From Candidatus Enterousia sp. (GTDB taxonomy: Bacteria; Pseudomonadota; Alphaproteobacteria; Rs-D84): a stretch of 58,167 nucleotides of DNA. Positions 1-58,167 of the stretch are shown one piece after another (position 1 is the first letter of the stretch; every line of letters begins with the position of its first letter). The DNA lies in assembly GCA_045645725.1 (NCBI GenBank), contig JAZRJG010000022.1, positions 1 to 58,167 of the forward strand. The letters are read 5' to 3'. The translations under genes were made by a program, and so were the position numbers. A model generated the notes under the pieces. That model was not told the origin of the DNA, did not search any database, and worked only from the letters and a program-made list of their open reading frames with translations.

Positions 1-250
1 ATAAAAGTGGATTGTGGTGTATAAGTAGATTATTTGCGGTACCTGGGTCCCGTGCTTCCTACTTCACCAAGGTTTCGTAGGACAAGCAAGCCACGGGATG
101 ACAAGAGTGAGTATGGGGGATGCGGCGATTGCTTGGGGGGCGCGACATAAAAGTTTTCGTCATACCGACGCAGGTCGGTATCCATTGTGTCTGTGGGTTC
201 TTTTTTTGCGGGATGACACAATGGACCCCGATCGTCATCGGGGTGACGGT
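1..250. repeat. Composite palindromic repeat unit, copy 1 (RPE/REP-like GTCAYCCCG-loop-CGGGRTCCA elements)
   Basis: Contains TCCCGTG...CACGGGATGAC (41-102), GTCATACCGACGCAGGTCGGTATCCA (159-184) and TGGACCCCGATCGTCATCGGGGTGAC (222-247); nearly identical to 1788-2040. Confidence 0.9.
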
Positions 251-302
251 GTGTACGGGTGTGACGGGGGAAAATAAAAAAATCCCCCGAATGGGGGATT
301 GG

Positions 303-1304
303 TTATTTGCCGGATATATGGAATTTATCGCCATAATCGCCAACACGTTGGCCACCGATTGTGCATTCCAATGCTTCAAAGCCCTCTTTCACCTGTTTCT
401 TTTTAACAACAGATGACGTTACCAATGCGCCGGTCGTACCCAACACAACACCCGCCGTTAAATCAGATGCCAAACGGGCTTTATTGAATTCACCATCCGC
501 AGTGCGCCATTTGGACAGGCCAAATTGACCTTCGACCTTTGCCAAACGCCCCGCCAATATGGAAATAGAGTTGGGGTCTGCTGGTTGTGGGACTGGGGCC
601 GGTTGCGTCGCTTCTTTTAGTTGACAGGATGAGCCGTCAATGGCCGCTTCATAATTATCGTCACAACCAGTTATGTAACATTTACAACGCATATTGTTGC
701 CATCTGAGTCCTTGCAAGTATATGCGCCATTAGCATCACTTCTCCAATCGCCCACTCTTGCATGTGCTACCAATCTTATAACCTCTTGATGACATTGCAC
801 GTTGTTGTCAGCAATTACATTGACATTACCTTCGGCATCTGTGGCAAGGGGGTAATCACTCGTCTGATTATCACCTTCTCGTGGTACTTCGGGGTTTTCT
901 ACCCCACCTGTTGATTCGGCAACAGGTTCTTCGGTGGCTTCTGCCGGCGCTTGAACGCCCTGCTTTTTCACACATTCCGTAGCCCAACTGTTCCGTTCAT
1001 AGTCGTCTTCACAAGTATATACACCACATACACAACAAACATAATCATCGCCTTGTTTGCAGGCGTTTACACAATATAGCCCATCGGGATAGTATTGCCA
1101 TCCAGTTTTTATTGAATGTGGAGGTTTTTGCCCACCATCACACGGCTGAAAACGCGCAGTAACCTCTGCGTTATTGGTTGTTCTTGCGATTGTATAACAA
1201 TCTTCCTTAGCAGAGATATATTTTTTATCTTCTGGACAGTCCTCGGCGAATGCGGGGACGGCCAACAGTGTGGAACATATTAAAAACATAGAAATTTTGC
1301 GCAT
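303..1304 (-). CDS. Secreted Cys-rich protein with C-terminal glycine-zipper/CxxG module
   Basis: ATG at 1304 with GGAGG SD; signal peptide MRKISMFLICSTLLAVPAFA; many Cys; C-terminal AGVVLGTTGALV...LECTIGG...YGD. Confidence 0.8.
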   Translation of the reverse strand: MRKISMFLICSTLLAVPAFAEDCPEDKKYISAKEDCYTIARTTNNAEVTARFQPCDGGQKPPHSIKTGWQYYPDGLYCVNACKQGDDYVCCVCGVYTCEDDYERNSWATECVKKQGVQAPAEATEEPVAESTGGVENPEVPREGDNQTSDYPLATDAEGNVNVIADNNVQCHQEVIRLVAHARVGDWRSDANGAYTCKDSDGNNMRCKCYITGCDDNYEAAIDGSSCQLKEATQPAPVPQPADPNSISILAGRLAKVEGQFGLSKWRTADGEFNKARLASDLTAGVVLGTTGALVTSSVVKKKQVKEGFEALECTIGGQRVGDYGDKFHISGK

Positions 1305-1380
1305 TAAATCCTCCAATCCTTTATTTAGGTGTAATTGTATAACTTTTGTGCCATTGGTGCAAGTGAAAAAATGTATTGTA

Positions 1381-2040
1381 TTGGGGCGCGACATAAAAGT
1401 TTTCGTCATACCGACGCAGGTCGGTATCCATTGTGTCTGTGGGTTCTTTTTTTGCAGGATGACGCAATGGACCCCGATCGCCATCGGGGTGACGGTGGGT
1501 GGTGGTGTGGATGGATAAACAGCGAACAGCGGTGTTTAAGCAATTTATTTGTGATACCTGGGTCCCGTGCTTCCTACTTCACCAAGGTTTCGTAGGACAA
1601 GCAAGCCACGGGATGACAAAGAGAGAGTGTGGGGGACGCAGCGATTGCTTGGGGGCGCAACATAAAAGTTTTCGTCATACCGACGCAGGTCGGTATCCAT
1701 TGTGTCTGTGGGTTCTTTTTTATTTGCCGGATGACGCAATGGACCCCGATCGTCATCGGGGTGACGGTGGGCGGTAGCGTGGATGGAATAAAAGTGGATT
1801 GTGGTGTATAAGTAGATTATTTGCGGTACCTGGGTCCCGTGCTTCCTACTTCACCAAGGTTTCGTAGGACAAGCAAGCCACGGGATGACAAAGAGAAAGT
1901 ATGGGGGATGCGGCGATTGCTTGGGGGCGCGACATAAAAGTTTTCGTCATACCGACGCAGGTCGGTATCCATTGTGTCTGTGGGTTCTTTTTTATTTGCC
2001 GGATGACACAATGGACCCCGATCGTCATCGGGGTGACGGT
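1381..2040. repeat. Tandem array of the same palindromic repeat unit (partial 1381-1497, copies ~1557-1768 and 1788-2040)
   Basis: Direct visual identity with 1-250; ~272-bp period between the last two copies. Confidence 0.9.
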
Positions 2041-2057
2041 GTGGATGGGGAAATGTA

Positions 2058-2774
2058 TTAACTTAAAACCTGATTCTGTAAATCTATTAATTTTTTACAT
2101 GCGGTTTGGGCCATGTCCATCAAGCGCGCCAACTGTTCCGATGTAAATGGATGCTGTTCGCCGGTTGATTGGACTTCGATAAAGCGACCATCGCCCGACA
2201 CAACAAAGTTTGAATCCATTTCCGCAACACAATCTTCGTCGTAATCCAAATCCAATACCAATTCATTATTCCACAGACCACACGATACAGCCGCAACATT
2301 ATCGCGTATCGGATTTTCACGTATGCGACCCGCATCCAATAACCAGCGCACCGCCAATGACAACGCAACAAAACCACCCGTTATCGCCGCACAGCGCGTA
2401 CCACCGTCGCCCTGTAATACATCGCAATCAATCGTTATGGTATGACGGCCCAATGCATCCATGTCAACAACACTGCGCAAAGAACGACCAATCAAACGCG
2501 AAATTTCAACCGCACGGTTGTCACGGGTCATGGCTTCGTGGCTTTTGCGGGTGCCGTTCGCGCGTGGCAACATCGAATATTCCGCCGTTACCCAACCGCC
2601 GGACTTGTTTTGGATGCGTTTCCATGTCGGCTGATTCATTTCAACCGATGCGGTACATAATACGTGCGTACCACCCATCTTTATCAAACAAGAACCTTCG
2701 GCCCATTTATTCACGCCGGTTTCCATTGATACAGGACGCATTTGATCAGGTTTTCTTAATGATGGACGCAACAT
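2058..2774 (-). CDS. rph: Ribonuclease PH
   Basis: AEGSCLIKMGGTHVLCTAS, GWVTAEYSMLPRA, EISRLIGRSLR, DCDVLQGDGGTR motifs. Confidence 0.97.
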   Translation of the reverse strand: MLRPSLRKPDQMRPVSMETGVNKWAEGSCLIKMGGTHVLCTASVEMNQPTWKRIQNKSGGWVTAEYSMLPRANGTRKSHEAMTRDNRAVEISRLIGRSLRSVVDMDALGRHTITIDCDVLQGDGGTRCAAITGGFVALSLAVRWLLDAGRIRENPIRDNVAAVSCGLWNNELVLDLDYDEDCVAEMDSNFVVSGDGRFIEVQSTGEQHPFTSEQLARLMDMAQTACKKLIDLQNQVLS

Positions 2775-2898
2775 TTTGTATTCCTTTTGGCTGTTTATGT
2801 TGGTGGTATTATATACCCAGTATTAAATATTGCAATTTTTTTTGGGTTTGCTTTTTTTTATAATATCGTTATCATATCACCTTTGAAAAAGGATTTTT

Positions 2899-3918
2899 AT
2901 GTCAGCACAGACAAAAAGATTAGTTAAAAAAATTATTAGTTATTCAGGAATATTCTTCTTTCTGTTGGCGGCGGGGATGCTGTGGTGGCAGTTGCGCGAT
3001 TACAGTTTGCGCGATATCGCACACGCCATTTTGGATATACCGTTATTAAACCTGACTATGGCATGTGTGGCATGTTTGTTGGGATATTTGGCGTTATCAC
3101 TGTATGATTATTTGGCGTTAAAGTATGTCGGTGGACGCGTCACATGGTGGAAATGGATGTTGGCCGGTATGTTGGGATTCGCAATCAGTAATAATGCCGG
3201 ACACGCCGTGGTCAGCGGTGGTGCAATTCGATACAGATTATATACACGTTGGCGTATTCGTGGCGGCGATATACTGAAAATGTTAACCATTTCGGGCTTC
3301 ACATATTTCTTGGGGGCATCGGCAATCGTTGTTATTGGGTATTTTTTAATCCCACGCGAATTGTTCAGTGATTCTGTCGGGGTCGGCATGGGGTTAAACG
3401 CACTGTTTATATTCTGTACGGTGATGCTGTTGACGTACTTTGCGATGACCGTGTTGTTCTATAAAAAAAGTGTAAAGGTAGGTCAAATTAAATTCCAAAT
3501 TCCGTCTTTTTCAATGGCGGTTGCACAGACAGTATTGGGAATTACAGACAGCGTGTTGGCTGGATTGGTACTGTACGCATGTATGGTTCCATTTGTAGAT
3601 ATCCCGTTCGGTACGTTTATCGGACTGTTCGTTATCGCACAAACAACCGGCGTTTTCAGCCAAGTCCCAGGTGGAATTGGCGTGTTCGAAACCGTGTTCT
3701 TGGTCGCAATGCCAGATAACATCGATAAAGCAAGCATTTTCGGCGCAATGTTGGCATACAGAATTATTTACTATGTATTGCCATTGATTGGTGCCGGCGG
3801 TTTGTTCGTTATCTATGAAAGATGGCTGCGCGCAAAAATGAAAAAGTGGTTACGCGAAGCAAAAGAAATTCCAAACAAAATCAAACAGATAACGTCGGAT
3901 ATAAAAATCCGTAAATAA
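2899..3918 (+). CDS. Lysylphosphatidylglycerol-synthase TM domain (UPF0104/YbhN-like) membrane protein
   Basis: Multi-TM; SGGAIRYRLY, SQVPGGIGVFE, LAYRIIYYVLP motifs. Confidence 0.85.
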   Translation: MSAQTKRLVKKIISYSGIFFFLLAAGMLWWQLRDYSLRDIAHAILDIPLLNLTMACVACLLGYLALSLYDYLALKYVGGRVTWWKWMLAGMLGFAISNNAGHAVVSGGAIRYRLYTRWRIRGGDILKMLTISGFTYFLGASAIVVIGYFLIPRELFSDSVGVGMGLNALFIFCTVMLLTYFAMTVLFYKKSVKVGQIKFQIPSFSMAVAQTVLGITDSVLAGLVLYACMVPFVDIPFGTFIGLFVIAQTTGVFSQVPGGIGVFETVFLVAMPDNIDKASIFGAMLAYRIIYYVLPLIGAGGLFVIYERWLRAKMKKWLREAKEIPNKIKQITSDIKIRK

Positions 3919-4124
3919 ATACCTTGCGAAGTGATATATTGTCGTGCTAAAATACGATTTGTGTATGACAATGGGGTTATTATAAGTGTTTGTATTACCA
4001 CTGGTTTCAACAATTCGAATGGTGCTGATTAGTATCGTGGCACAATTCTTTGGCATGGGCATGGACGCCCCAGGAGAACGGATTGTTGCCATCGCATACG
4101 CCACCAAAACAAAAGGATTATTAA

Positions 4125-5918
4125 ATGTCAAAAAAAATATACGTGGATGCAGTCCACCCAGAGGAAACACGTGTGGTTGTGGTCGATACCGCAACAAATC
4201 GCGTTTCGGACTTTGACGTAGAAACAACAACAAAACCACAAATCAAAGGCAATATATATCTGGCCAAGGTTATTCGTGTAGAACCTTCGTTACAGGCGGC
4301 GTTCGTTGATTATGGTACGGGAAAAAATGGTTTCTTGCCTTTTTCGGAAATCCATCCCGATTATTATCAGGTTTCTGCAGAACAAAAGAAAAAGTTATTG
4401 GAATTGGCACACGCCAATATCGTTGATGACGATGACGACCCAAATGATGAAGAGGACGAAGTCGCAGAATACGACGATCACAGCGCAGGTGAAGACAATA
4501 AAGAATTCGCAAAACGCGCACGTGAATTCAAAATCCAAGACGTTATCAAACCAAAACAAATCTTGCTGATTCAAGGCGTAAAAGAAGAACGTGGCCAAAA
4601 AGGCGCATCTATGACAACGTATCTATCGTTGGCGGGACGCTTTGCCGTGTTAATGCCAAATTCACGCAAAAGAAACAGTTATGGTATTTCCAAGAAAATT
4701 TCAGACAAAGCAGAACGCGCCAGATTGCGTGAAATTTTGCACGCTTTGAAAATTCCAAAAGGTATGACCGTTGTTCTGCGTACCGCAGCAATGGATGCCC
4801 AAGGTTCAGATATCGCCGCAGATTACGATTATTTGGTAAACCTGTGGAACGAAATTCGTAAAACAACATTGGAATCGGTCGCACCGGTGACAATTCATAC
4901 AGAAGATTCTTTGTTGCGTCGCGTCGTTCGTGATTTCTTAAGTGATAAAGAAGATGTTTTGACCATCCAAGGCGAAGAAGCATATGATGCGGCAAAACAA
5001 TATTTCCAACAAATGTACGGCCGTGCGCCACGCAAGCAATTGGTTCACTATAAAGATGCCGCAGTGCCATTGATGGTAAAAGCCGGCGTTGAAAAACAGT
5101 TGGAAGGTCTGCATGGGCCATATGTGCAATTGCCATCGGGCGGGTCTTTGGTTATTAACCAAACCGAAGCAATGGTGACAATTGACGTGAACTCTTCACG
5201 CGCAATCAAAGAAAAAGATATTGAACAGACGGCACTGAACACCAATTTAGAGGCCGCCGAAGAAATCGCGTTGCAATTGCGCCTGCGCGATTTGGCCGGT
5301 ATCGTTGCAGTTGACTTCATCGATATGGAAGAAGAAAAAAACAACCGCAAATTGGAATTGAAAATGCGCGAAGTTATGAAACGTGACCGCGCGCGTACGC
5401 AGGTTGCAAAAATTAATAACTTTGGCGTATTGATGTTATCACGTCAACGTTTGCGCAGCAGTTTTATGGAATCGTCATATGTGCCATGTCCACACTGTAT
5501 GGGGGCGGGTGTTGTGCCATCTATTCAAACGGCGGCAATTATTTTATTCCGTCATTTGCAAGAAAAATTATTGGCGAAAAGCGCACAAAAAATCATTATG
5601 ACCGTTCCAACAGACGTGGCGGTTTACTTATTAAATCACAAACGTGCAGAATTGGCCGCAATGGAGGCAGAATTCGAAACGGAAATCGTTATTGTTGGCG
5701 ATGACAGTTTGATGAATATCGATCAATACTCTATCCAACGCGTAGCGCCAGAACAAAATAAAACAGACGATTTGTTGGGGGCATTTGCACCATCGACAGA
5801 TGCAAAAAAGAAAAACGCCCAGCATGTTGATGCCAAAAAGACAACGGTTAATGCGCAAAGACGCAAACATAAAAAACAGCCAAAGAAACAAACTTTCTGG
5901 CAAAAACTGATGAGTTAA
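4125..5918 (+). CDS. rne: Ribonuclease E/G family
   Basis: GNIYLAKVIRVEPSLQAAFVDYG (S1), IDVNS, LRLRDLAGIVAVDFIDM, CPHC Zn link. Confidence 0.95.
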   Translation: MSKKIYVDAVHPEETRVVVVDTATNRVSDFDVETTTKPQIKGNIYLAKVIRVEPSLQAAFVDYGTGKNGFLPFSEIHPDYYQVSAEQKKKLLELAHANIVDDDDDPNDEEDEVAEYDDHSAGEDNKEFAKRAREFKIQDVIKPKQILLIQGVKEERGQKGASMTTYLSLAGRFAVLMPNSRKRNSYGISKKISDKAERARLREILHALKIPKGMTVVLRTAAMDAQGSDIAADYDYLVNLWNEIRKTTLESVAPVTIHTEDSLLRRVVRDFLSDKEDVLTIQGEEAYDAAKQYFQQMYGRAPRKQLVHYKDAAVPLMVKAGVEKQLEGLHGPYVQLPSGGSLVINQTEAMVTIDVNSSRAIKEKDIEQTALNTNLEAAEEIALQLRLRDLAGIVAVDFIDMEEEKNNRKLELKMREVMKRDRARTQVAKINNFGVLMLSRQRLRSSFMESSYVPCPHCMGAGVVPSIQTAAIILFRHLQEKLLAKSAQKIIMTVPTDVAVYLLNHKRAELAAMEAEFETEIVIVGDDSLMNIDQYSIQRVAPEQNKTDDLLGAFAPSTDAKKKNAQHVDAKKTTVNAQRRKHKKQPKKQTFWQKLMS

Positions 5919-5944
5919 AAAATCCCCCAATTGGGGGATTTTTT
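5917..5944. terminator. Bidirectional intrinsic terminator (ATCCCCCAATTGGGGGAT family)
   Basis: A-tract, TCCCCC-AATT-GGGGGA, T-tract right after the rne stop. Confidence 0.85.
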
Positions 5945-6002
5945 ATCGTATAAAATTTCGCTACGTTTACAAAATAAAACAAAGACATAACAATGCTTTT
6001 AG

Positions 6003-6031
6003 TTGAAAGCATCTATTTTTTTATGTATAAT
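6003..6031 (+). promoter_or_regulatory. Sigma70-type promoter
   Basis: TTGAAA (6003-6008), 17 nt spacer, TATAAT (6026-6031). Confidence 0.7.
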
Positions 6032-6037
6032 ATGTAA

Positions 6038-6238
6038 GAATCCAAAGGGATTTGGGTTCGGGCCTTCGAAAAGCCCAGCAGTTGCGGTGCAGAAGCACCG
6101 TAATCCAATTAGATAAGGTGCATCTGCACTGTTTTCCCCAGCTATGGTTGGGGTGCCGTTGTTATAAATTGAAAGCAGCGGGGTCTGCAACTGTTGACTT
6201 TTCGAACACCCCGACCGCCATTTCCCGATGGCGGTTTT
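6038..6238 (+). ncRNA. Unassigned highly structured RNA (four-way junction) ending in a terminator hairpin
   Basis: P1 6065-6087/6185-6206, P2 6087-6099/6117-6129, P3 6136-6142/6147-6153, P4 6156-6163/6174-6181, several G-U pairs on the + strand; terminator ACCGCCAT/ATGGCGGT-TTT 6214-6238. Confidence 0.65.
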
Positions 6239-6258
6239 ATATTACTAAGGAGTCACTT

Positions 6259-6393
6259 ATGGCAAATAACGACCTATCAGCAACCGACGTCGCCCTTGGA
6301 ACCGCAGTTGTCGGCCTTGGCATTGTACATTGGTTAATAAGCATTTTATTTCCCATCGCAATTATTATTATTATGTTAAAATCTTGTTCTTGA
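6259..6393 (+). CDS. 44-aa hydrophobic membrane peptide
   Basis: AAGGAG SD, MANNDLSATDVALGTAVVGLGIVHWLISILFPIAIIIIMLKSCS. Confidence 0.7.
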   Translation: MANNDLSATDVALGTAVVGLGIVHWLISILFPIAIIIIMLKSCS

Positions 6394-6412
6394 TAAATAA
6401 GGAGAATAGCAA

Positions 6413-6544
6413 ATGTCGGAACAAAAAATTAAAAATTTTGGTTTGGGGGCTTTAGCCGTAGGTGCTGCACTTCTATTATTCTTAGTAGAAGTTATCTTAC
6501 CAATTGGCCTGCTAGTATTATTAATCAGCTTTATATTTGGTTAG
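6413..6544 (+). CDS. 43-aa hydrophobic membrane peptide (not in ORF track)
   Basis: AAGGAG SD; manual translation MSEQKIKNFGLGALAVGAALLLFLVEVILPIGLLVLLISFIFG. Confidence 0.7.
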   Translation: MSEQKIKNFGLGALAVGAALLLFLVEVILPIGLLVLLISFIFG

Positions 6545-6593
6545 GGTGCACTTAATATATATTCGAAAAAATCCCCCGATTGGGGGATTTTTT

Positions 6594-8408
6594 TTATTTC
6601 TTGCGCTTTGTTTTTGGGGTTGTCTTGAATTGTATATCGCGCAACTTCTTGTATTCGCCATTTAGTGCACATAATTCGGCATCGGTGCCCTGCTCTACTA
6701 TTTGACCATCTTTGACGACACAAATCATATCAGCATCCAATATAGTCGATAGACGGTGCGCAATTACAAACGTTGTGCGACCGCGCATTAAATCATTTAA
6801 AGCAGATTGAATTAATTTTTCGCTTTCGGTATCCAATGCAGATGTCGCTTCGTCCAACAGCAATATCGGCGCATCTTTTAATATAGCACGCGCAATCGCA
6901 ATACGCTGTTTTTGACCACCGGACAACAGGCCGCCACCTTCGCCAACCGGTGAATTATAGCCGTCGGGGAATTCATTGATAAATCCGTCTGCATTGGCCG
7001 CGCGCGCCGCCGCAACCACTTCTTCGTGGGTGGCATCGGGACGACCGTATTTGATATTTTCTTCAATCGTGCTGTTAAACAAGAATACAGATTGGGAAAC
7101 TTCGGCAATACTGTTACGCAAAGAGTGCAAAGTATATTTGCGAATATCGGTTTTATTAATCGTAATTTTGCCCAATTGCGGTTCATAAAAACGTTCCAAT
7201 AAATTAAACAATGTCGTTTTCCCACCACCAGATGGCCCAACCAACGCGCACACAGAACCCGCAGGCACGTTCAAATCTATACCACGCAAAACAGGTTCGT
7301 CGGGACTGTACGCAAATGATACATTATGGAAGTCAACAGACAATTTTTTAGATGTTAATTCGCGGGCATCCGGCGCATCAACAATGTCGGGCTTGCTGTC
7401 CAAGAAATGGAATAATATCTCTGCCGCTAACAAACCATGTTGCAGCGTGTCGCCAGTGGATGTGATGCTTTTTGCCGGCTTATATGCCGCGGTCAAAGCC
7501 AACAAGAATGCCGTAAAGTCACCGGTTGTGATTGCGCCACTGGCAATAAAATGTCCGCCCATAATCATCGCAATACACAGACCAATAGAAATCATAAATT
7601 CCATTAATGGTGAACGTAATTCATTGGCTTGGGTGCTTTTATAGGAATTAACCATAGAGTTATTCAAAACGCGTGCAAAGTTCTTTTCTTCGCGTTCTTC
7701 GGCGGCAAATGCCTGAATCGTTTTAATGCCATGCAATGTTTGGTTTAATTGCTGGGACACACTGTTCGCGATGCCAAATGATTGACGGGACAATTTGCGA
7801 CGTTTGCGCATAATTGCAACCATCGGTATCATAATCGCCGGCGCCAAGAACATTAATACAATACACATTTGGTGCGCATAATAAAACATCAAAGCCAATG
7901 TCATCACCAATGTTGCAACATTTTGAACAACACGTATTACCGTGCCGGTTACCAAATTTAATACGGCGGTGGCTTGGACACTGAAATAATTCAAATTTTT
8001 ACCAATGCCGTCGGAATAAACACGTGCCAAATTCATATGCGTGATATGTTTATAGATTTTTTTCTGTAAATCCGCACTGGCCAACAATCCGCCTTTGGAC
8101 ATAATCAAAGATTTCGCGTATGTAAATGTGCCTTTGGCACCAAACGCAAATATAACCTGTAACCCCAACCAATAGACCGCATCAATACTTTTATTGATAA
8201 ATGCTTTATCCACAACCTGTTGCACCAAGGTTATAGTGTACGCTTCGGCACCGGCCGCCAAAATTGTAAAGATTATACCCGCAACCAACCATTTCCAATA
8301 TGGTTGACCCACTTCACGCCAAACACGACCATACAAAGACCATTTAATACGACCGTTGGACTCATCGCCTTTGATAAAGGACTTTATTTTATTAGTTATT
8401 TTTTTCAT
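6594..8408 (-). CDS. msbA: MsbA-like ABC exporter (fused TMD-NBD)
   Basis: N-terminal TM domain, GPSGGGKTT, LSGGQKQRIAIARA, LLLDEATSALD; the symbol is inferred from family plus lipid A genes in the window. Confidence 0.8.
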   Translation of the reverse strand: MKKITNKIKSFIKGDESNGRIKWSLYGRVWREVGQPYWKWLVAGIIFTILAAGAEAYTITLVQQVVDKAFINKSIDAVYWLGLQVIFAFGAKGTFTYAKSLIMSKGGLLASADLQKKIYKHITHMNLARVYSDGIGKNLNYFSVQATAVLNLVTGTVIRVVQNVATLVMTLALMFYYAHQMCIVLMFLAPAIMIPMVAIMRKRRKLSRQSFGIANSVSQQLNQTLHGIKTIQAFAAEEREEKNFARVLNNSMVNSYKSTQANELRSPLMEFMISIGLCIAMIMGGHFIASGAITTGDFTAFLLALTAAYKPAKSITSTGDTLQHGLLAAEILFHFLDSKPDIVDAPDARELTSKKLSVDFHNVSFAYSPDEPVLRGIDLNVPAGSVCALVGPSGGGKTTLFNLLERFYEPQLGKITINKTDIRKYTLHSLRNSIAEVSQSVFLFNSTIEENIKYGRPDATHEEVVAAARAANADGFINEFPDGYNSPVGEGGGLLSGGQKQRIAIARAILKDAPILLLDEATSALDTESEKLIQSALNDLMRGRTTFVIAHRLSTILDADMICVVKDGQIVEQGTDAELCALNGEYKKLRDIQFKTTPKTKRKK

Positions 8409-8553
8409 AGCGTTCGTATTATAAAAAATGAGTTTCGGTATGTCTAGTGTAAAAGAATATGAAAGAAAATTATATTTTTTTAATTTTTACGTTGACATTT
8501 ATAATTAAAATGTATAAAATACGTTCGCTTTCATGATGAAAGTGCAAAGTTTT

Positions 8554-8629
8554 GGGGTTGTAGCTCAGTTGGTAGAGCACCTGCTTTGCAAGCAGGGGGT
8601 CGTCAGTTCGAGCCTGATCAGCTCCACCA
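8554..8629 (+). tRNA. tRNA-Ala(TGC)
   Basis: Cloverleaf, anticodon arm CCTGC-TTTGCAA-GCAGG, TTCGA T-loop, CCA end. Confidence 0.97.
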
Positions 8630-8708
8630 AAACAAACGAAAGGGGGATTCAAAAAATCCCCTTTTTATAAACAATAAATACAAATTGCGTTAAAGGGGGT
8701 GAATACAT

Positions 8709-8915
8709 ATGGTTAAAGTTCTGGTTCGTGACAACAACGTCGAACAGGCACTGCGCGTCGCAAAACGTAAATCGCAGAAAGAAGGTCTGTACCGCGAAAT
8801 GAAAGAACGTCAGCGTTATGAAAAACCAACAACCAAACGCAAACGTTTGAAAGAAGAAGCCGTACGTAACGAAAAAAAACGTCAATCAAAACAACGTATG
8901 GTTTTCGGATTCTAA
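8709..8915 (+). CDS. rpsU: 30S ribosomal protein S21
   Basis: [18 protein letters not shown]...REMK...YEKP. Confidence 0.95.
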
Positions 8916-8947
8916 TCCAAAATTCAATCCCCCGTTTTGGGGGATTT

Positions 8948-9208
8948 TTATTTTATTACCGCACCTTTTATTATGGTTAAATCTTCTTTGATGTCGTCTA
9001 TCTTTATCTGAATCTGACCAATACCGGTTTCCAATAAGGTCGTGCGATTTTCCAATGATGTTATGCGCGTATCTACGCGTTCCAATTCAATAACAGACAT
9101 ATCTTGGCGCGCAACCCAATATATCAAACCGCCAATAAAAACAATCAAAAACCAATTTTCACGCAGAATTTCAAACATTCCACGCCCCATTGAGATGTTG
9201 CCCGTCAT
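8948..9208 (-). CDS. Small TM + coiled-coil protein at the end of the phage-like operon (XhlA/holin-like)
   Basis: WFLIVFIGGLIYW followed by heptad repeats; ATGA overlap with the upstream gene. Confidence 0.6.
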   Translation of the reverse strand: MTGNISMGRGMFEILRENWFLIVFIGGLIYWVARQDMSVIELERVDTRITSLENRTTLLETGIGQIQIKIDDIKEDLTIIKGAVIK

Positions 9209-9408
9209 TTTTTATCCCCCCGACCGTGTGATATCATGGATTCTATTTGCCGGACCAATGCGCATTGGGCTGCAACCCAGCGCAACCGATTGTCAGATAC
9301 ATCAGGTGACATTACACGATTTATTGTTATATCACGCAAATGCGCCAATACGGCCGCACCAGATGGCGATGAAAAACAGCGCGCATATTGTTGTTCTGTA
9401 TCTGTCAT
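9205..9408 (-). CDS. Bbp19-like phage protein (portal-adjacent)
   Basis: YARCFSSPSGAAVLAHLR...LRWVAAQCALVRQI pattern; ATGA-coupled to the portal gene. Confidence 0.75.
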   Translation of the reverse strand: MTDTEQQYARCFSSPSGAAVLAHLRDITINRVMSPDVSDNRLRWVAAQCALVRQIESMISHGRGDKK

Positions 9409-10640
9409 AATGTTCCCCCCGATACTGTTTCCATTGCGGTCATTTGGGCAATTGGTGCAATGTATTTTAATTCTGCATCACTGTTTAATTTAATACGCGG
9501 TATCAGACCACGACGCGCCAATATCTGTAACCCACGGTCGCACAGCGGACGGATGAATTCATGCAACAATCGTCCATAGGTCGCGCCCAATATACGCATC
9601 ATATCCGCATTACGTGCCATAATTTCCGTGGCAGTCATTTCTTTTTCACTTAACAATCCCAACCTGTCTGCCAATAACGTATGACGAATCCTGTCGCGTA
9701 AATCGGTTAAAATTATTTGCGACACATCAAAATTCGCCCCCGACGCCAATGGTGTTAAGCCCGACGATCCGATGGCTTTTGGTATAATTGCCCCAGGGGT
9801 CAGATTAATATTATTCAAATTTATAACCCCGTCATCGTCGGCTTGCCATATTCCGGAAACAGCAATCGTTGCGTTTTTTAATACCAATTCCACAACTTTG
9901 TTTGCCGTTTTAATATCCGGTAACGCACGCATAACCGGACCACGACCGTATAATTCACCGCTGATTACAGACCAACGAAAGATTATGTATGGATTTGTTT
10001 CAAATGTGCCGGTTGAAACAATGTTGTTTTCCAGTTCACCATCCGTATCAATCCAAGCAGTAAAATCTGTACCAACCAAACTTTGAACCAATGTTAATGG
10101 TGTTTCGGGGTCGCGATGAATCACATCGCGCAATGAAGTCGGCGGCGTCCACGTCGGATAACGTGACATAACTTCGCGCGCCGGCATCGATGTGGTATGA
10201 AATACTGCATTTGGTAATATGGCAATATCTGACATTGGGATTGCCGTAAAATTAAATGCGGACGACGATCCAATTGGAGTTTCAGACATAAATAAACACG
10301 CCGTTCCCAATACCACCAAGTCCATGTAACACTGATGTATCGTGGTGTAAAAATTAGAATCATTCAAGTGCGAACGCAATATATGTGTCGCCATATCAGA
10401 GTCAGGTGATGACACACTTTCGGGAATCAGCGTTAACCACAAAGATTCAGGTGGCGTCATCAATGTGTAAATAGATGCCGCCAGATTATCTGCAGCATCC
10501 GATGCCGTCGCGTCATACAATGTCGCAATGTCATCGTCCGCCGTCGGCATAGCATACCGACGCGCCGATTCCCAACGCGAAAGCCACGGCGCGCGCATAT
10601 CCAACGCACGTTTGTATAATGTTTTTAAATTATTTTGCAT
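9405..10640 (-). CDS. Podovirus head-tail connector (portal), T7 gp8/Bbp21-like, 411 aa
   Basis: YDATASDAADNLAAS, DLVVLGTACL, PYIIFRWSVISGELYGRGPVMRALPDIK, MTATEI motifs. Confidence 0.9.
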   Translation of the reverse strand: MQNNLKTLYKRALDMRAPWLSRWESARRYAMPTADDDIATLYDATASDAADNLAASIYTLMTPPESLWLTLIPESVSSPDSDMATHILRSHLNDSNFYTTIHQCYMDLVVLGTACLFMSETPIGSSSAFNFTAIPMSDIAILPNAVFHTTSMPAREVMSRYPTWTPPTSLRDVIHRDPETPLTLVQSLVGTDFTAWIDTDGELENNIVSTGTFETNPYIIFRWSVISGELYGRGPVMRALPDIKTANKVVELVLKNATIAVSGIWQADDDGVINLNNINLTPGAIIPKAIGSSGLTPLASGANFDVSQIILTDLRDRIRHTLLADRLGLLSEKEMTATEIMARNADMMRILGATYGRLLHEFIRPLCDRGLQILARRGLIPRIKLNSDAELKYIAPIAQMTAMETVSGGTL

Positions 10641-10681
10641 TTTGTTTCCTTTTGTTAAAAACAGGTTATAGGTATAGTTTT

Positions 10682-11521
10682 CTAAACCGAAAAATTTGTG
10701 TTGGCGCAAAAGCGTTGAGGCAAACGGTTGGACGGATATACCGGTACGGGTATTTGCGCAATTGCACCCGCCACCGCATCCAATCCATCATCATGCCCCA
10801 CCCCACCAATCGGTGACCAACCCAACATTTCCGACATCAATGGTGTTTGTTGGGTACGCATATGGGCATACAAACGCCCCGTCGATAATAATGGTTCGAT
10901 GGCATTTAATATGCGATCGGACTTTGATGCATTGTTTGTCACCCTGTGCACATATATGTTCATGGCGCGGCGGTTTGCACAATCACGCATAATTTCCGGC
11001 AGACCACCACCAATACCATTTGTTTCAATTGTTATGCGACGCAGGTTTCGCACATGCATAAAATCCAATATTTGTTCACATTGATTGGATAAAGGATACG
11101 CTTCGTTATCCGACACGGTCAGATATAATATATCGTGGATAAAGACACTATGATTCTTATCATCACGATACAGCAAGACGCAGGCGCTGCCGTCACGATT
11201 ACGACGACCGGTGGACGGATCCCAATACAAAACAGAACCTGTTATAATCGCGTCACCCAATCGGGCGTTACGCACATTAAATTCGTCTGAATAAAAATGC
11301 AGTGCACCGGGGTCCAACCTTATGCGTTCGGGCGAAACAAAATCCAACATCATCTGGGCGGAAAAAGCACGCAGCCCCACCGTTTGACGCATATGTTCAA
11401 TACGTTCAGGCGGAAATAATTCCGGCCACGCAGATTGACCATCCGTATTAACCAACGGAATTTTCAGGGTTTTATACCCAGACAAAAAAGGCGTTGAAAA
11501 TGGATTTTTTTTATATACCAT
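10682..11521 (-). CDS. Terminase large subunit, C-terminal RNase H-fold nuclease half
   Basis: SAWPELFP...FSAQMML, YWDPS, IETNG, HDDGLDAVAGA; start taken at ATG 11521 (alternative 11545). Confidence 0.85.
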   Translation of the reverse strand: MVYKKNPFSTPFLSGYKTLKIPLVNTDGQSAWPELFPPERIEHMRQTVGLRAFSAQMMLDFVSPERIRLDPGALHFYSDEFNVRNARLGDAIITGSVLYWDPSTGRRNRDGSACVLLYRDDKNHSVFIHDILYLTVSDNEAYPLSNQCEQILDFMHVRNLRRITIETNGIGGGLPEIMRDCANRRAMNIYVHRVTNNASKSDRILNAIEPLLSTGRLYAHMRTQQTPLMSEMLGWSPIGGVGHDDGLDAVAGAIAQIPVPVYPSNRLPQRFCANTNFSV

Positions 11522-11543
11522 TGAACCAAAGAAGGATTGTGAC

Positions 11544-13109
11544 ATGGATTTTACCCCTAAAACTTTACCGACCAATTTAGAAGCCGAACAGGCCGTATTA
11601 GCCGCTGTGTTAATGAATAACCGTGCGCTGGAACGTGTGGCGGAATTTTTGCGGTCGGAACATTTTTCACATCCTGCACACCAAGAAATGTTTAAGTTAG
11701 CCGAACGTCAATTTGCCGCCGGCATACCATTTGATATTATTACGGCAAAAAACTATTTAGACCAACAAGGCGTGTTGGAATCGGTCGGTGGTGTTGAATA
11801 TTTAACCAAGTTATCCGGCGCAGGCGCAACCGTCGTTAACGTCGAACAATATGGACGTATCGTTTATGAAAACGCATTGCGTCGCGACTTGATTGCATTG
11901 GGCCAAGACATTATGGACAAGGCCTTTGTCGAAGATTTGGATTCGCCCGTCACACGCCAAATTGAAATCGCCGAACAAAAACTGTTCGATATGGCAACAA
12001 CTGGTTCGTCCGAACGTGAAGTAACATCTATTTCAACCGCGTTACAGACCGCATTGGCCGAAGCAGAAATCGCATACAAAGCCGATGGACAATTATCGGG
12101 TTTAACCACCGGATTGGACGCATTGGATAAATCTATCAGTGGTTTACACCATTCGGACTTAATCATCATTGCAGGTCGTCCGGCGATGGGTAAAACAACG
12201 TTGGCAATGAATATCGCTTTTAATGCGGCAAATGCAATTGCGTACGGTCGCGCAAATCAAAACTATAAAGGCGCAGTGGTGTTTTTCAGTTTGGAAATGT
12301 CTGCGTCCCAATTGGCGGCGCGTGTTCTGTCATCGCAATCAAAAGTACCGGCGTGGGCAATGCGTGAAGGAAATTTGACAGACGAGGACTTTTTGAAAAT
12401 GAGCCAATATTCCGCCGCAATTGGCAAAGTTCCGTTGTTCATTGATGACACGCCGGGGATGTCCGTTCCAATGATGCGCACACGTGCACGCAGATTGGCG
12501 CGCAAACACGGTGGCATCGCGTTAATCGTCGTGGACTATTTACAGTTGATGACATCGCCGGGGGGCAAACACAGCGACAACCGCGTACAAGAAATTTCCG
12601 AAATTACACGTGGTTTGAAAATGTTGGCCAAAGAATTAGATGTGCCGGTGATTTCCCTGTCCCAGTTATCACGTAGCGTTGAATCACGTGATGATAAACG
12701 ACCAATGTTGTCGGACTTGCGTGAATCTGGATCTATTGAACAGGACGCCGACATTGTTATGTTCACGTATCGTGAAGAGTATTATCTGCAAAATCGCGAT
12801 CCGTCGGAAAGATTGTCAAACACCACCAACAATAATATGGTCGAATCATGGCAAAAACGTTTGGAACGCGCACGTGGCAAAGCAGATATCATCATTGGCA
12901 AAAACCGTCACGGCCGCCCAGAAACCGTACGAACCGCGTTCTTTGGCGATTACAGTTTGTTCGATAATTTGGATGAAATGGAGGCGCGCGGCGAAAGCGA
13001 ATACGCACAGCCCGCACCAACAATCACCGCAGCATCATTGGGGCCAGATCCCGAATTTGAACCAACGGCCATTGACCCAGATGCAATCCCAGATGATTTG
13101 CCATTGTAA
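11544..13109 (+). CDS. dnaB: Replicative DNA helicase (host type)
   Basis: P-N-EAEQAVL N-terminus, AGRPAMGKT, FFSLEMS, VVDYLQL, SQLSR, SDLRESGSIEQDAD, YREEYYL, KNRHG. Confidence 0.97.
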   Translation: MDFTPKTLPTNLEAEQAVLAAVLMNNRALERVAEFLRSEHFSHPAHQEMFKLAERQFAAGIPFDIITAKNYLDQQGVLESVGGVEYLTKLSGAGATVVNVEQYGRIVYENALRRDLIALGQDIMDKAFVEDLDSPVTRQIEIAEQKLFDMATTGSSEREVTSISTALQTALAEAEIAYKADGQLSGLTTGLDALDKSISGLHHSDLIIIAGRPAMGKTTLAMNIAFNAANAIAYGRANQNYKGAVVFFSLEMSASQLAARVLSSQSKVPAWAMREGNLTDEDFLKMSQYSAAIGKVPLFIDDTPGMSVPMMRTRARRLARKHGGIALIVVDYLQLMTSPGGKHSDNRVQEISEITRGLKMLAKELDVPVISLSQLSRSVESRDDKRPMLSDLRESGSIEQDADIVMFTYREEYYLQNRDPSERLSNTTNNNMVESWQKRLERARGKADIIIGKNRHGRPETVRTAFFGDYSLFDNLDEMEARGESEYAQPAPTITAASLGPDPEFEPTAIDPDAIPDDLPL

Positions 13110-13202
13110 TCAACGTTGATTTTTGTGTAATAATTTACTTGCGCTGACAACTAAAATTGACTATCATTTTGTCAAGTAATATTCATTTTTAGGAGTTTAC
13201 AA

Positions 13203-14210
13203 ATGGCCCAAGAAGAAATTATCTTTCCAAATAATATTCGTAACATTCGTTTGGCAGCCGGTATGAAAATGACCGAATTGGCGCGTCGTGCAGGTTTGTC
13301 TTTGTCCGCCGTGTCAAAAATAGAGAAAGGCGTTCGCAGATTAAACCAAAAACAGCTGTTGAACATCTGTAACATCTTGGGTTGTAAATTGTCCGATATC
13401 TTTATCAAAGAATCCGACGATGTCGCAAATCAATGGCAATCGGAAATCAAACGCCGTATGAACGACAATGAAGACAGCGGATTAAAAATCTTTGGCAGCG
13501 GATTGCGCAAAATCCGCCAACAATCCGGCAAAACCATTGCCCAGGCCGCAAAACAAGCCGGTATGACATTGTCCGTATATCATAAAATCGAAGTTGGCCA
13601 ACGCGAAATCTATAAAAATGAAATCGAACCTTTGGCGGAATCATTTGCAATGAAGGCCGAAGATTTATTCGCAAAAATTGCAAACCTGTATAAGTCAGGT
13701 GAATTAAACAAACAAATCAACAAGGTAAAAGAACGCGTTAAATCCGTTCTGGAACCCGGGAACCCACTGTCCGGAATCGACGTCAATGGCAGTTTGTATG
13801 GCGCAAAATTATATGACAGCGCACGTAAAAAATTAATCCCTGTGTTCGGTACACCAAATGGCAAAGCAATCGCTTTGAAAAAATCCGATAAAAATATGAT
13901 TGTTGCACCCATCGCATTAGAAGGCAAAAATGGAATCTATGCCGTTATGCCAAACGTCAAAAGATTGGGTGGTATGTTACCGGAAAAATCATATATATTG
14001 GCCGACGCTTTGACACCGGCATCCGTGGGCGATATGGCCGTTTGCATGGACGTGGACTTTGATGCCGTCGACACAGAAGAATCTGTTACCGCACAGGTCG
14101 CCATGATTAAACAAGACGCCAAAGGCAAAGTTTATGCGCAAATATCGGGACCAGATGAAAAAATTACTCCGGTTACCGCACACAAAGTTATCATGATCGT
14201 TATGGAATAA
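13203..14210 (+). CDS. XRE-family regulator with two HTH domains and a C-terminal domain
   Basis: IRNIRLAAGMKMTELARRAGLSLSAVSKIEKG and LRKIRQQSGKTIAQAAKQAGMTLSVYHKIEVGQR. Confidence 0.85.
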   Translation: MAQEEIIFPNNIRNIRLAAGMKMTELARRAGLSLSAVSKIEKGVRRLNQKQLLNICNILGCKLSDIFIKESDDVANQWQSEIKRRMNDNEDSGLKIFGSGLRKIRQQSGKTIAQAAKQAGMTLSVYHKIEVGQREIYKNEIEPLAESFAMKAEDLFAKIANLYKSGELNKQINKVKERVKSVLEPGNPLSGIDVNGSLYGAKLYDSARKKLIPVFGTPNGKAIALKKSDKNMIVAPIALEGKNGIYAVMPNVKRLGGMLPEKSYILADALTPASVGDMAVCMDVDFDAVDTEESVTAQVAMIKQDAKGKVYAQISGPDEKITPVTAHKVIMIVME

Positions 14211-14238
14211 CATAACCGCCCAGCAGGAGAGAGAAAAC

Positions 14239-14877
14239 ATGAAAGCAAAAGCCAGCGCAACCGCATTAAAGTTGATAAACCTGTACCGCCAAGAACACGT
14301 TATCGTTGGCGGTTGGGCGGCATTAAACCCCATTTTCTTGCACGAAGCAACAAATGATGTGTTGGCCGAGATGTCAAACTTGCCCAATGGTCGAAAATTG
14401 GCCCAACATATTCAAAACCTGCGCAGTGGTGTTACAAAAATGGATTCTGTTGAACGCGAATTGTTGCCATATGGTGGCGCAATGGCCGATACGATTACAT
14501 CCGTTAAGCTGACCAATGAACAATGGCACGAATTGGCAAATGGAATCGCCAAATTTACCCCAGACCAACAAGGTTTGGACATGATTCAATCTTTGAACGT
14601 GGTAAAAATGCATGGTGCAGAATGGCCAATCGCAATTAAAAACGCATTGACCACCAGACCAGATTTGCAAAACAAATGGAATGCCGTCATACAAACATAT
14701 AACGCGTACAGAATATGGGACAGCGCAAATGAAATTGTGTCCAACCCTTTGACCGAACGTATATGCGCCCAAGTTCAAGCAGACATACCAGAATATGAAA
14801 CATATTTGCCTATGTTTGGCGATACAGGCGAAGAGTTATTAAAACGTTTAAGAACCTGTATCAGCACAGCAGAATGA
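14239..14877 (+). CDS. Hypothetical protein (212 aa)
   Basis: AGGAG SD, host-like codon use; 3' end overlaps the terminase ATPase gene by 30 nt. Confidence 0.75.
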   Translation: MKAKASATALKLINLYRQEHVIVGGWAALNPIFLHEATNDVLAEMSNLPNGRKLAQHIQNLRSGVTKMDSVERELLPYGGAMADTITSVKLTNEQWHELANGIAKFTPDQQGLDMIQSLNVVKMHGAEWPIAIKNALTTRPDLQNKWNAVIQTYNAYRIWDSANEIVSNPLTERICAQVQADIPEYETYLPMFGDTGEELLKRLRTCISTAE

Positions 14878-15492
14878 ATCTGCGGTTGTGTCATCCGACG
14901 TACGATATATGGTATCCACAGTATGGGGCGTGCCAATATAAATCATACAGCCCGTTGGCGATAAAATAAAATCCAATTCCCGTAATCGTTCACGTAAATC
15001 TGTGCGTTTGCGCAATGTGTTTGATGTGTTTGGGACTTCTATGTCGTCACATATAATTAAATCGGCGCGCATACCGGTTATGTTTCCATGTACGCCTTGG
15101 CATATAACCGACGGTTCGCGAATGCCAATCGGTCGATTTATAGTGATACGGTTTGATGCCCACTGTTTACGATTTTTGGGAATCAAATCTGTGCACCATG
15201 GATGATTTTCCAATATATGACGAATATGTTCAACCATACGCGACGCCAAAGTAGTTTCAGCAGACAAAATTAAAATCCGCGTCGTTGGATATAAATACAA
15301 TATACACGCCGCAAATATTCCGACAACTGTCGATTTGCCCGAATGACGAAATGCCATTAATAAACCACGGTGTGGGGATTCGTTCCATATGCCTACTAAA
15401 AATTCCATAATTCGTCGGTGATGTGCGGGCGTTTTATAACCCAAAACACGATTCCATTCGTCCAAAAAACTATAAAATTCCATAGTCATCAC
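14848..15492 (-). CDS. Terminase large subunit, N-terminal ATPase half
   Basis: Walker A AFRHSGKST, GNITGMRADLIICDDIE (Walker B), coupling motif IYIGTPH, then a stop; start approximate (15492 or 15486). Confidence 0.88.
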   Translation of the reverse strand: MMTMEFYSFLDEWNRVLGYKTPAHHRRIMEFLVGIWNESPHRGLLMAFRHSGKSTVVGIFAACILYLYPTTRILILSAETTLASRMVEHIRHILENHPWCTDLIPKNRKQWASNRITINRPIGIREPSVICQGVHGNITGMRADLIICDDIEVPNTSNTLRKRTDLRERLRELDFILSPTGCMIYIGTPHTVDTIYRTSDDTTADSFCCADTGS

Positions 15493-16021
15493 GATTCTGG
15501 GCGGGCGGCATATCCGATATATAACCATAGTCATTTATCAAAGTGGGTAAAGCAGCATCCAACACCATCAACAAATTACGATACAACCCCAAAACACCAC
15601 CGCCCGACATTTTGTCTGAAATCAAATTTAATGTATAATCTATTAACGATTTAATTTCATCGTGTCGGTTCGACCATTCGGCCGTATCCAATTCAACAGA
15701 ACGCAAATCTTGGAACGCAGCCAATAAAAAATTAAAGTCCGAATTCAAATGTTCTATATCCAGCGGTTGGGTGGGTTGATAATCAATTACACGCGACAAA
15801 GATATTTGCCGAAAAATGTCCATTTCAACCCCCAATCGTGGAGGCGTGTCAAACACAACCATCCCGCCTGAAAAATCGTCGTTTGGCACAATTGAAAAAT
15901 TATATTCCGCATCATCTATAACGCCATCAATGGACACACGTACATCCAATGGTTGAAAAAACGGAAAGGCAAACGGAAACTCGGTCGTTGTGCCATCTGT
16001 GACATATGATATTTTATACAT
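15470..16021 (-). CDS. T7 gp17-like tail-fibre N-terminal adaptor protein (short, 183 aa)
   Basis: YVTDGTTTEFPFAFPFFQPLDVRV...LNSDFN pattern; C-terminal DYG repeats. Confidence 0.7.
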   Translation of the reverse strand: MYKISYVTDGTTTEFPFAFPFFQPLDVRVSIDGVIDDAEYNFSIVPNDDFSGGMVVFDTPPRLGVEMDIFRQISLSRVIDYQPTQPLDIEHLNSDFNFLLAAFQDLRSVELDTAEWSNRHDEIKSLIDYTLNLISDKMSGGGVLGLYRNLLMVLDAALPTLINDYGYISDMPPAQNRDDYGIL

Positions 16022-16036
16022 AGTTGTCCCCACAGT

Positions 16037-16384
16037 TTATATATTTAATTCATCCAATCTGTCCAACCATTTCTTTAAGATATTAGGTTTAGACACTTTG
16101 ATTTCTTTTAATTTTCTGGTATTTGATTTGCGTTTTTCGTCATATGGCGCAACCGTTTCGGCCCGTAACCGACGCAATACCGCACCGGCGGTTACACCGT
16201 CGTTTGAAACCCCAGACGCACCGTATTTCGCACGTTGTGTTGCCAAGACCTTTTGCAGCAGGTTTGTTTTTTCTGCTTCATCCGCAGCCATTTGTGCCAA
16301 GATTTCTTGGCGTTGGTTTTTGGCCACCTTTTTGTCTTGCCTGTAATTCAAAACGTCTGTGACGTCTGATACTAATTGTCCCAT
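16037..16384 (-). CDS. Small internal-virion-like protein
   Basis: LATQRAKYGASGV motif and position after tail tubular B. Confidence 0.55.
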   Translation of the reverse strand: MGQLVSDVTDVLNYRQDKKVAKNQRQEILAQMAADEAEKTNLLQKVLATQRAKYGASGVSNDGVTAGAVLRRLRAETVAPYDEKRKSNTRKLKEIKVSKPNILKKWLDRLDELNI

Positions 16385-16423
16385 GATATATCCTTTCTGT
16401 TGATAAATTGTGATTATTAATAT

Positions 16424-18139
16424 TTATGCGTCATATGAACCATACGTGGTGACCGATAATATTGTTACAGGTTTGGAATCGGTACCATGCAATGTCCACA
16501 AAGGCACAATCGAATCTGTCGTGGTCCCCAGCAAACCAACCGACACATCGCCAGAGTAGCCCGCACTGTCATTTGATTGAACCGAATTTGGCAAAACAAT
16601 ACGATGATTGTTAATTGATAATGACTTTGTGTTTGATATTCGCGCGGTTACTTTGCGGATACGTTGTCTGCGTGCATTATGATGCCCAATGCGCAATGGC
16701 AATCCCGATGCCACAAATGAAAATGGATACCCCGCCCCGTCGCACAGTGTGTCATAATCAAAACATTCTAAAAATACTTGGTTATGCCGGCGAACCAATA
16801 CATAGGTTTTGCCACCACACACACCAACAGATAAAAATTCACCGGCGGTCGTATATTGGCCCCATGCCGATATGCCCAAAGACGAATTGTAATTTAATAC
16901 CGCCATTGCACCATCTGAACGCACAACAAATAATTGACGCACTGTGTCGTTATACGCAATATCCACCGGTGAAAACAACAAATGCTTGGACATTGGACAC
17001 AGGTCTGTGGCGTTATAGCGTTCGCCAAAATCATCCAAAGCCAATTCACGAATATCAGAACCTGTGCGTGATATAAATACAGTAGAACCCTCTATGCATT
17101 GGGGTGGCAAATGTCGTGACGCAAACGATCCAACCGATGTATGTTGACGTATATCGATTGAAGATGGGGTTAACGGAACAGTTGATATAGCCCATTCCCC
17201 AACATTGGTTAATATTTGCAGACCATCACTGCTGACCACGGTACAGATATGTTGGCGAACCTGTGACTGTAACGAAACAAATATTGCTTCATCATCCAAA
17301 CCGGTACCCGATGAAAAATCTGAGTGACGTCCAACATGCGACATCCATATGCCACATGGCCAGCCACGCGAACCACCAAACACCAATCTGTCTTGATGAA
17401 ATGTAATACTGTATGGCCAACCACGGCGTTTACCAAATGCACACTCGGTCCAATCGGCCACGGATTCAGACGGCAATGAATACGTACCATTGGTGTTGGC
17501 AACGATTTGGGTTGGACTGATGTATTCAACAATGACCCATTGACGCCCCAACAACTGTAAATAGTCGTCAACGCAATCGGGCGTCCAAAAATCTTGGTTG
17601 GTGGTAAATGTCGCAAAGTTATTACCCGTAGAATTTGCCGAAACAGATATTGTGATATTCGCAGAATCATCAAAGCGAACAAATGGCATATTCAAACTGA
17701 AATCCGTCGGATTGCGCGCAAAACCAAACGATTCTAAATAAAACAATCCGTTTTTATAACGTAAAATTTGTGGTCTGAAATCGGGATGCACAAATATAAT
17801 CGTATCAAAACGTTGGGCATATTGCATACACTGTATTTCATCCAACGTCCACGACGACAATACAGATTGATATCGCGTTCCATCACGATATATGTATATA
17901 TATCCGGCCTGTAACACAATCAGATATTCATGATTGTCCGATGTTGTAAATGGTATTAAACGTCCCGCACCACGTAATGTGTCAACCGTGCGCAACCCCG
18001 CCCTGCGTGTCAAACCACCGCCAGATAACACGTCCATATTTTCCAAGCGCGATAATCCATGTATATTATCCGATGAATAAAATTCGGGCGACACCGCGCC
18101 ATGCGCAAATGAATTTTGTGTCTTGATAAAATCTGTCAT
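16424..18139 (-). CDS. Tail tubular protein B / nozzle (T7 gp12, P22 gp10-like)
   Basis: QNSFAHGAVSP...LENMDVLSGGGLTRRAG, RGWPYSITFHQDRLVFGG, AW near the C-terminal beta region. Confidence 0.85.
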   Translation of the reverse strand: MTDFIKTQNSFAHGAVSPEFYSSDNIHGLSRLENMDVLSGGGLTRRAGLRTVDTLRGAGRLIPFTTSDNHEYLIVLQAGYIYIYRDGTRYQSVLSSWTLDEIQCMQYAQRFDTIIFVHPDFRPQILRYKNGLFYLESFGFARNPTDFSLNMPFVRFDDSANITISVSANSTGNNFATFTTNQDFWTPDCVDDYLQLLGRQWVIVEYISPTQIVANTNGTYSLPSESVADWTECAFGKRRGWPYSITFHQDRLVFGGSRGWPCGIWMSHVGRHSDFSSGTGLDDEAIFVSLQSQVRQHICTVVSSDGLQILTNVGEWAISTVPLTPSSIDIRQHTSVGSFASRHLPPQCIEGSTVFISRTGSDIRELALDDFGERYNATDLCPMSKHLLFSPVDIAYNDTVRQLFVVRSDGAMAVLNYNSSLGISAWGQYTTAGEFLSVGVCGGKTYVLVRRHNQVFLECFDYDTLCDGAGYPFSFVASGLPLRIGHHNARRQRIRKVTARISNTKSLSINNHRIVLPNSVQSNDSAGYSGDVSVGLLGTTTDSIVPLWTLHGTDSKPVTILSVTTYGSYDA

Positions 18140-18159
18140 TATATACCCCCAACAAAATT

Positions 18160-18678
18160 TTAATGACGAACATCGATTAAAGAAAATGACGCTATGCCAT
18201 TGTTCGGTGTGGTTGTGCTATCTATGAATTTAGATGTTTGTAATTCAGATTCATATAACGCAACCAATGTACGAAATACAGATTGATCGCCCAATAAAGG
18301 TACACAAAACTCCATCGCCAATCGCGTTGCGGCCAATGAAACAAAATAACTGGGGAACATTTCGGGACCAACACGCACGACCGCCAACACATCTGTGTGT
18401 TCTGTGTCAGATAAAACTTTATCACCCAATATATGGCCATCGGTTTTTATAATACGCAATACATTTGATGGAATTAAAAATTCACCATCGGCATTACGTG
18501 TCAAAGAAATCTGACGGGTTGCAAATCGCCACGGATGAACAGACAGCAAAGTATCCATCACAGAATCAAATAATACGCGCGATAACTTGGCCGCCGCTGT
18601 ATCATCAACCAACGATTGTATTGGTTGTTCACCCAACTTTAACAATGCCATAGAGCATAAATCTATTTTGGTAAGCAT
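18160..18678 (-). CDS. Tail tubular protein A / adaptor (T7 gp11-like)
   Basis: IDLCSMALLKLGEQPIQSL...HPWRFA...LATRLA-type pattern. Confidence 0.85.
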   Translation of the reverse strand: MLTKIDLCSMALLKLGEQPIQSLVDDTAAAKLSRVLFDSVMDTLLSVHPWRFATRQISLTRNADGEFLIPSNVLRIIKTDGHILGDKVLSDTEHTDVLAVVRVGPEMFPSYFVSLAATRLAMEFCVPLLGDQSVFRTLVALYESELQTSKFIDSTTTPNNGIASFSLIDVRH

Positions 18679-18749
18679 ATCCCCCCCATAAAAATTTAGT
18701 TAAATAAAAAACCGACAGCCAATCGGATGCCGGTTTTGTAATTTATATA

Positions 18750-18980
18750 TTAAGCCAATGATGCCGTCGTAACATTTAATTCGGTAATATTAATCTTTTT
18801 AATCGCCGTATTATCAGACGCATTAATCATCACAATATCACCAATATTCATCAATGTTTTTACATCGTTAAAATATCCGGTCGCAGTAATGGTTGCCAAT
18901 GTTTCCGATGCACTGTAATGCCATAAAGTAAATCCGTTTGCATATGCAATCACAGACAAATTTTTATTTTGAAATGCCAT
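18750..18980 (-). CDS. Small capsid-adjacent protein (possible decoration/cement protein)
   Basis: MAFQNKNLSVIAYANGFTLWHY...GYFN...GD pattern; directly downstream of the capsid gene; function inferred. Confidence 0.65.
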   Translation of the reverse strand: MAFQNKNLSVIAYANGFTLWHYSASETLATITATGYFNDVKTLMNIGDIVMINASDNTAIKKINITELNVTTASLA

Positions 18981-19002
18981 GTATATTACCCCTTTGGTTT
19001 AA

Positions 19003-19830
19003 TTAAGCAGATACAGAATCCGAACATTTAATGCGAACGATTCCGTTATTATCAATCAAGACCGCGCCTTGGGACATACTGTTGCTGATAAAGTGCGCGG
19101 CACGTTCGCCATGCCATGAAATATCTGTTTTAACATCTTGGCCACACGCATGACCAACGGCGGACGAATGATAAATAAAGCAATCACGATTATCATCGGT
19201 CACAGGCAAACCGTTATACAAAACCCACGTGATACCCAACCATTTGCGCGATTCAAAACCATTTAACATTGGACCATTGTCGCCAACAAAGTCAGCAGAT
19301 GTAAATTCTGCCATTGACAATAATGCGTTCCATTGATTTACACCAACAACCGCAAAACGACGACCATCATCGGGGACATCGTTTGTATTCAAAACCGCAA
19401 CAGCCGATAAAATCAAATCTTTGGTTAATGGCGCAGCATAATCACCAACCGCGGTGGTTGCAGTATCCATTGCATTAACAATTAATTCATCTGTTTTGCG
19501 ACCCAACGCATATGCCCCTGCAGACGCAACGACACGACGTTCATCAATATTTGTTTTTAATTCATCCAATGCGTCAACCCAATCACCGGCATAATAATCC
19601 GACAACGCACATTCAACAGGTTCATGATTCAAATTCATAACCGGCACAATACCATGACGTGATTTAGTACTGGCGATACCACGACCAACTTTTTGAAACG
19701 TGGTGGACGCACCAATAACACCCGATTTACTGCGAACAGTGGAACGTAATTTCGTCCCCATTTGCTGATATGCCAAATGCACATCGGCTTCGAATTGTTT
19801 CACGAAGACATTATCTATGGAAACAGACAT
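19003..19830 (-). CDS. Major capsid protein (podovirus HK97-fold type), 275 aa
   Basis: FVKQFEADVHLAYQQMGTKLR, DELK, AYALGRKTDELI, FTSADFV, WLGITW, MSQGAVLID. Confidence 0.88.
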   Translation of the reverse strand: MSVSIDNVFVKQFEADVHLAYQQMGTKLRSTVRSKSGVIGASTTFQKVGRGIASTKSRHGIVPVMNLNHEPVECALSDYYAGDWVDALDELKTNIDERRVVASAGAYALGRKTDELIVNAMDTATTAVGDYAAPLTKDLILSAVAVLNTNDVPDDGRRFAVVGVNQWNALLSMAEFTSADFVGDNGPMLNGFESRKWLGITWVLYNGLPVTDDNRDCFIYHSSAVGHACGQDVKTDISWHGERAAHFISNSMSQGAVLIDNNGIVRIKCSDSVSA

Positions 19831-19861
19831 ATAAAAATCCTTTGGTTAAAAAATGAAAAAA

Positions 19862-20002
19862 GATGTCGTACGACATCCGTTAAATATTTTTTATTTTTCG
19901 GTTATGCAAAAATGCGCCGACAAACAAAAAGTATTCAGGTCCAATTTTTATGGATTGTCTGATAAAAAAATCAGTTGGACTGTGCACGATTATCCAACTG
20001 AT
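19862..20002 (-). promoter_or_regulatory. Structured 5' leader of the capsid gene (three bulged hairpins plus a 16-bp palindrome)
   Basis: Hairpins at 19970-20002, 19935-19962 and 19898-19920; palindrome GATGTCGTACGACATC 19862-19877. Confidence 0.55.
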
Positions 20003-20061
20003 AATTTTATTAAACAAAAGCCCCCAAAGACGGGGGCCAAATCATAATAAATTAATAATGA

Positions 20062-20547
20062 TTATTTTTTCTTTGCGCATGCTTTTTTTGCACATGGCTT
20101 TTTTGCACATGGTTTTGCAGCAACTTTTTTCGCACATGCTTTTTTTGCAACTGGTTTCGCAGCAACTTTTTTAACCGCTGCTTTTTTTGCAACTGGTTTT
20201 GCAGCAACTTTTTTTGCAGCCGGTTTCGCAGCTGGTTTTTTAACCACTACTTTTTTCGCGGCTGGTTTTGCAGCAACTTTTTTCGCAGCAGGTTTCGCAG
20301 CAGGTTTTTTAACCACTACTTTTTTTGCAGCTGGTTTTGCAGCAACTTTTTTTGCAGCCGGTTTTGCAGCAACTTTTTTCGCAACCGGTTTTGCAGCAGG
20401 TTTTTTAACCGCTACTTTTTTTGCTGCTGGTTTTTCTGCTGCTTTTTTTGCAACAGGTTTTTTAACCGCTGCTTTTTTTGCAACTGGTTTTTCTGCTGCT
20501 TTTTTTGCAGCAACTTTTTTAGATGGTCTTAAAAATGAAAATGCCAT
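20062..20547 (-). CDS. Histone H1-like Lys/Ala/Pro-rich DNA-binding protein
   Basis: Tandem KKVAAKPAA-type repeats over ~150 aa; AAGGAG SD; hairpin after the stop. Confidence 0.85.
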   Translation of the reverse strand: MAFSFLRPSKKVAAKKAAEKPVAKKAAVKKPVAKKAAEKPAAKKVAVKKPAAKPVAKKVAAKPAAKKVAAKPAAKKVVVKKPAAKPAAKKVAAKPAAKKVVVKKPAAKPAAKKVAAKPVAKKAAVKKVAAKPVAKKACAKKVAAKPCAKKPCAKKACAKKK

Positions 20548-20652
20548 TATTCTCTCCTTTAATAGTTTGGATAGAACAAATCCGTTTTGTTCTTACTGTG
20601 CATTTTATCGAAAATGCGAAACATAGTAAAGAAGAAAGTGTGTTTTTTTTCA

Positions 20653-21309
20653 TTATGAATATAATTTTTTAAAACCATTTTCTATTTTTCTGATGTATTC
20701 AATATCATTATCACGCCAATATTTTGGATCGCGCATCATTGAACGTAAATCTGCATCTGTTAAATTTTGTATTGAATTTTTTTCGGTGTGAACATTTGGT
20801 TCCATTGTTTGCATCATCTTGTACACGCTTTGAATTCCGCGGGGTGTGGCACACAATGAATCAAATGCATCACGTGGTAAAAATCGTTCACCAAATGTTT
20901 GTATTGCATGTAATGCATCATTCATTTTTTCTTCGCCACCAAAATAATTTCTTAATTCATTAATCGAATTTGTTTGCGAATTAACAGAAAATATTTCACA
21001 CAATATTGGTGATAAAAATTCGTTTGCAATATCATAAATTTTTTCAACCTGACCACAGGTTAAACCAATATCTAAAAATTTTTCACGCAATTTTTCATCA
21101 TCATATATTTCATGCGTCGGGTATTCTGATGCAGTTTCCGGAACACCAATCGCACGATTAAATTTTTGTCGCACATCGGTGTCACTGTCATCCGTTGGTA
21201 TTGATACCATTGTGCCAATCTTTTTTTCTAATTCTTTGTACGATTTCATTAAAGCATCGGAATTTAATGTGCCATCTGGGTTCAAAAATTTTTCAGGGAT
21301 GTTATCCAT
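20653..21309 (-). CDS. Capsid assembly (scaffold) protein, T7 gp9-like
   Basis: IPEKF...LMKSYKELEKK N-terminus, MRDPKYW...F..LY C-terminus. Confidence 0.8.
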   Translation of the reverse strand: MDNIPEKFLNPDGTLNSDALMKSYKELEKKIGTMVSIPTDDSDTDVRQKFNRAIGVPETASEYPTHEIYDDEKLREKFLDIGLTCGQVEKIYDIANEFLSPILCEIFSVNSQTNSINELRNYFGGEEKMNDALHAIQTFGERFLPRDAFDSLCATPRGIQSVYKMMQTMEPNVHTEKNSIQNLTDADLRSMMRDPKYWRDNDIEYIRKIENGFKKLYS

Positions 21310-21499
21310 TTCTTTTCCTTTTGTTTTCATTGGAACGACGTAAAAAATATATGCCACCAAATGCAAATATCGATTGCAGTGTGGTAAACAAATCTGAATC
21401 ACCAACCAAATATGCACCCACCGCCGTCAATATGCCGGTCGCAGATAAAATATATGTGCGATAGCCACAAAGATGACCACCACGAATTATCTTGTTCAT
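21302..21499 (-). CDS. Putative holin (two TM helices, basic tail)
   Basis: GYRTYI...GAYLVGD...GIYFLRR + KRKR; next to a cell-wall hydrolase; overlaps the scaffold start. Confidence 0.65.
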   Translation of the reverse strand: MNKIIRGGHLCGYRTYILSATGILTAVGAYLVGDSDLFTTLQSIFAFGGIYFLRRSNENKRKRNG

Positions 21500-21511
21500 G
21501 TTAATTGCCCA

Positions 21512-21898
21512 CTATAAATAAAACAGCATTCCATCAATATCTGCAATATAACCACGCGATGTGGCCCAATCAGGTATGACATCACCATGGTGAAACATCG
21601 TTGCGCCACAGCACATATCCGGCAGCACACCGGTTAACATACGACGCGCAACACGAACGCACATATCAAAGCGATGCGCAACCATATCCCCAGACGCATA
21701 TTTACGCGAAAAGATATCTGATTTATCTGTCACCTGTTCAATAGTCATACCCGATTTATCCGATAAATTTTTTATCATTGATGTTAATGCTTCGACCACA
21801 GGTAATGTTTTGCCGCCCGTTTCATAATAGACCGTACGCGCAACTTTATATGCCAAACATTCGGACGTATCCGTTTGTGGAATTAATGCCATAATCAT
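21512..21898 (-). CDS. SleB/Hydrolase_2-like cell-wall hydrolase (putative endolysin)
   Basis: ARTVYYE catalytic-Glu motif; GATMFHH..V.PDWA...IDGMLFY. Confidence 0.7.
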   Translation of the reverse strand: MIMALIPQTDTSECLAYKVARTVYYETGGKTLPVVEALTSMIKNLSDKSGMTIEQVTDKSDIFSRKYASGDMVAHRFDMCVRVARRMLTGVLPDMCCGATMFHHGDVIPDWATSRGYIADIDGMLFYL

Positions 21899-22041
21899 TT
21901 TAATTTTGCCTTGGGTTATAAAAAAAATCACGCCAAGGCGTGATTAAATTAAAAAAACCACAACGATGTTGTGGATACTATTTGTGCTGTTTATGGTCAT
22001 AATATTAACATAATTTTGACAAAAAGTCAAGTGTTTTATTT

Positions 22042-22722
22042 TCAAACACTGATTTCATCACCAAAAACCAACAAATATCGCGTATCACGGCGCAATACCA
22101 AAGCACCATTTTCATTAATGCCAACCAATACCGCCGGTTCACCACGATATAAAATCGGTTTGTCCAAGCACGCCGCCAATTCTGTCCAACGTTGACGAAC
22201 CGCACGAAAATCCGAACGACGCCATTTATCCAAATTGCGCATTAATCGATTCAACAATTCTGTCATTGGTATTTCCGAATAGTTTTCCAATTTTGTCGTA
22301 CGATAACGATCAACAGTTGGGTTGGAATTCACGTTTATACCAATACCAACAATTACAAAACGACCCGAATATTCAATTAAAGTACCCGCAACTTTTTTAC
22401 CATCAACCAATATGTCGTTGGGCCATTTAATTGTGGGATGAATACCAAAAGATGCAATAGTTTCCGCCATTGCAACGGCCACCGCATATGACAAACGCGC
22501 ATCACGTTCGGGGCACGCGAATATAAAACTGACATACAAATTACCATGATGCGAAACCCATTTACGACGAAAACGTCCGCGACCGGCACTTTGCGCAGCC
22601 GCCAAAATCGCCATATGATCCGATGCACGCCCAGACGCAATCATTTCGTGCGCCGTGTCTTGGGTGCTGGGGATTTTATCAAAAGATATTAATTTATAGC
22701 CCGCCAATTTTATATACCCCAT
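22042..22722 (-). CDS. birA: Biotin-protein ligase (no HTH)
   Basis: STQD, QSAGRGRFRRKWVS, GNLY, IKWPNDILVDGKKVAG, GIGIN. Confidence 0.95.
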   Translation of the reverse strand: MGYIKLAGYKLISFDKIPSTQDTAHEMIASGRASDHMAILAAAQSAGRGRFRRKWVSHHGNLYVSFIFACPERDARLSYAVAVAMAETIASFGIHPTIKWPNDILVDGKKVAGTLIEYSGRFVIVGIGINVNSNPTVDRYRTTKLENYSEIPMTELLNRLMRNLDKWRRSDFRAVRQRWTELAACLDKPILYRGEPAVLVGINENGALVLRRDTRYLLVFGDEISV

Positions 22723-23113
22723 TAGTATTTAGTATAAAATCATGACCGTACATACGACGCAATTGATAAACCGCCGTATCAACCACATGCGTCGTCGCAT
22801 CAGGAGAATACCCCAGTGCAACTTTCAAATCCGCCGCAGACATCCCACCGGTTTTATATAACAAAACCAATAATTCAGATTGAATTCGTGATAAAGATAC
22901 AGATTCTCCAAAAATTTTGGCCAAAACACGACCGGAATCCGCCGCATCCAGCACCAAGGACTTTAATTGCAATGGTGTCATTGGGGATTTTATGTCCAAA
23001 TCATCAAAATTCAAATCGGTTAAAGTCGCATCGCCCAGAACAGTTGCGCCAAAATCGGTTAAAATTTGTCGCCAAATATTATCTGATGTATAAATACGTA
23101 CGCCGGATAACAT
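22694..23113 (-). CDS. OmpR/PhoB-type winged-helix domain protein
   Basis: LGYSPDATTHVVDTAVYQLRR...GVY C-terminal motif. Confidence 0.7.
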   Translation of the reverse strand: MLSGVRIYTSDNIWRQILTDFGATVLGDATLTDLNFDDLDIKSPMTPLQLKSLVLDAADSGRVLAKIFGESVSLSRIQSELLVLLYKTGGMSAADLKVALGYSPDATTHVVDTAVYQLRRMYGHDFILNTNGVYKIGGL

Positions 23114-23201
23114 GTTTTATATTGTAAACCACTTAAATCCCAATGTCTATAAAAAAACCACAGTGATTAAATTTACTGTGGTTGTGTGGTTCAAAATGTA
23201 T

Positions 23202-23450
23202 TCAAACATGCGATGCGGTGTCTGGTTCATCGATGTATTTCGTAAAATCTTGAATTTTGGAACCTGTGGACGCCAATATCTTGGAAATACTGTTGGTGGA
23301 CGGCCATCGGGGCTGACCTTCTTTGGACCAACGTTTGCTGCGATTAAAGGTTGTGGGATCAAGACCACTGCACTTTGCCAGACCAGAACAAGACATACCG
23401 TGTTCGTTTGCAAAGCGTTCAATGGCACGCCAAACTTCATCATGTGTCAT
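23202..23450 (-). CDS. Alphaproteobacterial HTH repressor N-domain (lacks the S24 domain)
   Basis: HDEVWRAIERFA...SGLAK.SGLDPTTFNRSKR...RWPST.SI.KIL signature. Confidence 0.85.
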   Translation of the reverse strand: MTHDEVWRAIERFANEHGMSCSGLAKCSGLDPTTFNRSKRWSKEGQPRWPSTNSISKILASTGSKIQDFTKYIDEPDTASHV

Positions 23451-23635
23451 TTTTTATCTCCATTGTTTTAGATACTGGGGCATTAATTTGTCGCACAGTT
23501 TACATTGATTTTACGCAATACTTTTAGCACAAACAATAAGTACCATTTCCTAGTTTATGGGACAAAAAAATTATACTAAAAAAAATTTTGACAAAACACT
23601 TGACGAATCGATTTTTGTATACTATATTCTTAATT

Positions 23636-23826
23636 GTCAAAGGGACAAAGCCCGATGACCAGATGCGAAAGCACCTGTGGGGACCAGAGGTTCAGACTCC
23701 CTCCTACATTCTCTCTCCTCTGGACTCTGGGCCCCAACACATTAGTTTAGAGTGTCCAATTTCTTTTTCTCCTTTCCTTCCTTTCGGGACACTCGGAAAT
23801 ACCGCCGGCGACGGCGGTATTTTTTT
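23636..23826 (+). ncRNA. Candidate sRNA with CU-rich (anti-SD-like) loops
   Basis: Promoter TTGACG-17-TATATT (23600-23628); hairpins with loops CTCCCTCCTACATTCTCTCTCC and TTCTCCTTTCCTTCC; terminator AAATACCGCCG/CGGCGGTATTT. Confidence 0.6.
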
Positions 23827-23835
23827 ATTTGTCTG

Positions 23836-26034
23836 TTACATAAAATTTATGGGATTGACGTCGATTTTAACACGGATGTTGGCGGGACGTTTGACTTTAT
23901 CCAACCAACGCGCAACAACCGGCTGTAACGCGGCGGTACGACCGCCCGTAACCAAAAATCGCATGCGATACCAATTACGTATCTGATATATCTGGGCCGT
24001 GATGGGCCCCATAATACGACCGCCGGTTAAAACAGGGGCCGCAGCCGCCAAATCCGCACAGTACTTTTGCAGGACAGATTCTTTTTCGCCTTCTACTATT
24101 ACCGCGATTAATTGACCATATGGGGGCATTTGTGCCGCGCGGCGGCCCGCCATATCAATTGACATAAATCCATCACGGTCGCCCGCACATAATGCCGTTA
24201 TAACAGGATGGTCGGGTTGATAGGTTTGCAACAATACACGCCCCGCCAATGCGCCACGTCCCGCACGACCGGCAACTTGGAATAATTGTTGAAACGTGTG
24301 TTCGGCGGCACGAAAGTCCGTTCCGAACAATCCCATATCGGCATCAACCACACCAACCAAGGTCAAGTTTGGAAAATGATGACCTTTGGCCAAAATTTGC
24401 GTGCCAATAACCACATTTATTTCGCCGGATTCCATTTTATCAACCAATCTTTCCAATGCACCGCGCGATGTTATTATATCACTGGACACCAATGCGGTAC
24501 GCGCATCGGGAAAACGCGCATTTACTTCTTGTTCTATCTTTTCCAATCCGACGCCACGCATAGTAATACCTGTTCCGCAATCAGGACACGTTTGCGGCAG
24601 TGGCTTGGTCCGTCCGCACATATGACACAACAATTTTCCTGTGCGTTTATGGTATGTCATCCCAACACTGCAATCGGGGCACGTTGCCGCCCATCCACAC
24701 TTGTTACACCCAACCAAGGGCGCAAAACCACGACGGTTGATAAACAGCATAACCTGTTGACCGGAATTAAGCGTTTGAGATATAGAATCACACATAACAG
24801 GCGACAAATATCCGGTTTGCGGTTCTTCGCCGATTAAATATTGTGTTGGACGGTTTTCACGCAGATCTATGGTTGTAATGTCCGGCATTTGCGCGCCACC
24901 AAATCGGGACGATAATCGCAAGTGAGTGTATTTTCCAATATTCACATTTTCCAATGTTTCCGCCGCAGGTGTCGCAGACGCCAAAACCACCGGAATACCC
25001 GCAATTGCCGCACGCAAAATCGCCATATCGCGCGCGTGGTAATTTCCCATATCTTCTTGTTTATACGATGTATCATGCTCTTCATCTATGACAATCAAAC
25101 CCAAATCTGTCCATGGCAAAAATAAAGCACTGCGCGTGCCAACAACCATACGAATTTCACCATTCAATACACCACGCCATATCGCACGACGACGCGCGGC
25201 GGTCAGATTACTGTGCCATACAACGGGTGCAGCACCAAAACGCGACGCAAAACGGTGCATAAACTGGGCCGTTAATGCAATTTCAGGCATCATTAATAAT
25301 ACAGATTTGCCCGCACTGTATGCGCGCCACGCTGCATCAAAATAAACTTGGGTTTTACCACTGCCCGTGACGCCGTCCAATAAAAACACAGAAAAACCAC
25401 CCCGCCCCAAAGACGCACCAATTGCATCGGCGGCAATTTGTTGTTCCGTGTTTAATTTTATATCGCCAGAATCATGATACTTGGCAGAAAAATCCATTAT
25501 ATTTTTTGTCTGGGTCCCAGATGCAACCAATAAACCTTTGTTAATCATGGTGCGCACAACAGATGAAGCAACACCGGAAATATGTTGGATATCAAATGCC
25601 GTCATGGCTTCGTTGTCATTTGCAGAAAACGCATCCATTACCGATTGACGATTGGTTGTCATACGACCGTTAACATCGTGATTATATACATACAGTGTTT
25701 CAACCGGCGGTGGCAAAAATACATCCGGTACATTTATGATTAATCGCAACACCATCCCCAATGGCATCAGTGTCCAATCCGACATACGACGCAGCCACTG
25801 CAAATCGGTTATATCCAATTTATTTTCAAATATTTGGGTTACATTCTTGATTTTTTCGGGGGCCAGACCACTGTCCCCCACGCCCCAGACAACGCCAATA
25901 CACGGACGATTCATAACAGTAACACACACAAACGTGCCAATATCCGCCGGTCCGGTTAAACGATAATCATAACCAGAATTCGGAATATTGGATATCAAAA
26001 CCTTTACAATCGTACCAGATGAGAACATGTCCAT
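23836..26034 (-). CDS. priA: Primosomal protein N'
   Basis: DGVTGSGKTQVY, PEIALT, GTRSALF, DEEHD, NRRG, tandem CxxC Zn motifs, AKGHHFP, QVAGRAGR. Confidence 0.97.
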   Translation of the reverse strand: MDMFSSGTIVKVLISNIPNSGYDYRLTGPADIGTFVCVTVMNRPCIGVVWGVGDSGLAPEKIKNVTQIFENKLDITDLQWLRRMSDWTLMPLGMVLRLIINVPDVFLPPPVETLYVYNHDVNGRMTTNRQSVMDAFSANDNEAMTAFDIQHISGVASSVVRTMINKGLLVASGTQTKNIMDFSAKYHDSGDIKLNTEQQIAADAIGASLGRGGFSVFLLDGVTGSGKTQVYFDAAWRAYSAGKSVLLMMPEIALTAQFMHRFASRFGAAPVVWHSNLTAARRRAIWRGVLNGEIRMVVGTRSALFLPWTDLGLIVIDEEHDTSYKQEDMGNYHARDMAILRAAIAGIPVVLASATPAAETLENVNIGKYTHLRLSSRFGGAQMPDITTIDLRENRPTQYLIGEEPQTGYLSPVMCDSISQTLNSGQQVMLFINRRGFAPLVGCNKCGWAATCPDCSVGMTYHKRTGKLLCHMCGRTKPLPQTCPDCGTGITMRGVGLEKIEQEVNARFPDARTALVSSDIITSRGALERLVDKMESGEINVVIGTQILAKGHHFPNLTLVGVVDADMGLFGTDFRAAEHTFQQLFQVAGRAGRGALAGRVLLQTYQPDHPVITALCAGDRDGFMSIDMAGRRAAQMPPYGQLIAVIVEGEKESVLQKYCADLAAAAPVLTGGRIMGPITAQIYQIRNWYRMRFLVTGGRTAALQPVVARWLDKVKRPANIRVKIDVNPINFM

Positions 26035-26096
26035 AAAATACTTGTTTTTTTTTAATTTTTCAATACCATTATTTTCAAATAAATATCGAGTTTTAT

Positions 26097-26819
26097 ATGT
26101 GGAGAACTTTTTTTGAATTGTGTGATTTTTTTGTGGGATTTATCCCAAACCGTGATACACGTGATAGAATCAGACGCGACAGATTATATAACTTTCGCAA
26201 AAAAATGAACGCACTGCGTATGATTATACCAATGTCAGAATTCAAAAATGTAAAATTAATAAAAGGCGGATGGAATATCGGATTTATCGTGAACAATAAT
26301 GCTGTTTATAAAATTCGCAAACACTATGAAAACGGCGCACATAACGACAGAATCATCCGCGAAAAACGCATAACTGATGCGTTTACAAAAATCGTTAAAT
26401 TGCAAATCCCAAAAATAGAAATCATTGAATGCGATGGATACACATTTTATAAATATAATTTCATACGTGGCAAAAATATGAATTTCTGTGGCAAGCGTAC
26501 AATTGAACGCAACAAATACAAATGGGCAAAACAATTGGCGCAATTTATTTATGATATGCACTGTGCCGACCCCGCAGAAATCGCAGATTTGAAAGTCAAT
26601 GATGGTGATGGATGGCACCACAATGACATATGCAATAATGTTATCATTAACAAAAAAACAAAAGACATCGTGGGGATAATTGATTGGGAATACGCAGGTT
26701 GGGGACCAATAAAAACCGAATTTAACAATACAGCCGTATATTCCAGCAAAATGAGACAGGCGAACTTTTCCAAAATAGTTGAAGAGGAATATAAAAAAAT
26801 AATCTCTTCTGCCGGTTGA
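26097..26819 (+). CDS. APH/choline-kinase-like phosphotransferase
   Basis: HHNDI..NVI and GIIDWE motifs. Confidence 0.75.
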   Translation: MWRTFFELCDFFVGFIPNRDTRDRIRRDRLYNFRKKMNALRMIIPMSEFKNVKLIKGGWNIGFIVNNNAVYKIRKHYENGAHNDRIIREKRITDAFTKIVKLQIPKIEIIECDGYTFYKYNFIRGKNMNFCGKRTIERNKYKWAKQLAQFIYDMHCADPAEIADLKVNDGDGWHHNDICNNVIINKKTKDIVGIIDWEYAGWGPIKTEFNNTAVYSSKMRQANFSKIVEEEYKKIISSAG

Positions 26820-26869
26820 CAACGGACTTTTTTGGGCTATATTTATTCCGATAAATAAAAAGGTGCCCT

Positions 26870-27469
26870 ATGTCCAAAGATAACACAATCAGCAAAACCC
26901 CAAACGCTTCTGAAATCGTTGCCAATAAATGTATCGCATTAATATGCGAAGATATGGCAAGCGAATACGGATATTATTTTATCACAGATGATAATAACCG
27001 AAATAAATGGTGCGAACTGTTGGAATATCGTGACGATGCCAATCAATATGCAATTCATTTAGCACGGGTTAAATTAATGACGGTTGTGGACAATGATTCA
27101 AAGGCAACCAATCCTGCGTTTTTGGAAACGGTTTTGACAAAGATTGCAAAACATTTGGTCAAATATACCATGAAGAATCCAATCTATTTTAATGAACAGA
27201 CAACTGAAACAGACGCAGATTCAAAGCAGGTAAAAAATGCAAAACGTGCAATTCGTCGGACTTTGGCATTGCAATACTTACACGAAAAATTAATAACAGA
27301 AAATAAGTATCTGATTAGTATACGTGAAAAACATAACCACAGACCACGTACACGCACAGCAACAGCAGAAAGACACAAAAAACACATTGAACAAGCATTG
27401 AAAACCAGACGCGAAATAAACAGCATCTTCCAAGAAGAAGGATGCCCAAAACGATTTAAAAAGCGTTAA
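26870..27469 (+). CDS. Hypothetical protein with basic C-terminus
   Basis: 199-aa ORF with AAGG SD filling the gap before miaA. Confidence 0.65.
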   Translation: MSKDNTISKTPNASEIVANKCIALICEDMASEYGYYFITDDNNRNKWCELLEYRDDANQYAIHLARVKLMTVVDNDSKATNPAFLETVLTKIAKHLVKYTMKNPIYFNEQTTETDADSKQVKNAKRAIRRTLALQYLHEKLITENKYLISIREKHNHRPRTRTATAERHKKHIEQALKTRREINSIFQEEGCPKRFKKR

Positions 27470-28359
27470 TTTTCAGATAAAAGCAAATCTAAATCCGCAT
27501 CGTCACCGGTGCGGTTTATTATTATATCCGGCGAAAATTGTGTGCGAAACCACGTACGTTGACGTTTGGCATATTGATTGGTTTTATTTATCCAATCCGA
27601 CACACATTCTGCATAGTTTTTTTCACCACGTATATATGCACACAGTTGCGACGCACCAATCGCACGACGTTCGTCCCATCCGGATTCAATAACAGATTGC
27701 GCTTCGGCCAAGGCGCCGCCGGACAACATTTGCGGAATGCGGGATGCAATACGTTCACGCAAAATTTCCGTCGGTGGGTTTATTAAAATACGTCGCGCAT
27801 GCGGAACAACCGCACCCGTACGTGGCAGATTCTGAAATTCAATTAAGTGACGCCCCGTTTGTAAAAAGACCTCTAATGCGCGGGCGACGCGCTGAGGATC
27901 TGTGGCGGTGAATTCGGCCGGCAACATCGCACGTGCCGCGTTAATATCTTTGGACACCATTTGACGGGCGCGTGCGCGATTTTCATCCGACACATCCGGC
28001 ATAGGCGATATTCCATTTATCAATGCGTTTATATAATATCCCGTTCCACCAACAAAAATCACAGGGCGACCATTTGATACAGATTTTTCATATTCCACAC
28101 GTGCCAATTCCAGATATTCTGATACAGAAATCTGGGATTCCAATGGCAATATAGAAAACAGTCGATAAGGAACGCCTTCAAATTCGGGCGTAATTTCACA
28201 ACCGGCAAATGGGGATGCAGATATATTTTCAATGCCACGATATATTTGAACGCTGTCACAATTTATGATTGTGGCATTTATTTGACGTGCCAAGCGATGG
28301 GCAAAGGACGACTTTCCCGACGCAGTTGGACCGGCAATGATATATGATTTTACTGTCAT
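27466..28359 (-). CDS. miaA: tRNA dimethylallyltransferase
   Basis: GPTASGKS, DSVQIY, VGGTGYY, RVARALEV, YAKRQRTWFR. Confidence 0.95.
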   Translation of the reverse strand: MTVKSYIIAGPTASGKSSFAHRLARQINATIINCDSVQIYRGIENISASPFAGCEITPEFEGVPYRLFSILPLESQISVSEYLELARVEYEKSVSNGRPVIFVGGTGYYINALINGISPMPDVSDENRARARQMVSKDINAARAMLPAEFTATDPQRVARALEVFLQTGRHLIEFQNLPRTGAVVPHARRILINPPTEILRERIASRIPQMLSGGALAEAQSVIESGWDERRAIGASQLCAYIRGEKNYAECVSDWINKTNQYAKRQRTWFRTQFSPDIIINRTGDDADLDLLLSEN

Positions 28360-28473
28360 TTGTATGTAATTATACCCGTAGTTATCGCGATGTAAATAAA
28401 ATATTGTAAATTTCGAAATTGTGGTGCTATGATAACCGTGTCCAATTTATTAATTAACGAAAGGAAAAGTATT

Positions 28474-29472
28474 ATGTCAAAAATTAGAGTTGCCATTAAT
28501 GGCTTTGGTCGTATCGGCCGCTTGGTGTTGCGCGCCGCTTTGGAATCAGGACGCGATGACATTGAATTTGTTGCAGTAAATGATTTGGCACCAGCCGAAC
28601 AGAACGCTTATTTGTTAAAATACGATTCTGTTCACGGAAATTTGCCAATGGATATTCAATTAGACGGCGATTATATCATCGCAGGCAACCATAAAATTAA
28701 ATGCTTGTCGGAACGTAATCCGGAAAATCTGCCTTGGGGGGAAATGAACGTTGATGTCGTTATGGAATGCACAGGTATATTCACCGCCGCAGATAAAGCA
28801 CGCGTTCATATCGATGCAGGTGCAAAACGTGTGTTGGTATCTGCACCATCAACCGGCGCAGACAAAACAATCGTATTCGGTGTTAACCAAGATACTTTGA
28901 CCGCAGATGACATTATCGTTTCAAACGCGTCTTGCACAACAAATTGCTTGGCACCGGTGGTAAAAGTATTAAACGATAAATTTGGCGTAGTATCCGGATG
29001 GATGACAACCGTACACGCATACACAGGCGATCAACAATTGTTGGATAAAAATCACAAAGATTTCCGACGTGCACGCGCAGCAAACCTGTCTATGATTCCA
29101 ACCAGCACAGGTGCCGCCAAAGCAATTGGTTTGGTATTACCGGAATTGGCCGGCAAATTGGACGGTATGGCGATTCGCGTCCCAACACCGGATGTATCGG
29201 TTGTTGAATTGGTTGCAAATTTGGAAAAAGATGCGACGGTTGACGCGGTAAACGACGCAATGCGCGCGGCACAATCCAAAACATTTGGTTATAATGATTT
29301 GCCATTGGTATCAATTGACTTTACACATGATGCGCACAGTTCGGTATTTGATGCCGGTCAAACAAAAGTATTGGGCGACAAATTGGTGCATGTCACAGCA
29401 TGGTATGATAACGAATGGGGTTTTTCAAACCGCATGTGCGATACCGCCGTTGCAATGGGCAAGTTAATATAA
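28474..29472 (+). CDS. gap: Glyceraldehyde-3-phosphate dehydrogenase
   Basis: INGFGRIGR, SNASCTTNCLAP, PTSTGAAKA, WYDNEWG. Confidence 0.98.
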   Translation: MSKIRVAINGFGRIGRLVLRAALESGRDDIEFVAVNDLAPAEQNAYLLKYDSVHGNLPMDIQLDGDYIIAGNHKIKCLSERNPENLPWGEMNVDVVMECTGIFTAADKARVHIDAGAKRVLVSAPSTGADKTIVFGVNQDTLTADDIIVSNASCTTNCLAPVVKVLNDKFGVVSGWMTTVHAYTGDQQLLDKNHKDFRRARAANLSMIPTSTGAAKAIGLVLPELAGKLDGMAIRVPTPDVSVVELVANLEKDATVDAVNDAMRAAQSKTFGYNDLPLVSIDFTHDAHSSVFDAGQTKVLGDKLVHVTAWYDNEWGFSNRMCDTAVAMGKLI

Positions 29473-29573
29473 AAATAAAAGTCCCCGAAAACGGGGATTT
29501 TTTTATTGTGTAAAAATTTATAAAAAAAGTACTTGCATTTATTTCACGAAGGGTATATTATGCATAACGCTTT

Positions 29574-29650
29574 GGGGTTGTAGCTCAGCTGGTTAGAGCG
29601 TCTGCCTGTCACGGACAAGGTCGCGGGTTCGAGCCCCGTCAATCCCGCCA
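29574..29650 (+). tRNA. tRNA-Asp(GTC), anticodon stem mispaired
   Basis: Acceptor GGGGTTG/CAATCCC, G73, CCA, loop CTGTCAC; stem TCTGC/GGACA has two mismatches. Confidence 0.85.
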
Positions 29651-29748
29651 GTATTTACACCGTCGTTTGACGGTGTTTTTTCTTTTGTAAGAAAACGACA
29701 AAAAAAATACGCGCGACAAAAGTTGCGCATTCAAAACAAATAAAAAAT

Positions 29749-29833
29749 TGGTGCGGGTAAGGAGAGTCGAACTCCTATGGGTTGCCCCGCTGGAACCTAA
29801 ATCCAGTGCGTCTACCAATTTCGCCATACCCGC
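29749..29833 (-). tRNA. tRNA-Leu(TAG)
   Basis: Reverse complement: CTGGA-TTTAGGT-TCCAG, variable arm, CCA. Confidence 0.96.
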
Positions 29834-29984
29834 ATATCGGCGGATATGGCGGCACATCGTAGTCACCATACCCGCGTTTCATATGTATTTTTTCAATGTT
29901 TTTATATTTTATGATAAAATTTACTTGATTTCCAGTAAAATTTAACCTACAATCCGTCGCAGAATAATATAAAGGCGAAATAAA

Positions 29985-30164
29985 ATGGCATCAAAAAAAG
30001 GTAGCAAAGAAGTTGTACAGTTGAGAAACAATGAAACTGGCGTCTTCTATATCACAACAAAAAATACTAAGTCCGAAAATACTCAGGGCAAAATGAAATT
30101 CCGCAAATACGACAAAAAATTGCGCAAGCATGTCGTTATGACCGAAGCAAAAGTATCACACTAA
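29985..30164 (+). CDS. rpmG: 50S ribosomal protein L33 (Zn-free type; not in ORF track)
   Basis: Manual translation ...TGVFYITTKN...KMKFRKYDKKLRKHVVMTEAK. Confidence 0.92.
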   Translation: MASKKGSKEVVQLRNNETGVFYITTKNTKSENTQGKMKFRKYDKKLRKHVVMTEAKVSH

Positions 30165-30379
30165 TTTTCGTTCGGTTGTGGATTGTGATATTTATAAAAA
30201 TTCCCCGTTTGGGGAATTTTTTATGCAATAATACCGTTTTTTATATGTAAAACAGCACAGTTTGCATAATTTTTTATACAAAACACTTGACTTTTATATA
30301 AAAAAACATACAATTTGCATAAACTTTTCGTCATTGACGTAAAAAAAGAAACAAAGTAAACATAAACAAGAGAAAGAAA

Positions 30380-30679
30380 ATGAGCGATTTTGCAATCTTT
30401 CAAACCGGTGGAAAACAATACCGCGTTGCACAAGGCGATATTGTAAAGGTTGAAAAACTGGACGCAACCGGTGCAGTAGAATTCGACCAAGTATTGATGG
30501 TCGGCGACAAAATTGGCACCCCTTTTGTAGAAGGCGCCAAAGTTGTTGCAGAAGTAATCGAACAGAAACGTGCTGACAAAATTTTGGTATTCAAGAAAAA
30601 ACGTCGCCAAAACTATCGCCGCACAGCAGGCCATCGTCAGTATATTACTGTTTTGAAAATAACAGACATTAAAGCCTAA
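30380..30679 (+). CDS. rplU: 50S ribosomal protein L21
   Basis: [24 protein letters not shown]. Confidence 0.97.
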
Positions 30680-30690
30680 GGAGCGAAGTT

Positions 30691-30957
30691 ATGGCACATA
30701 AGAAAGCGGGTTCCGCATCAACCAATGGACGCGACTCGGCCGGACGCAGATTAGGTGTTAAAAAATCTGGTGGCAGCCGCGTTATCCCAGGCAACATCAT
30801 CATTCGTCAACGTGGTACATCTGTACATCCGGGGTTGAATGTTGGTATGGGTAAAGATCATACTATCTTTGCAAAAATTGCCGGTATCGTTAAATTCAAA
30901 AAAGGCAATGGCGACCGCAGAACGGTTTCCGTCGTTCCAGAAGACGAAGCAAAATAA
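30691..30957 (+). CDS. rpmA: 50S ribosomal protein L27
   Basis: [39 protein letters not shown]. Confidence 0.97.
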
Positions 30958-31039
30958 TACAATCCCCCAATTGGGGGATTTTTCTTTGTAGTATCGCATT
31001 TTTGTGATACTATTCACACGTACAACAAAGGGGATACGT

Positions 31040-31390
31040 ATGAGCAAAAAATTTCAAAACACATTGGCCGACGCATTAAGCGAATTTTGGATTAACTATA
31101 TCGGATGGGGCCGCGCAACACGTTCCGAATATTGGTTCGCGTATTTGTTCTATGGCATTTTGGCAGCATGGGCCGCAATGTTGTTTGGTTTGAGTGACCT
31201 GTGGATGTTGGCGACAATGGTTCCTTTCTTTTGTTTGGGCGCACGTCGTTTACACGATACAGGACGTTCAAATTGGAATATATGTTGGTCGTTTTTACCA
31301 ATTGTCGGTTGGATTATATTGTTGGTGTTCTTCTGCCAAAAAGGCAGCACCACCACAAATAAATTTGGCCCAGCACGTCTGAAAAAATAA
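31040..31390 (+). CDS. DUF805 (YhaH-like) membrane protein
   Basis: GRATRSEYW, RRLHDTGRS, LPIVGWI, NKFGP. Confidence 0.9.
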   Translation: MSKKFQNTLADALSEFWINYIGWGRATRSEYWFAYLFYGILAAWAAMLFGLSDLWMLATMVPFFCLGARRLHDTGRSNWNICWSFLPIVGWIILLVFFCQKGSTTTNKFGPARLKK

Positions 31391-31453
31391 GACACAAAAA
31401 CAACAACACACCCCCCAATTGGGGGATTTTTTTTATTAACCGGAACAGTTACT

Positions 31454-31843
31454 ATGATAATAATAGCCGCATCAACCAAGACCAACAAAACATTGTCCAG
31501 ATTGCTGTGCAAAAATTGGAAACACGTTGCGCCAATCGTCGCAAACAATGACAAATTAACACTGTACCAATTTACACGTGCGTGGCGACACGCAACACCA
31601 ATAAAACTGCAATGGCGCGACATGAAAATCTTAGAGCAACACGGATGGATTTTTATACCCCTGTCCTATGCGCAAACAAACACAAAGATTGAAAAGATAC
31701 GCGCCGTAACCTGTGTCGCATTCACAAAGCGCGCCATCGGATTATCAGATATAAAAATCCAAACACCAAACCAATTAATCAAAGCAATAATCAGACAAAA
31801 ACTTATTTTGTTTCCGAATCCGCCCCATAGGCATCTTTATTGA
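31454..31843 (+). CDS. Hypothetical protein, possibly a permuted papain-like fold
   Basis: KH near the N-terminus, TCV..KRAIG...TP.QL near the C-terminus. Confidence 0.55.
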   Translation: MIIIAASTKTNKTLSRLLCKNWKHVAPIVANNDKLTLYQFTRAWRHATPIKLQWRDMKILEQHGWIFIPLSYAQTNTKIEKIRAVTCVAFTKRAIGLSDIKIQTPNQLIKAIIRQKLILFPNPPHRHLY

Positions 31844-32639
31844 TTAACACATTACCAACAACGCCACCAACAGTACCGACACCGCCAACCGTCGCACCAG
31901 ATATAACCAAATTCTTGGACTTTTTGGCATGCTCGTCCCATTTTTTGGCATCTTCGCCATCGGGATCCAATATCGCACGCGCCAAAGATGTGTACATACC
32001 AGCCGAACGCCCAGACGAGACATCGTCATACAATCCGGTTGTAGCAGAATCTAAAATCGGCTCGCTTTCAATGCCTGCACGCAACCCCAGGGATTCTTTG
32101 CGCATTTTCAAATCATTGGCCAGCGCAACATATTCGGCGTACAGATTGTACAAATCGGCCGACATTGGCAATTCTGTTGGCGTCGTACCATATGCCACAT
32201 TGGTGTTACCGTAATTGCATTTGAAAGTAGAAACGTATGCACGCATTTGATCTTCGGCCTGTTTATCCGCCCGCTGTTCGGACAGCCCCATCGCCAACAT
32301 CATACCACCCGCACCCGTTGCCGCCGTTGTCAGACCACCCAACAAACGATTCCCCAAACGCATTTCATTTTTACGCGCCGCGTTATACTGTTTTTGCAAT
32401 TGGGCAATTTCATTAAGTGAAGCAATACATTTTTCAAAAAATTCTGCGGGCGTCATATTGCCAACGCGGTTCTTGTCATTACAACCATCTTGTGTTAATT
32501 GATTTTCCGCCGCTTGCAGTTGACCACTTTCCACCGGTTGGTCATCGCCATCACACAATGCAGTTTGCGTCAGAAAACACATAGATAAAGCAATAAACGA
32601 AGTTATAAATCTGTACATATCCCCCGTCACCATATGCAA
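31803..32639 (-). CDS. Secreted glycine-zipper protein
   Basis: Signal peptide; LLGGLTTAATGAGG...FKCNYG; C-terminal GATVGGVGTVGGVVG; start could be a few codons downstream. Confidence 0.75.
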   Translation of the reverse strand: MHMVTGDMYRFITSFIALSMCFLTQTALCDGDDQPVESGQLQAAENQLTQDGCNDKNRVGNMTPAEFFEKCIASLNEIAQLQKQYNAARKNEMRLGNRLLGGLTTAATGAGGMMLAMGLSEQRADKQAEDQMRAYVSTFKCNYGNTNVAYGTTPTELPMSADLYNLYAEYVALANDLKMRKESLGLRAGIESEPILDSATTGLYDDVSSGRSAGMYTSLARAILDPDGEDAKKWDEHAKKSKNLVISGATVGGVGTVGGVVGNVLINKDAYGADSETK

Positions 32640-32659
32640 TATTATAACGCATTACACAA

Positions 32660-33484
32660 TTAATCCAACGCCAAGATAAAAACACCCAATTCGTTCGCAC
32701 GACGAATTACCGCGGGCTTATCAACAACAAAGCACGTACGCGTATTCACAACAATACCACGCAAATGTGCCGCAGCAACCGCGTTTACCGTATCAACACC
32801 AATCGCAGGTATATCAATACGCAAATCCTGATCCGGTTTGGTCATTTTCGCAAACACACCACGTGCACGACGACGGGTTTTGCGCATTTCAACAACACGT
32901 TCCAACATACGGGCCGTGCCTTCGGCCGCTTCGACCGCGATAACTTGGGTATCAACAACGACAGACGCACCAATATCTTCGGCACCAATGGTATGCGAAA
33001 CCTGAATCGCGCGTTCAATGTTCGCCATATCCGAACGCGTTGGACGTGCACGCGTTTGAACACCCGCATCTGTAAAAGTTAATTCGGGCGCCAAATCTTG
33101 GGCAGCCACAACTTCGAACCCTTGTTTTTCCAGAACACTATTAAATGCAACAGCCATAGAATCATACCCCCGTTGATGTTTCATAACGCGCAACAACATG
33201 CGAATTGTCCAAAAGTCAGGACGCAAATCAGAAAAGTTAGGATGCCCCAACGCGCCCACAAATGTTAATTTACGAATGCCACGACGACGCAACTGGCGCG
33301 CGGCACGACCACCACCACCCAATCGCACAACCATATCCGGTTCCAAACGCGGATCGCAGAAATTCTTTAACCCAATAACAAATACGTCCCAACCCGCACG
33401 ACGCAAGGCATCACGCGTAAAGAACGGCAAGTCCAATGCGCCGGCAATCAACGCAATCTTTTTATCCGATGTTTTATTTGACAT
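32660..33484 (-). CDS. lpxI: UDP-2,3-diacylglucosamine hydrolase
   Basis: ALIAG.LDLP, DIG.SVVV, AVEAAEGT, K.KPDQDLRIDIPAIG. Confidence 0.9.
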   Translation of the reverse strand: MSNKTSDKKIALIAGALDLPFFTRDALRRAGWDVFVIGLKNFCDPRLEPDMVVRLGGGGRAARQLRRRGIRKLTFVGALGHPNFSDLRPDFWTIRMLLRVMKHQRGYDSMAVAFNSVLEKQGFEVVAAQDLAPELTFTDAGVQTRARPTRSDMANIERAIQVSHTIGAEDIGASVVVDTQVIAVEAAEGTARMLERVVEMRKTRRRARGVFAKMTKPDQDLRIDIPAIGVDTVNAVAAAHLRGIVVNTRTCFVVDKPAVIRRANELGVFILALD

Positions 33485-33579
33485 ACATATATCGTACGCA
33501 TAAATCGCACTGGAATCAAGTCGCAATTTATGATAAAATTATTTATAATAGTAATATGTTGAACATGGAAATGAAACAA

Positions 33580-34350
33580 ATGAAAACATTTTTGGGTATA
33601 GGGGCGGCTTTGGCCGTTATCAGCACGACCACAGCCAACGCAGATTACAGCGACAAAAAATTCCGCAACGAAATTGGACGTGGCTTGGATTTGGTCAGTG
33701 CCGCAGTTATATATGACGACATCATTGATGATGCGCCGGGGGAATTGGGACAAGAAGTGTATGAATATGTTGGCGCCGTCAAAAACGACGATATGCGCGT
33801 ATTCGTTCCAACGTCACACTATGTTCGTATGGGCGCAGGATTAAATTTGGGATTCGCAACAGATTCCGCACAATTCCAAGGAAAAAATTATGAAAGTTCG
33901 GGCGGATACACAATGCAAATCGGTCTGGGGTGGAATTTATCGTCGTACGTCAGAACGGAAATAGATTTCCAAAATTCTGTGTTGAAGTTTTCAGATTTAG
34001 ACGGAAAACAAGCAACACAAAAGACATTGGGCGGAATGCTGTATTTTGATTTGGCCCGCAGATACGTTCAAAGTGGCGACATTACCAAACGCAGAACTTT
34101 TGTTCCATTTATGGGATTTGGCGCAGGGGTTGGCGTATATGAATTCGAAGGCACAGATGGCGCAAATGGATTCGTTATTGCTGCACCACGCGCAGAGATT
34201 GGATTTAATGTTAAATTAAATGAGTTAATTGGCATTGATATTGCATATCAATACCAAATGATGATTGGAAATGGCTTTGGTTGGGATGTGCGCGATGGGG
34301 GCACAGATAATATCAGCAACATAATGGCAACAATTCGCGCAGAGTTCTAA
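33580..34350 (+). CDS. Outer-membrane beta-barrel protein (Opa/porin-like)
   Basis: Signal peptide, alternating beta strands, PFMGFGAG, terminal Phe. Confidence 0.8.
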   Translation: MKTFLGIGAALAVISTTTANADYSDKKFRNEIGRGLDLVSAAVIYDDIIDDAPGELGQEVYEYVGAVKNDDMRVFVPTSHYVRMGAGLNLGFATDSAQFQGKNYESSGGYTMQIGLGWNLSSYVRTEIDFQNSVLKFSDLDGKQATQKTLGGMLYFDLARRYVQSGDITKRRTFVPFMGFGAGVGVYEFEGTDGANGFVIAAPRAEIGFNVKLNELIGIDIAYQYQMMIGNGFGWDVRDGGTDNISNIMATIRAEF

Positions 34351-34366
34351 AATAAAAGGCAAAATT

Positions 34367-35020
34367 ATGAAACAGCACTTATTTTTTGTTACCGCAACTT
34401 TGATTCCAACGATGGCCAGTGCCGCAATCCCATATCGCGTCGAACAAGTAAATATGCCAAACATCGAACAACCGGCGGGGATTGATAACGAAGCATTGGC
34501 GCGCACGCGCAGATTCTATGTTGGTGGTGCGTATAACTTTGCAATGTGGGACGGTTTTACAAATTCAGATGACGTAACCGTATCTGCACGCAATTCAAAT
34601 TCTTTTGAAGCAATGGCCGGCGTTCGCATATACGACACTTTCAGATTAGAGGCAAACTATATCAAAACAAAGGCACATTGGAAAAACCTGTCTTTGACGG
34701 GCGACACAGTTTTTGTAAACGCCATTTTGGATGCGCGCGTTGATAATATTTACAGATTGTTCCACAGCCAAATGTTGGTGCCATATGTCGGTGTTGGCGC
34801 AGGGCTGTCATGGAATTCGGGCGAAGAAAATGTCCACATAGACAAAAAAATCGCACCTGTGGCGGCGGCTATGGCGGGTATTGGAATCGAATTTAATACA
34901 GTATTCGCATTGGATTTTGGATACAGATATTTCTATATGTTCAATCCAAAAATCACAGAAGTCCGCGATTTGAATCCGACATCTCATCAATTCAGATTGG
35001 GCGCACGGGTCAGTTTTTAA
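34367..35020 (+). CDS. Outer-membrane beta-barrel protein
   Basis: Signal peptide, PYVGVGAG, DFGYRY, HQFRLGARVSF. Confidence 0.85.
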   Translation: MKQHLFFVTATLIPTMASAAIPYRVEQVNMPNIEQPAGIDNEALARTRRFYVGGAYNFAMWDGFTNSDDVTVSARNSNSFEAMAGVRIYDTFRLEANYIKTKAHWKNLSLTGDTVFVNAILDARVDNIYRLFHSQMLVPYVGVGAGLSWNSGEENVHIDKKIAPVAAAMAGIGIEFNTVFALDFGYRYFYMFNPKITEVRDLNPTSHQFRLGARVSF

Positions 35021-35946
35021 TGTCACAAAAATGTCCATTTTTTGGTAAATGCGGGGGCTGTAAATACGATTTTACAGCACCAGATTATCGCGAACAAAAA
35101 TTGCGACAAATTGAAAAAGTACATCCAACCAACCCTGCTGTTTGGATACAGGCCGGCGAACGTCGTCGTGCGGACTTTTGCTTTGCACCAAATCAATTTG
35201 GATTATATGAAGCAAAATCAAAAAACATTATCAATATCACACACTGCCCCAATTTATGCGGGAAAATAAATAACATCCTGCCGATGGTGGCACAGTTACC
35301 ATGGGCGGCCGCGGGCGCATGCTTAATCACATCGTGTGACAATGGGATAGACATCGCAATAACATCGAATGTGCCCTACTTTACCCCAGAATTCAAAAAA
35401 GCCGCCGACAAATTGGACGCAATACGCATAACATGGAACGACAAGATAATTAAACAGACCGCAACACCAACCGTCACATTTGGTACACATACCGTCGAAT
35501 ATCCAACGGGCGCTTTTTTACAACCAACCATTATTGGCGCGGACATAATGCGTGATTTAGTCGTGCAATATATCGGTGACAATAAACGTGTAATTGATTT
35601 GTTTTGCGGAATTGGAAATTTTACTTTTGCGACAAATGCCGATGGATTTGATATAGTCGGCACCGGCGTTAAACGCGACCTGTTCAAAAAACCAGCAACG
35701 GCCGCAATGCTAAACCAATATGACGCAGCAATTATTGACCCACCACGCGCCGGCGCAGATGCACAATGTCAAGAATTAACACGCAGTAATATCAAGCGAA
35801 TTGTATACATTTCTTGTAATCCAAATACTTTTGACCGCGACGCAAAAACATTGACACGTGGCGGGTACCATTTGACCCATTTGACCCCAGTCGATCAGTT
35901 TGTCGGCAGCAACCATTGGGAAATAGTGGCGGTTTTTGATAAATAA
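35020..35946 (+). CDS. RlmD/TrmA-family RNA uracil-5-methyltransferase (compact)
   Basis: CPFFGKCGGC Fe-S motif, AFLQ, DLFCGIGNF, DPPRAG, YISCNP, DQF...HWE. Confidence 0.88.
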   Translation: MSQKCPFFGKCGGCKYDFTAPDYREQKLRQIEKVHPTNPAVWIQAGERRRADFCFAPNQFGLYEAKSKNIINITHCPNLCGKINNILPMVAQLPWAAAGACLITSCDNGIDIAITSNVPYFTPEFKKAADKLDAIRITWNDKIIKQTATPTVTFGTHTVEYPTGAFLQPTIIGADIMRDLVVQYIGDNKRVIDLFCGIGNFTFATNADGFDIVGTGVKRDLFKKPATAAMLNQYDAAIIDPPRAGADAQCQELTRSNIKRIVYISCNPNTFDRDAKTLTRGGYHLTHLTPVDQFVGSNHWEIVAVFDK

Positions 35947-36181
35947 TCCGCATTTTTACTTGATTTTTTTCAATATATGTATATTATGTATATACAAACT
36001 TTGGTTCCCTGATTTCGGGGCGGGCTGTCGGTTAATGACAAGTCGGGGCGTATAAATATATTACGTCTGAATGTACGATGCGAATTGATGTTATCGCAAC
36101 GAACCAATCAAACAAAAACAGTATAACAATTTAGACAGTCAACATTTGTTGACGGGTCTGCTTGGTTGCAAAGGAGAAAAA

Positions 36182-36871
36182 ATGTCATTAAAATTTAAAA
36201 CACTGCTATGCACATGCGGCTTTATGATGGGAACACTGGGCATACCACAAAGTGAAACGGGGGCAAGCGCACACGAAGCCGATGTCCCAAAACGCGATAT
36301 CCCGGAAAACTTAAATAAGATTGAAGTACCAGATAGCCAAACAGTGAATTATACAGTTTACGTGGATTTAAACATAAATACACATGCAGTTGCCCAAAAC
36401 TATAACGTGATTTACACAACCGCAGGGGGCGCACAGACCCTGCGTCAAGGCGGTTCACGTGCATGGCGCAACAATAACCCCGGATGCATCCGCAGCGGTT
36501 CTTTTGCACACGCAAACGGTGCAATTGGCAACGCCGGTGGCTTTGCGGTATTTCCCGACGAACAAACCGGAATGGACGCAATTTGCGCTTTGCTGCGTTC
36601 GGAAAAATACAGAAACAAAACAATCGGCAACGCAATGTATTCGTATGCGCCACCATTTGAAAACAACACGGTAGCATATAATTCATATCTGCGCAGATTG
36701 ACCGGAATGTCAACAACATTGAAACTGAGTGATTTGACAGATGAACAAATCAGAACATTGGCACGCGCAATCCGACAAGTCGAAGGTTGGCAAGAAGGCA
36801 CAATCAGACAAATTCGTGCAGATACAGTAAATATGGCAATTATGCAAAATAAAATGCAAAAAACACTGTAA
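36182..36871 (+). CDS. Secreted lysozyme-like protein (RNNNPG motif)
   Basis: AAGGAG SD, signal-like N-terminus, AWRNNNPGCI, FAVFP...G, YAPPFENNT..Y, AIRQVEG. Confidence 0.75.
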   Translation: MSLKFKTLLCTCGFMMGTLGIPQSETGASAHEADVPKRDIPENLNKIEVPDSQTVNYTVYVDLNINTHAVAQNYNVIYTTAGGAQTLRQGGSRAWRNNNPGCIRSGSFAHANGAIGNAGGFAVFPDEQTGMDAICALLRSEKYRNKTIGNAMYSYAPPFENNTVAYNSYLRRLTGMSTTLKLSDLTDEQIRTLARAIRQVEGWQEGTIRQIRADTVNMAIMQNKMQKTL

Positions 36872-36897
36872 TAAAAAGACCGCAAATTGCGGTTTTT

Positions 36898-37176
36898 TTA
36901 TTTCGCTATCTTATGCTTAATTTCACGAATACGCGCCAAAATCTCTTTCAAATCGGCATCCGTCACAGATGGCGCAGGACGATTATGAACTTCGTCCGCC
37001 AAAACAATACACAGTGTTGCCAACAAAGCACTTTCCGGCAATGGGCCAATTTTATCCAAAATCTGACGCGCACGTGCATCAACCATACGCCCCAATTCCA
37101 ACAAGCGTGCCTCTTGCCCATCTTCACAGCCCATGGGATAGTTTTTATTTACAATAGGTATGGACACAACACTCAT
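36898..37176 (-). CDS. zapA: Cell division protein ZapA
   Basis: Y.MGCEDGQEARL..LG..VD...LCIVLADE. Confidence 0.88.
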   Translation of the reverse strand: MSVVSIPIVNKNYPMGCEDGQEARLLELGRMVDARARQILDKIGPLPESALLATLCIVLADEVHNRPAPSVTDADLKEILARIREIKHKIAK

Positions 37177-37385
37177 TTTTTCAACTTCTTTAATATAGTT
37201 AACGATTCGTCAATCATTTCGGCAGCACGCGTATTTTTTTCACGCAAAGTACGAACCTGTTGCGTTAAAATCGCGACCTCTAAATCTGTTTGCTTGCCCG
37301 CGTGTATCGCCGTACCACGCAATTTGGCGGCGGCTTCTTCTAAACTGGATAACTCTTGAAAAATTTGTTGTTTTATATCTGCCAT
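37173..37385 (-). CDS. Small coiled-coil partner upstream of zapA
   Basis: Heptad-rich 70 aa; ATGA-coupled to zapA. Confidence 0.65.
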   Translation of the reverse strand: MADIKQQIFQELSSLEEAAAKLRGTAIHAGKQTDLEVAILTQQVRTLREKNTRAAEMIDESLTILKKLKK

Positions 37386-37468
37386 ATTGGCAGTTTAAGA
37401 TATTTTTTATATGCGTTCAACATGAAAATGTGATATAGTATATCAATGTATTGTGGGGGTGATTTTAC

Positions 37469-38560
37469 ATGAAGACAAAAATTATTTATATTTCTGGTAA
37501 TGAACTGTTTGAAATGACGGATATTCGTGCCGCTTTTGAAGAAGTGCGCAGCACTTTGGGTTTGGATAAAGATACAATTTTATTTGGTGTGCCCGTTGAT
37601 TGCGATGACGCAATGGATGCCAAACAAAATGATGTTGTTACGGAAACACAACCAATTTGCGAATCCGTTGTAATTGAACCGGAACCAATAATTATTACAA
37701 ATTCTGAAATATTGCCACCGGTCGCAGAACACGTTGAACCAGAAATCGATACCACCCCAGAAATAACAGCAGAAGTTTATACAGAACCAGTCGTTGACAC
37801 AGAACAGGTAGAAGAAGATACCGCAAAAGTTATTCCTATTTTGTCCGTATTGGCAACAAAACCGGAAGAAGCGGCACCCCAGAACACAACAGAAGAAATT
37901 ATCGTTGACGCGCCCGTAACAGAACCGGTTAAAGATACAGAACAACCCGAAATCATTATTGACCAAGCAACAGAAATTATCGACAACGATGTAACAGAAG
38001 AAGTTATCGTTGATGAAGCAGATGCATCAGAAGTTATTGTAGCCGAAGCAGTTGACGCACCCGCACCAGATGAATTTATCGATACAGAACATGATATTTC
38101 ACAAATTGCGCCGGAAATAAACGACACAGATAATGTCGAAGCAATATCTATTGGCGATATGATTAATGACGATGTTCCGGTTGTCGAAACAAAAAAAACG
38201 TTGGAAGAATTGTTGGAAAGTATGAAGCCACTGCGTGAAGAAGCAAACCAAACACCGGTTGTGGAAGACACAGCGGACGATTCGGCAGATGACTTTGTTG
38301 TAATGGATACAGACGACACAGATGCAACTTTGGCACAATTGGCATCAGAATTCGCAGAAAACGAAGATAAAATTGTCGCCGCACCAAAACCAGAAGCACA
38401 TGGAAAAATTGGCAAATTAAAAAATATTTTGCCTTTCAAAAAAGCAAAACGTGACGACGGCGGTTTGATGGGCGACCTGTTCGGGTGGGCCGGCATCGCC
38501 GCAAACGACGATGACTTTGCAATTCCGGGATTCTTTTCCGCAGGCGGTCAAAAGAAATAA
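37469..38560 (+). CDS. Acidic, low-complexity protein with ordered-looking termini
   Basis: Long E/D/P/T/V-rich middle; C-terminal LMGDLFGWAG...FAIPGFF. Confidence 0.8.
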   Translation: MKTKIIYISGNELFEMTDIRAAFEEVRSTLGLDKDTILFGVPVDCDDAMDAKQNDVVTETQPICESVVIEPEPIIITNSEILPPVAEHVEPEIDTTPEITAEVYTEPVVDTEQVEEDTAKVIPILSVLATKPEEAAPQNTTEEIIVDAPVTEPVKDTEQPEIIIDQATEIIDNDVTEEVIVDEADASEVIVAEAVDAPAPDEFIDTEHDISQIAPEINDTDNVEAISIGDMINDDVPVVETKKTLEELLESMKPLREEANQTPVVEDTADDSADDFVVMDTDDTDATLAQLASEFAENEDKIVAAPKPEAHGKIGKLKNILPFKKAKRDDGGLMGDLFGWAGIAANDDDFAIPGFFSAGGQKK

Positions 38561-38575
38561 TCAAAGGCACAGAAA

Positions 38576-39046
38576 ATGGACGATTTAACACTGTACAAAA
38601 TTTTATCAGCACTGGAAAATTCGGGTTTTCACAATCCGGGGATTGACTTGGCGAACAGAACAATAGTCGTCGAAGACCCAACCTGTATCGCACGTACATT
38701 TGAATCTTTTTTGAATGTTGCATGGATTGCAATATTGGTAATTGCCGGCGTTTTATTGTTCGGGTGGGCAATATCATTGATACGTGGTGCAAAAAATGAT
38801 TTGTTTACCAATATGCGCAATTTAATGTTCATTTTCTTAATCTTGGCTGCAATATTGCCAATGGTCAAAAATTACTTGCTTGAAAATGCGTGTGTGAAAA
38901 TAACCGCAGATTTAGATGAAGTAATTCAGTTATCAGAGCAACGTCAACGGGCATTACAAAACCGCGGCGACAATGGTACATTTGAGATATTAGATATCCA
39001 AGACACCGGATTACAAATCGAATTAGAACCAGAAATCGCAGAATAA
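38576..39046 (+). CDS. Two-TM hypothetical membrane protein
   Basis: Hydrophobic hairpin AWIAILVIAGVLLFGWAISLI / LMFIFLILAAILP. Confidence 0.7.
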   Translation: MDDLTLYKILSALENSGFHNPGIDLANRTIVVEDPTCIARTFESFLNVAWIAILVIAGVLLFGWAISLIRGAKNDLFTNMRNLMFIFLILAAILPMVKNYLLENACVKITADLDEVIQLSEQRQRALQNRGDNGTFEILDIQDTGLQIELEPEIAE

Positions 39047-39072
39047 ACAAATCCCCATAAGTATGGGGATTT

Positions 39073-39777
39073 TTATTTGTAAAAAAATGACGACTTGTTT
39101 AACCATGCACTGGCACGAATATCATGAACAATACCCGTTGACGTCACAACATAATGCGTCCATAACCCGATATTAAATTCGTTCAATTTCTTCTCTATGG
39201 CTTCGGTCAAAGCGACGTCTTCGGTGGAAAAAGAATTATCCGACAATGGATGATTGTGCACCAACACAACGTTAATCGCATTTAATGCCAATGCGCGACG
39301 TAAAATTTCGCGCGGATAGACATCGGAATAATCAATTGTGCCACGGCTGTGTAATTCATCGTCCAACAGACGCATTTCATTGCCAAAATACAAAACATGA
39401 AATTCTTCGACCGGTTTGCCAACAACCAAACGACGACAATATTCTTGTAAAACAACCGGATTTAATAATGATTGACCACGGTCAACGCGTTCGCGATACG
39501 ATACCAACATTAATTCCGATACCAAACGTATTAATAATGCCGTATTGTGCCCAACACCATTAACACGCACCAAATCTTCATAGGGTGCAGTTAAAACAAA
39601 ATACACACCGCCGAATTGATTTATTAACGCGCGTGCCAATGGCCGAACATCACGACGCGGAATCGCATAGGTTAACAATAATTCCAATTTTTCATAACTG
39701 GTTAATTTATCGTCTTGTAATTTCTGTTTTAACCGTTCACGATGACCGGCATAAAACATTTTATCCGCATCCGCCAT
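39073..39777 (-). CDS. radC: RadC/UPF0758 JAB-domain protein
   Basis: GHRERL, ELLL..AIPRRDV, GTID...YPREI, HNHP...S..D. Confidence 0.9.
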   Translation of the reverse strand: MADADKMFYAGHRERLKQKLQDDKLTSYEKLELLLTYAIPRRDVRPLARALINQFGGVYFVLTAPYEDLVRVNGVGHNTALLIRLVSELMLVSYRERVDRGQSLLNPVVLQEYCRRLVVGKPVEEFHVLYFGNEMRLLDDELHSRGTIDYSDVYPREILRRALALNAINVVLVHNHPLSDNSFSTEDVALTEAIEKKLNEFNIGLWTHYVVTSTGIVHDIRASAWLNKSSFFYK

Positions 39778-39785
39778 CGCACCAA

Positions 39786-40547
39786 TTATACCATTTTTTC
39801 TGTGAAAATTATTGCACCGTCTTCGGTTATGCCAATCGTATGTTCCCATTGGGCCGACAGGCCACCATCGACCGTTCGTGCCGTCCATCCATCATCATCA
39901 ATCTTGCATTCGGCAGAACCGGTATTAATCATAGGTTCAATCGTGAACACCAAACCAGGGACCATTTTTACTTTATCCCATTGTTTATCATAAAAATGGT
40001 AAATTTGGGGGTCGTCGTGCATTACTTTGCCAATACCGTGCCCCACAAAATCGCGCGAGATAGAAAAACCATGCGGCAACACAACAGATTCAATCGTTTT
40101 ACCAATTTCAGATAATGGCACCCCAGGGGCGCATACAGATATAGCCGCGTTTAAGGCGTCTTGACATACATTAACCAATTTACGCGCCTGATTTGAAACA
40201 TTGCCAATCATAAACATACGGGATGCGTCGCCATGAAAACCTTTGTATTCTGCGGTTAAATCAACGTTTACAATATCGCCATCTTTTAAGATAACTTCAT
40301 CACTGGGGATGCCGTGCACAATAACATCATTAACAGATGTACAAATATGCTTTGGATATCCTTGGTACCCCAAATCGGATGAACGCGCCCCATTTTCTTT
40401 TAAGAATTGCGCAACCATGCGGTCGATTTCACCCGTGGAAATTCCTGCACGAATATGTGGTGATATAAAATCAAAGCAACGCGCAACCAAATCGCCCGCC
40501 GCACGCAGACGTTTGAAATCTTTGGGTGCATAAACAGATGGCATCAT
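39786..40547 (-). CDS. map: Methionine aminopeptidase type I
   Basis: CTSVND..VHGIP, GDIVNVD, HGIG..HDDP, FTIEPMIN, SAQWEHT. Confidence 0.97.
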   Translation of the reverse strand: MMPSVYAPKDFKRLRAAGDLVARCFDFISPHIRAGISTGEIDRMVAQFLKENGARSSDLGYQGYPKHICTSVNDVIVHGIPSDEVILKDGDIVNVDLTAEYKGFHGDASRMFMIGNVSNQARKLVNVCQDALNAAISVCAPGVPLSEIGKTIESVVLPHGFSISRDFVGHGIGKVMHDDPQIYHFYDKQWDKVKMVPGLVFTIEPMINTGSAECKIDDDGWTARTVDGGLSAQWEHTIGITEDGAIIFTEKMV

Positions 40548-40549
40548 GA

Positions 40550-41539
40550 TTAATTCCTTTTTCTTATTGCCAATTTCGCAGAACGGACCGATAACTTTAA
40601 CGCAAAGTCACGTAATAAAACCTCGGACGGCATACCCGTTGTGCGCAATTGACGTTCCAATTCATTCAAGCGGATTAATACCGCCGTGATTTCACGTTCC
40701 GGCCATATACGCATGGCCTGTTTGAATTTCTCTTCTACTTTCCAGAACAAGCGCGGCAGATGACCATCAACAACGGCCGTTTGTAAACGCTTGAAATGCA
40801 TGTCCAACATACGAACCAACATATTTGGTTCTTTGTTGTCATAAAATAACCGGTCCAATGCCGTCATAGTTTGCTGAATATGACCGGCGGTCAAAGAAAA
40901 CAAAAAATCATCCATATCTGCGGCACCGGTGTCGGGCAAACACTTTTCAACGTCGGATAATTCAACCACACGTTTGTCATGGACGTATAATGCGATTTTG
41001 TTCAAAAAACTGCGCGTAATGCCGCGGTCGCCACCAAGATGAGTCGTCATATACGTCATGGCATCGGGCGTAATCTGGGCAATACCAGATGCCGCGGACA
41101 GTTCATTGCGTATCAAATTTGCCAATGTGCGCGCGTCGTCGGTGTAACACGGCAAAGCCGCCATATCTTCTGCGCTTTCAAATAAAGAACGCAGACCACC
41201 ACCCGCACGCAAATCGCCCGCCGCAACCACAACCGTTGCACATAAACCGGTATGGGTTACCAATTCTTCTACAGATTTGGCACATGCGTCGCCCGCGTTG
41301 GATATCAAAACCATTTTTTGACCACCGAACATAGATGGGCTGCACGCTTCGGCAAACAGGGCATCTTGTTTTTCACGCAATTCGTCGGAATCCAGTGCAA
41401 ACAAATTGTCTTTTTCAATCCCCAATGTAGAAACCGCCAAGTCACAGTATTCGTCAACCTGACCCGCGTCGGGACCATATATCAAAACCGCACGAATTTT
41501 GCCAATACCGGACTTAAAATCAGCATCTTTCCATTTCAT
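40550..41539 (-). CDS. holA: DNA polymerase III delta subunit
   Basis: LIYGPDAG, SMFGG, CY.DD, LGGDR; follows lptE. Confidence 0.9.
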   Translation of the reverse strand: MKWKDADFKSGIGKIRAVLIYGPDAGQVDEYCDLAVSTLGIEKDNLFALDSDELREKQDALFAEACSPSMFGGQKMVLISNAGDACAKSVEELVTHTGLCATVVVAAGDLRAGGGLRSLFESAEDMAALPCYTDDARTLANLIRNELSAASGIAQITPDAMTYMTTHLGGDRGITRSFLNKIALYVHDKRVVELSDVEKCLPDTGAADMDDFLFSLTAGHIQQTMTALDRLFYDNKEPNMLVRMLDMHFKRLQTAVVDGHLPRLFWKVEEKFKQAMRIWPEREITAVLIRLNELERQLRTTGMPSEVLLRDFALKLSVRSAKLAIRKRN

Positions 41540-42024
41540 TATTTCTGGGCCCCTGCCCCATTGTTAGAATAACGATAGGTTTCGGCAATAACACGTGTAC
41601 CAATCTTGTCCGCCAGTACACGGATAGTATTTTGAACCGCATTGTTATACGACGCATTTGACGCAACCAGATAACGTACAAATGTGTAAGATTCGGCCGC
41701 ACTTTCGGTGCCGGTCGCAATCTGATTGCCGTTGTGCGACAATGTGTAATCCGCAGTTAATGAAATCTGTTGCCATGTGGCGTCACCGGTGCGCTCCAAC
41801 GCTTTGTATTGTGTGACAGGTTCACTTAAATTTACAGTCAATGTGTATGTGGCACCCGCATCACGTTGCCCACCAAAACGCCCCCACAGCGCATTACGTA
41901 AATCTATGCCGTTTATACCACTGATTGGGGATACATAAATATCAGTGTCATTTCCAGAAAACATCGGTGTAAAACCACACCCACCAATAATTAACATTGC
42001 GCAAATTAATATAAATTTTCTCAT
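41539..42024 (-). CDS. lptE: LPS-assembly lipoprotein
   Basis: Lipobox GGCGFTPM; lptE-holA synteny. Confidence 0.85.
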   Translation of the reverse strand: MRKFILICAMLIIGGCGFTPMFSGNDTDIYVSPISGINGIDLRNALWGRFGGQRDAGATYTLTVNLSEPVTQYKALERTGDATWQQISLTADYTLSHNGNQIATGTESAAESYTFVRYLVASNASYNNAVQNTIRVLADKIGTRVIAETYRYSNNGAGAQK

Positions 42025-42093
42025 GATAATGTCGTATTTCCTGTTGCAATTTATTCGTATATTACATAGAATTTTTATAAATCGCAAGGGGGG

Positions 42094-43338
42094 ATGATGA
42101 ATATTTTTATCATGATTTTGTTCGCAATGTTGATGGCGGGATATTACATTATCAGCAGCCCCAACCAATACATCGAAAAGCACGATACACAATATGCAAT
42201 CACTATGTCGGATTTGCGGACGGTGGCACAATGTGCAACCGCAATGCATAACGCGCAAATTAATGGCACACAATTCCAAGATATCTGTACAGAACAATAT
42301 AATGTTCGCAGCCAATTTATATGCTTAGATAAAAAATTCAAAGTAACACCATGTGACGCAACATCAAAAAAAAATCAACCGACGGCGAACTTTATCGTAA
42401 CCGCAACCGTTGCGTTGGATGCAGAATCACACAATAAAATCATGGAGATTTTGGAACAAAACTATGCCGAAGCCGGAACGTTCGGATTAATGCAGGAAAA
42501 CAAAATTATGTCCGGCGGAACAACATCTAAACCGACCGTACCCGCCGCAATCATCGAAGAAATGGAATTAACCGATGGACAATTGGTTTATTTAACCCAA
42601 TACGAAACCCCAGATGTCGGAAACATTGTTGCACCAAATGCAGAGGTCAATATAATTTGCCCCCCAGGATCGGCAAAAACATACCGATTTGGTCGTTGGC
42701 AGTGTATCGCATATAATTATCAAACAAACTGCGCGGGGGATATGATATGGGATTCGGACACTTTGCAATGCGTGCCAGACGATTCCAGAAAACCACTGTG
42801 CGCCGACAAACAAACCGCAATTATCGTGGATGACGTTTGGGAATGTGTTGACCCATTTTTGGAAAAACAGTGCCCAAACAATATGATTGCACGATTGAAT
42901 TACAACACTTTGGAATGGGAATGCGTGGTTGATCCGTCAAAAACACCGGACGCAAAGAAATGTGAAAAAGTGATACGCAAAGCCGTCCAAGGTGGCATGG
43001 GGACAACACTGCGTGTGCCACAGACATCGTGCACAGATTGCGAAAAAGAAGTGTTAAACACCGATACCTGTGAAAGCACATGTGTGCCCGACCCAACCAA
43101 AATAACCAATCCGGCATGCTATCCATCGTGGGCAATAGAATGCAGTGGCGCGGGCCGTGCGTTTTACTTTGGGTTTCCAAATAAAAAATATGCGACAGCA
43201 ATTCCAGAGTTGGAAAATATCGATATACCGTTTGATGCCGCACATTCACAAAATCGCAGGTTTAATTGTTTGGATTGTGGATTGGGGGAAATTGATACAG
43301 AAAAATCAAAACCGCCATATACAGCGGTATGCAAATAA
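42094..43338 (+). CDS. Membrane-anchored Cys-rich surface protein
   Basis: N-terminal TM; repeated W(Q/E)C / CVPD units in the C-terminal half. Confidence 0.75.
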   Translation: MMNIFIMILFAMLMAGYYIISSPNQYIEKHDTQYAITMSDLRTVAQCATAMHNAQINGTQFQDICTEQYNVRSQFICLDKKFKVTPCDATSKKNQPTANFIVTATVALDAESHNKIMEILEQNYAEAGTFGLMQENKIMSGGTTSKPTVPAAIIEEMELTDGQLVYLTQYETPDVGNIVAPNAEVNIICPPGSAKTYRFGRWQCIAYNYQTNCAGDMIWDSDTLQCVPDDSRKPLCADKQTAIIVDDVWECVDPFLEKQCPNNMIARLNYNTLEWECVVDPSKTPDAKKCEKVIRKAVQGGMGTTLRVPQTSCTDCEKEVLNTDTCESTCVPDPTKITNPACYPSWAIECSGAGRAFYFGFPNKKYATAIPELENIDIPFDAAHSQNRRFNCLDCGLGEIDTEKSKPPYTAVCK

Positions 43339-43365
43339 AAATCCCCAATTGGGGATTTTTTTTAA

Positions 43366-44067
43366 CTAATCACGCCAAATGACCGATGGGAATATCGATT
43401 CTATTTCCGTACGTAATTGTGTGTCGGAAAAAATTGCATCACGCATGGCCGGTGTTGTTTTATGTGCGTCGTCTTCAAAATGCGGGATATATTTTTGCAC
43501 CGCCAGATTTTTAACCCCACGCGCCGCCAAGATTTTTGATATTTCACGCAAATCATTTTTATCAATATAACGCGGATCACAGGTTACACGTACTTCGTAA
43601 CCTTTGCCGGTTGACAACCATACATCCAACGAACGTAACATATTGTCATATGCAATATTTTGCCCCGTTAAATCCGGATATTTTTCACGAGTCGCTTTGA
43701 AATCCAATCCAACCCAATCCACAACGTCCGATGCGCGCGATAAAGTTTCGGGATAAAAGCCATTGGTATGCAAACCAATCTGAAATCCCAATTCACGTAC
43801 ACGGCGCATATATTCAATCGCCACGTCGCCTTGCATTAACGCTTCGCCACCAGAAAATACGACGGCCTCTAATTTCCCGACGCGCGATTGCAACCATTCA
43901 AACACGCGTTCGGGGTCATATTCACCATCACCAACACATAATAAATGGGGATTGGAACAATATGCACACCGCAAAGGACATCCAACCAAGAACAGCACAC
44001 ACGCCAATTTTGTCGGATAATCAATTGTGGTGAACGAAACCAATCCCCCAATTTGAATTTCACGCAT
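43366..44067 (-). CDS. nrdG: Anaerobic RNR activating radical-SAM enzyme
   Basis: TTIDYP, GCPLRCAYCSNP (CxxxCxxC), FSGGE, LHTNG. Confidence 0.92.
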   Translation of the reverse strand: MREIQIGGLVSFTTIDYPTKLACVLFLVGCPLRCAYCSNPHLLCVGDGEYDPERVFEWLQSRVGKLEAVVFSGGEALMQGDVAIEYMRRVRELGFQIGLHTNGFYPETLSRASDVVDWVGLDFKATREKYPDLTGQNIAYDNMLRSLDVWLSTGKGYEVRVTCDPRYIDKNDLREISKILAARGVKNLAVQKYIPHFEDDAHKTTPAMRDAIFSDTQLRTEIESIFPSVIWRD

Positions 44068-44071
44068 AATA

Positions 44072-44254
44072 TTATGCCGCACGCTTTAATAATTCACAAT
44101 GACGTTGACCCGCAGATAAACAATTTGCTTCGGTAAATGTTTTACGTTCACTGAATTCAGAAAATTTACCAATGTTAAAGTTTTTTACAGGACGAATAAA
44201 GCCCATTGAACGTGAAAAAACTTCGCATTGTGTTCTGTTGCAATTTGTTGTCAT
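44072..44254 (-). CDS. Stand-alone NrdD glycyl-radical domain (60 aa)
   Basis: CEVFSRSMGFIRPV..FN.GK.SEF.ER; own GGAAGGAG SD. Confidence 0.85.
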   Translation of the reverse strand: MTTNCNRTQCEVFSRSMGFIRPVKNFNIGKFSEFSERKTFTEANCLSAGQRHCELLKRAA

Positions 44255-44288
44255 ATCTGTCTCCTTCCCTTGTTTTTTATTTATGACG

Positions 44289-46325
44289 TTATTGTTCGTT
44301 TGTGTCCGTGTTCGCCGCGTTTTCCGCATCGCATTTCGGACAAAATTCGTGTTTACCCGGCAAATATCCATGCTTTGGACATATCGAGAACGTTGGTGTC
44401 AATGTCATATATGGCACTTTATAGTTTTCAAATATCGTACGCACGATTTTCTGGGCCGCGTCACCCGAAGATACAGGTTCGCCCATGTACAGGTGCAACA
44501 TTGTACCGCCGGTATATTTGCGTTGTAATTCTTCTTGGTGTTCCAAGGCGACAAATGGGTCGTCTGTAAAGTTCACCGGTAACTGGGTTGAATTGGTGTA
44601 ATATGGCGCATCTTTGGTGCCAGCCGTGATAATATCCGGAAAGTTTTTAACGTCCGTTTTGGCAAAACGATACGAACAACCTTCGGCTGGTGTTGCCTCA
44701 AGATTATACAAATTACCCGTTTGTTCTTGGAAATTCGCCAAGTTTTCACGGATAAAGTCCATTACATCCAATACCAATTTTTTACCCATTGGGGTCGCAA
44801 TATTTTCGCGATCGCCCGTGAAATTGCGAACCATTTCGTTTGCACCGTTCACACCAATGGTTGAAAAGTGATGATTCCAATCGCCCAAATAACGGCGTGT
44901 AAATGGATACAAACCACGTTGCATATTCTTGGATATAATGTCGCGTTTGATTTCCAATGCATCACGCCCCAAATCCAGCAAACGTTTCAATTCTGTAAAT
45001 AAACCTTCACGATTGCCACGATGGATGTAACCCAAACGTGCCAAATTGATTGTGATAACCCCGATTGATCCCGTCTTTTCCGCAGAACCAAACAGACCGC
45101 CACCACGTTTCAACAATTCACGAACATCCAAACGTAAACGACAGCACATAGAACGCACGTCGGTTGGATTCAAATCAGAATTCAAGAAATTCTGGAAATT
45201 TGGAATACCGTATTTTGCAGCCAAATCAAATAATGGTTTTACATTTGGGTGTTCCCATGGGAAATCAGGTGTGATGTTATATGTTGGGATTGGGAATGTA
45301 AATGGACGTCCCAATGCATCGCCTTCGGTCATGACCTCTAAGAAAGCGCGATTAATCATATCCATTTCTGCCTGAAGGTCGCCATATGTAAAGTTAACCT
45401 GTTCGCGACCAATAAATGGGCGTTGATTTTTCAAATCGTTCGGACATGTCCAATCAAATGTAAAGTTAATAAATGGTGTTTGGGTGCCCCAACGACATGG
45501 AACCGCACAATTGAATATCAATGTCTGCATGGCGTTTTTTACATCGGCATATGATAAATTATCAATACGCACATATGGTGCCAAATATGTATCAACAGAC
45601 GAGAACGCTTGGGCGCCGGCAAATTCGTTCTGTAACGTGCCCAAGAAATTCACCATATGAGAAATAGCCGTTGCCATGTGGCGCGCAGGTTCGCATTGCA
45701 AATAACCTTCAACGCCATTGAATCCTTCGTATAACAATTCACGTAATGACCAACCCGCACAATATCCCGTCAGCCAACCCAAATCATGAACATGAATTGC
45801 CGCGGTCTTATGGGCTTCAGCAACCGCCCGCGGATACAGGTTTAACCAATATTCCGCGGTTACGCGTTCGCTGGTACGCAATATCAAGCCACCGATGGAA
45901 TAGCCGACATTTGCATTTTCTTTGATGCGCCAATTCGAGCCACCGACATAACCTTCGATAACTTCGACCGCATCAACCATAGATTCGCGGATTTCTGTGC
46001 GTTTTTGACGGTAAATAATATATGCCTCGGCCGTTTTATAGGCGCGGGCATCCATCAAAGAACGTACAACAACATCTTGGATTTCTTCGACCTTTGGTGT
46101 TTTGTCGGCGAATCTGTCATCCAATCGTTTTAATACATCTTGGGTAATCTTGACGACTTCGACATCCGATATTTCGGCCGTGACGGCGACCGCTTTCTTG
46201 ATGGCTTCGTATATCTTTCTGACATCAAAAGGTACGGTTTCGCCGCTGCGCTTTTGCACGGCAACCAAACGTGTCGTTAATGTTGGTGTGATTTGAATTT
46301 GAACTTCGTTTTGTGTTTCTGACAT
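44289..46325 (-). CDS. nrdD: Class III ribonucleoside-triphosphate reductase, catalytic chain
   Basis: ATP cone (VQKRSG...FD..KI, VEEIQD), YCAGW, RSMCCRL, EATPAEG, YTGGT, CPKH/CPKC Zn site; lacks the Gly-radical tail. Confidence 0.93.
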   Translation of the reverse strand: MSETQNEVQIQITPTLTTRLVAVQKRSGETVPFDVRKIYEAIKKAVAVTAEISDVEVVKITQDVLKRLDDRFADKTPKVEEIQDVVVRSLMDARAYKTAEAYIIYRQKRTEIRESMVDAVEVIEGYVGGSNWRIKENANVGYSIGGLILRTSERVTAEYWLNLYPRAVAEAHKTAAIHVHDLGWLTGYCAGWSLRELLYEGFNGVEGYLQCEPARHMATAISHMVNFLGTLQNEFAGAQAFSSVDTYLAPYVRIDNLSYADVKNAMQTLIFNCAVPCRWGTQTPFINFTFDWTCPNDLKNQRPFIGREQVNFTYGDLQAEMDMINRAFLEVMTEGDALGRPFTFPIPTYNITPDFPWEHPNVKPLFDLAAKYGIPNFQNFLNSDLNPTDVRSMCCRLRLDVRELLKRGGGLFGSAEKTGSIGVITINLARLGYIHRGNREGLFTELKRLLDLGRDALEIKRDIISKNMQRGLYPFTRRYLGDWNHHFSTIGVNGANEMVRNFTGDRENIATPMGKKLVLDVMDFIRENLANFQEQTGNLYNLEATPAEGCSYRFAKTDVKNFPDIITAGTKDAPYYTNSTQLPVNFTDDPFVALEHQEELQRKYTGGTMLHLYMGEPVSSGDAAQKIVRTIFENYKVPYMTLTPTFSICPKHGYLPGKHEFCPKCDAENAANTDTNEQ

Positions 46326-46349
46326 CTTATAACTCCAATCCTTGTAAAA

Positions 46350-46625
46350 ACACAACATATAGTGGTTGTTTGTTCGTTTCGATATCAATATATAGTTTTG
46401 CATAAAAACTATCAATCTATAAAAGTGCAAAAAAAATTATTTTTTGCTTTACTTTTAAAAATCCAGATATTCCGCATTGTACAGCCATAAAACAGAATCG
46501 GTAAATCAGCACGAAATATGTGTTTGTGTCAATATTTGATAACTTTGGCCATAGGAAATGATTCGTTTTTTATACAAAACACAAAATATAGTAATTGATT
46601 CGAACGAATTTACTATATCTGGTAT
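46350..46625. promoter_or_regulatory. Two tandem pairs of NrdR boxes
   Basis: ACACAACATATAGTGG (46350), TATCAATATATAGTTT (46383), ACACAAAATATAGTAA (46579), TTACTATATCTGGTAT (46610) match acaCwAtATaTwGtg with 31-33 bp spacing. Confidence 0.75.
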
Positions 46626-46754
46626 CCGACAAATAGCCACCAAACAAGAACAAATCCCTATTATTCGGTTGTATTTAATAATAAAAACGGCTATATTCAA
46701 TATAACCATATCATGGTGATATGGTGTTAAGTATAATCAAAAAAGAGCATAAAT

Positions 46755-48344
46755 ATGATTGCTAAAAACATATATGAAATGCTGCAAGATGTATGTTCGC
46801 GTAACAAAGACCGTATTTTCTTTGTGCGCCAGAACGAAACATATGCAGATTTGTTACAAAAGGTAAAACAACGTGCCGTTTTATTGGCAAAACGTTTTGG
46901 TATTAAAAAAGGCGATACCGTTGCAATTTTGTCGGGTAATACACCGGACTTTTTGCGTTCTTACTTTGCAATTACGTCTTTGGGCGCACGCGCTTTGATG
47001 TTGGATACAGGTTTGAACACCAACGAACACATCAATATGATGAAACGCACAGATTGTAAATTGGCTTTGGCACAAAAAAGTATGTTTATCGAAAACGCAC
47101 CGGCCGAAATGTTTGATATTGAAAATATCGACGATACGGACGAATCTGAATTCGTTATGGGCGATACAGAACGTGGCGATATCGCACAGTTATCATTTAC
47201 ATCGGGTTCAACCGGCAATCCAAAGGTCGTGGGGTTGACACACGATAATCTGTTGTCGTTGGCAAATGGTGCACAATTCTATAAAGATGTGATTTTGCCG
47301 GGGTATACTTTCTATGGATTTTTGCCACTGTATCATATATATGGTGTGGTAATTAATATTATCGTGCCGGTCGCATTACAGGGTAAATTGTTATTACAGC
47401 CGGTATTAAAGCCACAAGAATTTATCAAGGACTTTAAACAATATAAACCCGAAGTTATACCCGCCGTGCCACGTATTTGGGAAGTGTTCTATAAGAAAAT
47501 TGTAGATTCGGCCAAGGACAAACACGTGTGGACTTTGATGCGCGTAATCGTATCTATGCGTAAGGTACTGCGTGCAATTGGGTTGGGCAAATTGGTCGAA
47601 AAAGTTACCAAGCCCGTTCATGACGCATTCGGCGGAAATACAAAAGTATTGGTTTCGGCCGGCGCGACATTAAAGCCATCTATCCGTAAATTCTATGAAA
47701 AAATGGGATTTGTGGTTGGCGATTGCTATGGATTGACCGAAACAACGGGGCCTGCGAACTTTAACTTTGCGTTCCGTCGTTCAAATGGTTCTATGTACTA
47801 TGCGGGACCTTTGCCGGGGAACGAAATACAAATTCACAATCCGGATAAAAATGGCGTTGGTGAAATTTGGGTGCGCGGCAATATGGTTATGACAGGTTAT
47901 TTGGAAAACGATGCCGCCAATGCCGAAGCATTTGAAAACGGATGGTTCAAAACGGGCGACATCGGTTGCTTGGACAAATATGGTCGTTTACAGGTAAAAG
48001 GCCGCCAAAAACAAGTCATCGTTTTGGACAGCGGTAAAAACGTATATCCAGACGAATTGGAAGACCTGTATATGCAAAACGACGAAATCTTGAATGCTGC
48101 GGTGTTTGAATACGTGATAAAAGATAAAATTGTGCCTTTTGCCGTGTTCCAAGTTAAACCGGGGGTAACCGTGGATCGGGTGGCATTTTTGTTGAAAAAA
48201 TCAAATATGGCAATCGCCCAATATAAATGGGTAAAGCATTTCGCCATTACCGAAGAAGAATTGCCATCAACGTCGGCCAAGAAGGTAAAACACTTTGCCG
48301 TTCGTGACTTGTTAAACCACGGCGCATTCACACGTTCAGAATAA
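46755..48344 (+). CDS. Long-chain acyl-CoA synthetase (AMP-binding)
   Basis: FTSGSTGNPK, LPLYHIYG, YGLTET, WFKTGDIG, GKNVYP. Confidence 0.9.
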   Translation: MIAKNIYEMLQDVCSRNKDRIFFVRQNETYADLLQKVKQRAVLLAKRFGIKKGDTVAILSGNTPDFLRSYFAITSLGARALMLDTGLNTNEHINMMKRTDCKLALAQKSMFIENAPAEMFDIENIDDTDESEFVMGDTERGDIAQLSFTSGSTGNPKVVGLTHDNLLSLANGAQFYKDVILPGYTFYGFLPLYHIYGVVINIIVPVALQGKLLLQPVLKPQEFIKDFKQYKPEVIPAVPRIWEVFYKKIVDSAKDKHVWTLMRVIVSMRKVLRAIGLGKLVEKVTKPVHDAFGGNTKVLVSAGATLKPSIRKFYEKMGFVVGDCYGLTETTGPANFNFAFRRSNGSMYYAGPLPGNEIQIHNPDKNGVGEIWVRGNMVMTGYLENDAANAEAFENGWFKTGDIGCLDKYGRLQVKGRQKQVIVLDSGKNVYPDELEDLYMQNDEILNAAVFEYVIKDKIVPFAVFQVKPGVTVDRVAFLLKKSNMAIAQYKWVKHFAITEEELPSTSAKKVKHFAVRDLLNHGAFTRSE

Positions 48345-48462
48345 CCGTTGTTGCAAAACACAATAAAGACAGGGATTTTTTTACGAAATCCCTGTCTTTG
48401 CATCTTGACAAATATATTTTTGTGTACTATATAGTACTGTGTAAGTTATCGGGGGATATAAA

Positions 48463-49038
48463 ATGAGCAATAAAAAAACACTTGATATAACTGTGTTCCA
48501 TATATTGAAATCAGTTATGGACGCAAAGGCAAAAAAATTAAATGACACTATACGTGCCGGCGCAGATGCCGAACACGAACACAAATTAATGCGCGATCAT
48601 ATTTCGCACCTGCAAAGTTATGCCAGTCAAAACAGTCGTTTTGACCCGTCCGAAGCGCAGGATGCCGAAGAATTGATTGAATCATATGAATACCAAATGA
48701 AGGGTATTGGTAAAAAAATCCAAAGCGCAGCCGCTGCTCGTGCACAGATGCCACATGTTGCACAATTTAATAAAACATATGCTTTGGTATGTGCCACCGC
48801 CCAAGCCAAGGGTCGCATAGCCGCATTAAATGCCGAACGCGAAGAAATTGAAGCACGTATGGACTTTGTTTCAAAACGTATTGAATCGTGTGAAATTAAT
48901 ATAACAACAGACGGATACAGCGATGATGTTGCCACCCAAGCCCGTCGCGCATTAGATTGTTATATGACAGAATACGAACAATTGGCGCAACATTTACAAC
49001 GCATAAATAAATCGTTACAAGAATATAAAACCAGATAA
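48463..49038 (+). CDS. Hypothetical helical/coiled-coil protein
   Basis: 191-aa ORF with GGGGG SD and TTGACA promoter-like sequence upstream. Confidence 0.7.
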   Translation: MSNKKTLDITVFHILKSVMDAKAKKLNDTIRAGADAEHEHKLMRDHISHLQSYASQNSRFDPSEAQDAEELIESYEYQMKGIGKKIQSAAAARAQMPHVAQFNKTYALVCATAQAKGRIAALNAEREEIEARMDFVSKRIESCEINITTDGYSDDVATQARRALDCYMTEYEQLAQHLQRINKSLQEYKTR

Positions 49039-49160
49039 AGTTCCCCCAAAAAATCCCGCCAACCGGCGGGATTATTTTTATGTTGAACAAGATGCGATTA
49101 CGAACCCGATGCCATACGACGGTAATAAAAAAACACCCCTTTGGGGTGCTTTTTTATTAC

Positions 49161-49250
49161 TGGCGGATGGTGAGGGATTCGAACCCCCGGATGGGTTGCC
49201 CCATCAACGGTTTTCAAGACCGCCGCATTCGACCGCTCTGCCAACCATCC
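49161..49250 (-). tRNA. tRNA-Ser(TGA)
   Basis: Reverse complement: GCGGT-CTTGAAA-ACCGT, long variable arm, CCA. Confidence 0.96.
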
Positions 49251-49285
49251 TGAACTGTTATTAAGTCAACGGCGATTATTGTACA

Positions 49286-50083
49286 TTATTTTTTGCGTAT
49301 TGCAAATATAAAAATACATAAACCCGCAAAAAACATTATTAATGACAGTAACATCCCCATAGTCAGCCAGTTGCCCGCCAAAAATCCAATCTGGGCGTCG
49401 GGCGCACGAAAGTTTTCACAAAAGATGCGAAATACCGCGTATCCCATACCCATTATGCCCGCCAATGCCCCCGGATGACGACGTAACCCCGTATAACGAT
49501 ACAGGCAACACATTATGGCAAATAACAATAAACCTTCGGTGGCGGCTTCGTACAAAGGACTGGGGTGACGGGGGATTTCTGTGTCACCGTTAAATATGAC
49601 CGCCCACGGGACATCTGTGGCACGCCCCATAACTTCACGATTGATAAAGTTCGCAATACGACCAAAGAATAATCCAATTGGCGCAACAACCGCCATGACA
49701 TCCAATAAAGACCATGAATTAATCTTATGACGGCGACCAAATATAAACACAGATGCAATCACACCGATTAGACCACCATGAAAGCTCATCCCGCCGTGCC
49801 ATAATGCAAATATTTCCAATGGGTGATGCATAAAATAACCCAAATTATAAAACAGGACGTACCCCAACCGGCCCCCCAAAATCACCCCCATGATGACCGC
49901 GGTTAATAAATCGTCCAATTGACGTTTGGATAATCGCACAACACATTCACCACGACGCGTCATCCACGAAAACATCCAATAACCAAATACAAATGCCCCA
50001 ATATATGCCAATGCATACCAACGCACATCCAATCCAAAGATTGAAAATGCGACCGGCGAAATTGGGTTTATTGTTATCGCCAT
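49286..50083 (-). CDS. lgt: Prolipoprotein diacylglyceryl transferase
   Basis: RWYALAY, GGRLGYVLFY, GGMSFHGG, GRIANFIN.E, RHPS.LYE. Confidence 0.96.
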   Translation of the reverse strand: MAITINPISPVAFSIFGLDVRWYALAYIGAFVFGYWMFSWMTRRGECVVRLSKRQLDDLLTAVIMGVILGGRLGYVLFYNLGYFMHHPLEIFALWHGGMSFHGGLIGVIASVFIFGRRHKINSWSLLDVMAVVAPIGLFFGRIANFINREVMGRATDVPWAVIFNGDTEIPRHPSPLYEAATEGLLLFAIMCCLYRYTGLRRHPGALAGIMGMGYAVFRIFCENFRAPDAQIGFLAGNWLTMGMLLSLIMFFAGLCIFIFAIRKK

Positions 50084-50119
50084 ATCCCCCACCCCCTGTG
50101 ACAAGTTTTGGAACAAAAA

Positions 50120-50383
50120 TTAACGGACTTTGATGCCTTGGCGTTCCAAAATGCCGGCAATTTCTTTCATTACATGTTCACAGCGCGCAACATACGCTTT
50201 GTCACAGAATTTGCTATTGCGTTCTTTGTCGGCTTTGGCAGCGGTTTCTTTATATTTTTCAACCAATCCATTTAAGGATTTTTCATGCTGTTCACGACCG
50301 GACAATATTTCATCGCCACAAATAATATCACGGACCGCTTGGGCGTGATATGCACTTACAATTTGACATGGATCTTTTGACAT
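50120..50383 (-). CDS. Small hypothetical protein
   Basis: 87-aa ORF with AAGGA SD. Confidence 0.55.
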   Translation of the reverse strand: MSKDPCQIVSAYHAQAVRDIICGDEILSGREQHEKSLNGLVEKYKETAAKADKERNSKFCDKAYVARCEHVMKEIAGILERQGIKVR

Positions 50384-50403
50384 AATTATTTCCTTTGGTT
50401 TAT

Positions 50404-50649
50404 TTACATATGATTTGTTCTTTGTTCCAACAACGCAATTGATCGTGTCAGATTTGCCACGTTTTTCAAGGCCTTGCTATGCTTCTTTTCGTCCATCAAT
50501 ATGTGCTGTTGCTTTAGTTGCATTTCGGCATCAGCCAACAATTTTTTCAAATCGGCCAATTTTTTATTCACGGGTTCGGAACCTGTAATTTCCTCTTTTG
50601 GGTGCTCTTTTGCGCGCCGTGCAACATCTTTTTGATATTTTGTTGCCAT
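50404..50649 (-). CDS. Small coiled-coil hypothetical protein
   Basis: 81-aa ORF with AAGGA SD. Confidence 0.55.
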   Translation of the reverse strand: MATKYQKDVARRAKEHPKEEITGSEPVNKKLADLKKLLADAEMQLKQQHILMDEKKHSKALKNVANLTRSIALLEQRTNHM

Positions 50650-50724
50650 TCAGAATCCTTTTTTTTAATCTTGAAAACGTTTACCCATTGTATTATATTT
50701 TTTGTAAATAACAAGGAGAAAATT

Positions 50725-51450
50725 ATGACACAAAAAAAATCTGTACAAATTCGGTCGGGACGCGGTGGCGGGATTGACCTGTACTTAAAGCGAATATTCG
50801 CATTAATGTTTGGCGCGGTTGGGGTTACGGCGTTGGCCACATATTTGACCATTTGGGGTGGCGGTTGGACATACCTGTTTAATCCAATGACCGGTGGAAT
50901 GACACCATTGTACTATATTTTATTGTTTGGTGGTTTGGGATTGTCACTGTGGGCCCAAGTTCGCGTTTTCAACATGCAACCAACAACCGCGGCACTGTTG
51001 TTGGCACTGTACGCGGTGACGATTGGCGTAACAATGACACCATTGATTATGGCGGTATTGTCGGTTAACCCATTATCTATATTAAGTGCATTTATTGTGG
51101 CCGCATTGATGTTTGCATGTATGGCCGTGTTTGGTTATAAAACCGTCAAAGATTTATCCGGTATTGGCATCTTTTTGATGATGGGCATGATTGGTTTGAT
51201 TTTGGTCGGTATTATCGCAATGTTTTGGCCGGAAATGATGGGCGGAACATTTGGCACAATCGTTTGCTTTATCGGCGTGTTGATATTCGCATTATTTACC
51301 GCGTATGATATGCAAAACCTGAAACGCGCGTACGCCGTGATTGGAGACGACAGACAAAAGAACCAATTGGCCGTATTGGGTGCATTGCATTTATATATAT
51401 CTTTTGTTGCAATGTTCCAATATTTGTTAAGTTTGATGAACCGTGATTAA
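50725..51450 (+). CDS. Bax inhibitor-1/YccA family membrane protein
   Basis: About 7 TM; GYKT.KDLS, TAYDMQ.LK, GALHLY..FV.MF. Confidence 0.92.
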   Translation: MTQKKSVQIRSGRGGGIDLYLKRIFALMFGAVGVTALATYLTIWGGGWTYLFNPMTGGMTPLYYILLFGGLGLSLWAQVRVFNMQPTTAALLLALYAVTIGVTMTPLIMAVLSVNPLSILSAFIVAALMFACMAVFGYKTVKDLSGIGIFLMMGMIGLILVGIIAMFWPEMMGGTFGTIVCFIGVLIFALFTAYDMQNLKRAYAVIGDDRQKNQLAVLGALHLYISFVAMFQYLLSLMNRD

Positions 51451-51482
51451 TAGAAACAATAAAAAAACAAGGAGATAAAAAA

Positions 51483-51662
51483 ATGGCATATAAAATTGAT
51501 CCAACCAAATGTATCGGATGTCACACATGTATGGGCGCATGTCCGGTTTGCGCAATCAGTGTTGGTGCCGACGGCAAATGCGTAATTGACCCATCGAAAT
51601 GCATTTCATGCGGCACATGCGCGGCAATTTGCCCCGTTGGTGCAATCGCCCCAGAAATGTAA
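51483..51662 (+). CDS. 2x[4Fe-4S] ferredoxin (not in ORF track)
   Basis: CIGCHTCMGACP and CISCGTCAAICP; AAGGAG SD. Confidence 0.95.
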   Translation: MAYKIDPTKCIGCHTCMGACPVCAISVGADGKCVIDPSKCISCGTCAAICPVGAIAPEM

Positions 51663-51705
51663 GACAGGTGACCATATAATAAAAAAACCGCAAATGCGGT
51701 TTTTT

Positions 51706-53595
51706 TTATTTTGTTTCATCCGTTGTCACCGGTGTCATAACGGGGATTACCACTTCTTCGTTATAAAACGACAGGAAACGATCGCCCGTTGTGCAATAGA
51801 ATTTTCCCAGAGAATCTTTATATGCACGACGTTCGGCATTTAATCGGTCTTCGATTTCGGTTTGTGCACCTTGGTATGCAGAAAATGCCCCCAAAGCACC
51901 ACCGGCGGCCGCACCAACAACGGTGTCTTTTAATCGTGCGCGATTGGATAAATCAATCACAGCCCCAGTTTCCGAATCCATATACAATGGGGTAAAGGCA
52001 TTAAAGTTGCTGGGGGAAGTAACCACACAATCTTCGCATACTTTCAATGTGGCGCCGTTGCGGATATAAACCTTCAATGCCCTAGCATCCCATTTGGACT
52101 GTAAGATGCCTTCAATTTGGTTACTGTATCTTTTTTGTGAATATCCAAATGCACCACCACGATCCGCCCGTTTTCCATCTGAGGTCACAGTATCCAAAAT
52201 GTCGCCAATATTATAGATAACAACATTTTCACGTTTTGTGATTGGGCGGGCGCCTGTAACCTCTACCCATTTGTTTTTGGGATCCTGAGAACCAGCATCA
52301 CCCTTTTTCAAACAGTTGGTCTTGGAGACGGTCAAGGTACCTTCATTTATTGTGCAAGTTTCCGCGAAACTATATATCTCTGAACTGCCATTCAATTGTT
52401 GGAAATTATCTGCGACAACTTCTTCCCATATCCAGTTTTTATCGGTACGCGGATTTTTTTGATTGTAACAACCATTACCACAGACGGGGAGTGCATTATG
52501 ATAATTCAGATTGAACATACGTTCACAAGCGTGGTATGTGACCCCATCATCGGGTGTGTCACTGCATTTATATACCGCGCCACTAGAATCGCCAAATTGA
52601 TAAAATATTTTGGCACCGGCCAAATCTTCAAACTCATCCAATGTGCCGTACAGGCACTTTTTGGTTTCGCCCGATTTTTTGTCTGTGGTACTATTGTCGG
52701 TGGCAGCAGTAGTTGTGGACGCGGTCGCGTCTATCGGGGCTGTACAATCGGCAATATATAGCACAGAATCGCCCGTTGACATCATATTTCCGGTAATTGC
52801 GCCCGCCATAGTATTCATACCCACAGACATAGCAATATCACCACCCACTTTGCCACCATAGGCGCCGGCCGCACCGATACCCGCACCGCCCAAACCACCA
52901 ATTGCAGTTCCAATCCAATTGCGTTTACTGGTGCCGAAAATGCCGTCTTGGCCATCTTTATTTTGTCCCATGGCATTTCCACCCAAGGCACCGACCAAAG
53001 CAGAACTGACTATCTTGACAACCGCGTTTCCTTTCTGCTCTTCATCCATCTGACGTACAACTTCTGCACGGGTTGGTGGATTGTCCGCCGGAAATGTTAC
53101 AGTACCCGCCGCGTCCAGCAAGGAAAATTCGGGAAATTCAGATATATTACATAAAACTGCATCGCCCGCCGCAACATTTGCACGCGCCAAAACAATTTCC
53201 GCACCGTCCAATGTGTTTTCGCGTGTACGCATTTCAACCACAGCCGTACAGGTCGCGGGGGAACCGGCACTGGGGCCGAAAGTGGGGGAAACCCATTCAA
53301 ATTTGCCACTGGGGTAAATCATTGAACAGCGTTCCAATTCAGACATCGTGACCGGCGCATTTTCCGAACCGGACTTTACCAATTCGGCAACCTCATTACT
53401 TTCAACCGGAATCGGTAAATCTTTGGTCACGGCAACCGTGCCGTTTGGGGTCAGCCCACGAATTTCATTTAACTGTTGATACGCGGCCGCATTGTTGCGC
53501 GAAGGATTGCCAACACGAATGGCCGCATCCGCAGAATGCGGCACAGATACCAACGCACCCAACAATGAATAAAATAAAATATTTGCGCGCTTCAT
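51706..53595 (-). CDS. Large secreted glycine-zipper protein
   Basis: Signal peptide; LVGALGGNAMG, GTAIGGLGGAGIGAAG, VVGAAAGGALGAF...FYCTTG. Confidence 0.8.
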   Translation of the reverse strand: MKRANILFYSLLGALVSVPHSADAAIRVGNPSRNNAAAYQQLNEIRGLTPNGTVAVTKDLPIPVESNEVAELVKSGSENAPVTMSELERCSMIYPSGKFEWVSPTFGPSAGSPATCTAVVEMRTRENTLDGAEIVLARANVAAGDAVLCNISEFPEFSLLDAAGTVTFPADNPPTRAEVVRQMDEEQKGNAVVKIVSSALVGALGGNAMGQNKDGQDGIFGTSKRNWIGTAIGGLGGAGIGAAGAYGGKVGGDIAMSVGMNTMAGAITGNMMSTGDSVLYIADCTAPIDATASTTTAATDNSTTDKKSGETKKCLYGTLDEFEDLAGAKIFYQFGDSSGAVYKCSDTPDDGVTYHACERMFNLNYHNALPVCGNGCYNQKNPRTDKNWIWEEVVADNFQQLNGSSEIYSFAETCTINEGTLTVSKTNCLKKGDAGSQDPKNKWVEVTGARPITKRENVVIYNIGDILDTVTSDGKRADRGGAFGYSQKRYSNQIEGILQSKWDARALKVYIRNGATLKVCEDCVVTSPSNFNAFTPLYMDSETGAVIDLSNRARLKDTVVGAAAGGALGAFSAYQGAQTEIEDRLNAERRAYKDSLGKFYCTTGDRFLSFYNEEVVIPVMTPVTTDETK

Positions 53596-53622
53596 TTAAT
53601 CCCCCCGATAAAACAGACGATA

Positions 53623-54705
53623 TCAAAACTGCAGACGCAGGCGAATACCCAAATCAACCAAGCCCAAACGTCCGGATTCATACCAATTGGTATAGTGGAA
53701 AACACTGTCATATGGCGCTTCGTATTCGCCACCGGCACCGTCACCCAACCATTCAATTTGGGATAACACAATGCTGCCCGACGTTTTTACTTCACCCAAG
53801 TTGGCATAGCGAACAAAGAAGTCCAATTTTACACCGCCTTCTAACTCGGTCGAGACACCACCTTCTAACATAAATGCCAATTGTTCGGATGTACCACCAT
53901 TATGATACGCATAAATGTCCGATATACCCGTCAATTGACCCGCATTTGCATAGGCCGGATCCATTACCGAATAAAACGTTTCATCAAATACAACGTAATC
54001 AGATATTGTGTTCAAAGAAATACCCAAACCGGCACCAACATATGGACGTAACGAACCGCCCGCCAAATAGCCAGTAAAACTGTCGATATTATAATACACA
54101 TTTAACATAGTGGTGTTCGCAGTAATCGCACCACCATCAACCTGGGCCGGAACATATCCACCAACACCGTCAGACGTCTGAACAGTCGAAGGATACCCCA
54201 AACCAGAATAACGCAAATACGAAAAATCAACACGAACATCATTATTAATTGCCGCGCCAACAGACAACTGTAATGGCAACACGGTGTCGGATTCAAAGTC
54301 CGCACGTTGAAACGCACCAGGAACCGTATAGGCATCTTCTTCGCCAGTATAATCGGACGACAAACCACCGGTAACAGATGCCGCATACGCAACAGACAAA
54401 CCAACGTACAGACCACTGTCCGCCAAACGATCGTAATCGGCCGGCTGATAATATTGGCGGCCCGCGGTCGTTTGCGACGAACCGACACGTGGTAACGCAC
54501 CCGTTATACGTGTGGGCTGCGCCATCACAGCAGAATTATATCTGGGTTGATACATGCCGTTGGAAACCATTGTATTTTGATACATTGCGGGCACGGCCAT
54601 ATTCACAGAATTATAGCCCGAATACATCGGCTGCGCCGCATTCGATACACCAATACCCCCCAGCAACACCCCTGCAAAAACAGCAGAAAACTTAGAACTA
54701 TTCAT
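53623..54705 (-). CDS. Outer-membrane beta-barrel protein with N-terminal extension
   Basis: Signal peptide; PYVGAGLG, YANLG, terminal LGIRLRLQF. Confidence 0.82.
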   Translation of the reverse strand: MNSSKFSAVFAGVLLGGIGVSNAAQPMYSGYNSVNMAVPAMYQNTMVSNGMYQPRYNSAVMAQPTRITGALPRVGSSQTTAGRQYYQPADYDRLADSGLYVGLSVAYAASVTGGLSSDYTGEEDAYTVPGAFQRADFESDTVLPLQLSVGAAINNDVRVDFSYLRYSGLGYPSTVQTSDGVGGYVPAQVDGGAITANTTMLNVYYNIDSFTGYLAGGSLRPYVGAGLGISLNTISDYVVFDETFYSVMDPAYANAGQLTGISDIYAYHNGGTSEQLAFMLEGGVSTELEGGVKLDFFVRYANLGEVKTSGSIVLSQIEWLGDGAGGEYEAPYDSVFHYTNWYESGRLGLVDLGIRLRLQF

Positions 54706-54823
54706 CCTTTACCCTATTTTCCTTTGCTTTATTATATCATTTTGCAGGCGACCGTGCAAGTGTTTGCATTTGCAAAAAAAACAATAACACATATAAATAT
54801 CATATGTTATAATTACCACCAAT

Positions 54824-55840
54824 ATGTCAATCAAATACACGATTATGCTGTTTGTTGCCTGCGCCATTTGGGGCGACGCGTTCGTACGCGACGCGTCGGC
54901 TAAACTGGTACCGACCGGATTTCAAAAAACTATGGCGGATATGCCAATGTCAGATAGACAAAAAATCGCCCAAATCGGATACGAACCGTATTTGGACAGC
55001 AAGGCGTTCTATGAAATCCGGTTAAAAGAGGCAAAGGAACTGTATCAACAAGCATCTGCACAAATGCGATACGACAGGCAGCATATGCCCCGGGACGAAT
55101 ACTGCCAAAGATACCCCGGCGCGACCGGATGCCCCACCCCACCCGAAACACCACCCGCCACACCGTCACCCGTGGACGGCGAATTGGTCGGCCAAGACGA
55201 ATTTGGGCGCAACGTTTACGCCAACAAAACCATAACCGACGGCCCATGCACCATGCCCAGAGCAGATAACAATTTTACAAACGATTTGATAAACAGCGGC
55301 AGATGGGCGGAATCCGACCCAGCATTTGAAAAGGCCACATCCGGAACACTGCGCGTCGAAGGCGAATTGGTCGAATTTCCGGAAGAACTTGGCGGCGTCA
55401 CAAAATACGGCATATCTGAAGTACACAATCCAAGAGTCGACGTAAAAAACTTAACGCCCGACGGCGCACAAGATATAATGCGCGAAAAATATTACTTGCA
55501 ACAGAATATAAACAAATTACCCGACTATGTACGCGGAACGTTTTTTGACATGCATTTCATGAAGCCCAGATATGCATTTATCTCTCTGTGCAACAGATTG
55601 GGCGTAAGATATCAAGCAACCATAACCGACGATATCGCACAAAAAGCAAAAGAATACAGTGGCGATTTGAATAACGACCTGTTGGACGATTATCAGGAAT
55701 TTTTTAACGCGGCCGCAAAAGACGAACCCGACGGTTACGATCTGTTACAGGGATGGACAAACCGCGTTAATTTAATGCGAACAAACGGATGCCATTATCC
55801 AACCGAGCCAGACGAAGCACTGCGCAGGCCAAACAGTTAA
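54824..55840 (+). CDS. Secreted GH108-like lysozyme
   Basis: Signal peptide; EG...E.GG.TKYGIS, L+...A..I....Y, FD, GWTNRV. Confidence 0.75.
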   Translation: MSIKYTIMLFVACAIWGDAFVRDASAKLVPTGFQKTMADMPMSDRQKIAQIGYEPYLDSKAFYEIRLKEAKELYQQASAQMRYDRQHMPRDEYCQRYPGATGCPTPPETPPATPSPVDGELVGQDEFGRNVYANKTITDGPCTMPRADNNFTNDLINSGRWAESDPAFEKATSGTLRVEGELVEFPEELGGVTKYGISEVHNPRVDVKNLTPDGAQDIMREKYYLQQNINKLPDYVRGTFFDMHFMKPRYAFISLCNRLGVRYQATITDDIAQKAKEYSGDLNNDLLDDYQEFFNAAAKDEPDGYDLLQGWTNRVNLMRTNGCHYPTEPDEALRRPNS

Positions 55841-55906
55841 TCTAATTGACAATCTGCCAGTTTGTACTATAATAGTATGTGTAAATATTTATATTAAGGA
55901 CAAATT

Positions 55907-56956
55907 ATGGCGAAATTTTGTATTTTTTGTGGCAATACACCAGATAAAAAAAACAAGGAACACGTTATTCCACAATGGTTAAGTAAATATACAGGCAAAT
56001 TTCACAGCGTGTGCGAATTAGGAAACGTAACCGACCGCAACATTACGTTCAGCGCCCTGACCTTTCCGGCATGCACCGCATGTAACGAAAAATTTGCCTC
56101 GTTAGAAGCACAAGCAAAAGACATACTGTTCAAAATCCGAGACAACAAAGGATTAACCGCAATGGAAATCAATGTGTTTCTGGATTGGATGGACAAAATC
56201 CGTGTTGGACTGTGGTTGGGACAGTTAACTTTGGCAAATGAAGTTGACGAAATCGATCCTAAATTCCATATCGCAGACCGCGTCGGACGCAAGGACAGAT
56301 TTTTAATGGTCGAAAGAATCAATACAACCGGACGTGGAATTGGATTGGCCGGAATTAGCAGCAAACTGTTTTCCGAAGCACCAAGTGTATTTCAAATAGC
56401 AATTGATGATTTACTGTTTACAAATGCATCGGAATACGGGTTGGTATCAAATCGATTGGGCTTCCCCCAGTTCCAAAAAATGGAGTACGTCGACCGTGAC
56501 CATCATTTATTGACCATTACCAAGGGACGCGAAAAAACAACACATCCGGTCGTCTGGAATTACCAAGCGTCACCACAAAGAACACTGATATACCAACCAA
56601 TGTACAAGGATATCGACAAAGTTGACGGCGAAAATTTGTTCAAAACAAAATATGTGATGGAACACTCGATTGATACAGAAAATGGAATTGGCGGAATATT
56701 CTATCAGCGCAAAGATAATACGGTACGATATCTGGGGCCGGATGAAAAAATTAACATCGCACCAAAAGAATTAATCGACGCCAATTTAATCGCCGCATCT
56801 TTACCGGTGTATGAATTGCAAAACTATGTAATTCGCAGCGCATACAAATTGGACACGATGGAAAAAAAGCAACGCGAATATATAGAATATATGATGATGG
56901 CCAACGAATTAAGCGTCGCACGCACGGCAATCGCACACGGAATAAAAAGACGATAA
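55907..56956 (+). CDS. HNH-like Zn-finger nuclease-domain protein
   Basis: CIFCG...KEHVIPQWL...ACTACN..F..LE. Confidence 0.7.
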   Translation: MAKFCIFCGNTPDKKNKEHVIPQWLSKYTGKFHSVCELGNVTDRNITFSALTFPACTACNEKFASLEAQAKDILFKIRDNKGLTAMEINVFLDWMDKIRVGLWLGQLTLANEVDEIDPKFHIADRVGRKDRFLMVERINTTGRGIGLAGISSKLFSEAPSVFQIAIDDLLFTNASEYGLVSNRLGFPQFQKMEYVDRDHHLLTITKGREKTTHPVVWNYQASPQRTLIYQPMYKDIDKVDGENLFKTKYVMEHSIDTENGIGGIFYQRKDNTVRYLGPDEKINIAPKELIDANLIAASLPVYELQNYVIRSAYKLDTMEKKQREYIEYMMMANELSVARTAIAHGIKRR

Positions 56957-57134
56957 GCAACGTCAGTCAAAACAGCAAACAACACACCGCCCGATTGGGC
57001 GGATTTTTTATTTATGCACAACATTCTGCATAGCCAAACAATAGCAGGTTTTGAAAAAGAAACAAAATTCTTTTTATTGTTGACAAAAATGCAATTATGG
57101 GCTATCTTTTCTTGAATAAAATTAGGTCGTAATT

Positions 57135-57419
57135 ATGTATAGAGAGCAGAAACAGATAAAAAAATTAGAAAGCACGGCTGAGGCATCACGAACCATTGGG
57201 GCAATGGGGGTGGTTGCAGGGGCTATTACATTAGCAATAGCATTGCGTAATGTGTGTTCCAAGGATTTTGATATTGCGTCAATTTGTGCCGTGGCGGGTG
57301 CATTCAGTACGGTTGTTGGGGCAATAAATTTAAGTAATGCACGCAAGACATTTGCACACGCCCAAGAATTACGCAGGAAACTATGTGATGCCTGTTGGTA
57401 TGATCCCGATGGTTATTGA
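57135..57419 (+). CDS. Small two-TM protein
   Basis: Two hydrophobic helices, 94 aa. Confidence 0.55.
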   Translation: MYREQKQIKKLESTAEASRTIGAMGVVAGAITLAIALRNVCSKDFDIASICAVAGAFSTVVGAINLSNARKTFAHAQELRRKLCDACWYDPDGY

Positions 57420-57542
57420 TGGCTTTGGTGTGTGCGTATGACCATTCAGCAGTATGGTGATGCGATTGTGCTTTTGGTGACAGTTAGCAAAGCATTGGTC
57501 TGGCAAGATTGATGATGTTAAAATTGAGATAAGAGGTAAATT

Positions 57543-57794
57543 ATGAAAGATAATGATATTTTTACAGAAGACAAAAAGAAGCTAAACAAGAATATGTTAG
57601 TATATGGTGCATTTAATGGCGTGTGTGTTGTTGGCGCGTTGCGTCAATGCGCACATATGGTAAAAGACGGATATGATAATGGCTTTATGTTTATGTTGTT
57701 AATGTATTTGGCTTGTGTTGGGGTGTCCGCACGTAAAATATATAAAATGCATCAGTATAAAAAGGAACTGACAGATAACCAAAACCAGCGATAG
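57543..57794 (+). CDS. Small two-TM protein
   Basis: GAGG SD, two hydrophobic segments, 83 aa. Confidence 0.6.
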   Translation: MKDNDIFTEDKKKLNKNMLVYGAFNGVCVVGALRQCAHMVKDGYDNGFMFMLLMYLACVGVSARKIYKMHQYKKELTDNQNQR

Positions 57795-57860
57795 TGGTTA
57801 ATTACGTGGGAAAATCATAGGTTTGATGATTTTACAGACATTCTATTTCTTGCATATTCG

Positions 57861-58167
57861 TTATTTACAGAACAGTTGTTTTAGCCAAGAAATCAAATTA
57901 ACCCCTTGTTTTTCTTGTTTTATATATTTGGCTGGGATAATGCCCTTTTTTAATACAATCATATAATGTTGTACGGCACCATATAACAACTGGTTTTTTA
58001 TATCAACTTTTTCCCATGTTAATGGCGATGTGTCGATTTCGTTTGGTTTAACTTGATAAAAATAGTTATCACATCCCTTGTGTATATGCAGTTTTCGTCC
58101 TTTCTTTGCCAAGTCATCCCGACACCATATTGATTCTACCAAGCCGTCTTTGACCAAATCATCCAGT
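57861..58167 (-). CDS. 3' end of a hypothetical gene running off the window
   Basis: Frame remains open to the window edge. Confidence 0.5.
   Translation of the reverse strand, partial: LDDLVKDGLVESIWCRDDLAKKGRKLHIHKGCDNYFYQVKPNEIDTSPLTWEKVDIKNQLLYGAVQHYMIVLKKGIIPAKYIKQEKQGVNLISWLKQLFCK

Follow-up and report, generated by a model that had tools for sequence, protein, structure and literature searches.

What is a compact set of T7/pelagiphage-like head, tail, packaging and lysis genes doing among the core genes of a gut bacterium whose genome measures 0.95 Mb? The question is raised by a stretch of 58,167 nucleotides (the window) from a Candidatus Enterousia-like member of the order Rs-D84, in which these genes form a minus-strand module at positions 8948-21931. 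Its most likely role is to produce virus-like particles that serve the cell itself, and we favour, with moderate confidence, a domesticated podovirus-derived particle system resembling gene transfer agents (GTAs). No description of a podovirus-type particle system of this kind was found in the literature searched. The module and its surroundings read as follows.

8554-8629: tRNA-Ala, neighbour on the rpsU side
8709-8915: rpsU, neighbour on one side
8926-8946: bidirectional terminator-like hairpin, closing the module against rpsU
8948-9208, minus: 86-aa TM and coiled-coil protein (p86), lysis accessory candidate, weakly XhlA-like (phrog_1193, E 0.002; PF10779, E 0.034)
9205-9408, minus: Bbp19-like small protein (PF25181, E 4.5e-8)
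9405-10709, minus: portal of T7 gp8 type (PF12236, E 5e-83; PDB portals)
10682-11575, minus: TerC, C piece of the terminase large subunit (phrog_38 positions 468-707, E 1e-35)
11544-13109, plus: dnaB (Pfam), host gene inside the terminase gap
13203-14210, plus: double-HTH_3 protein (Pfam), inside the gap
14239-14877, plus: p212, 212-aa unknown ORF, inside the gap
14848-15534, minus: TerN, N piece of the terminase large subunit (phrog_38 positions 272-459, E 9e-40)
15470-16033, minus: 187-aa short fibre/adaptor, T7 gp17 N-terminal domain (phrog_1640, E 4e-9)
16037-16384, minus: p115, 115-aa ORF after the nozzle, weak matches (phrog_418, E 0.0018; PF24072 T7_gp14, E 0.017)
16424-18139, minus: tail tubular protein B (tubB), gp12-like nozzle (phrog_376, E 1e-74; PDB 8ck1 'Tail Nozzle', E 7e-32)
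18160-18678, minus: tail tubular protein A (tubA), gp11-like adaptor (PF17212, E 8e-5; phrog_394, E 6e-29)
18712-18726, minus: terminator-like hairpin, boundary of capsid operon and tail genes
18750-18980, minus: p76, 76-aa capsid-adjacent protein (phrog_18004, E 1e-13)
19003-19830, minus: major capsid protein (PF19821, E 2e-71; PDB 9eg4_A, E 9e-23)
19861-19878, 19971-20002 and 20019-20038, minus: terminator-like hairpins of the capsid leader, each followed by a T-run
20062-20547, minus: 161-aa K/A/P-rich basic protein, AKKPAAKK-type repeat (PF07382 HC2, E 1.8e-11)
20653-21417, minus: T7 gp9-like scaffold (PF05396, E 2.6e-6, 28.4 bits against a cut-off of 27.1)
21302-21499, minus: 65-aa small hydrophobic membrane-like ORF, holin candidate by position only
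21512-21931, minus: cell-wall hydrolase, Hydrolase_2/endolysin candidate (Hydrolase_2, E 9e-4, below cut-off; phrog_938 endolysin, E 3e-6)
22042-22722, minus: BirA-type biotin ligase catalytic protein (Pfam BPL_LplA_LipB, E 3e-18), neighbour on the other side
22694-23113, minus: p139, 139-aa weak winged-helix ORF (weak MarR matches in Pfam)
23205-23450, minus: HTH82, 82-aa Cro/CI-type HTH protein (Pfam HTH_26, E 5.5e-4, below cut-off)

ORF, Pfam and PHROGs analyses place every gene of the minus-strand series named in a preliminary description where it had been put, with rpsU and birA as neighbours, and confirm the 4-nt start/stop overlaps at 9205/9208 and 9405/9408. The 'holin' of that description exists as an ORF, found in 65/80 loci, but its label was a guess, the ORF having no family match in Pfam or PHROGs. 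Likely starts lie at 10640 for the portal, 15489 for TerN and 21309 for the scaffold (in other loci stops fall before residue 55), at an ATG at 11545 for TerC, in a CATG overlap with the dnaB ATG, and at 21898 for the hydrolase, since the longer ORF shares positions with a terminator-like hairpin (21926-21945). Features that had escaped the preliminary description are the two-ORF large terminase, the K/A/P-rich ORF, the HTH gene upstream of the module and outside the coordinates then given, and the terminator-like hairpins dividing the module.

The capsid, preceded by an AAAGGA ribosome-binding site at 19838-19843, has as its best PDB match the capsid of the LME-1 phage (9eg4). p76, found in 80/80 loci with a median identity of 85.5%, weakly matches orf16 of the same entry (9eg4_H, seven chains; E 0.0097) and is probably a short decoration or cement protein. 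Classically, a GTA particle is too small for its own genes. The seven chains per asymmetric unit of 9eg4 may mean T=7 and, if capsid size was kept, the head could exceed the 13 kb module, so that this criterion might fail here. p115 (77/80 loci) is possibly a gp14-like small internal virion protein, going by its weak matches. The fibre/adaptor protein has no long receptor-binding part, its gene is missing in 19/75 loci, where p115 abuts TerN, and no large ejection proteins were found in the module.

That the module is domesticated, selected and vertically inherited is nearly certain. In tblastn searches of 23 window proteins against 80 species-level loci, a single gene order, with the dnaB block within the terminase, was recovered wherever the locus was long enough; only L062, with an inverted birA pair, departs from it. 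The order of birA and p139 is the same in 64-65 of the 80 loci and the remainder stop short of the region; the flanks carry core genes (an ABC transporter, rpsU, birA, priA, miaA, gap and rne). The distribution is not patchy, the capsid occurring in 242/256 genomes of the genus and 295/328 of the order, and in 211/224 high-quality genomes, 28/30 genera and 6/6 families of the order. Two of the four genomes with neither capsid nor portal also lack dnaB, so the locus is unassembled there. In the genome G144 the module is cleanly gone while dnaB, the HTH gene, p212 and birA remain; the module is therefore dispensable in at least one lineage.

Purifying selection acts on all 14 module genes, whose dN/dS (NG86, pairs with dS<1.5) ranges from 0.06 to 0.30: capsid 0.063, p76 0.065, portal 0.079, TerN 0.11, membrane-like ORF 0.14, TerC and tubB 0.17, tubA 0.18, scaffold 0.21 and hydrolase 0.30, compared with 0.06, 0.14 and 0.26 for the host genes dnaB, birA and p139. 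True internal stops were seen in one of 80 capsids and in no other module gene. A seven-gene module tree and a dnaB+birA+p139 tree (56 taxa, within family) have 37/53 bipartitions in common, against a mean of 0.2 and a maximum of 2 in label shuffles; the Mantel correlation of module and host is 0.80, with 0/999 permutations as high. In 454/465 pairs the capsid shows less divergence than DnaB. Mobility genes have been lost: a profile search found no PF00589 integrase on the contig, an att-like repeat search found none, and integration and replication genes are absent. Near-universal presence, congruent trees, low dN/dS and absent mobility genes thus bear out the vertically inherited locus, and not the recent prophage, of the preliminary description. 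A recent prophage is rejected on fixed gene order, the wide occurrence of the capsid, congruent trees, low dN/dS, near absence of internal stops and the lack of integrase or att.

Nothing else in the module is as unusual as the split terminase, which matters for whether DNA can still be packaged. A single terminase had been noted; the enzyme is present as two ORFs. TerN carries Walker A, Walker B and the C-motif, and TerC completes the ATPase fold and adds the RNase H-like nuclease, so that the break lies within that fold. In each of the six families (one genome each) TerN stands as its own ORF of 202-213 aa, whereas the large terminase of relatives outside the order is undivided, at 487-501 aa; in G027, the only family-f5 genome searched (99% complete), the query used gave no TerC match. 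The catalytic motifs are retained, as had been proposed: across 25 sequences from five families the Walker A, Walker B and C-motif residues are invariant, as are the nuclease acidic residues and W-D-P-S, E.NG.G and DD..D of TerC. The pieces are separated by a plus-strand block of 3.3 kb (11544-14877) that holds dnaB, the sole DnaB_C match of the whole genome; dnaB had rightly been placed inside, and the double-HTH_3 protein and p212 share the block. Host essential genes are woven into the module in more than one way: the dnaB block has the same arrangement in all family-f1 loci extending into it, in other families dnaB and the HTH gene are found elsewhere, and family f6 has ftsZ and an AmiC-type amidase between TerC and portal. 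A TerN/TerC complex model scored 0.84 against 0.00 for the best control, a mark attained by 58/80 solved complexes and 2/110 mismatched pairs (counts that hold roughly, as our own alignments were used), with at least 85% contact agreement between runs and a partner pLDDT of at least 77; the model shows likeness, not binding, and may mirror solved single-chain terminases. Translocation activity may have been lost with the split. No small-terminase candidate was found; other orders have a phrog_31793-type ORF ahead of TerL, which is missing here.

HTH82 occurs in 63 loci (81-93% identity), with about 114 nt between it and the next gene, and is 48-63% identical to module-adjacent ORFs of L183, L190, L187 and 10 IMG/VR contigs. 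The L190 and L183 proteins carry Peptidase_S24; in other orders an HTH+Peptidase_S24 repressor adjoins the module, and its DNA-binding domain is the homologue of HTH82. The Enterousia protein has the HTH domain only and is a candidate module-linked regulator. Conservation of the module's internal terminator-like hairpins far exceeds that in shuffled controls. The stretch 76-260 nt ahead of the capsid has at least one in 79/80 loci and at least two in 76/80, the last 75 nt hold one in 43/80 (shuffles, mean 0.9), and the p76-tubA spacer in 62/79 (shuffles, mean 2.4). The GTA cluster of Caulobacter is described as under anti-termination control (PMC11150451).

We propose that an ancestral T7/pelagiphage-like phage shed its genes for replication, integration and the large internal core but retained those for scaffold, capsid, decoration protein, portal, adaptor, nozzle, a small gp14-like protein, short fibre, terminase and lysis, and that what was left has passed down vertically since at least the ancestor of Rs-D84. 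In a subpopulation of cells the minus-strand module would be transcribed through its internal terminators and, since TerN and TerC are both minus-strand genes, read-through would run antisense over p212, the HTH gene and dnaB into TerC, portal, Bbp19 and p86, so that particle production would oppose dnaB expression. The two terminase pieces would rejoin by strand complementation, and heads would fill with the DNA at hand, host DNA, packaged indiscriminately because there is no recognisable small terminase. After lysis by the hydrolase and small membrane proteins, DNA would be delivered into the periplasm only, as particles would lack gp15/gp16-type core proteins, and recipients would take it in via ComEC/DprA as for known GTAs. 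Fibre loss and the missing ejection proteins make delivery into a recipient doubtful, and ComEC and DprA, both retained in this genome, are so widespread that they weigh weakly as support. DNA-filled particles are a likely product of these genes, while the chances that they act as a gene transfer agent seem evenly balanced.

The strongest competitor, possible though considerably less probable than the GTA-like reading, is a domesticated particle selected for something other than gene transfer: programmed lysis with DNA release, a PBSX-type killer or defective particle, or an anti-phage decoy. Delivery would be inefficient with fibres lost, large ejection proteins missing and no small terminase candidate; the lysis cassette is retained, and a LexA/CI-like S24 repressor adjoins the module in relatives of other orders. 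However, strong purifying selection on both terminase pieces and the portal suggests that DNA packaging belongs to what is selected, ComEC and DprA persist in a 0.95 Mb genome, and killing needs the very receptor-binding part that is being lost.

Far less probable, and close to refuted, is an inert remnant that persists since interleaved essential genes, dnaB here and ftsZ in L098, make deletion dangerous, its decay being slowed by selection on those neighbours. Linkage does not lower dN/dS, yet 14/14 genes are constrained; capsids are almost free of stops and less diverged than DnaB, and G144 demonstrates that removal is possible. Equally improbable is a DNA-free particle or compartment with repurposed terminase pieces. 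The break within the ATPase fold, the unmatched TerC of G027 and the highly basic protein between scaffold and capsid, histone H1/HC2-like in composition, would suit it; in that interval 66/66 loci have a reading frame of 83-175 aa whose K+A+P fraction is 0.59-0.84, and family f2 has one too. But the ATPase and nuclease residues are invariant, and portal, adaptor and nozzle, none of which a closed compartment would need, are kept and conserved. Least probable is a real provirus or phage satellite, as automatic pipelines call it. In its favour are 355 IMG/VR contigs with the module's capsid (many about 10 kb, cut at the capsid or HTH gene) and a faecal 5 kb 'Bacteriophage sp.' record encoding a 65%-identical capsid; against it stand the missing integrase, att site, replication genes and large internal proteins of the nearest phage, the fixed position and gene order in 80 species, the host essential genes inside, and co-divergence with the host.

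Among viruses, the nearest relatives of this GTA-like module are Pelagibacter phage EXVC031P Hodr and the Legionella LME-1 phage, which share the order TerL, portal, scaffold, capsid, small capsid-adjacent gene, tubular A and tubular B. The module capsid is 42.7% identical to that of Hodr, whose TerL is one 501-aa ORF rather than two and whose 783-aa and 1247-aa proteins after the nozzle and some 20 kb of other genes are all absent here; unlike both phages, the module is immobile and co-diverges with its host. Compact related modules were found in 64/400 other sampled Alphaproteobacteria, where the capsid follows DnaB in phylogeny and is the slower of the two to diverge. SOS-induced pyocins and defective phages such as PBSX have a LexA/CI-like S24 repressor beside their structural genes, as do module relatives in other orders with their HTH+Peptidase_S24 repressor, although pyocins are not known to have a capsid or terminase.

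Three GTA systems invite comparison. FpGTA of Faecalibacterium prausnitzii, by its description a gut GTA-like element thought to be podovirus-like and presented as the first with such a shape (PMC12946183), differs from our module in its host, of another phylum, and in its measured packaging of host DNA. BaGTA of Bartonella, a second independent alphaproteobacterial GTA, likewise diverges together with its host and is located close to replication functions; compared by the gene sizes given (PMC3610622), its portal has 1863 bp and its TerL 1344 bp, against a portal of about 1.24 kb and a two-piece TerL here. The RcGTA type is built from unrelated families, an HK97 capsid (PF05065, not found in this genome) and a siphovirus tail as opposed to the PF19821 capsid, T7-type portal and tubular A/B of a podovirus plan, and differs from our module with its two-piece terminase and no small terminase found. 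Both are nevertheless phage-derived head, tail and packaging clusters stripped of replication and integration genes, vertically inherited over deep splits under strong purifying selection. RcGTA-type elements are, as reported, also present in reduced genomes (PMC9254644), and with ComEC and DprA present a similar reliance on recipient competence genes is plausible here.

The phage-derived genes at 8948-21931 (the module, about 1.4% of the genome) are under selection, immobile and inherited vertically; they cover head, tail, DNA packaging and lysis, the lysis genes being candidates judged by sequence. The host genome (G000) is 0.95 Mb long and 93% complete, and the closest public capsid relatives come from metagenome-assembled genomes of Candidatus Enterousia or uncultured Alphaproteobacteria of animal guts. 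Enterousia has been assigned to the uncultured order Rs-D84, all members of which have reduced genomes (PMC12306168). The module genes follow one another on the minus strand:

Genes of the module, in minus-strand order
21512-21931, minus: hydrolase (Pfam, PHROGs)
after the hydrolase, minus: 65-aa ORF (p65)
after p65, minus: scaffold, T7 gp9-like
20062-20547, minus: 161-aa lysine/alanine/proline-rich (K/A/P-rich) ORF
after the K/A/P-rich ORF, minus: capsid (PF19821, E 2e-71)
after the capsid, minus: 76-aa ORF (p76; phrog_18004)
after p76, minus: tail tubular A (tubA), then tail tubular B (tubB, the nozzle)
after tubB, minus: 115-aa ORF (p115; weak gp14-like matches)
after p115, minus: 187-aa protein, the N-terminal domain only of a T7-type fibre
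14848-15534, minus: TerN, N-terminal piece of the large terminase (TerL)
10682-11575, minus: TerC, C-terminal piece of the large terminase
after TerC, minus: portal (PF12236, E 5e-83)
end nearest rpsU, minus: Bbp19-like ORF, then 86-aa transmembrane/coiled-coil ORF (p86)

Every gene that the preliminary description had listed from the sequence (8948-21898) was recovered with ORF calls, Pfam and PHROGs. Its placing of the series in the core genome also stood, with rpsU and birA as neighbours and dnaB inside; its single terminase gene did not, being two ORFs. The module is bounded by rpsU and tRNA-Ala (8554-8915) on one side and a BirA-type ligase (22042-22722) on the other, and the flanks consist of core genes (ABC transporter, PriA, MiaA, GAPDH, RNase E/G). 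Portal, scaffold, capsid, tubA and tubB are arranged in T7 order. AlphaFold gave a poor capsid model (mean pLDDT 56.6), whose fold search served only to name entry 9eg4, already matched by sequence; the nearest solved capsid entry contains 7 chains. The 41-nt spacer between the TerC stop and the portal start (10642-10683) carries 581 extra letters in a contig of sequencing run X1, so that a further junction of the module has an insertion at the level of strains. The BirA-type ligase (minus strand) has the catalytic domain only, and the preceding 139-aa ORF (p139; 22694-23113, minus), which overlaps the BirA gene by 29 nt and has weak winged-helix (MarR-like) matches, may be its detached DNA-binding domain.

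All ORFs within 8948-21931 were accounted for in the Pfam and PHROGs searches, and the module has no genes for replication, integration or excision of its own. The module holds no polymerase and no homologue of the 783-aa or 1247-aa proteins of Hodr (Pelagibacter phage EXVC031P). A phage satellite (PICI or capsid-forming PICI) was rejected in view of the missing integrase and replication genes, the module's own adaptor and nozzle, and its near-universal presence in the order. An integrated prophage was rejected on three grounds: no PF00589 integrase match occurs on the contig and no att-like repeat around the module, as initially noticed, and its position is not variable. Integration at tRNA-Ala is dismissed by the lack of a direct repeat of the tRNA end, the best inverted match being 79% over 28 nt. 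A whole-genome tblastn with ORFs taken from the module regions of 14 further bacterial loci (Hodr ORFs not among the queries) found no additional module-like gene. It matched pilin-like genes on other contigs (C23:22263-22721, C21:27436-27912), an endolysin-like ORF away from the module with small unknown ORFs around it (C40:20625-21380, L202 3625-4381; phrog_7, E 5e-31), and a 113-aa ORF (C4:669-1010, L201). The last has no family match and is homologous to the small ORF between repressor and portal of loci L187 and L190; it is a possible detached module regulator.

Vertical inheritance, as opposed to the recent arrival of a prophage, had been proposed from the sequence and is borne out within Rs-D84 by synteny, prevalence and congruent trees. 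Searches with 23 window proteins (tblastn) gave 80 species-level loci with a single gene order wherever the contig extends far enough: PriA, p139, BirA, hydrolase, p65, scaffold, capsid, p76, tubA, tubB, p115, (fibre), TerN, [p212, HTH, dnaB reversed], TerC, portal, Bbp19, p86. The exception is one locus with the birA/p139 pair inverted. Median identities to the window are 84.9% for the capsid, 85.5% for p76, 80.7% for the portal and 76.8% for TerN, next to 86.4% and 75.2% for the host proteins DnaB and BirA. Stops within the matches fall at ORF ends, the two exceptions being the capsid of L031 and the HTH gene of L015. The dN/dS check suggested at the outset gave 0.06-0.30 for all module genes (pairs with dS<1.5), i.e. 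purifying selection, with host genes in the same range. Among 56 taxa, a tree of seven module genes and a tree of dnaB+birA+p139 have 37 of 53 bipartitions in common (shuffles: mean 0.2, max 2), and module and host distances are correlated (Mantel r 0.80; 0/999 permutations as high). The capsid is found in 295 of the 328 genomes of the order (211/224 of high quality), in 28/30 genera and in all six families. Five genomes without a capsid match were inspected: one has a portal, and two also lack dnaB, so that the locus is absent from the assembly. G144, a species in the genus of the window, is a natural deletion mutant that has lost the module cleanly: unrelated ORFs spanning 3.9 kb stand in its place (L205 = G144:C14, 7454-11365 and 1-4090), preceded by dnaB, the HTH gene and p212 and followed by birA. 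In another genome, G292, the host block is present with 0 module genes within 16.5 kb.

Across the order the arrangement of the module differs from family to family. In the other five families (f2-f6; one genome each), identities to the window are 62-69% for the capsid, 39-43% for the portal, 43-52% for TerN, 29-36% for TerC and 27-40% for tubB, whereas the DnaB proteins of these genomes reach only 40-56%; conservation of the capsid exceeds that of the replicative helicase. Family f6 has ftsZ and an amidase gene (AMIN+Amidase_3, AmiC-like) between TerC and the portal. Pilin-like genes with an N-terminal methylation motif adjoin the module in f3, f4 and f6 (L098 3780-7970; L097 12350-13276).

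The terminase is the most unusual part of the module. TerN aligns to positions 272-459 of phrog_38 and TerC to positions 468-707, and together they align with the one-piece TerL (487-501 aa) of relatives in other orders. The pieces part directly behind the C-motif (GTPH), at a loop whose length varies; this point lies within the ATPase fold and not in the linker between ATPase and nuclease. Walker A (S-G-K-S), Walker B (C-D-D.E) and G-T-P-H are invariant in 25 sequences from five families, as are the nuclease residues W-D-P-S, E.NG.G and DD..D. In a predicted TerN-TerC complex, TerC residues 11-23 would form a strand against TerN residues 41-47. The model scored 0.84 (best control 0.00), with at least 85% of contacts shared among runs and a partner pLDDT of at least 77; this mark is attained by 58/80 solved complexes and 2/110 mismatched pairs, a rough calibration since our own alignments were used. 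Because single-chain terminases are already among solved structures, the pass indicates likeness, not binding. The split ATPase may be unable to translocate. The two terminase ORFs are adjacent in f3, f4 and f6 (gaps of 174-335 nt), TerC is placed after the portal in f2, and the portal directly follows TerN in f5, where TerC was not found in the one genome searched with the query used. From these arrangements, each seen in one genome per family, we take the two-piece terminase to be common to the whole order and the dnaB insertion to be specific to f1, the family of the window. A natural TerL split kept since the order's ancestor offers a ready-made test of how the motor tolerates a break in the ATPase fold.

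In f1 the gap between TerN and TerC is occupied, on the opposite strand, by dnaB (11544-13109), a gene for a protein with two HTH_3 domains (13203-14210) and a 212-aa ORF (p212; 14239-14877). We treat dnaB as a host gene: the genome has no other DnaB_C match, the dnaB tree agrees with the family labels, and other families carry the gene well away from the module; a phage origin was rejected on these sequence comparisons. The double-HTH_3 protein (335 aa; identity 75-92% in the genus and 34-42% across the order) accompanies dnaB in f1 only; the other five families have their homologues at a distance from the module, so that it was rejected as a module regulator and is probably a host gene moved along with dnaB. 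For p212, no relatives were found in Pfam or PHROGs, and the Atlas search gave no usable match. The dnaB ATG and the likely TerC ATG share a CATG (11543-11546), and through this overlap the ribosome site of each gene lies within the first codons of the other; at the far end, TerN and p212 have stop codons with a 4-nt overlap in 40/75 loci. Three ways of rejoining the pieces were considered. Excision of the block was checked in contigs of 4 public runs from 4 studies over 8400-23200, in which a rare excised form could escape the contigs: among the contigs listed, the p212/TerN junction is spanned in 3/4 runs (X1, X2, X5) and the TerC/dnaB junction in 2/4 (X1, X2), and 0/4 listed contig joints skip the 3.3 kb block. 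A split intein was rejected given that TerN has only about 17 residues past the homology and that the pieces abut in alignment with full-length relatives. An intron or splicing across the gap was rejected with an Rfam E-value scan of 8000-23500, which gave tRNA-Ala only.

Some further parts were missing from the preliminary description. Terminator-like hairpins followed by T-runs partition the module: at least 2 follow the K/A/P-rich ORF in 76/80 loci, one lies at most 75 nt from the capsid ATG in 43/80 (shuffles mean 0.9) and one follows p76 in 62/79 (shuffles mean 2.4). The arms vary in sequence among species while their pairing is kept. Since sequence differences cause the hairpins to misalign, RNAalifold found no consensus pairs in 35 capsid leaders; they were instead counted per sequence against shuffles. 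Anti-termination is documented for the Caulobacter GTA (gene transfer agent) cluster (PMC11150451). An 82-aa Cro/CI-type HTH protein (HTH82; 23205-23450) occurs in 63 loci (identity 81-93%) and shares 48-63% identity with the N-terminal domain of module-adjacent ORFs from other orders and IMG/VR contigs, two of which (210-213 aa) are HTH+Peptidase_S24 proteins of LexA/CI type. The protease domain has been lost from the Enterousia HTH82. Two paralogues of HTH82 lie elsewhere in G000 (C38:2062-2280 and C8:7569-7781; 64% and 40% identical). The K/A/P-rich ORF is present between scaffold and capsid in 66/66 loci (83-175 aa, K+A+P fraction 0.59-0.84, conserved MAF-type N-terminus) and also in f2. 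In the window (20062-20547, minus) its product resembles histone H1/HC2, with AKKPAAKK-type repeats; possible roles are a cargo that condenses DNA or a nucleoid protein of the host that became trapped among the module genes.

Relatives were sought in an even sample of Alphaproteobacteria (401 genomes), 87 of which match the capsid at E<=1e-10. At E<=1e-80, 64 of the 400 other genomes match, with identities of 48-83% and nearly always in single copy; 3 of the 64 belong to Rs-D84. The matches cluster by family, several families giving 3 hits from at most three genomes seen and many listed at 0/3. In a sample across the phylum, every match of at least 56% identity came from the class, the best outside it being 29-32%, and PF19821 occurred in 0/14 control genomes. 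Twenty-two loci outside Rs-D84, hand-picked from 61 strong matches with complete genomes and multi-member families favoured, contain the same module with a one-piece TerL. The compact relatives (about 9-13 kb; ORF calls are noisy in high-G+C loci) comprise an HTH/S24 repressor, small ORFs, portal, scaffold, capsid, tubA, tubB, a short fibre, TerL and a hydrolase, and all lack the big internal proteins of the nearest phage. Locus G+C (38-70%) resembles that of the hosts, and those flanks that were checked consist of housekeeping genes (efflux pump, pyrD, HAD hydrolase, GGDEF protein, Na/H exchanger). In one genus, two species have both flanks in common and a module without adjacent portal and scaffold; in another family, the module genes are separated by 4.7-5.4 kb of other ORFs.

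The capsid of these relatives follows DnaB. Among 31 taxa, capsid and DnaB distances are correlated (Mantel r 0.785, 0/999 permutations as high; 0.76 for non-Rs-D84 pairs alone), and the capsid is less diverged than DnaB in 454/465 pairs. The two trees have 15/28 bipartitions in common (shuffles: mean 0.13, max 1), including deep ones: the Rs-D84 clade, Rs-D84 with four low-G+C families, and f92+f97. Other module genes behave similarly against DnaB: tubB (r 0.75, 11/26 shared bipartitions), TerL (0.79, 8/21), portal (0.79, 7/13) and tubA (0.67, 14/28). We therefore consider it possible, if on balance slightly doubtful, that the Enterousia module is a branch of a second ancient, vertically inherited alphaproteobacterial particle system, podovirus-derived and unrelated to the RcGTA type, in which the two-piece terminase was gained in Rs-D84 and dnaB was taken up antisense in f1, opposing production and replication. 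The class-wide system is kept as a bold reading because it rests on one host marker (DnaB) and a hand-picked sample. If it is true, automatic provirus calls mislabel a cellular, organelle-like system: 355 IMG/VR contigs alone carry this capsid and are flagged viral by pipelines.

How the module might work can be outlined. Rare cells would transcribe it beyond the internal terminators, and the TerN transcript would then run antisense over p212, the HTH gene and dnaB to reach TerC, portal, Bbp19 and p86, opposing dnaB expression in producer cells. The face-to-face starts of dnaB and TerC and the antisense layout suggest a simple coupling of particle production to a stop of replication. The two terminase pieces would reassemble, and packaging would start without sequence choice, the small terminase being absent. 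In other orders an ORF of about 100 aa (phrog_31793) directly before TerL is a positional small-terminase candidate, and no such candidate is present in the window's module. Lysis would free short-tailed particles, which, with at most a gp14-like protein, may put DNA into the periplasm for uptake via ComEC/DprA. As regards delivery, ComEC and DprA are encoded in the genome, yet the fibre gene is missing in 19/75 loci and the large ejection proteins are absent. An order-wide podovirus-type system in sub-megabase gut bacteria would provide a testable recombination route for lineages thought at risk of genome decay.

In the literature searched, no domesticated element of podovirus type was described from Alphaproteobacteria or Enterousia, subscription papers and supplements, the latter of which could list these genes, being outside its scope; nor was a naturally split large terminase described there. 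In PMC12306168, phage, capsid, prophage and gene transfer agent have 0 occurrences. The nearest cultured phage is Hodr (capsid 42.7% identical), which has TerL, portal, scaffold, capsid, small gene, tubA and tubB in the same order as the module. Unlike the module, it encodes 783-aa and 1247-aa proteins behind the nozzle and has some 20 kb of additional genes, and in a 69-row capsid tree its branch is 2.28 long versus 0.1-0.9 for bacterial copies. The module thus differs from a T7/pelagiphage-like podovirus in a TerL in two ORFs, no large internal core proteins and no replication genes.

RcGTA-like GTAs have an HK97-type capsid (PF05065) and a siphovirus-type head-tail cluster. To our knowledge, only a handful of independent GTA domestications exist, and we know of no GTA other than the siphovirus-like RcGTA that is widespread in Alphaproteobacteria. 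The module is not of RcGTA type, because its gene families differ and PF05065 was not found in the genome (the Caulobacter control was positive); the early distinction between T7-like and siphovirus-like genes thus held. The comparison with BaGTA covered gene sizes only (PMC3610622). Like a GTA, the module consists of resident structural and packaging genes under vertical inheritance and purifying selection, with no replication, integration or excision genes, and on the criteria that can be tested at the sequence level it works like one.

What the first reader, a model, noticed from the sequence alone, without database searches (positions are those of the whole stretch)
10682..15492. Large terminase split into ATPase and nuclease genes by a 3.3-kb antisense dnaB-XRE-hypothetical block
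Seen: the ATPase half (14848-15492; Walker A, Walker B, IYIGTPH) stops about 20 codons after the coupling motif. The nuclease half (10682-11521) begins with PFLSGYKTLKIPL...SAWPELFP. Both are same-strand, in the correct order, and total ~493 aa. From recalled family pattern, YIGTPH..IY is normally followed after a short linker by PFL.G...L.IP, so the break appears to fall in a linker with little lost. Inference: either a two-subunit terminase with separately controlled cutting and pumping (which could favour non-specific host DNA packaging), or, more speculatively, a gene rejoined by DNA rearrangement.
Basis: partly seen in the sequence, partly recalled or inferred. Interest (0 to 1): 0.85.

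Follow-up and report, generated by a model that had tools for sequence, protein, structure and literature searches.

The report
Two-gene terminase in domesticated phage cluster
A gut bacterium with a tiny genome keeps a phage-derived particle gene set whose DNA-packaging enzyme has been encoded as two separate genes since the origin of its whole order, and host genes such as dnaB were later dropped between them.

Summary
TerL-N (14848-15534, -) and TerL-C (10682-11575, -) match complementary parts of one T7-type large-terminase profile (phrog_38 positions 272-459 and 468-707). They flank antisense dnaB, a two-HTH XRE gene and an unknown 212-aa gene.

The block did not cause the split. In other families of the same order (Rs-D84; the window is Candidatus Enterousia), TerL-N stops 2-6 residues after the GTPHxxxIY motif. 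TerL-C is then a separate ORF 168-516 bp downstream, with no dnaB block. Outside the order the same TerL is one 399-937-aa frame in 55 of 56 genomes.

Both halves keep invariant catalytic motifs and are open in all 81 (N) and 69 (C) genus loci that could be scored. dN/dS is about 0.11 and 0.18.

A co-fold places a TerL-C strand beside the strand that precedes Walker A in TerL-N (ipSAE 0.72, best control 0.00). This suggests fragment complementation rather than independent pump and cutter.

The setting is a compact T7-like head-tail cluster without an integrase, probably GTA-like. A closed long-read genome and independent contigs exclude misassembly. No intron, repeats or joined form were seen.

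The parts
14848..15534 (-). TerL-N: N-terminal piece of a T7-type large terminase, with Walker A (FRHSGKS), Walker B (ADLIICDDIE) and the coupling motif (GTPH). The start is uncertain (ATG 15534, or GTG 15492 / ATG 15489). It overlaps the fibre gene at its 5' end and the 212-aa gene at its 3' end.
   Evidence: aligns to residues 32-211 of solved T7-like TerL 8dgc_E, E 3.9e-35
10682..11575 (-). TerL-C: the rest of the terminase. It begins with PFLSGYKTLKIPL (predicted last strand of the ATPase core), followed by a lid-like segment, the RNase H-like nuclease (invariant WDP, ETNG, DDGLD) and a conserved C-terminal ..ANTNF(K/S)(I/V) tail. Candidate starts are TTG 11575, ATG 11545 and ATG 11521. 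The ATG at 11545 overlaps the dnaB ATG (11544) on the other strand.
11544..13109 (+). dnaB replicative helicase. It is the only DnaB_C match in the genome, so it is a host gene and not a phage gene.
13203..14210 (+). XRE-type regulator with two HTH domains. The XRE + 212-aa gene pair is conserved elsewhere in the chromosome in other families of the order.
14239..14877 (+). 212-aa protein of no known family, partner of the XRE gene. Its 3' end overlaps TerL-N by 30 bp in a convergent arrangement.
9405..10709 (-). portal (T7-type head-to-tail connector)
   Evidence: PF12236, E 4.8e-83
9205..9408 (-). Bbp19-like small phage protein
8948..9208 (-). 86-aa protein conserved with the cluster across the genus, function unknown. 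A hydrophobic stretch in the translation suggests a membrane segment; this is read from the sequence, and no topology tool was run.
15470..16033 (-). stub of a T7-type tail fibre (N-terminal, tail-binding domain only). It was not detected in 24 of the 80 related loci.
16037..16384 (-). 115-aa protein. It is weakly similar to a T7 gp14-like internal virion protein of a relative's cluster.
16424..18139 (-). tail tubular protein B
   Evidence: phrog_376, E 1.4e-74
18160..18678 (-). tail tubular protein A
19003..19830 (-). major capsid protein (Phage_capsid_2), 51-66% identical to those of other alphaproteobacterial orders
20062..20547 (-). 161-aa protein with a histone-H1/HC2-like match, lying between the scaffold and capsid genes
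20653..21417 (-). T7-type scaffold (capsid assembly) protein
21512..21931 (-). small cell-wall hydrolase, which marks the upstream end of the cluster. lipB and priA follow it.

Best explanation
The large terminase of a chromosomally fixed, T7-like head-tail gene cluster underwent gene fission in or before the ancestor of the sampled families of the order Rs-D84. The cut lies in a variable loop just after the coupling motif. TerL-N carries the strands with Walker A, Walker B and GTPH. TerL-C carries what the co-fold predicts to be the last core strand and lid of the ATPase, plus the whole nuclease and a conserved C-terminal tail whose role in portal docking I only infer. The two polypeptides most likely reassemble non-covalently by fragment complementation into a normal TerL protomer, which packages and cuts DNA for phage-like particles. 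The cluster has capsid, scaffold, portal, tail tube A/B, a gp14-like protein, a fibre stub and a hydrolase. No integrase or phage replication gene was found in it. That layout is the one expected of a gene-transfer-agent-like domesticated element. Once the halves were separate genes, the spacer between them became ordinary intergenic DNA. In the lineage leading to Enterousia, the host genes dnaB and the XRE + 212-aa pair were moved into it. Shown here: the split position, its age, selection, intactness, the secondary nature of the block and the reality of the assembly. Inferred: physical reassembly (model only), particle production and DNA transfer.
For: Complementary profile hits and alignment to intact relatives define the cut.

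Age of the split. TerL-N was found in 38 of 41 genomes of the order (24 of 24 relatives in the genus), with open frames of about 185-240 aa. TerL-C was found in 137 of 151 genomes. In all five other-family loci examined (L021-L025), N stops 2-6 residues after GTPHxxxIY and C is a separate ORF. A class-wide profile search found intact frames of 399 aa or more in 55 of 56 genomes outside the order and 202-228-aa frames in 4 of 4 inside it. In a TerL tree, the 10 intact sequences sit on one side of a branch with 98% SH-aLRT support, so one fission event suffices.

Function retained. Walker A, Walker B and GTPH are invariant in 28 of 28 sequences. WDP, ETNG and DDGLD are invariant in 26 of 26. No stop falls in the core of TerL-N in 81 of 81 loci or of TerL-C in 69 of 69. 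dN/dS is 0.11 (N) and 0.18 (C), against 0.06 for dnaB and 0.07 for portal.

Co-fold. ipSAE is 0.72 with a best control of 0.00, at least 72% of contacts agree between runs, and partner pLDDT is at least 75. That mark was reached by 58 of 80 solved complexes and 2 of 110 mismatched pairs.

Block is secondary. In family f1, genus g17 has no block, g15 has only dnaB on the TerL strand, g14 has dnaB inverted and g11 has a 9-kb block. The XRE + 212-aa pair lies elsewhere in 3 of 5 other-family genomes checked, and dnaB is not next to it or to TerL in any of the 5.

Assembly is real. All 80 related loci are compatible with the layout, including a closed 958,618-bp long-read chromosome. Contigs from three studies bridge the junctions.

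Domesticated setting. No integrase match lies on the window's contig C22 and no HK97-type capsid was found in the genome. Host genes flank the cluster. ftsZ and an amidase lie inside the cluster in another family.
Against: No protein, particle or reliable RNA evidence exists. The only RNA-library signal is three short contigs (dnaB, XRE, TerL-N), which may be DNA carry-over.

The co-fold pass may come from memory, because single-chain TerL structures are solved, and my own alignments were used.

dS is near saturation (about 1.3), so the dN/dS values are rough.

One 99%-complete genome of family f6 (G029) has TerL-N but no TerL-C was found with this query. This fits decay in that lineage, or an N half that can act alone.

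No small terminase was recognised, the fibre is a stub and no gp15/gp16-like ejection proteins were seen, so particles may not deliver DNA.

TerL-C has no obvious promoter of its own. Promoter-like hits were no more frequent than in shuffles (15 found, 15.3 expected).
Confidence: 0.7

Rival explanations
1. The two pieces are rejoined before translation. The route would be RNA splicing (a group I/II intron, as in jumbo gut phages), trans-splicing, or programmed excision of the intervening DNA in particle-producing cells.
For: terL genes split by group I introns and restored by splicing are documented in Jug phages (PMC12880540, passages read). Herpesvirus UL15 is two exons around antisense genes (PMC3079670, passages read). 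The break loses no residues.
Against: No intron or ribozyme family was found at E <= 1 in the window 8000-22000 or in four other-family loci. The spacer content differs between lineages: an sRNA-like gene with its own terminator, dnaB in either orientation, or 9 kb of genes. There are no flanking direct repeats and no integrase match on the window's contig C22. Excision would delete the only dnaB. No contig joins ~14880 to ~11520 in three DNA runs. Neither half shows an intein (Hint) domain in Pfam. TerL-N ends in stop codons at slightly different places, with unconserved tails.
Confidence: 0.07
2. The cluster is a decaying prophage remnant, and the two ORFs are pseudogene fragments with no current function.
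For: The genome is highly reduced. The fibre is truncated and not detected in 24 of 80 loci. Ejection proteins and TerS are not recognisable. The gene order is rearranged relative to other Alphaproteobacteria. Family f6 has lost TerL-C or both halves.
Against: Both halves are open in every genus locus scored (81 of 81 and 69 of 69). Catalytic residues are invariant across families. dN/dS is 0.11-0.18, within the range of the cluster's structural genes (0.07-0.25), against 0.06 for dnaB. The cluster is retained in over 90% of good-quality genomes of an order that has shed most biosynthesis (PMC12306168, passages read).
Confidence: 0.08
3. The halves have become functionally independent. TerL-N would be a stand-alone packaging ATPase and TerL-C a separately regulated nuclease, so that cutting is uncoupled from pumping.
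For: They are separate genes. The ancestral spacer holds an sRNA-like element that ends in a terminator-like hairpin. In Enterousia the halves are 3.3 kb apart with opposing genes between them. G029 keeps N without a detectable C. From recall, phi29-type motors work with an ATPase that lacks a nuclease.
Against: The co-fold puts TerL-C residues 11-23, 31-35 and 55-61 against TerL-N residues 17-48 and 162-192. The C strand YKTLKIPL pairs with the strand before the P-loop. TerL-N alone would therefore lack an edge strand and lid, as I read it from the recalled ASCE strand order 5-1-4-3-2. The two genes co-occur in nearly all genomes.
Confidence: 0.12
4. The arrangement is an assembly or binning artefact.
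For: The window comes from a 43-contig metagenome-assembled genome.
Against: The same layout is seen in all 80 related loci from many assemblies, none contradicting it. One is a closed circular 958,618-bp long-read chromosome. Independent contigs bridge the left junction (X1 10683-11640, X4 11152-12212) and the right junction (X1 13208-16400, X3 14007-16400, X4 13964-15285).
Confidence: 0.01

Closest known systems
T7-type large terminase (gp19 / 'DNA maturase B'; solved chains 4bij_A, 8dgc_E)
   Same: TerL-N aligns to residues 32-211 of 8dgc_E (E 3.9e-35) and 23-210 of 4bij_A. It has the same Walker A/B and coupling motifs and the same T7-type RNase H-like nuclease family. The neighbours are T7-type portal, scaffold and tail tube A/B.
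   Different: It is encoded as two genes, each with its own stop and start, in every genome of the order that was inspected. It is chromosomal and not in a phage genome. No small terminase was recognised next to it.
Intact TerL of the same compact cluster in other Alphaproteobacteria (e.g. proteins that sources name from Caenispirillum, Roseospira and Roseospirillum; P0022, P0062, P0064)
   Same: About 50% identity to TerL-N and 28-38% to TerL-C. The neighbours are the same (portal-scaffold-capsid-tubeA-tubeB-...-TerL-hydrolase), and capsids are 51-66% identical.
   Different: There it is one 470-515-aa frame. The portal lies at the other end of the cluster, and no host genes were seen inside the stretches examined.
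RcGTA-like gene transfer agent clusters retained in reduced alphaproteobacterial endosymbionts (George et al. 2022, PMC9254644; passages read)
   Same: A phage-derived head-tail cluster kept under purifying selection in very small alphaproteobacterial genomes. In some of those, the terminase is detached from the main cluster.
   Different: Those are HK97-capsid, siphovirus-type clusters. This one is T7/podovirus-type. No HK97-type capsid was found in this genome. No split terminase is mentioned in that paper (0 occurrences of 'split').
terL genes split by group I introns in Jug jumbo phages (PMC12880540) and the two-CDS TerL of phage phiPDS1 (PMC10773633)
   Same: Large terminase found as two or three ORFs. 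For phiPDS1 the two CDS are said to correspond to the two domains (passages read).
   Different: Jug pieces are rejoined by RNA splicing, whereas no intron was detectable here. The phiPDS1 authors suspected a codon-table or assembly problem. Here the split is conserved across an order and assembly is excluded.
Herpesvirus terminase UL15 (two exons around antisense UL16/UL17; PMC3079670)
   Same: The map looks alike: terminase ATPase-subunit coding sequence in two same-strand pieces separated by about 3.5 kb that holds opposite-strand genes (passages read).
   Different: UL15 is rejoined by eukaryotic nuclear splicing. By my recall (not checked), its exon junction falls between Walker A and Walker B and not after the coupling motif. 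There is no evidence of any splicing here.

Membership tests
T7-type large terminase (Terminase_6N + Terminase-T7_RNaseH-like; phrog_38) | ASCE ATPase with Walker A, Walker B plus catalytic Glu, and a coupling motif | tested here: met
   FRxSGKS, ADxIICDDxE and GTPH are invariant in 28 of 28 aligned TerL-N sequences. Pfam PF03237 gives 25 bits against a 22-bit cut-off. phrog_38 E 8.8e-40. The motif names are from my knowledge of the family.
T7-type large terminase (Terminase_6N + Terminase-T7_RNaseH-like; phrog_38) | RNase H-like nuclease with conserved acidic catalytic residues | tested here: met
   WDP, ETNG and DDGLD are invariant in 26 of 26 TerL-C sequences. phrog_38 positions 468-707, E 1.4e-35. 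Pfam PF22530 gives 25.6 bits, just under its 27-bit cut-off. Assigning these residues as catalytic is by analogy and recalled.
T7-type large terminase (Terminase_6N + Terminase-T7_RNaseH-like; phrog_38) | Both domains on one polypeptide | tested here: not met
   Separate ORFs in the window and in all 80 genus loci. Also separate in the five other-family loci L021-L025 and in the other f1 genera inspected. The relative in other orders is a single frame.
Gene transfer agent / viriform | Chromosomal head-tail-packaging cluster of phage origin without replication, integration or lysogeny modules | tested here: met
   The cluster spans 8948-21931 and holds only structural, packaging and lysis-type genes plus the host block. 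No tyrosine integrase match lies on the window's contig. Serine recombinases and transposases were not searched.
Gene transfer agent / viriform | Inherited with the host lineage and kept by purifying selection | tested here: met
   TerL-N in 38 of 41 and TerL-C in 137 of 151 genomes of the order. lipB lies next to the cluster in f1 and f2 loci. The TerL tree follows genus and family labels. dN/dS is 0.07-0.25 for all cluster genes. No formal tree reconciliation was done.
Gene transfer agent / viriform | Particles are made and carry random host DNA in pieces too small to hold the cluster | not testable with these tools
   No particle, virome or proteome data were examined.
Gene transfer agent / viriform | Delivery of the DNA to recipient cells | not testable with these tools
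   Only permissive evidence: comEC and dprA homologues are present in the genome, as they are in most control genomes.
Intron-split or intein-split terminase gene | A self-splicing intron RNA or intein (Hint) domain at the break | tested here: not met
   No intron family at E <= 1. No Hint/intein Pfam hit on either half. The N tail after the motif is 2-24 residues long, too short for a split intein by my recall of their sizes.

The most novel reading that the evidence does not exclude
Rs-D84 bacteria carry a previously undescribed podovirus-type (T7-like) gene transfer agent. By extension, so may roughly one in seven sampled Alphaproteobacteria that hold the same compact portal-scaffold-capsid-tube-TerL-hydrolase cluster far from any integrase. 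In Rs-D84 its packaging motor works as a natural two-chain terminase assembled by strand complementation. Essential host genes (dnaB here, ftsZ in another family) have become interleaved with the particle genes, so that in Enterousia any read-through of the particle operon would run antisense through the only dnaB. This would offer a built-in link between particle production and arrest of replication.
Probability: 0.3. Interest if true: 0.85.

Novelty: new variant of a known kind. Interest (0 to 1): 0.72.

Why it matters
Large terminases are the textbook single-chain 'pump plus cutter' of tailed phages and herpesviruses, and how the ATPase and nuclease communicate is still debated. This is a natural version cut after the coupling motif that has been kept by selection across a whole bacterial order. 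It offers a ready-made system for testing which contacts are needed for ATPase activity, DNA gripping and cutting, and whether the pieces can be titrated separately.

Members of this order are reported to lack most biosynthetic pathways (PMC12306168). Retaining about 13 kb of T7-like particle genes in 0.7-1.1-Mb genomes therefore points to a useful function, most plausibly DNA exchange. It also points to a second, podovirus-type lineage of domesticated particles in Alphaproteobacteria besides the RcGTA type.

There is a practical lesson for annotation. Half-size terminase ORFs separated by host genes need not be pseudogenes or misassemblies.

Tried and rejected
Leads that went nowhere or were rejected:
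- Direct or inverted repeats flanking the block: nothing beyond short chance matches.
- Rfam introns or ribozymes in the window 8000-22000 and in the spacers of L021, L022, L023 and L025: none.
- Promoter and terminator consensus scan of 10600-16500: counts equal to shuffles, so uninformative.
- Laying contigs of X1, X3, X4 and X20: no contig joins across the block. Three short RNA-library contigs cover parts of dnaB, XRE and TerL-N. Uncovered parts and the lack of joints in contigs are not evidence of absence.
- ESM Atlas for the 212-aa protein: no usable hit. Pfam and PHROGs also gave nothing.
- A possible small terminase: the 115-aa gene upstream has no similarity to the ORF just before TerL in a relative, but matches that relative's gp14-like ORF (E 1e-5). 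So it is not TerS, and none was found.
- The apparent sixth 'split' outside the order (G346, 230-aa frame): rejected. The locus has a run of masked bases (X in the translation) exactly at the motif, so the frame cannot be read.
- The idea that the C/U-rich sRNA-like loop specifically targets the 212-aa gene's ribosome-binding site: dropped. GGAGAGAG-type sites precede that gene in only 41 of 76 genus loci and look like ordinary Shine-Dalgarno sequences. Three other-family upstream regions lack the long match.

Literature. Searches for 'Enterousia' (16 papers; one read by passages), for split-terminase phrases (6 papers), for GTA + tail tubular protein + Alphaproteobacteria (1 paper) and for GTA + reduced genome + terminase + symbiont (3 papers) found no description of this cluster or split. 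The 2023 paper on Candidatus Enterousia cited in PMC12306168 is not in the library and was not seen.

Full report
**What is in the window.** On the minus strand, from high to low coordinates, lie:
- a small cell-wall hydrolase (21512-21931);
- a T7-type scaffold (20653-21417);
- a 161-aa protein with a histone-H1/HC2-like match (20062-20547);
- a major capsid protein (19003-19830);
- tail tubular proteins A and B (18160-18678, 16424-18139);
- a 115-aa gp14-like protein (16037-16384);
- a 187-aa stub of a T7 tail fibre (15470-16033);
- TerL-N (14848-15534);
- after 3.3 kb of plus-strand genes, TerL-C (10682-11575);
- the portal (9405-10709);
- a Bbp19-like protein and an 86-aa protein.

The plus-strand block is dnaB (11544-13109), a two-HTH XRE regulator (13203-14210) and a 212-aa protein of no family (14239-14877). 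Host genes flank the cluster: lipB and priA on one side, and tRNA-Ala, rpsU and an ABC exporter on the other. rpsU is read from the translation only.

TerL-N and TerL-C hit the same terminase profile, phrog_38, at positions 272-459 and 468-707, with E 8.8e-40 and 1.4e-35. Intact relatives of 470-515 aa, about 50% identical to the N half, were found among 205 longer homologues. Aligned to seven of them, N ends and C begins in one short loop of variable length, between ...GTPHTVDTIY RTSDD and PFLSGYKTLKIP. No conserved residues are missing. The genome has no other copy of either half. This dnaB is its only DnaB_C match, so it is the host's replicative helicase.

**Whose genome.** Record titles of the 80 best related loci name Candidatus Enterousia and uncultured gut Alphaproteobacteria. 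A 2025 paper describes Enterousia and its order Rs-D84 as animal-gut bacteria with genomes under about 1 Mb that lack most biosynthesis. It mentions neither phage nor terminase (passages read).

**The arrangement is real and old.** All 80 loci show TerL-N | hyp212-XRE-dnaB (antisense) | TerL-C | portal, or a truncation of that order at a contig end. None contradicts it. One is a closed circular 958,618-bp long-read chromosome. Contigs from three independent runs bridge both junctions, and no contig skips the block.

**The block did not split the gene.** Across the order, TerL-N was found in 38 of 41 genomes and TerL-C in 137 of 151.
- In all five loci from other families (L021-L025), TerL-N stops 2-6 residues after GTPHxxxIY. 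TerL-C starts as its own ORF 168-337 bp downstream, with no dnaB nearby.
- Three other loci from other families are rearranged further. In L019 the portal lies between the halves. L020 and L026 show TerL-N without TerL-C in range.
- Within the window's family, genus g17 has only a 516-bp spacer. Genus g15 has dnaB alone on the TerL strand. Genus g14 has dnaB on the TerL strand plus XRE/hyp212 opposite. Genus g11 has a 9-kb block, and g13 matches the window.
- In other families the XRE + 212-aa pair sits elsewhere, adjacent in 3 of 5 genomes checked, and dnaB lies elsewhere again.
- Outside the order, a profile of TerL-N found the gene in 56 of 397 alphaproteobacterial genomes. The frame is 399-937 aa in 55 of them. 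The one short frame (G346) coincides with masked bases and cannot be read.
- A maximum-likelihood tree of 30 concatenated TerL sequences places the 10 intact ones on one side of a branch with 98% SH-aLRT support. A single fission is therefore enough, although the tree is unrooted.

**Both halves are maintained.**
- Walker A, Walker B and the coupling motif are invariant in 28 of 28 TerL-N sequences spanning six families.
- The three acidic nuclease motifs are invariant in 26 of 26 TerL-C sequences.
- No stop interrupts the TerL-N core in 81 of 81 loci, TerL-C in 69 of 69 or the portal core in 66 of 66.
- Pairwise Nei-Gojobori dN/dS, for pairs with dS between 0.1 and 1.5, has medians of 0.11 (TerL-N), 0.18 (TerL-C), 0.07 (portal), 0.17-0.18 (tube B, tube A) and 0.06 (dnaB). 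dS is near saturation, so these values are approximate.

**How the halves probably work.** A co-fold of the two alignments gave ipSAE 0.72 in three runs against 0.00 in three controls. At least 72% of contacts agreed between runs and partner pLDDT was at least 75. That mark was reached by 58 of 80 solved complexes and 2 of 110 mismatched pairs. The most confident contacts pair TerL-C residues 16-23 (YKTLKIPL) with TerL-N residues 37-44 (RGLLMAFR), the strand just before the P-loop. In the recalled ASCE strand order 5-1-4-3-2, this makes the C strand the fifth core strand. The C gene would then also carry the lid-like segment that follows. Because single-chain TerL structures are solved, this pass may reflect memory of intrachain contacts. 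It shows that the pieces fit like an intact TerL, not that they bind in a cell. My reading is fragment complementation, not an independent pump and cutter.

**Rejoining is unlikely.** No intron or ribozyme family was detected in the window or in four spacers. No intein domain was found. There are no flanking repeats and no integrase match on the window's contig. The material between the halves differs from lineage to lineage.

**The setting looks domesticated.**
- The cluster lacks recognisable replication, integration or lysogeny genes.
- It is single-copy, and no HK97-type (RcGTA-like) capsid was found in the genome.
- It is kept in over 90% of good genomes of the order.
- It lies next to lipB in two families.
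- In family f5 it even has ftsZ, an amidase and a tRNA between TerL-C and the portal.
- In other orders the intact version has the order portal-scaffold-capsid-tubeA-tubeB-...-TerL-hydrolase.
- In 4 of 5 closed or nearly closed genomes the nearest tyrosine integrase is 95 kb or more away, and in the fifth it is 22 kb away.
- In one 1.1-Mb genome, host transporter genes follow the cluster directly.

A GTA-like role is the best inference, but no particle or transfer evidence was available. comEC and dprA are present, which is only permissive.

**Comparison with print.** terL split by group I introns and restored by splicing is described for Jug phages. A two-CDS TerL in phage phiPDS1 was left unexplained. 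Herpesvirus UL15 has two exons around antisense genes. RcGTA-type clusters persist in reduced endosymbionts. None of my searches found a conserved, unspliced two-gene terminase or a T7-type cluster in Rs-D84.

**Verdict.** This is an ancient two-gene terminase inside a probably GTA-like cluster, with host genes inserted later into the gap.

Noticed in passing
window 23590-23826 (+); also the spacers L021:7794-8032, L022:8664-9000, L023:7874-8090, L024:7942-8109, L025:8657-8972 and L124:7632-8147: An sRNA-like gene. It has a promoter-like TTGAC..TATA pair, two hairpins with 22- and 29-nt C/U-rich (anti-Shine-Dalgarno-like) loops, and a terminator. Folding energy z = -4.84, with 0 of 200 shuffles as stable. 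Hairpin stems differ between loci while staying complementary. In six other loci of the order (five from other families, plus genus g17 of family f1), C/U-rich hairpin sequence of this kind fills the gap between TerL-N and TerL-C on the TerL strand. In the window the full element lies outside the cluster, between a 139-aa ORF and priA. There is no Rfam match. It resembles the 'cuckoo'/CcsR sRNAs of Alphaproteobacteria, by recall only.
   Followed up: partly
L021:2680-6870: In another family of the order, ftsZ, an AmiC-type amidase and a tRNA lie between TerL-C and the portal, so essential host genes sit inside the particle cluster there too.
   Followed up: partly
L022:10409-10876; also the ORFs just after TerL-C in L021 and L025: Type IV pilin-like ORFs, with an N-terminal methylation motif, directly follow TerL-C in other families. 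A possible link to DNA uptake or adhesion was not examined.
   Followed up: no
window 20062-20547 (-): A 161-aa protein with a histone-H1/HC2-like Pfam match (E 1.8e-11) sits between the scaffold and capsid genes. It could be a DNA-condensing or internal head protein.
   Followed up: no
window 15470-16033 (-): The tail-fibre gene keeps only the tail-binding N-terminal domain (187 aa). It was not detected in 24 of the 80 genus loci, where TerL-N directly follows the 115-aa gene.
   Followed up: partly
G029 (locus L026): A 99%-complete genome of family f6 has TerL-N (211-aa frame) followed directly by the portal. No TerL-C was found anywhere in it with this query. The two other f6 genomes searched had neither half.
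   Followed up: partly
window 10642-10683: In run X1 a contig replaces 40 bases at the TerL-C/portal boundary with 581 other letters. This is a strain variant with an insertion there, like the ~700-bp gap seen in L018.
   Followed up: no
G026, G031 and G049 (genus g3), TerL-C matches: In these genomes the TerL-C match lies in open frames of 798-812 aa, with one stop near its start. This suggests fusion with a neighbouring gene in that genus. It was not inspected.
   Followed up: no
window 11543-11546: The dnaB start codon (11544, +) and a candidate TerL-C start codon (11545, -) overlap within one CATG. Each gene's upstream signals would therefore lie inside the other's coding sequence.
   Followed up: partly
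L110-L119 (other alphaproteobacterial orders): The same compact T7-like cluster, with an intact TerL, occurs once per genome in 56 of 397 sampled genomes of the class outside Rs-D84. Capsids are 51-66% identical to the window's, and the cluster mostly lies far from any tyrosine integrase. It may be an unrecognised domesticated element class-wide.
   Followed up: partly
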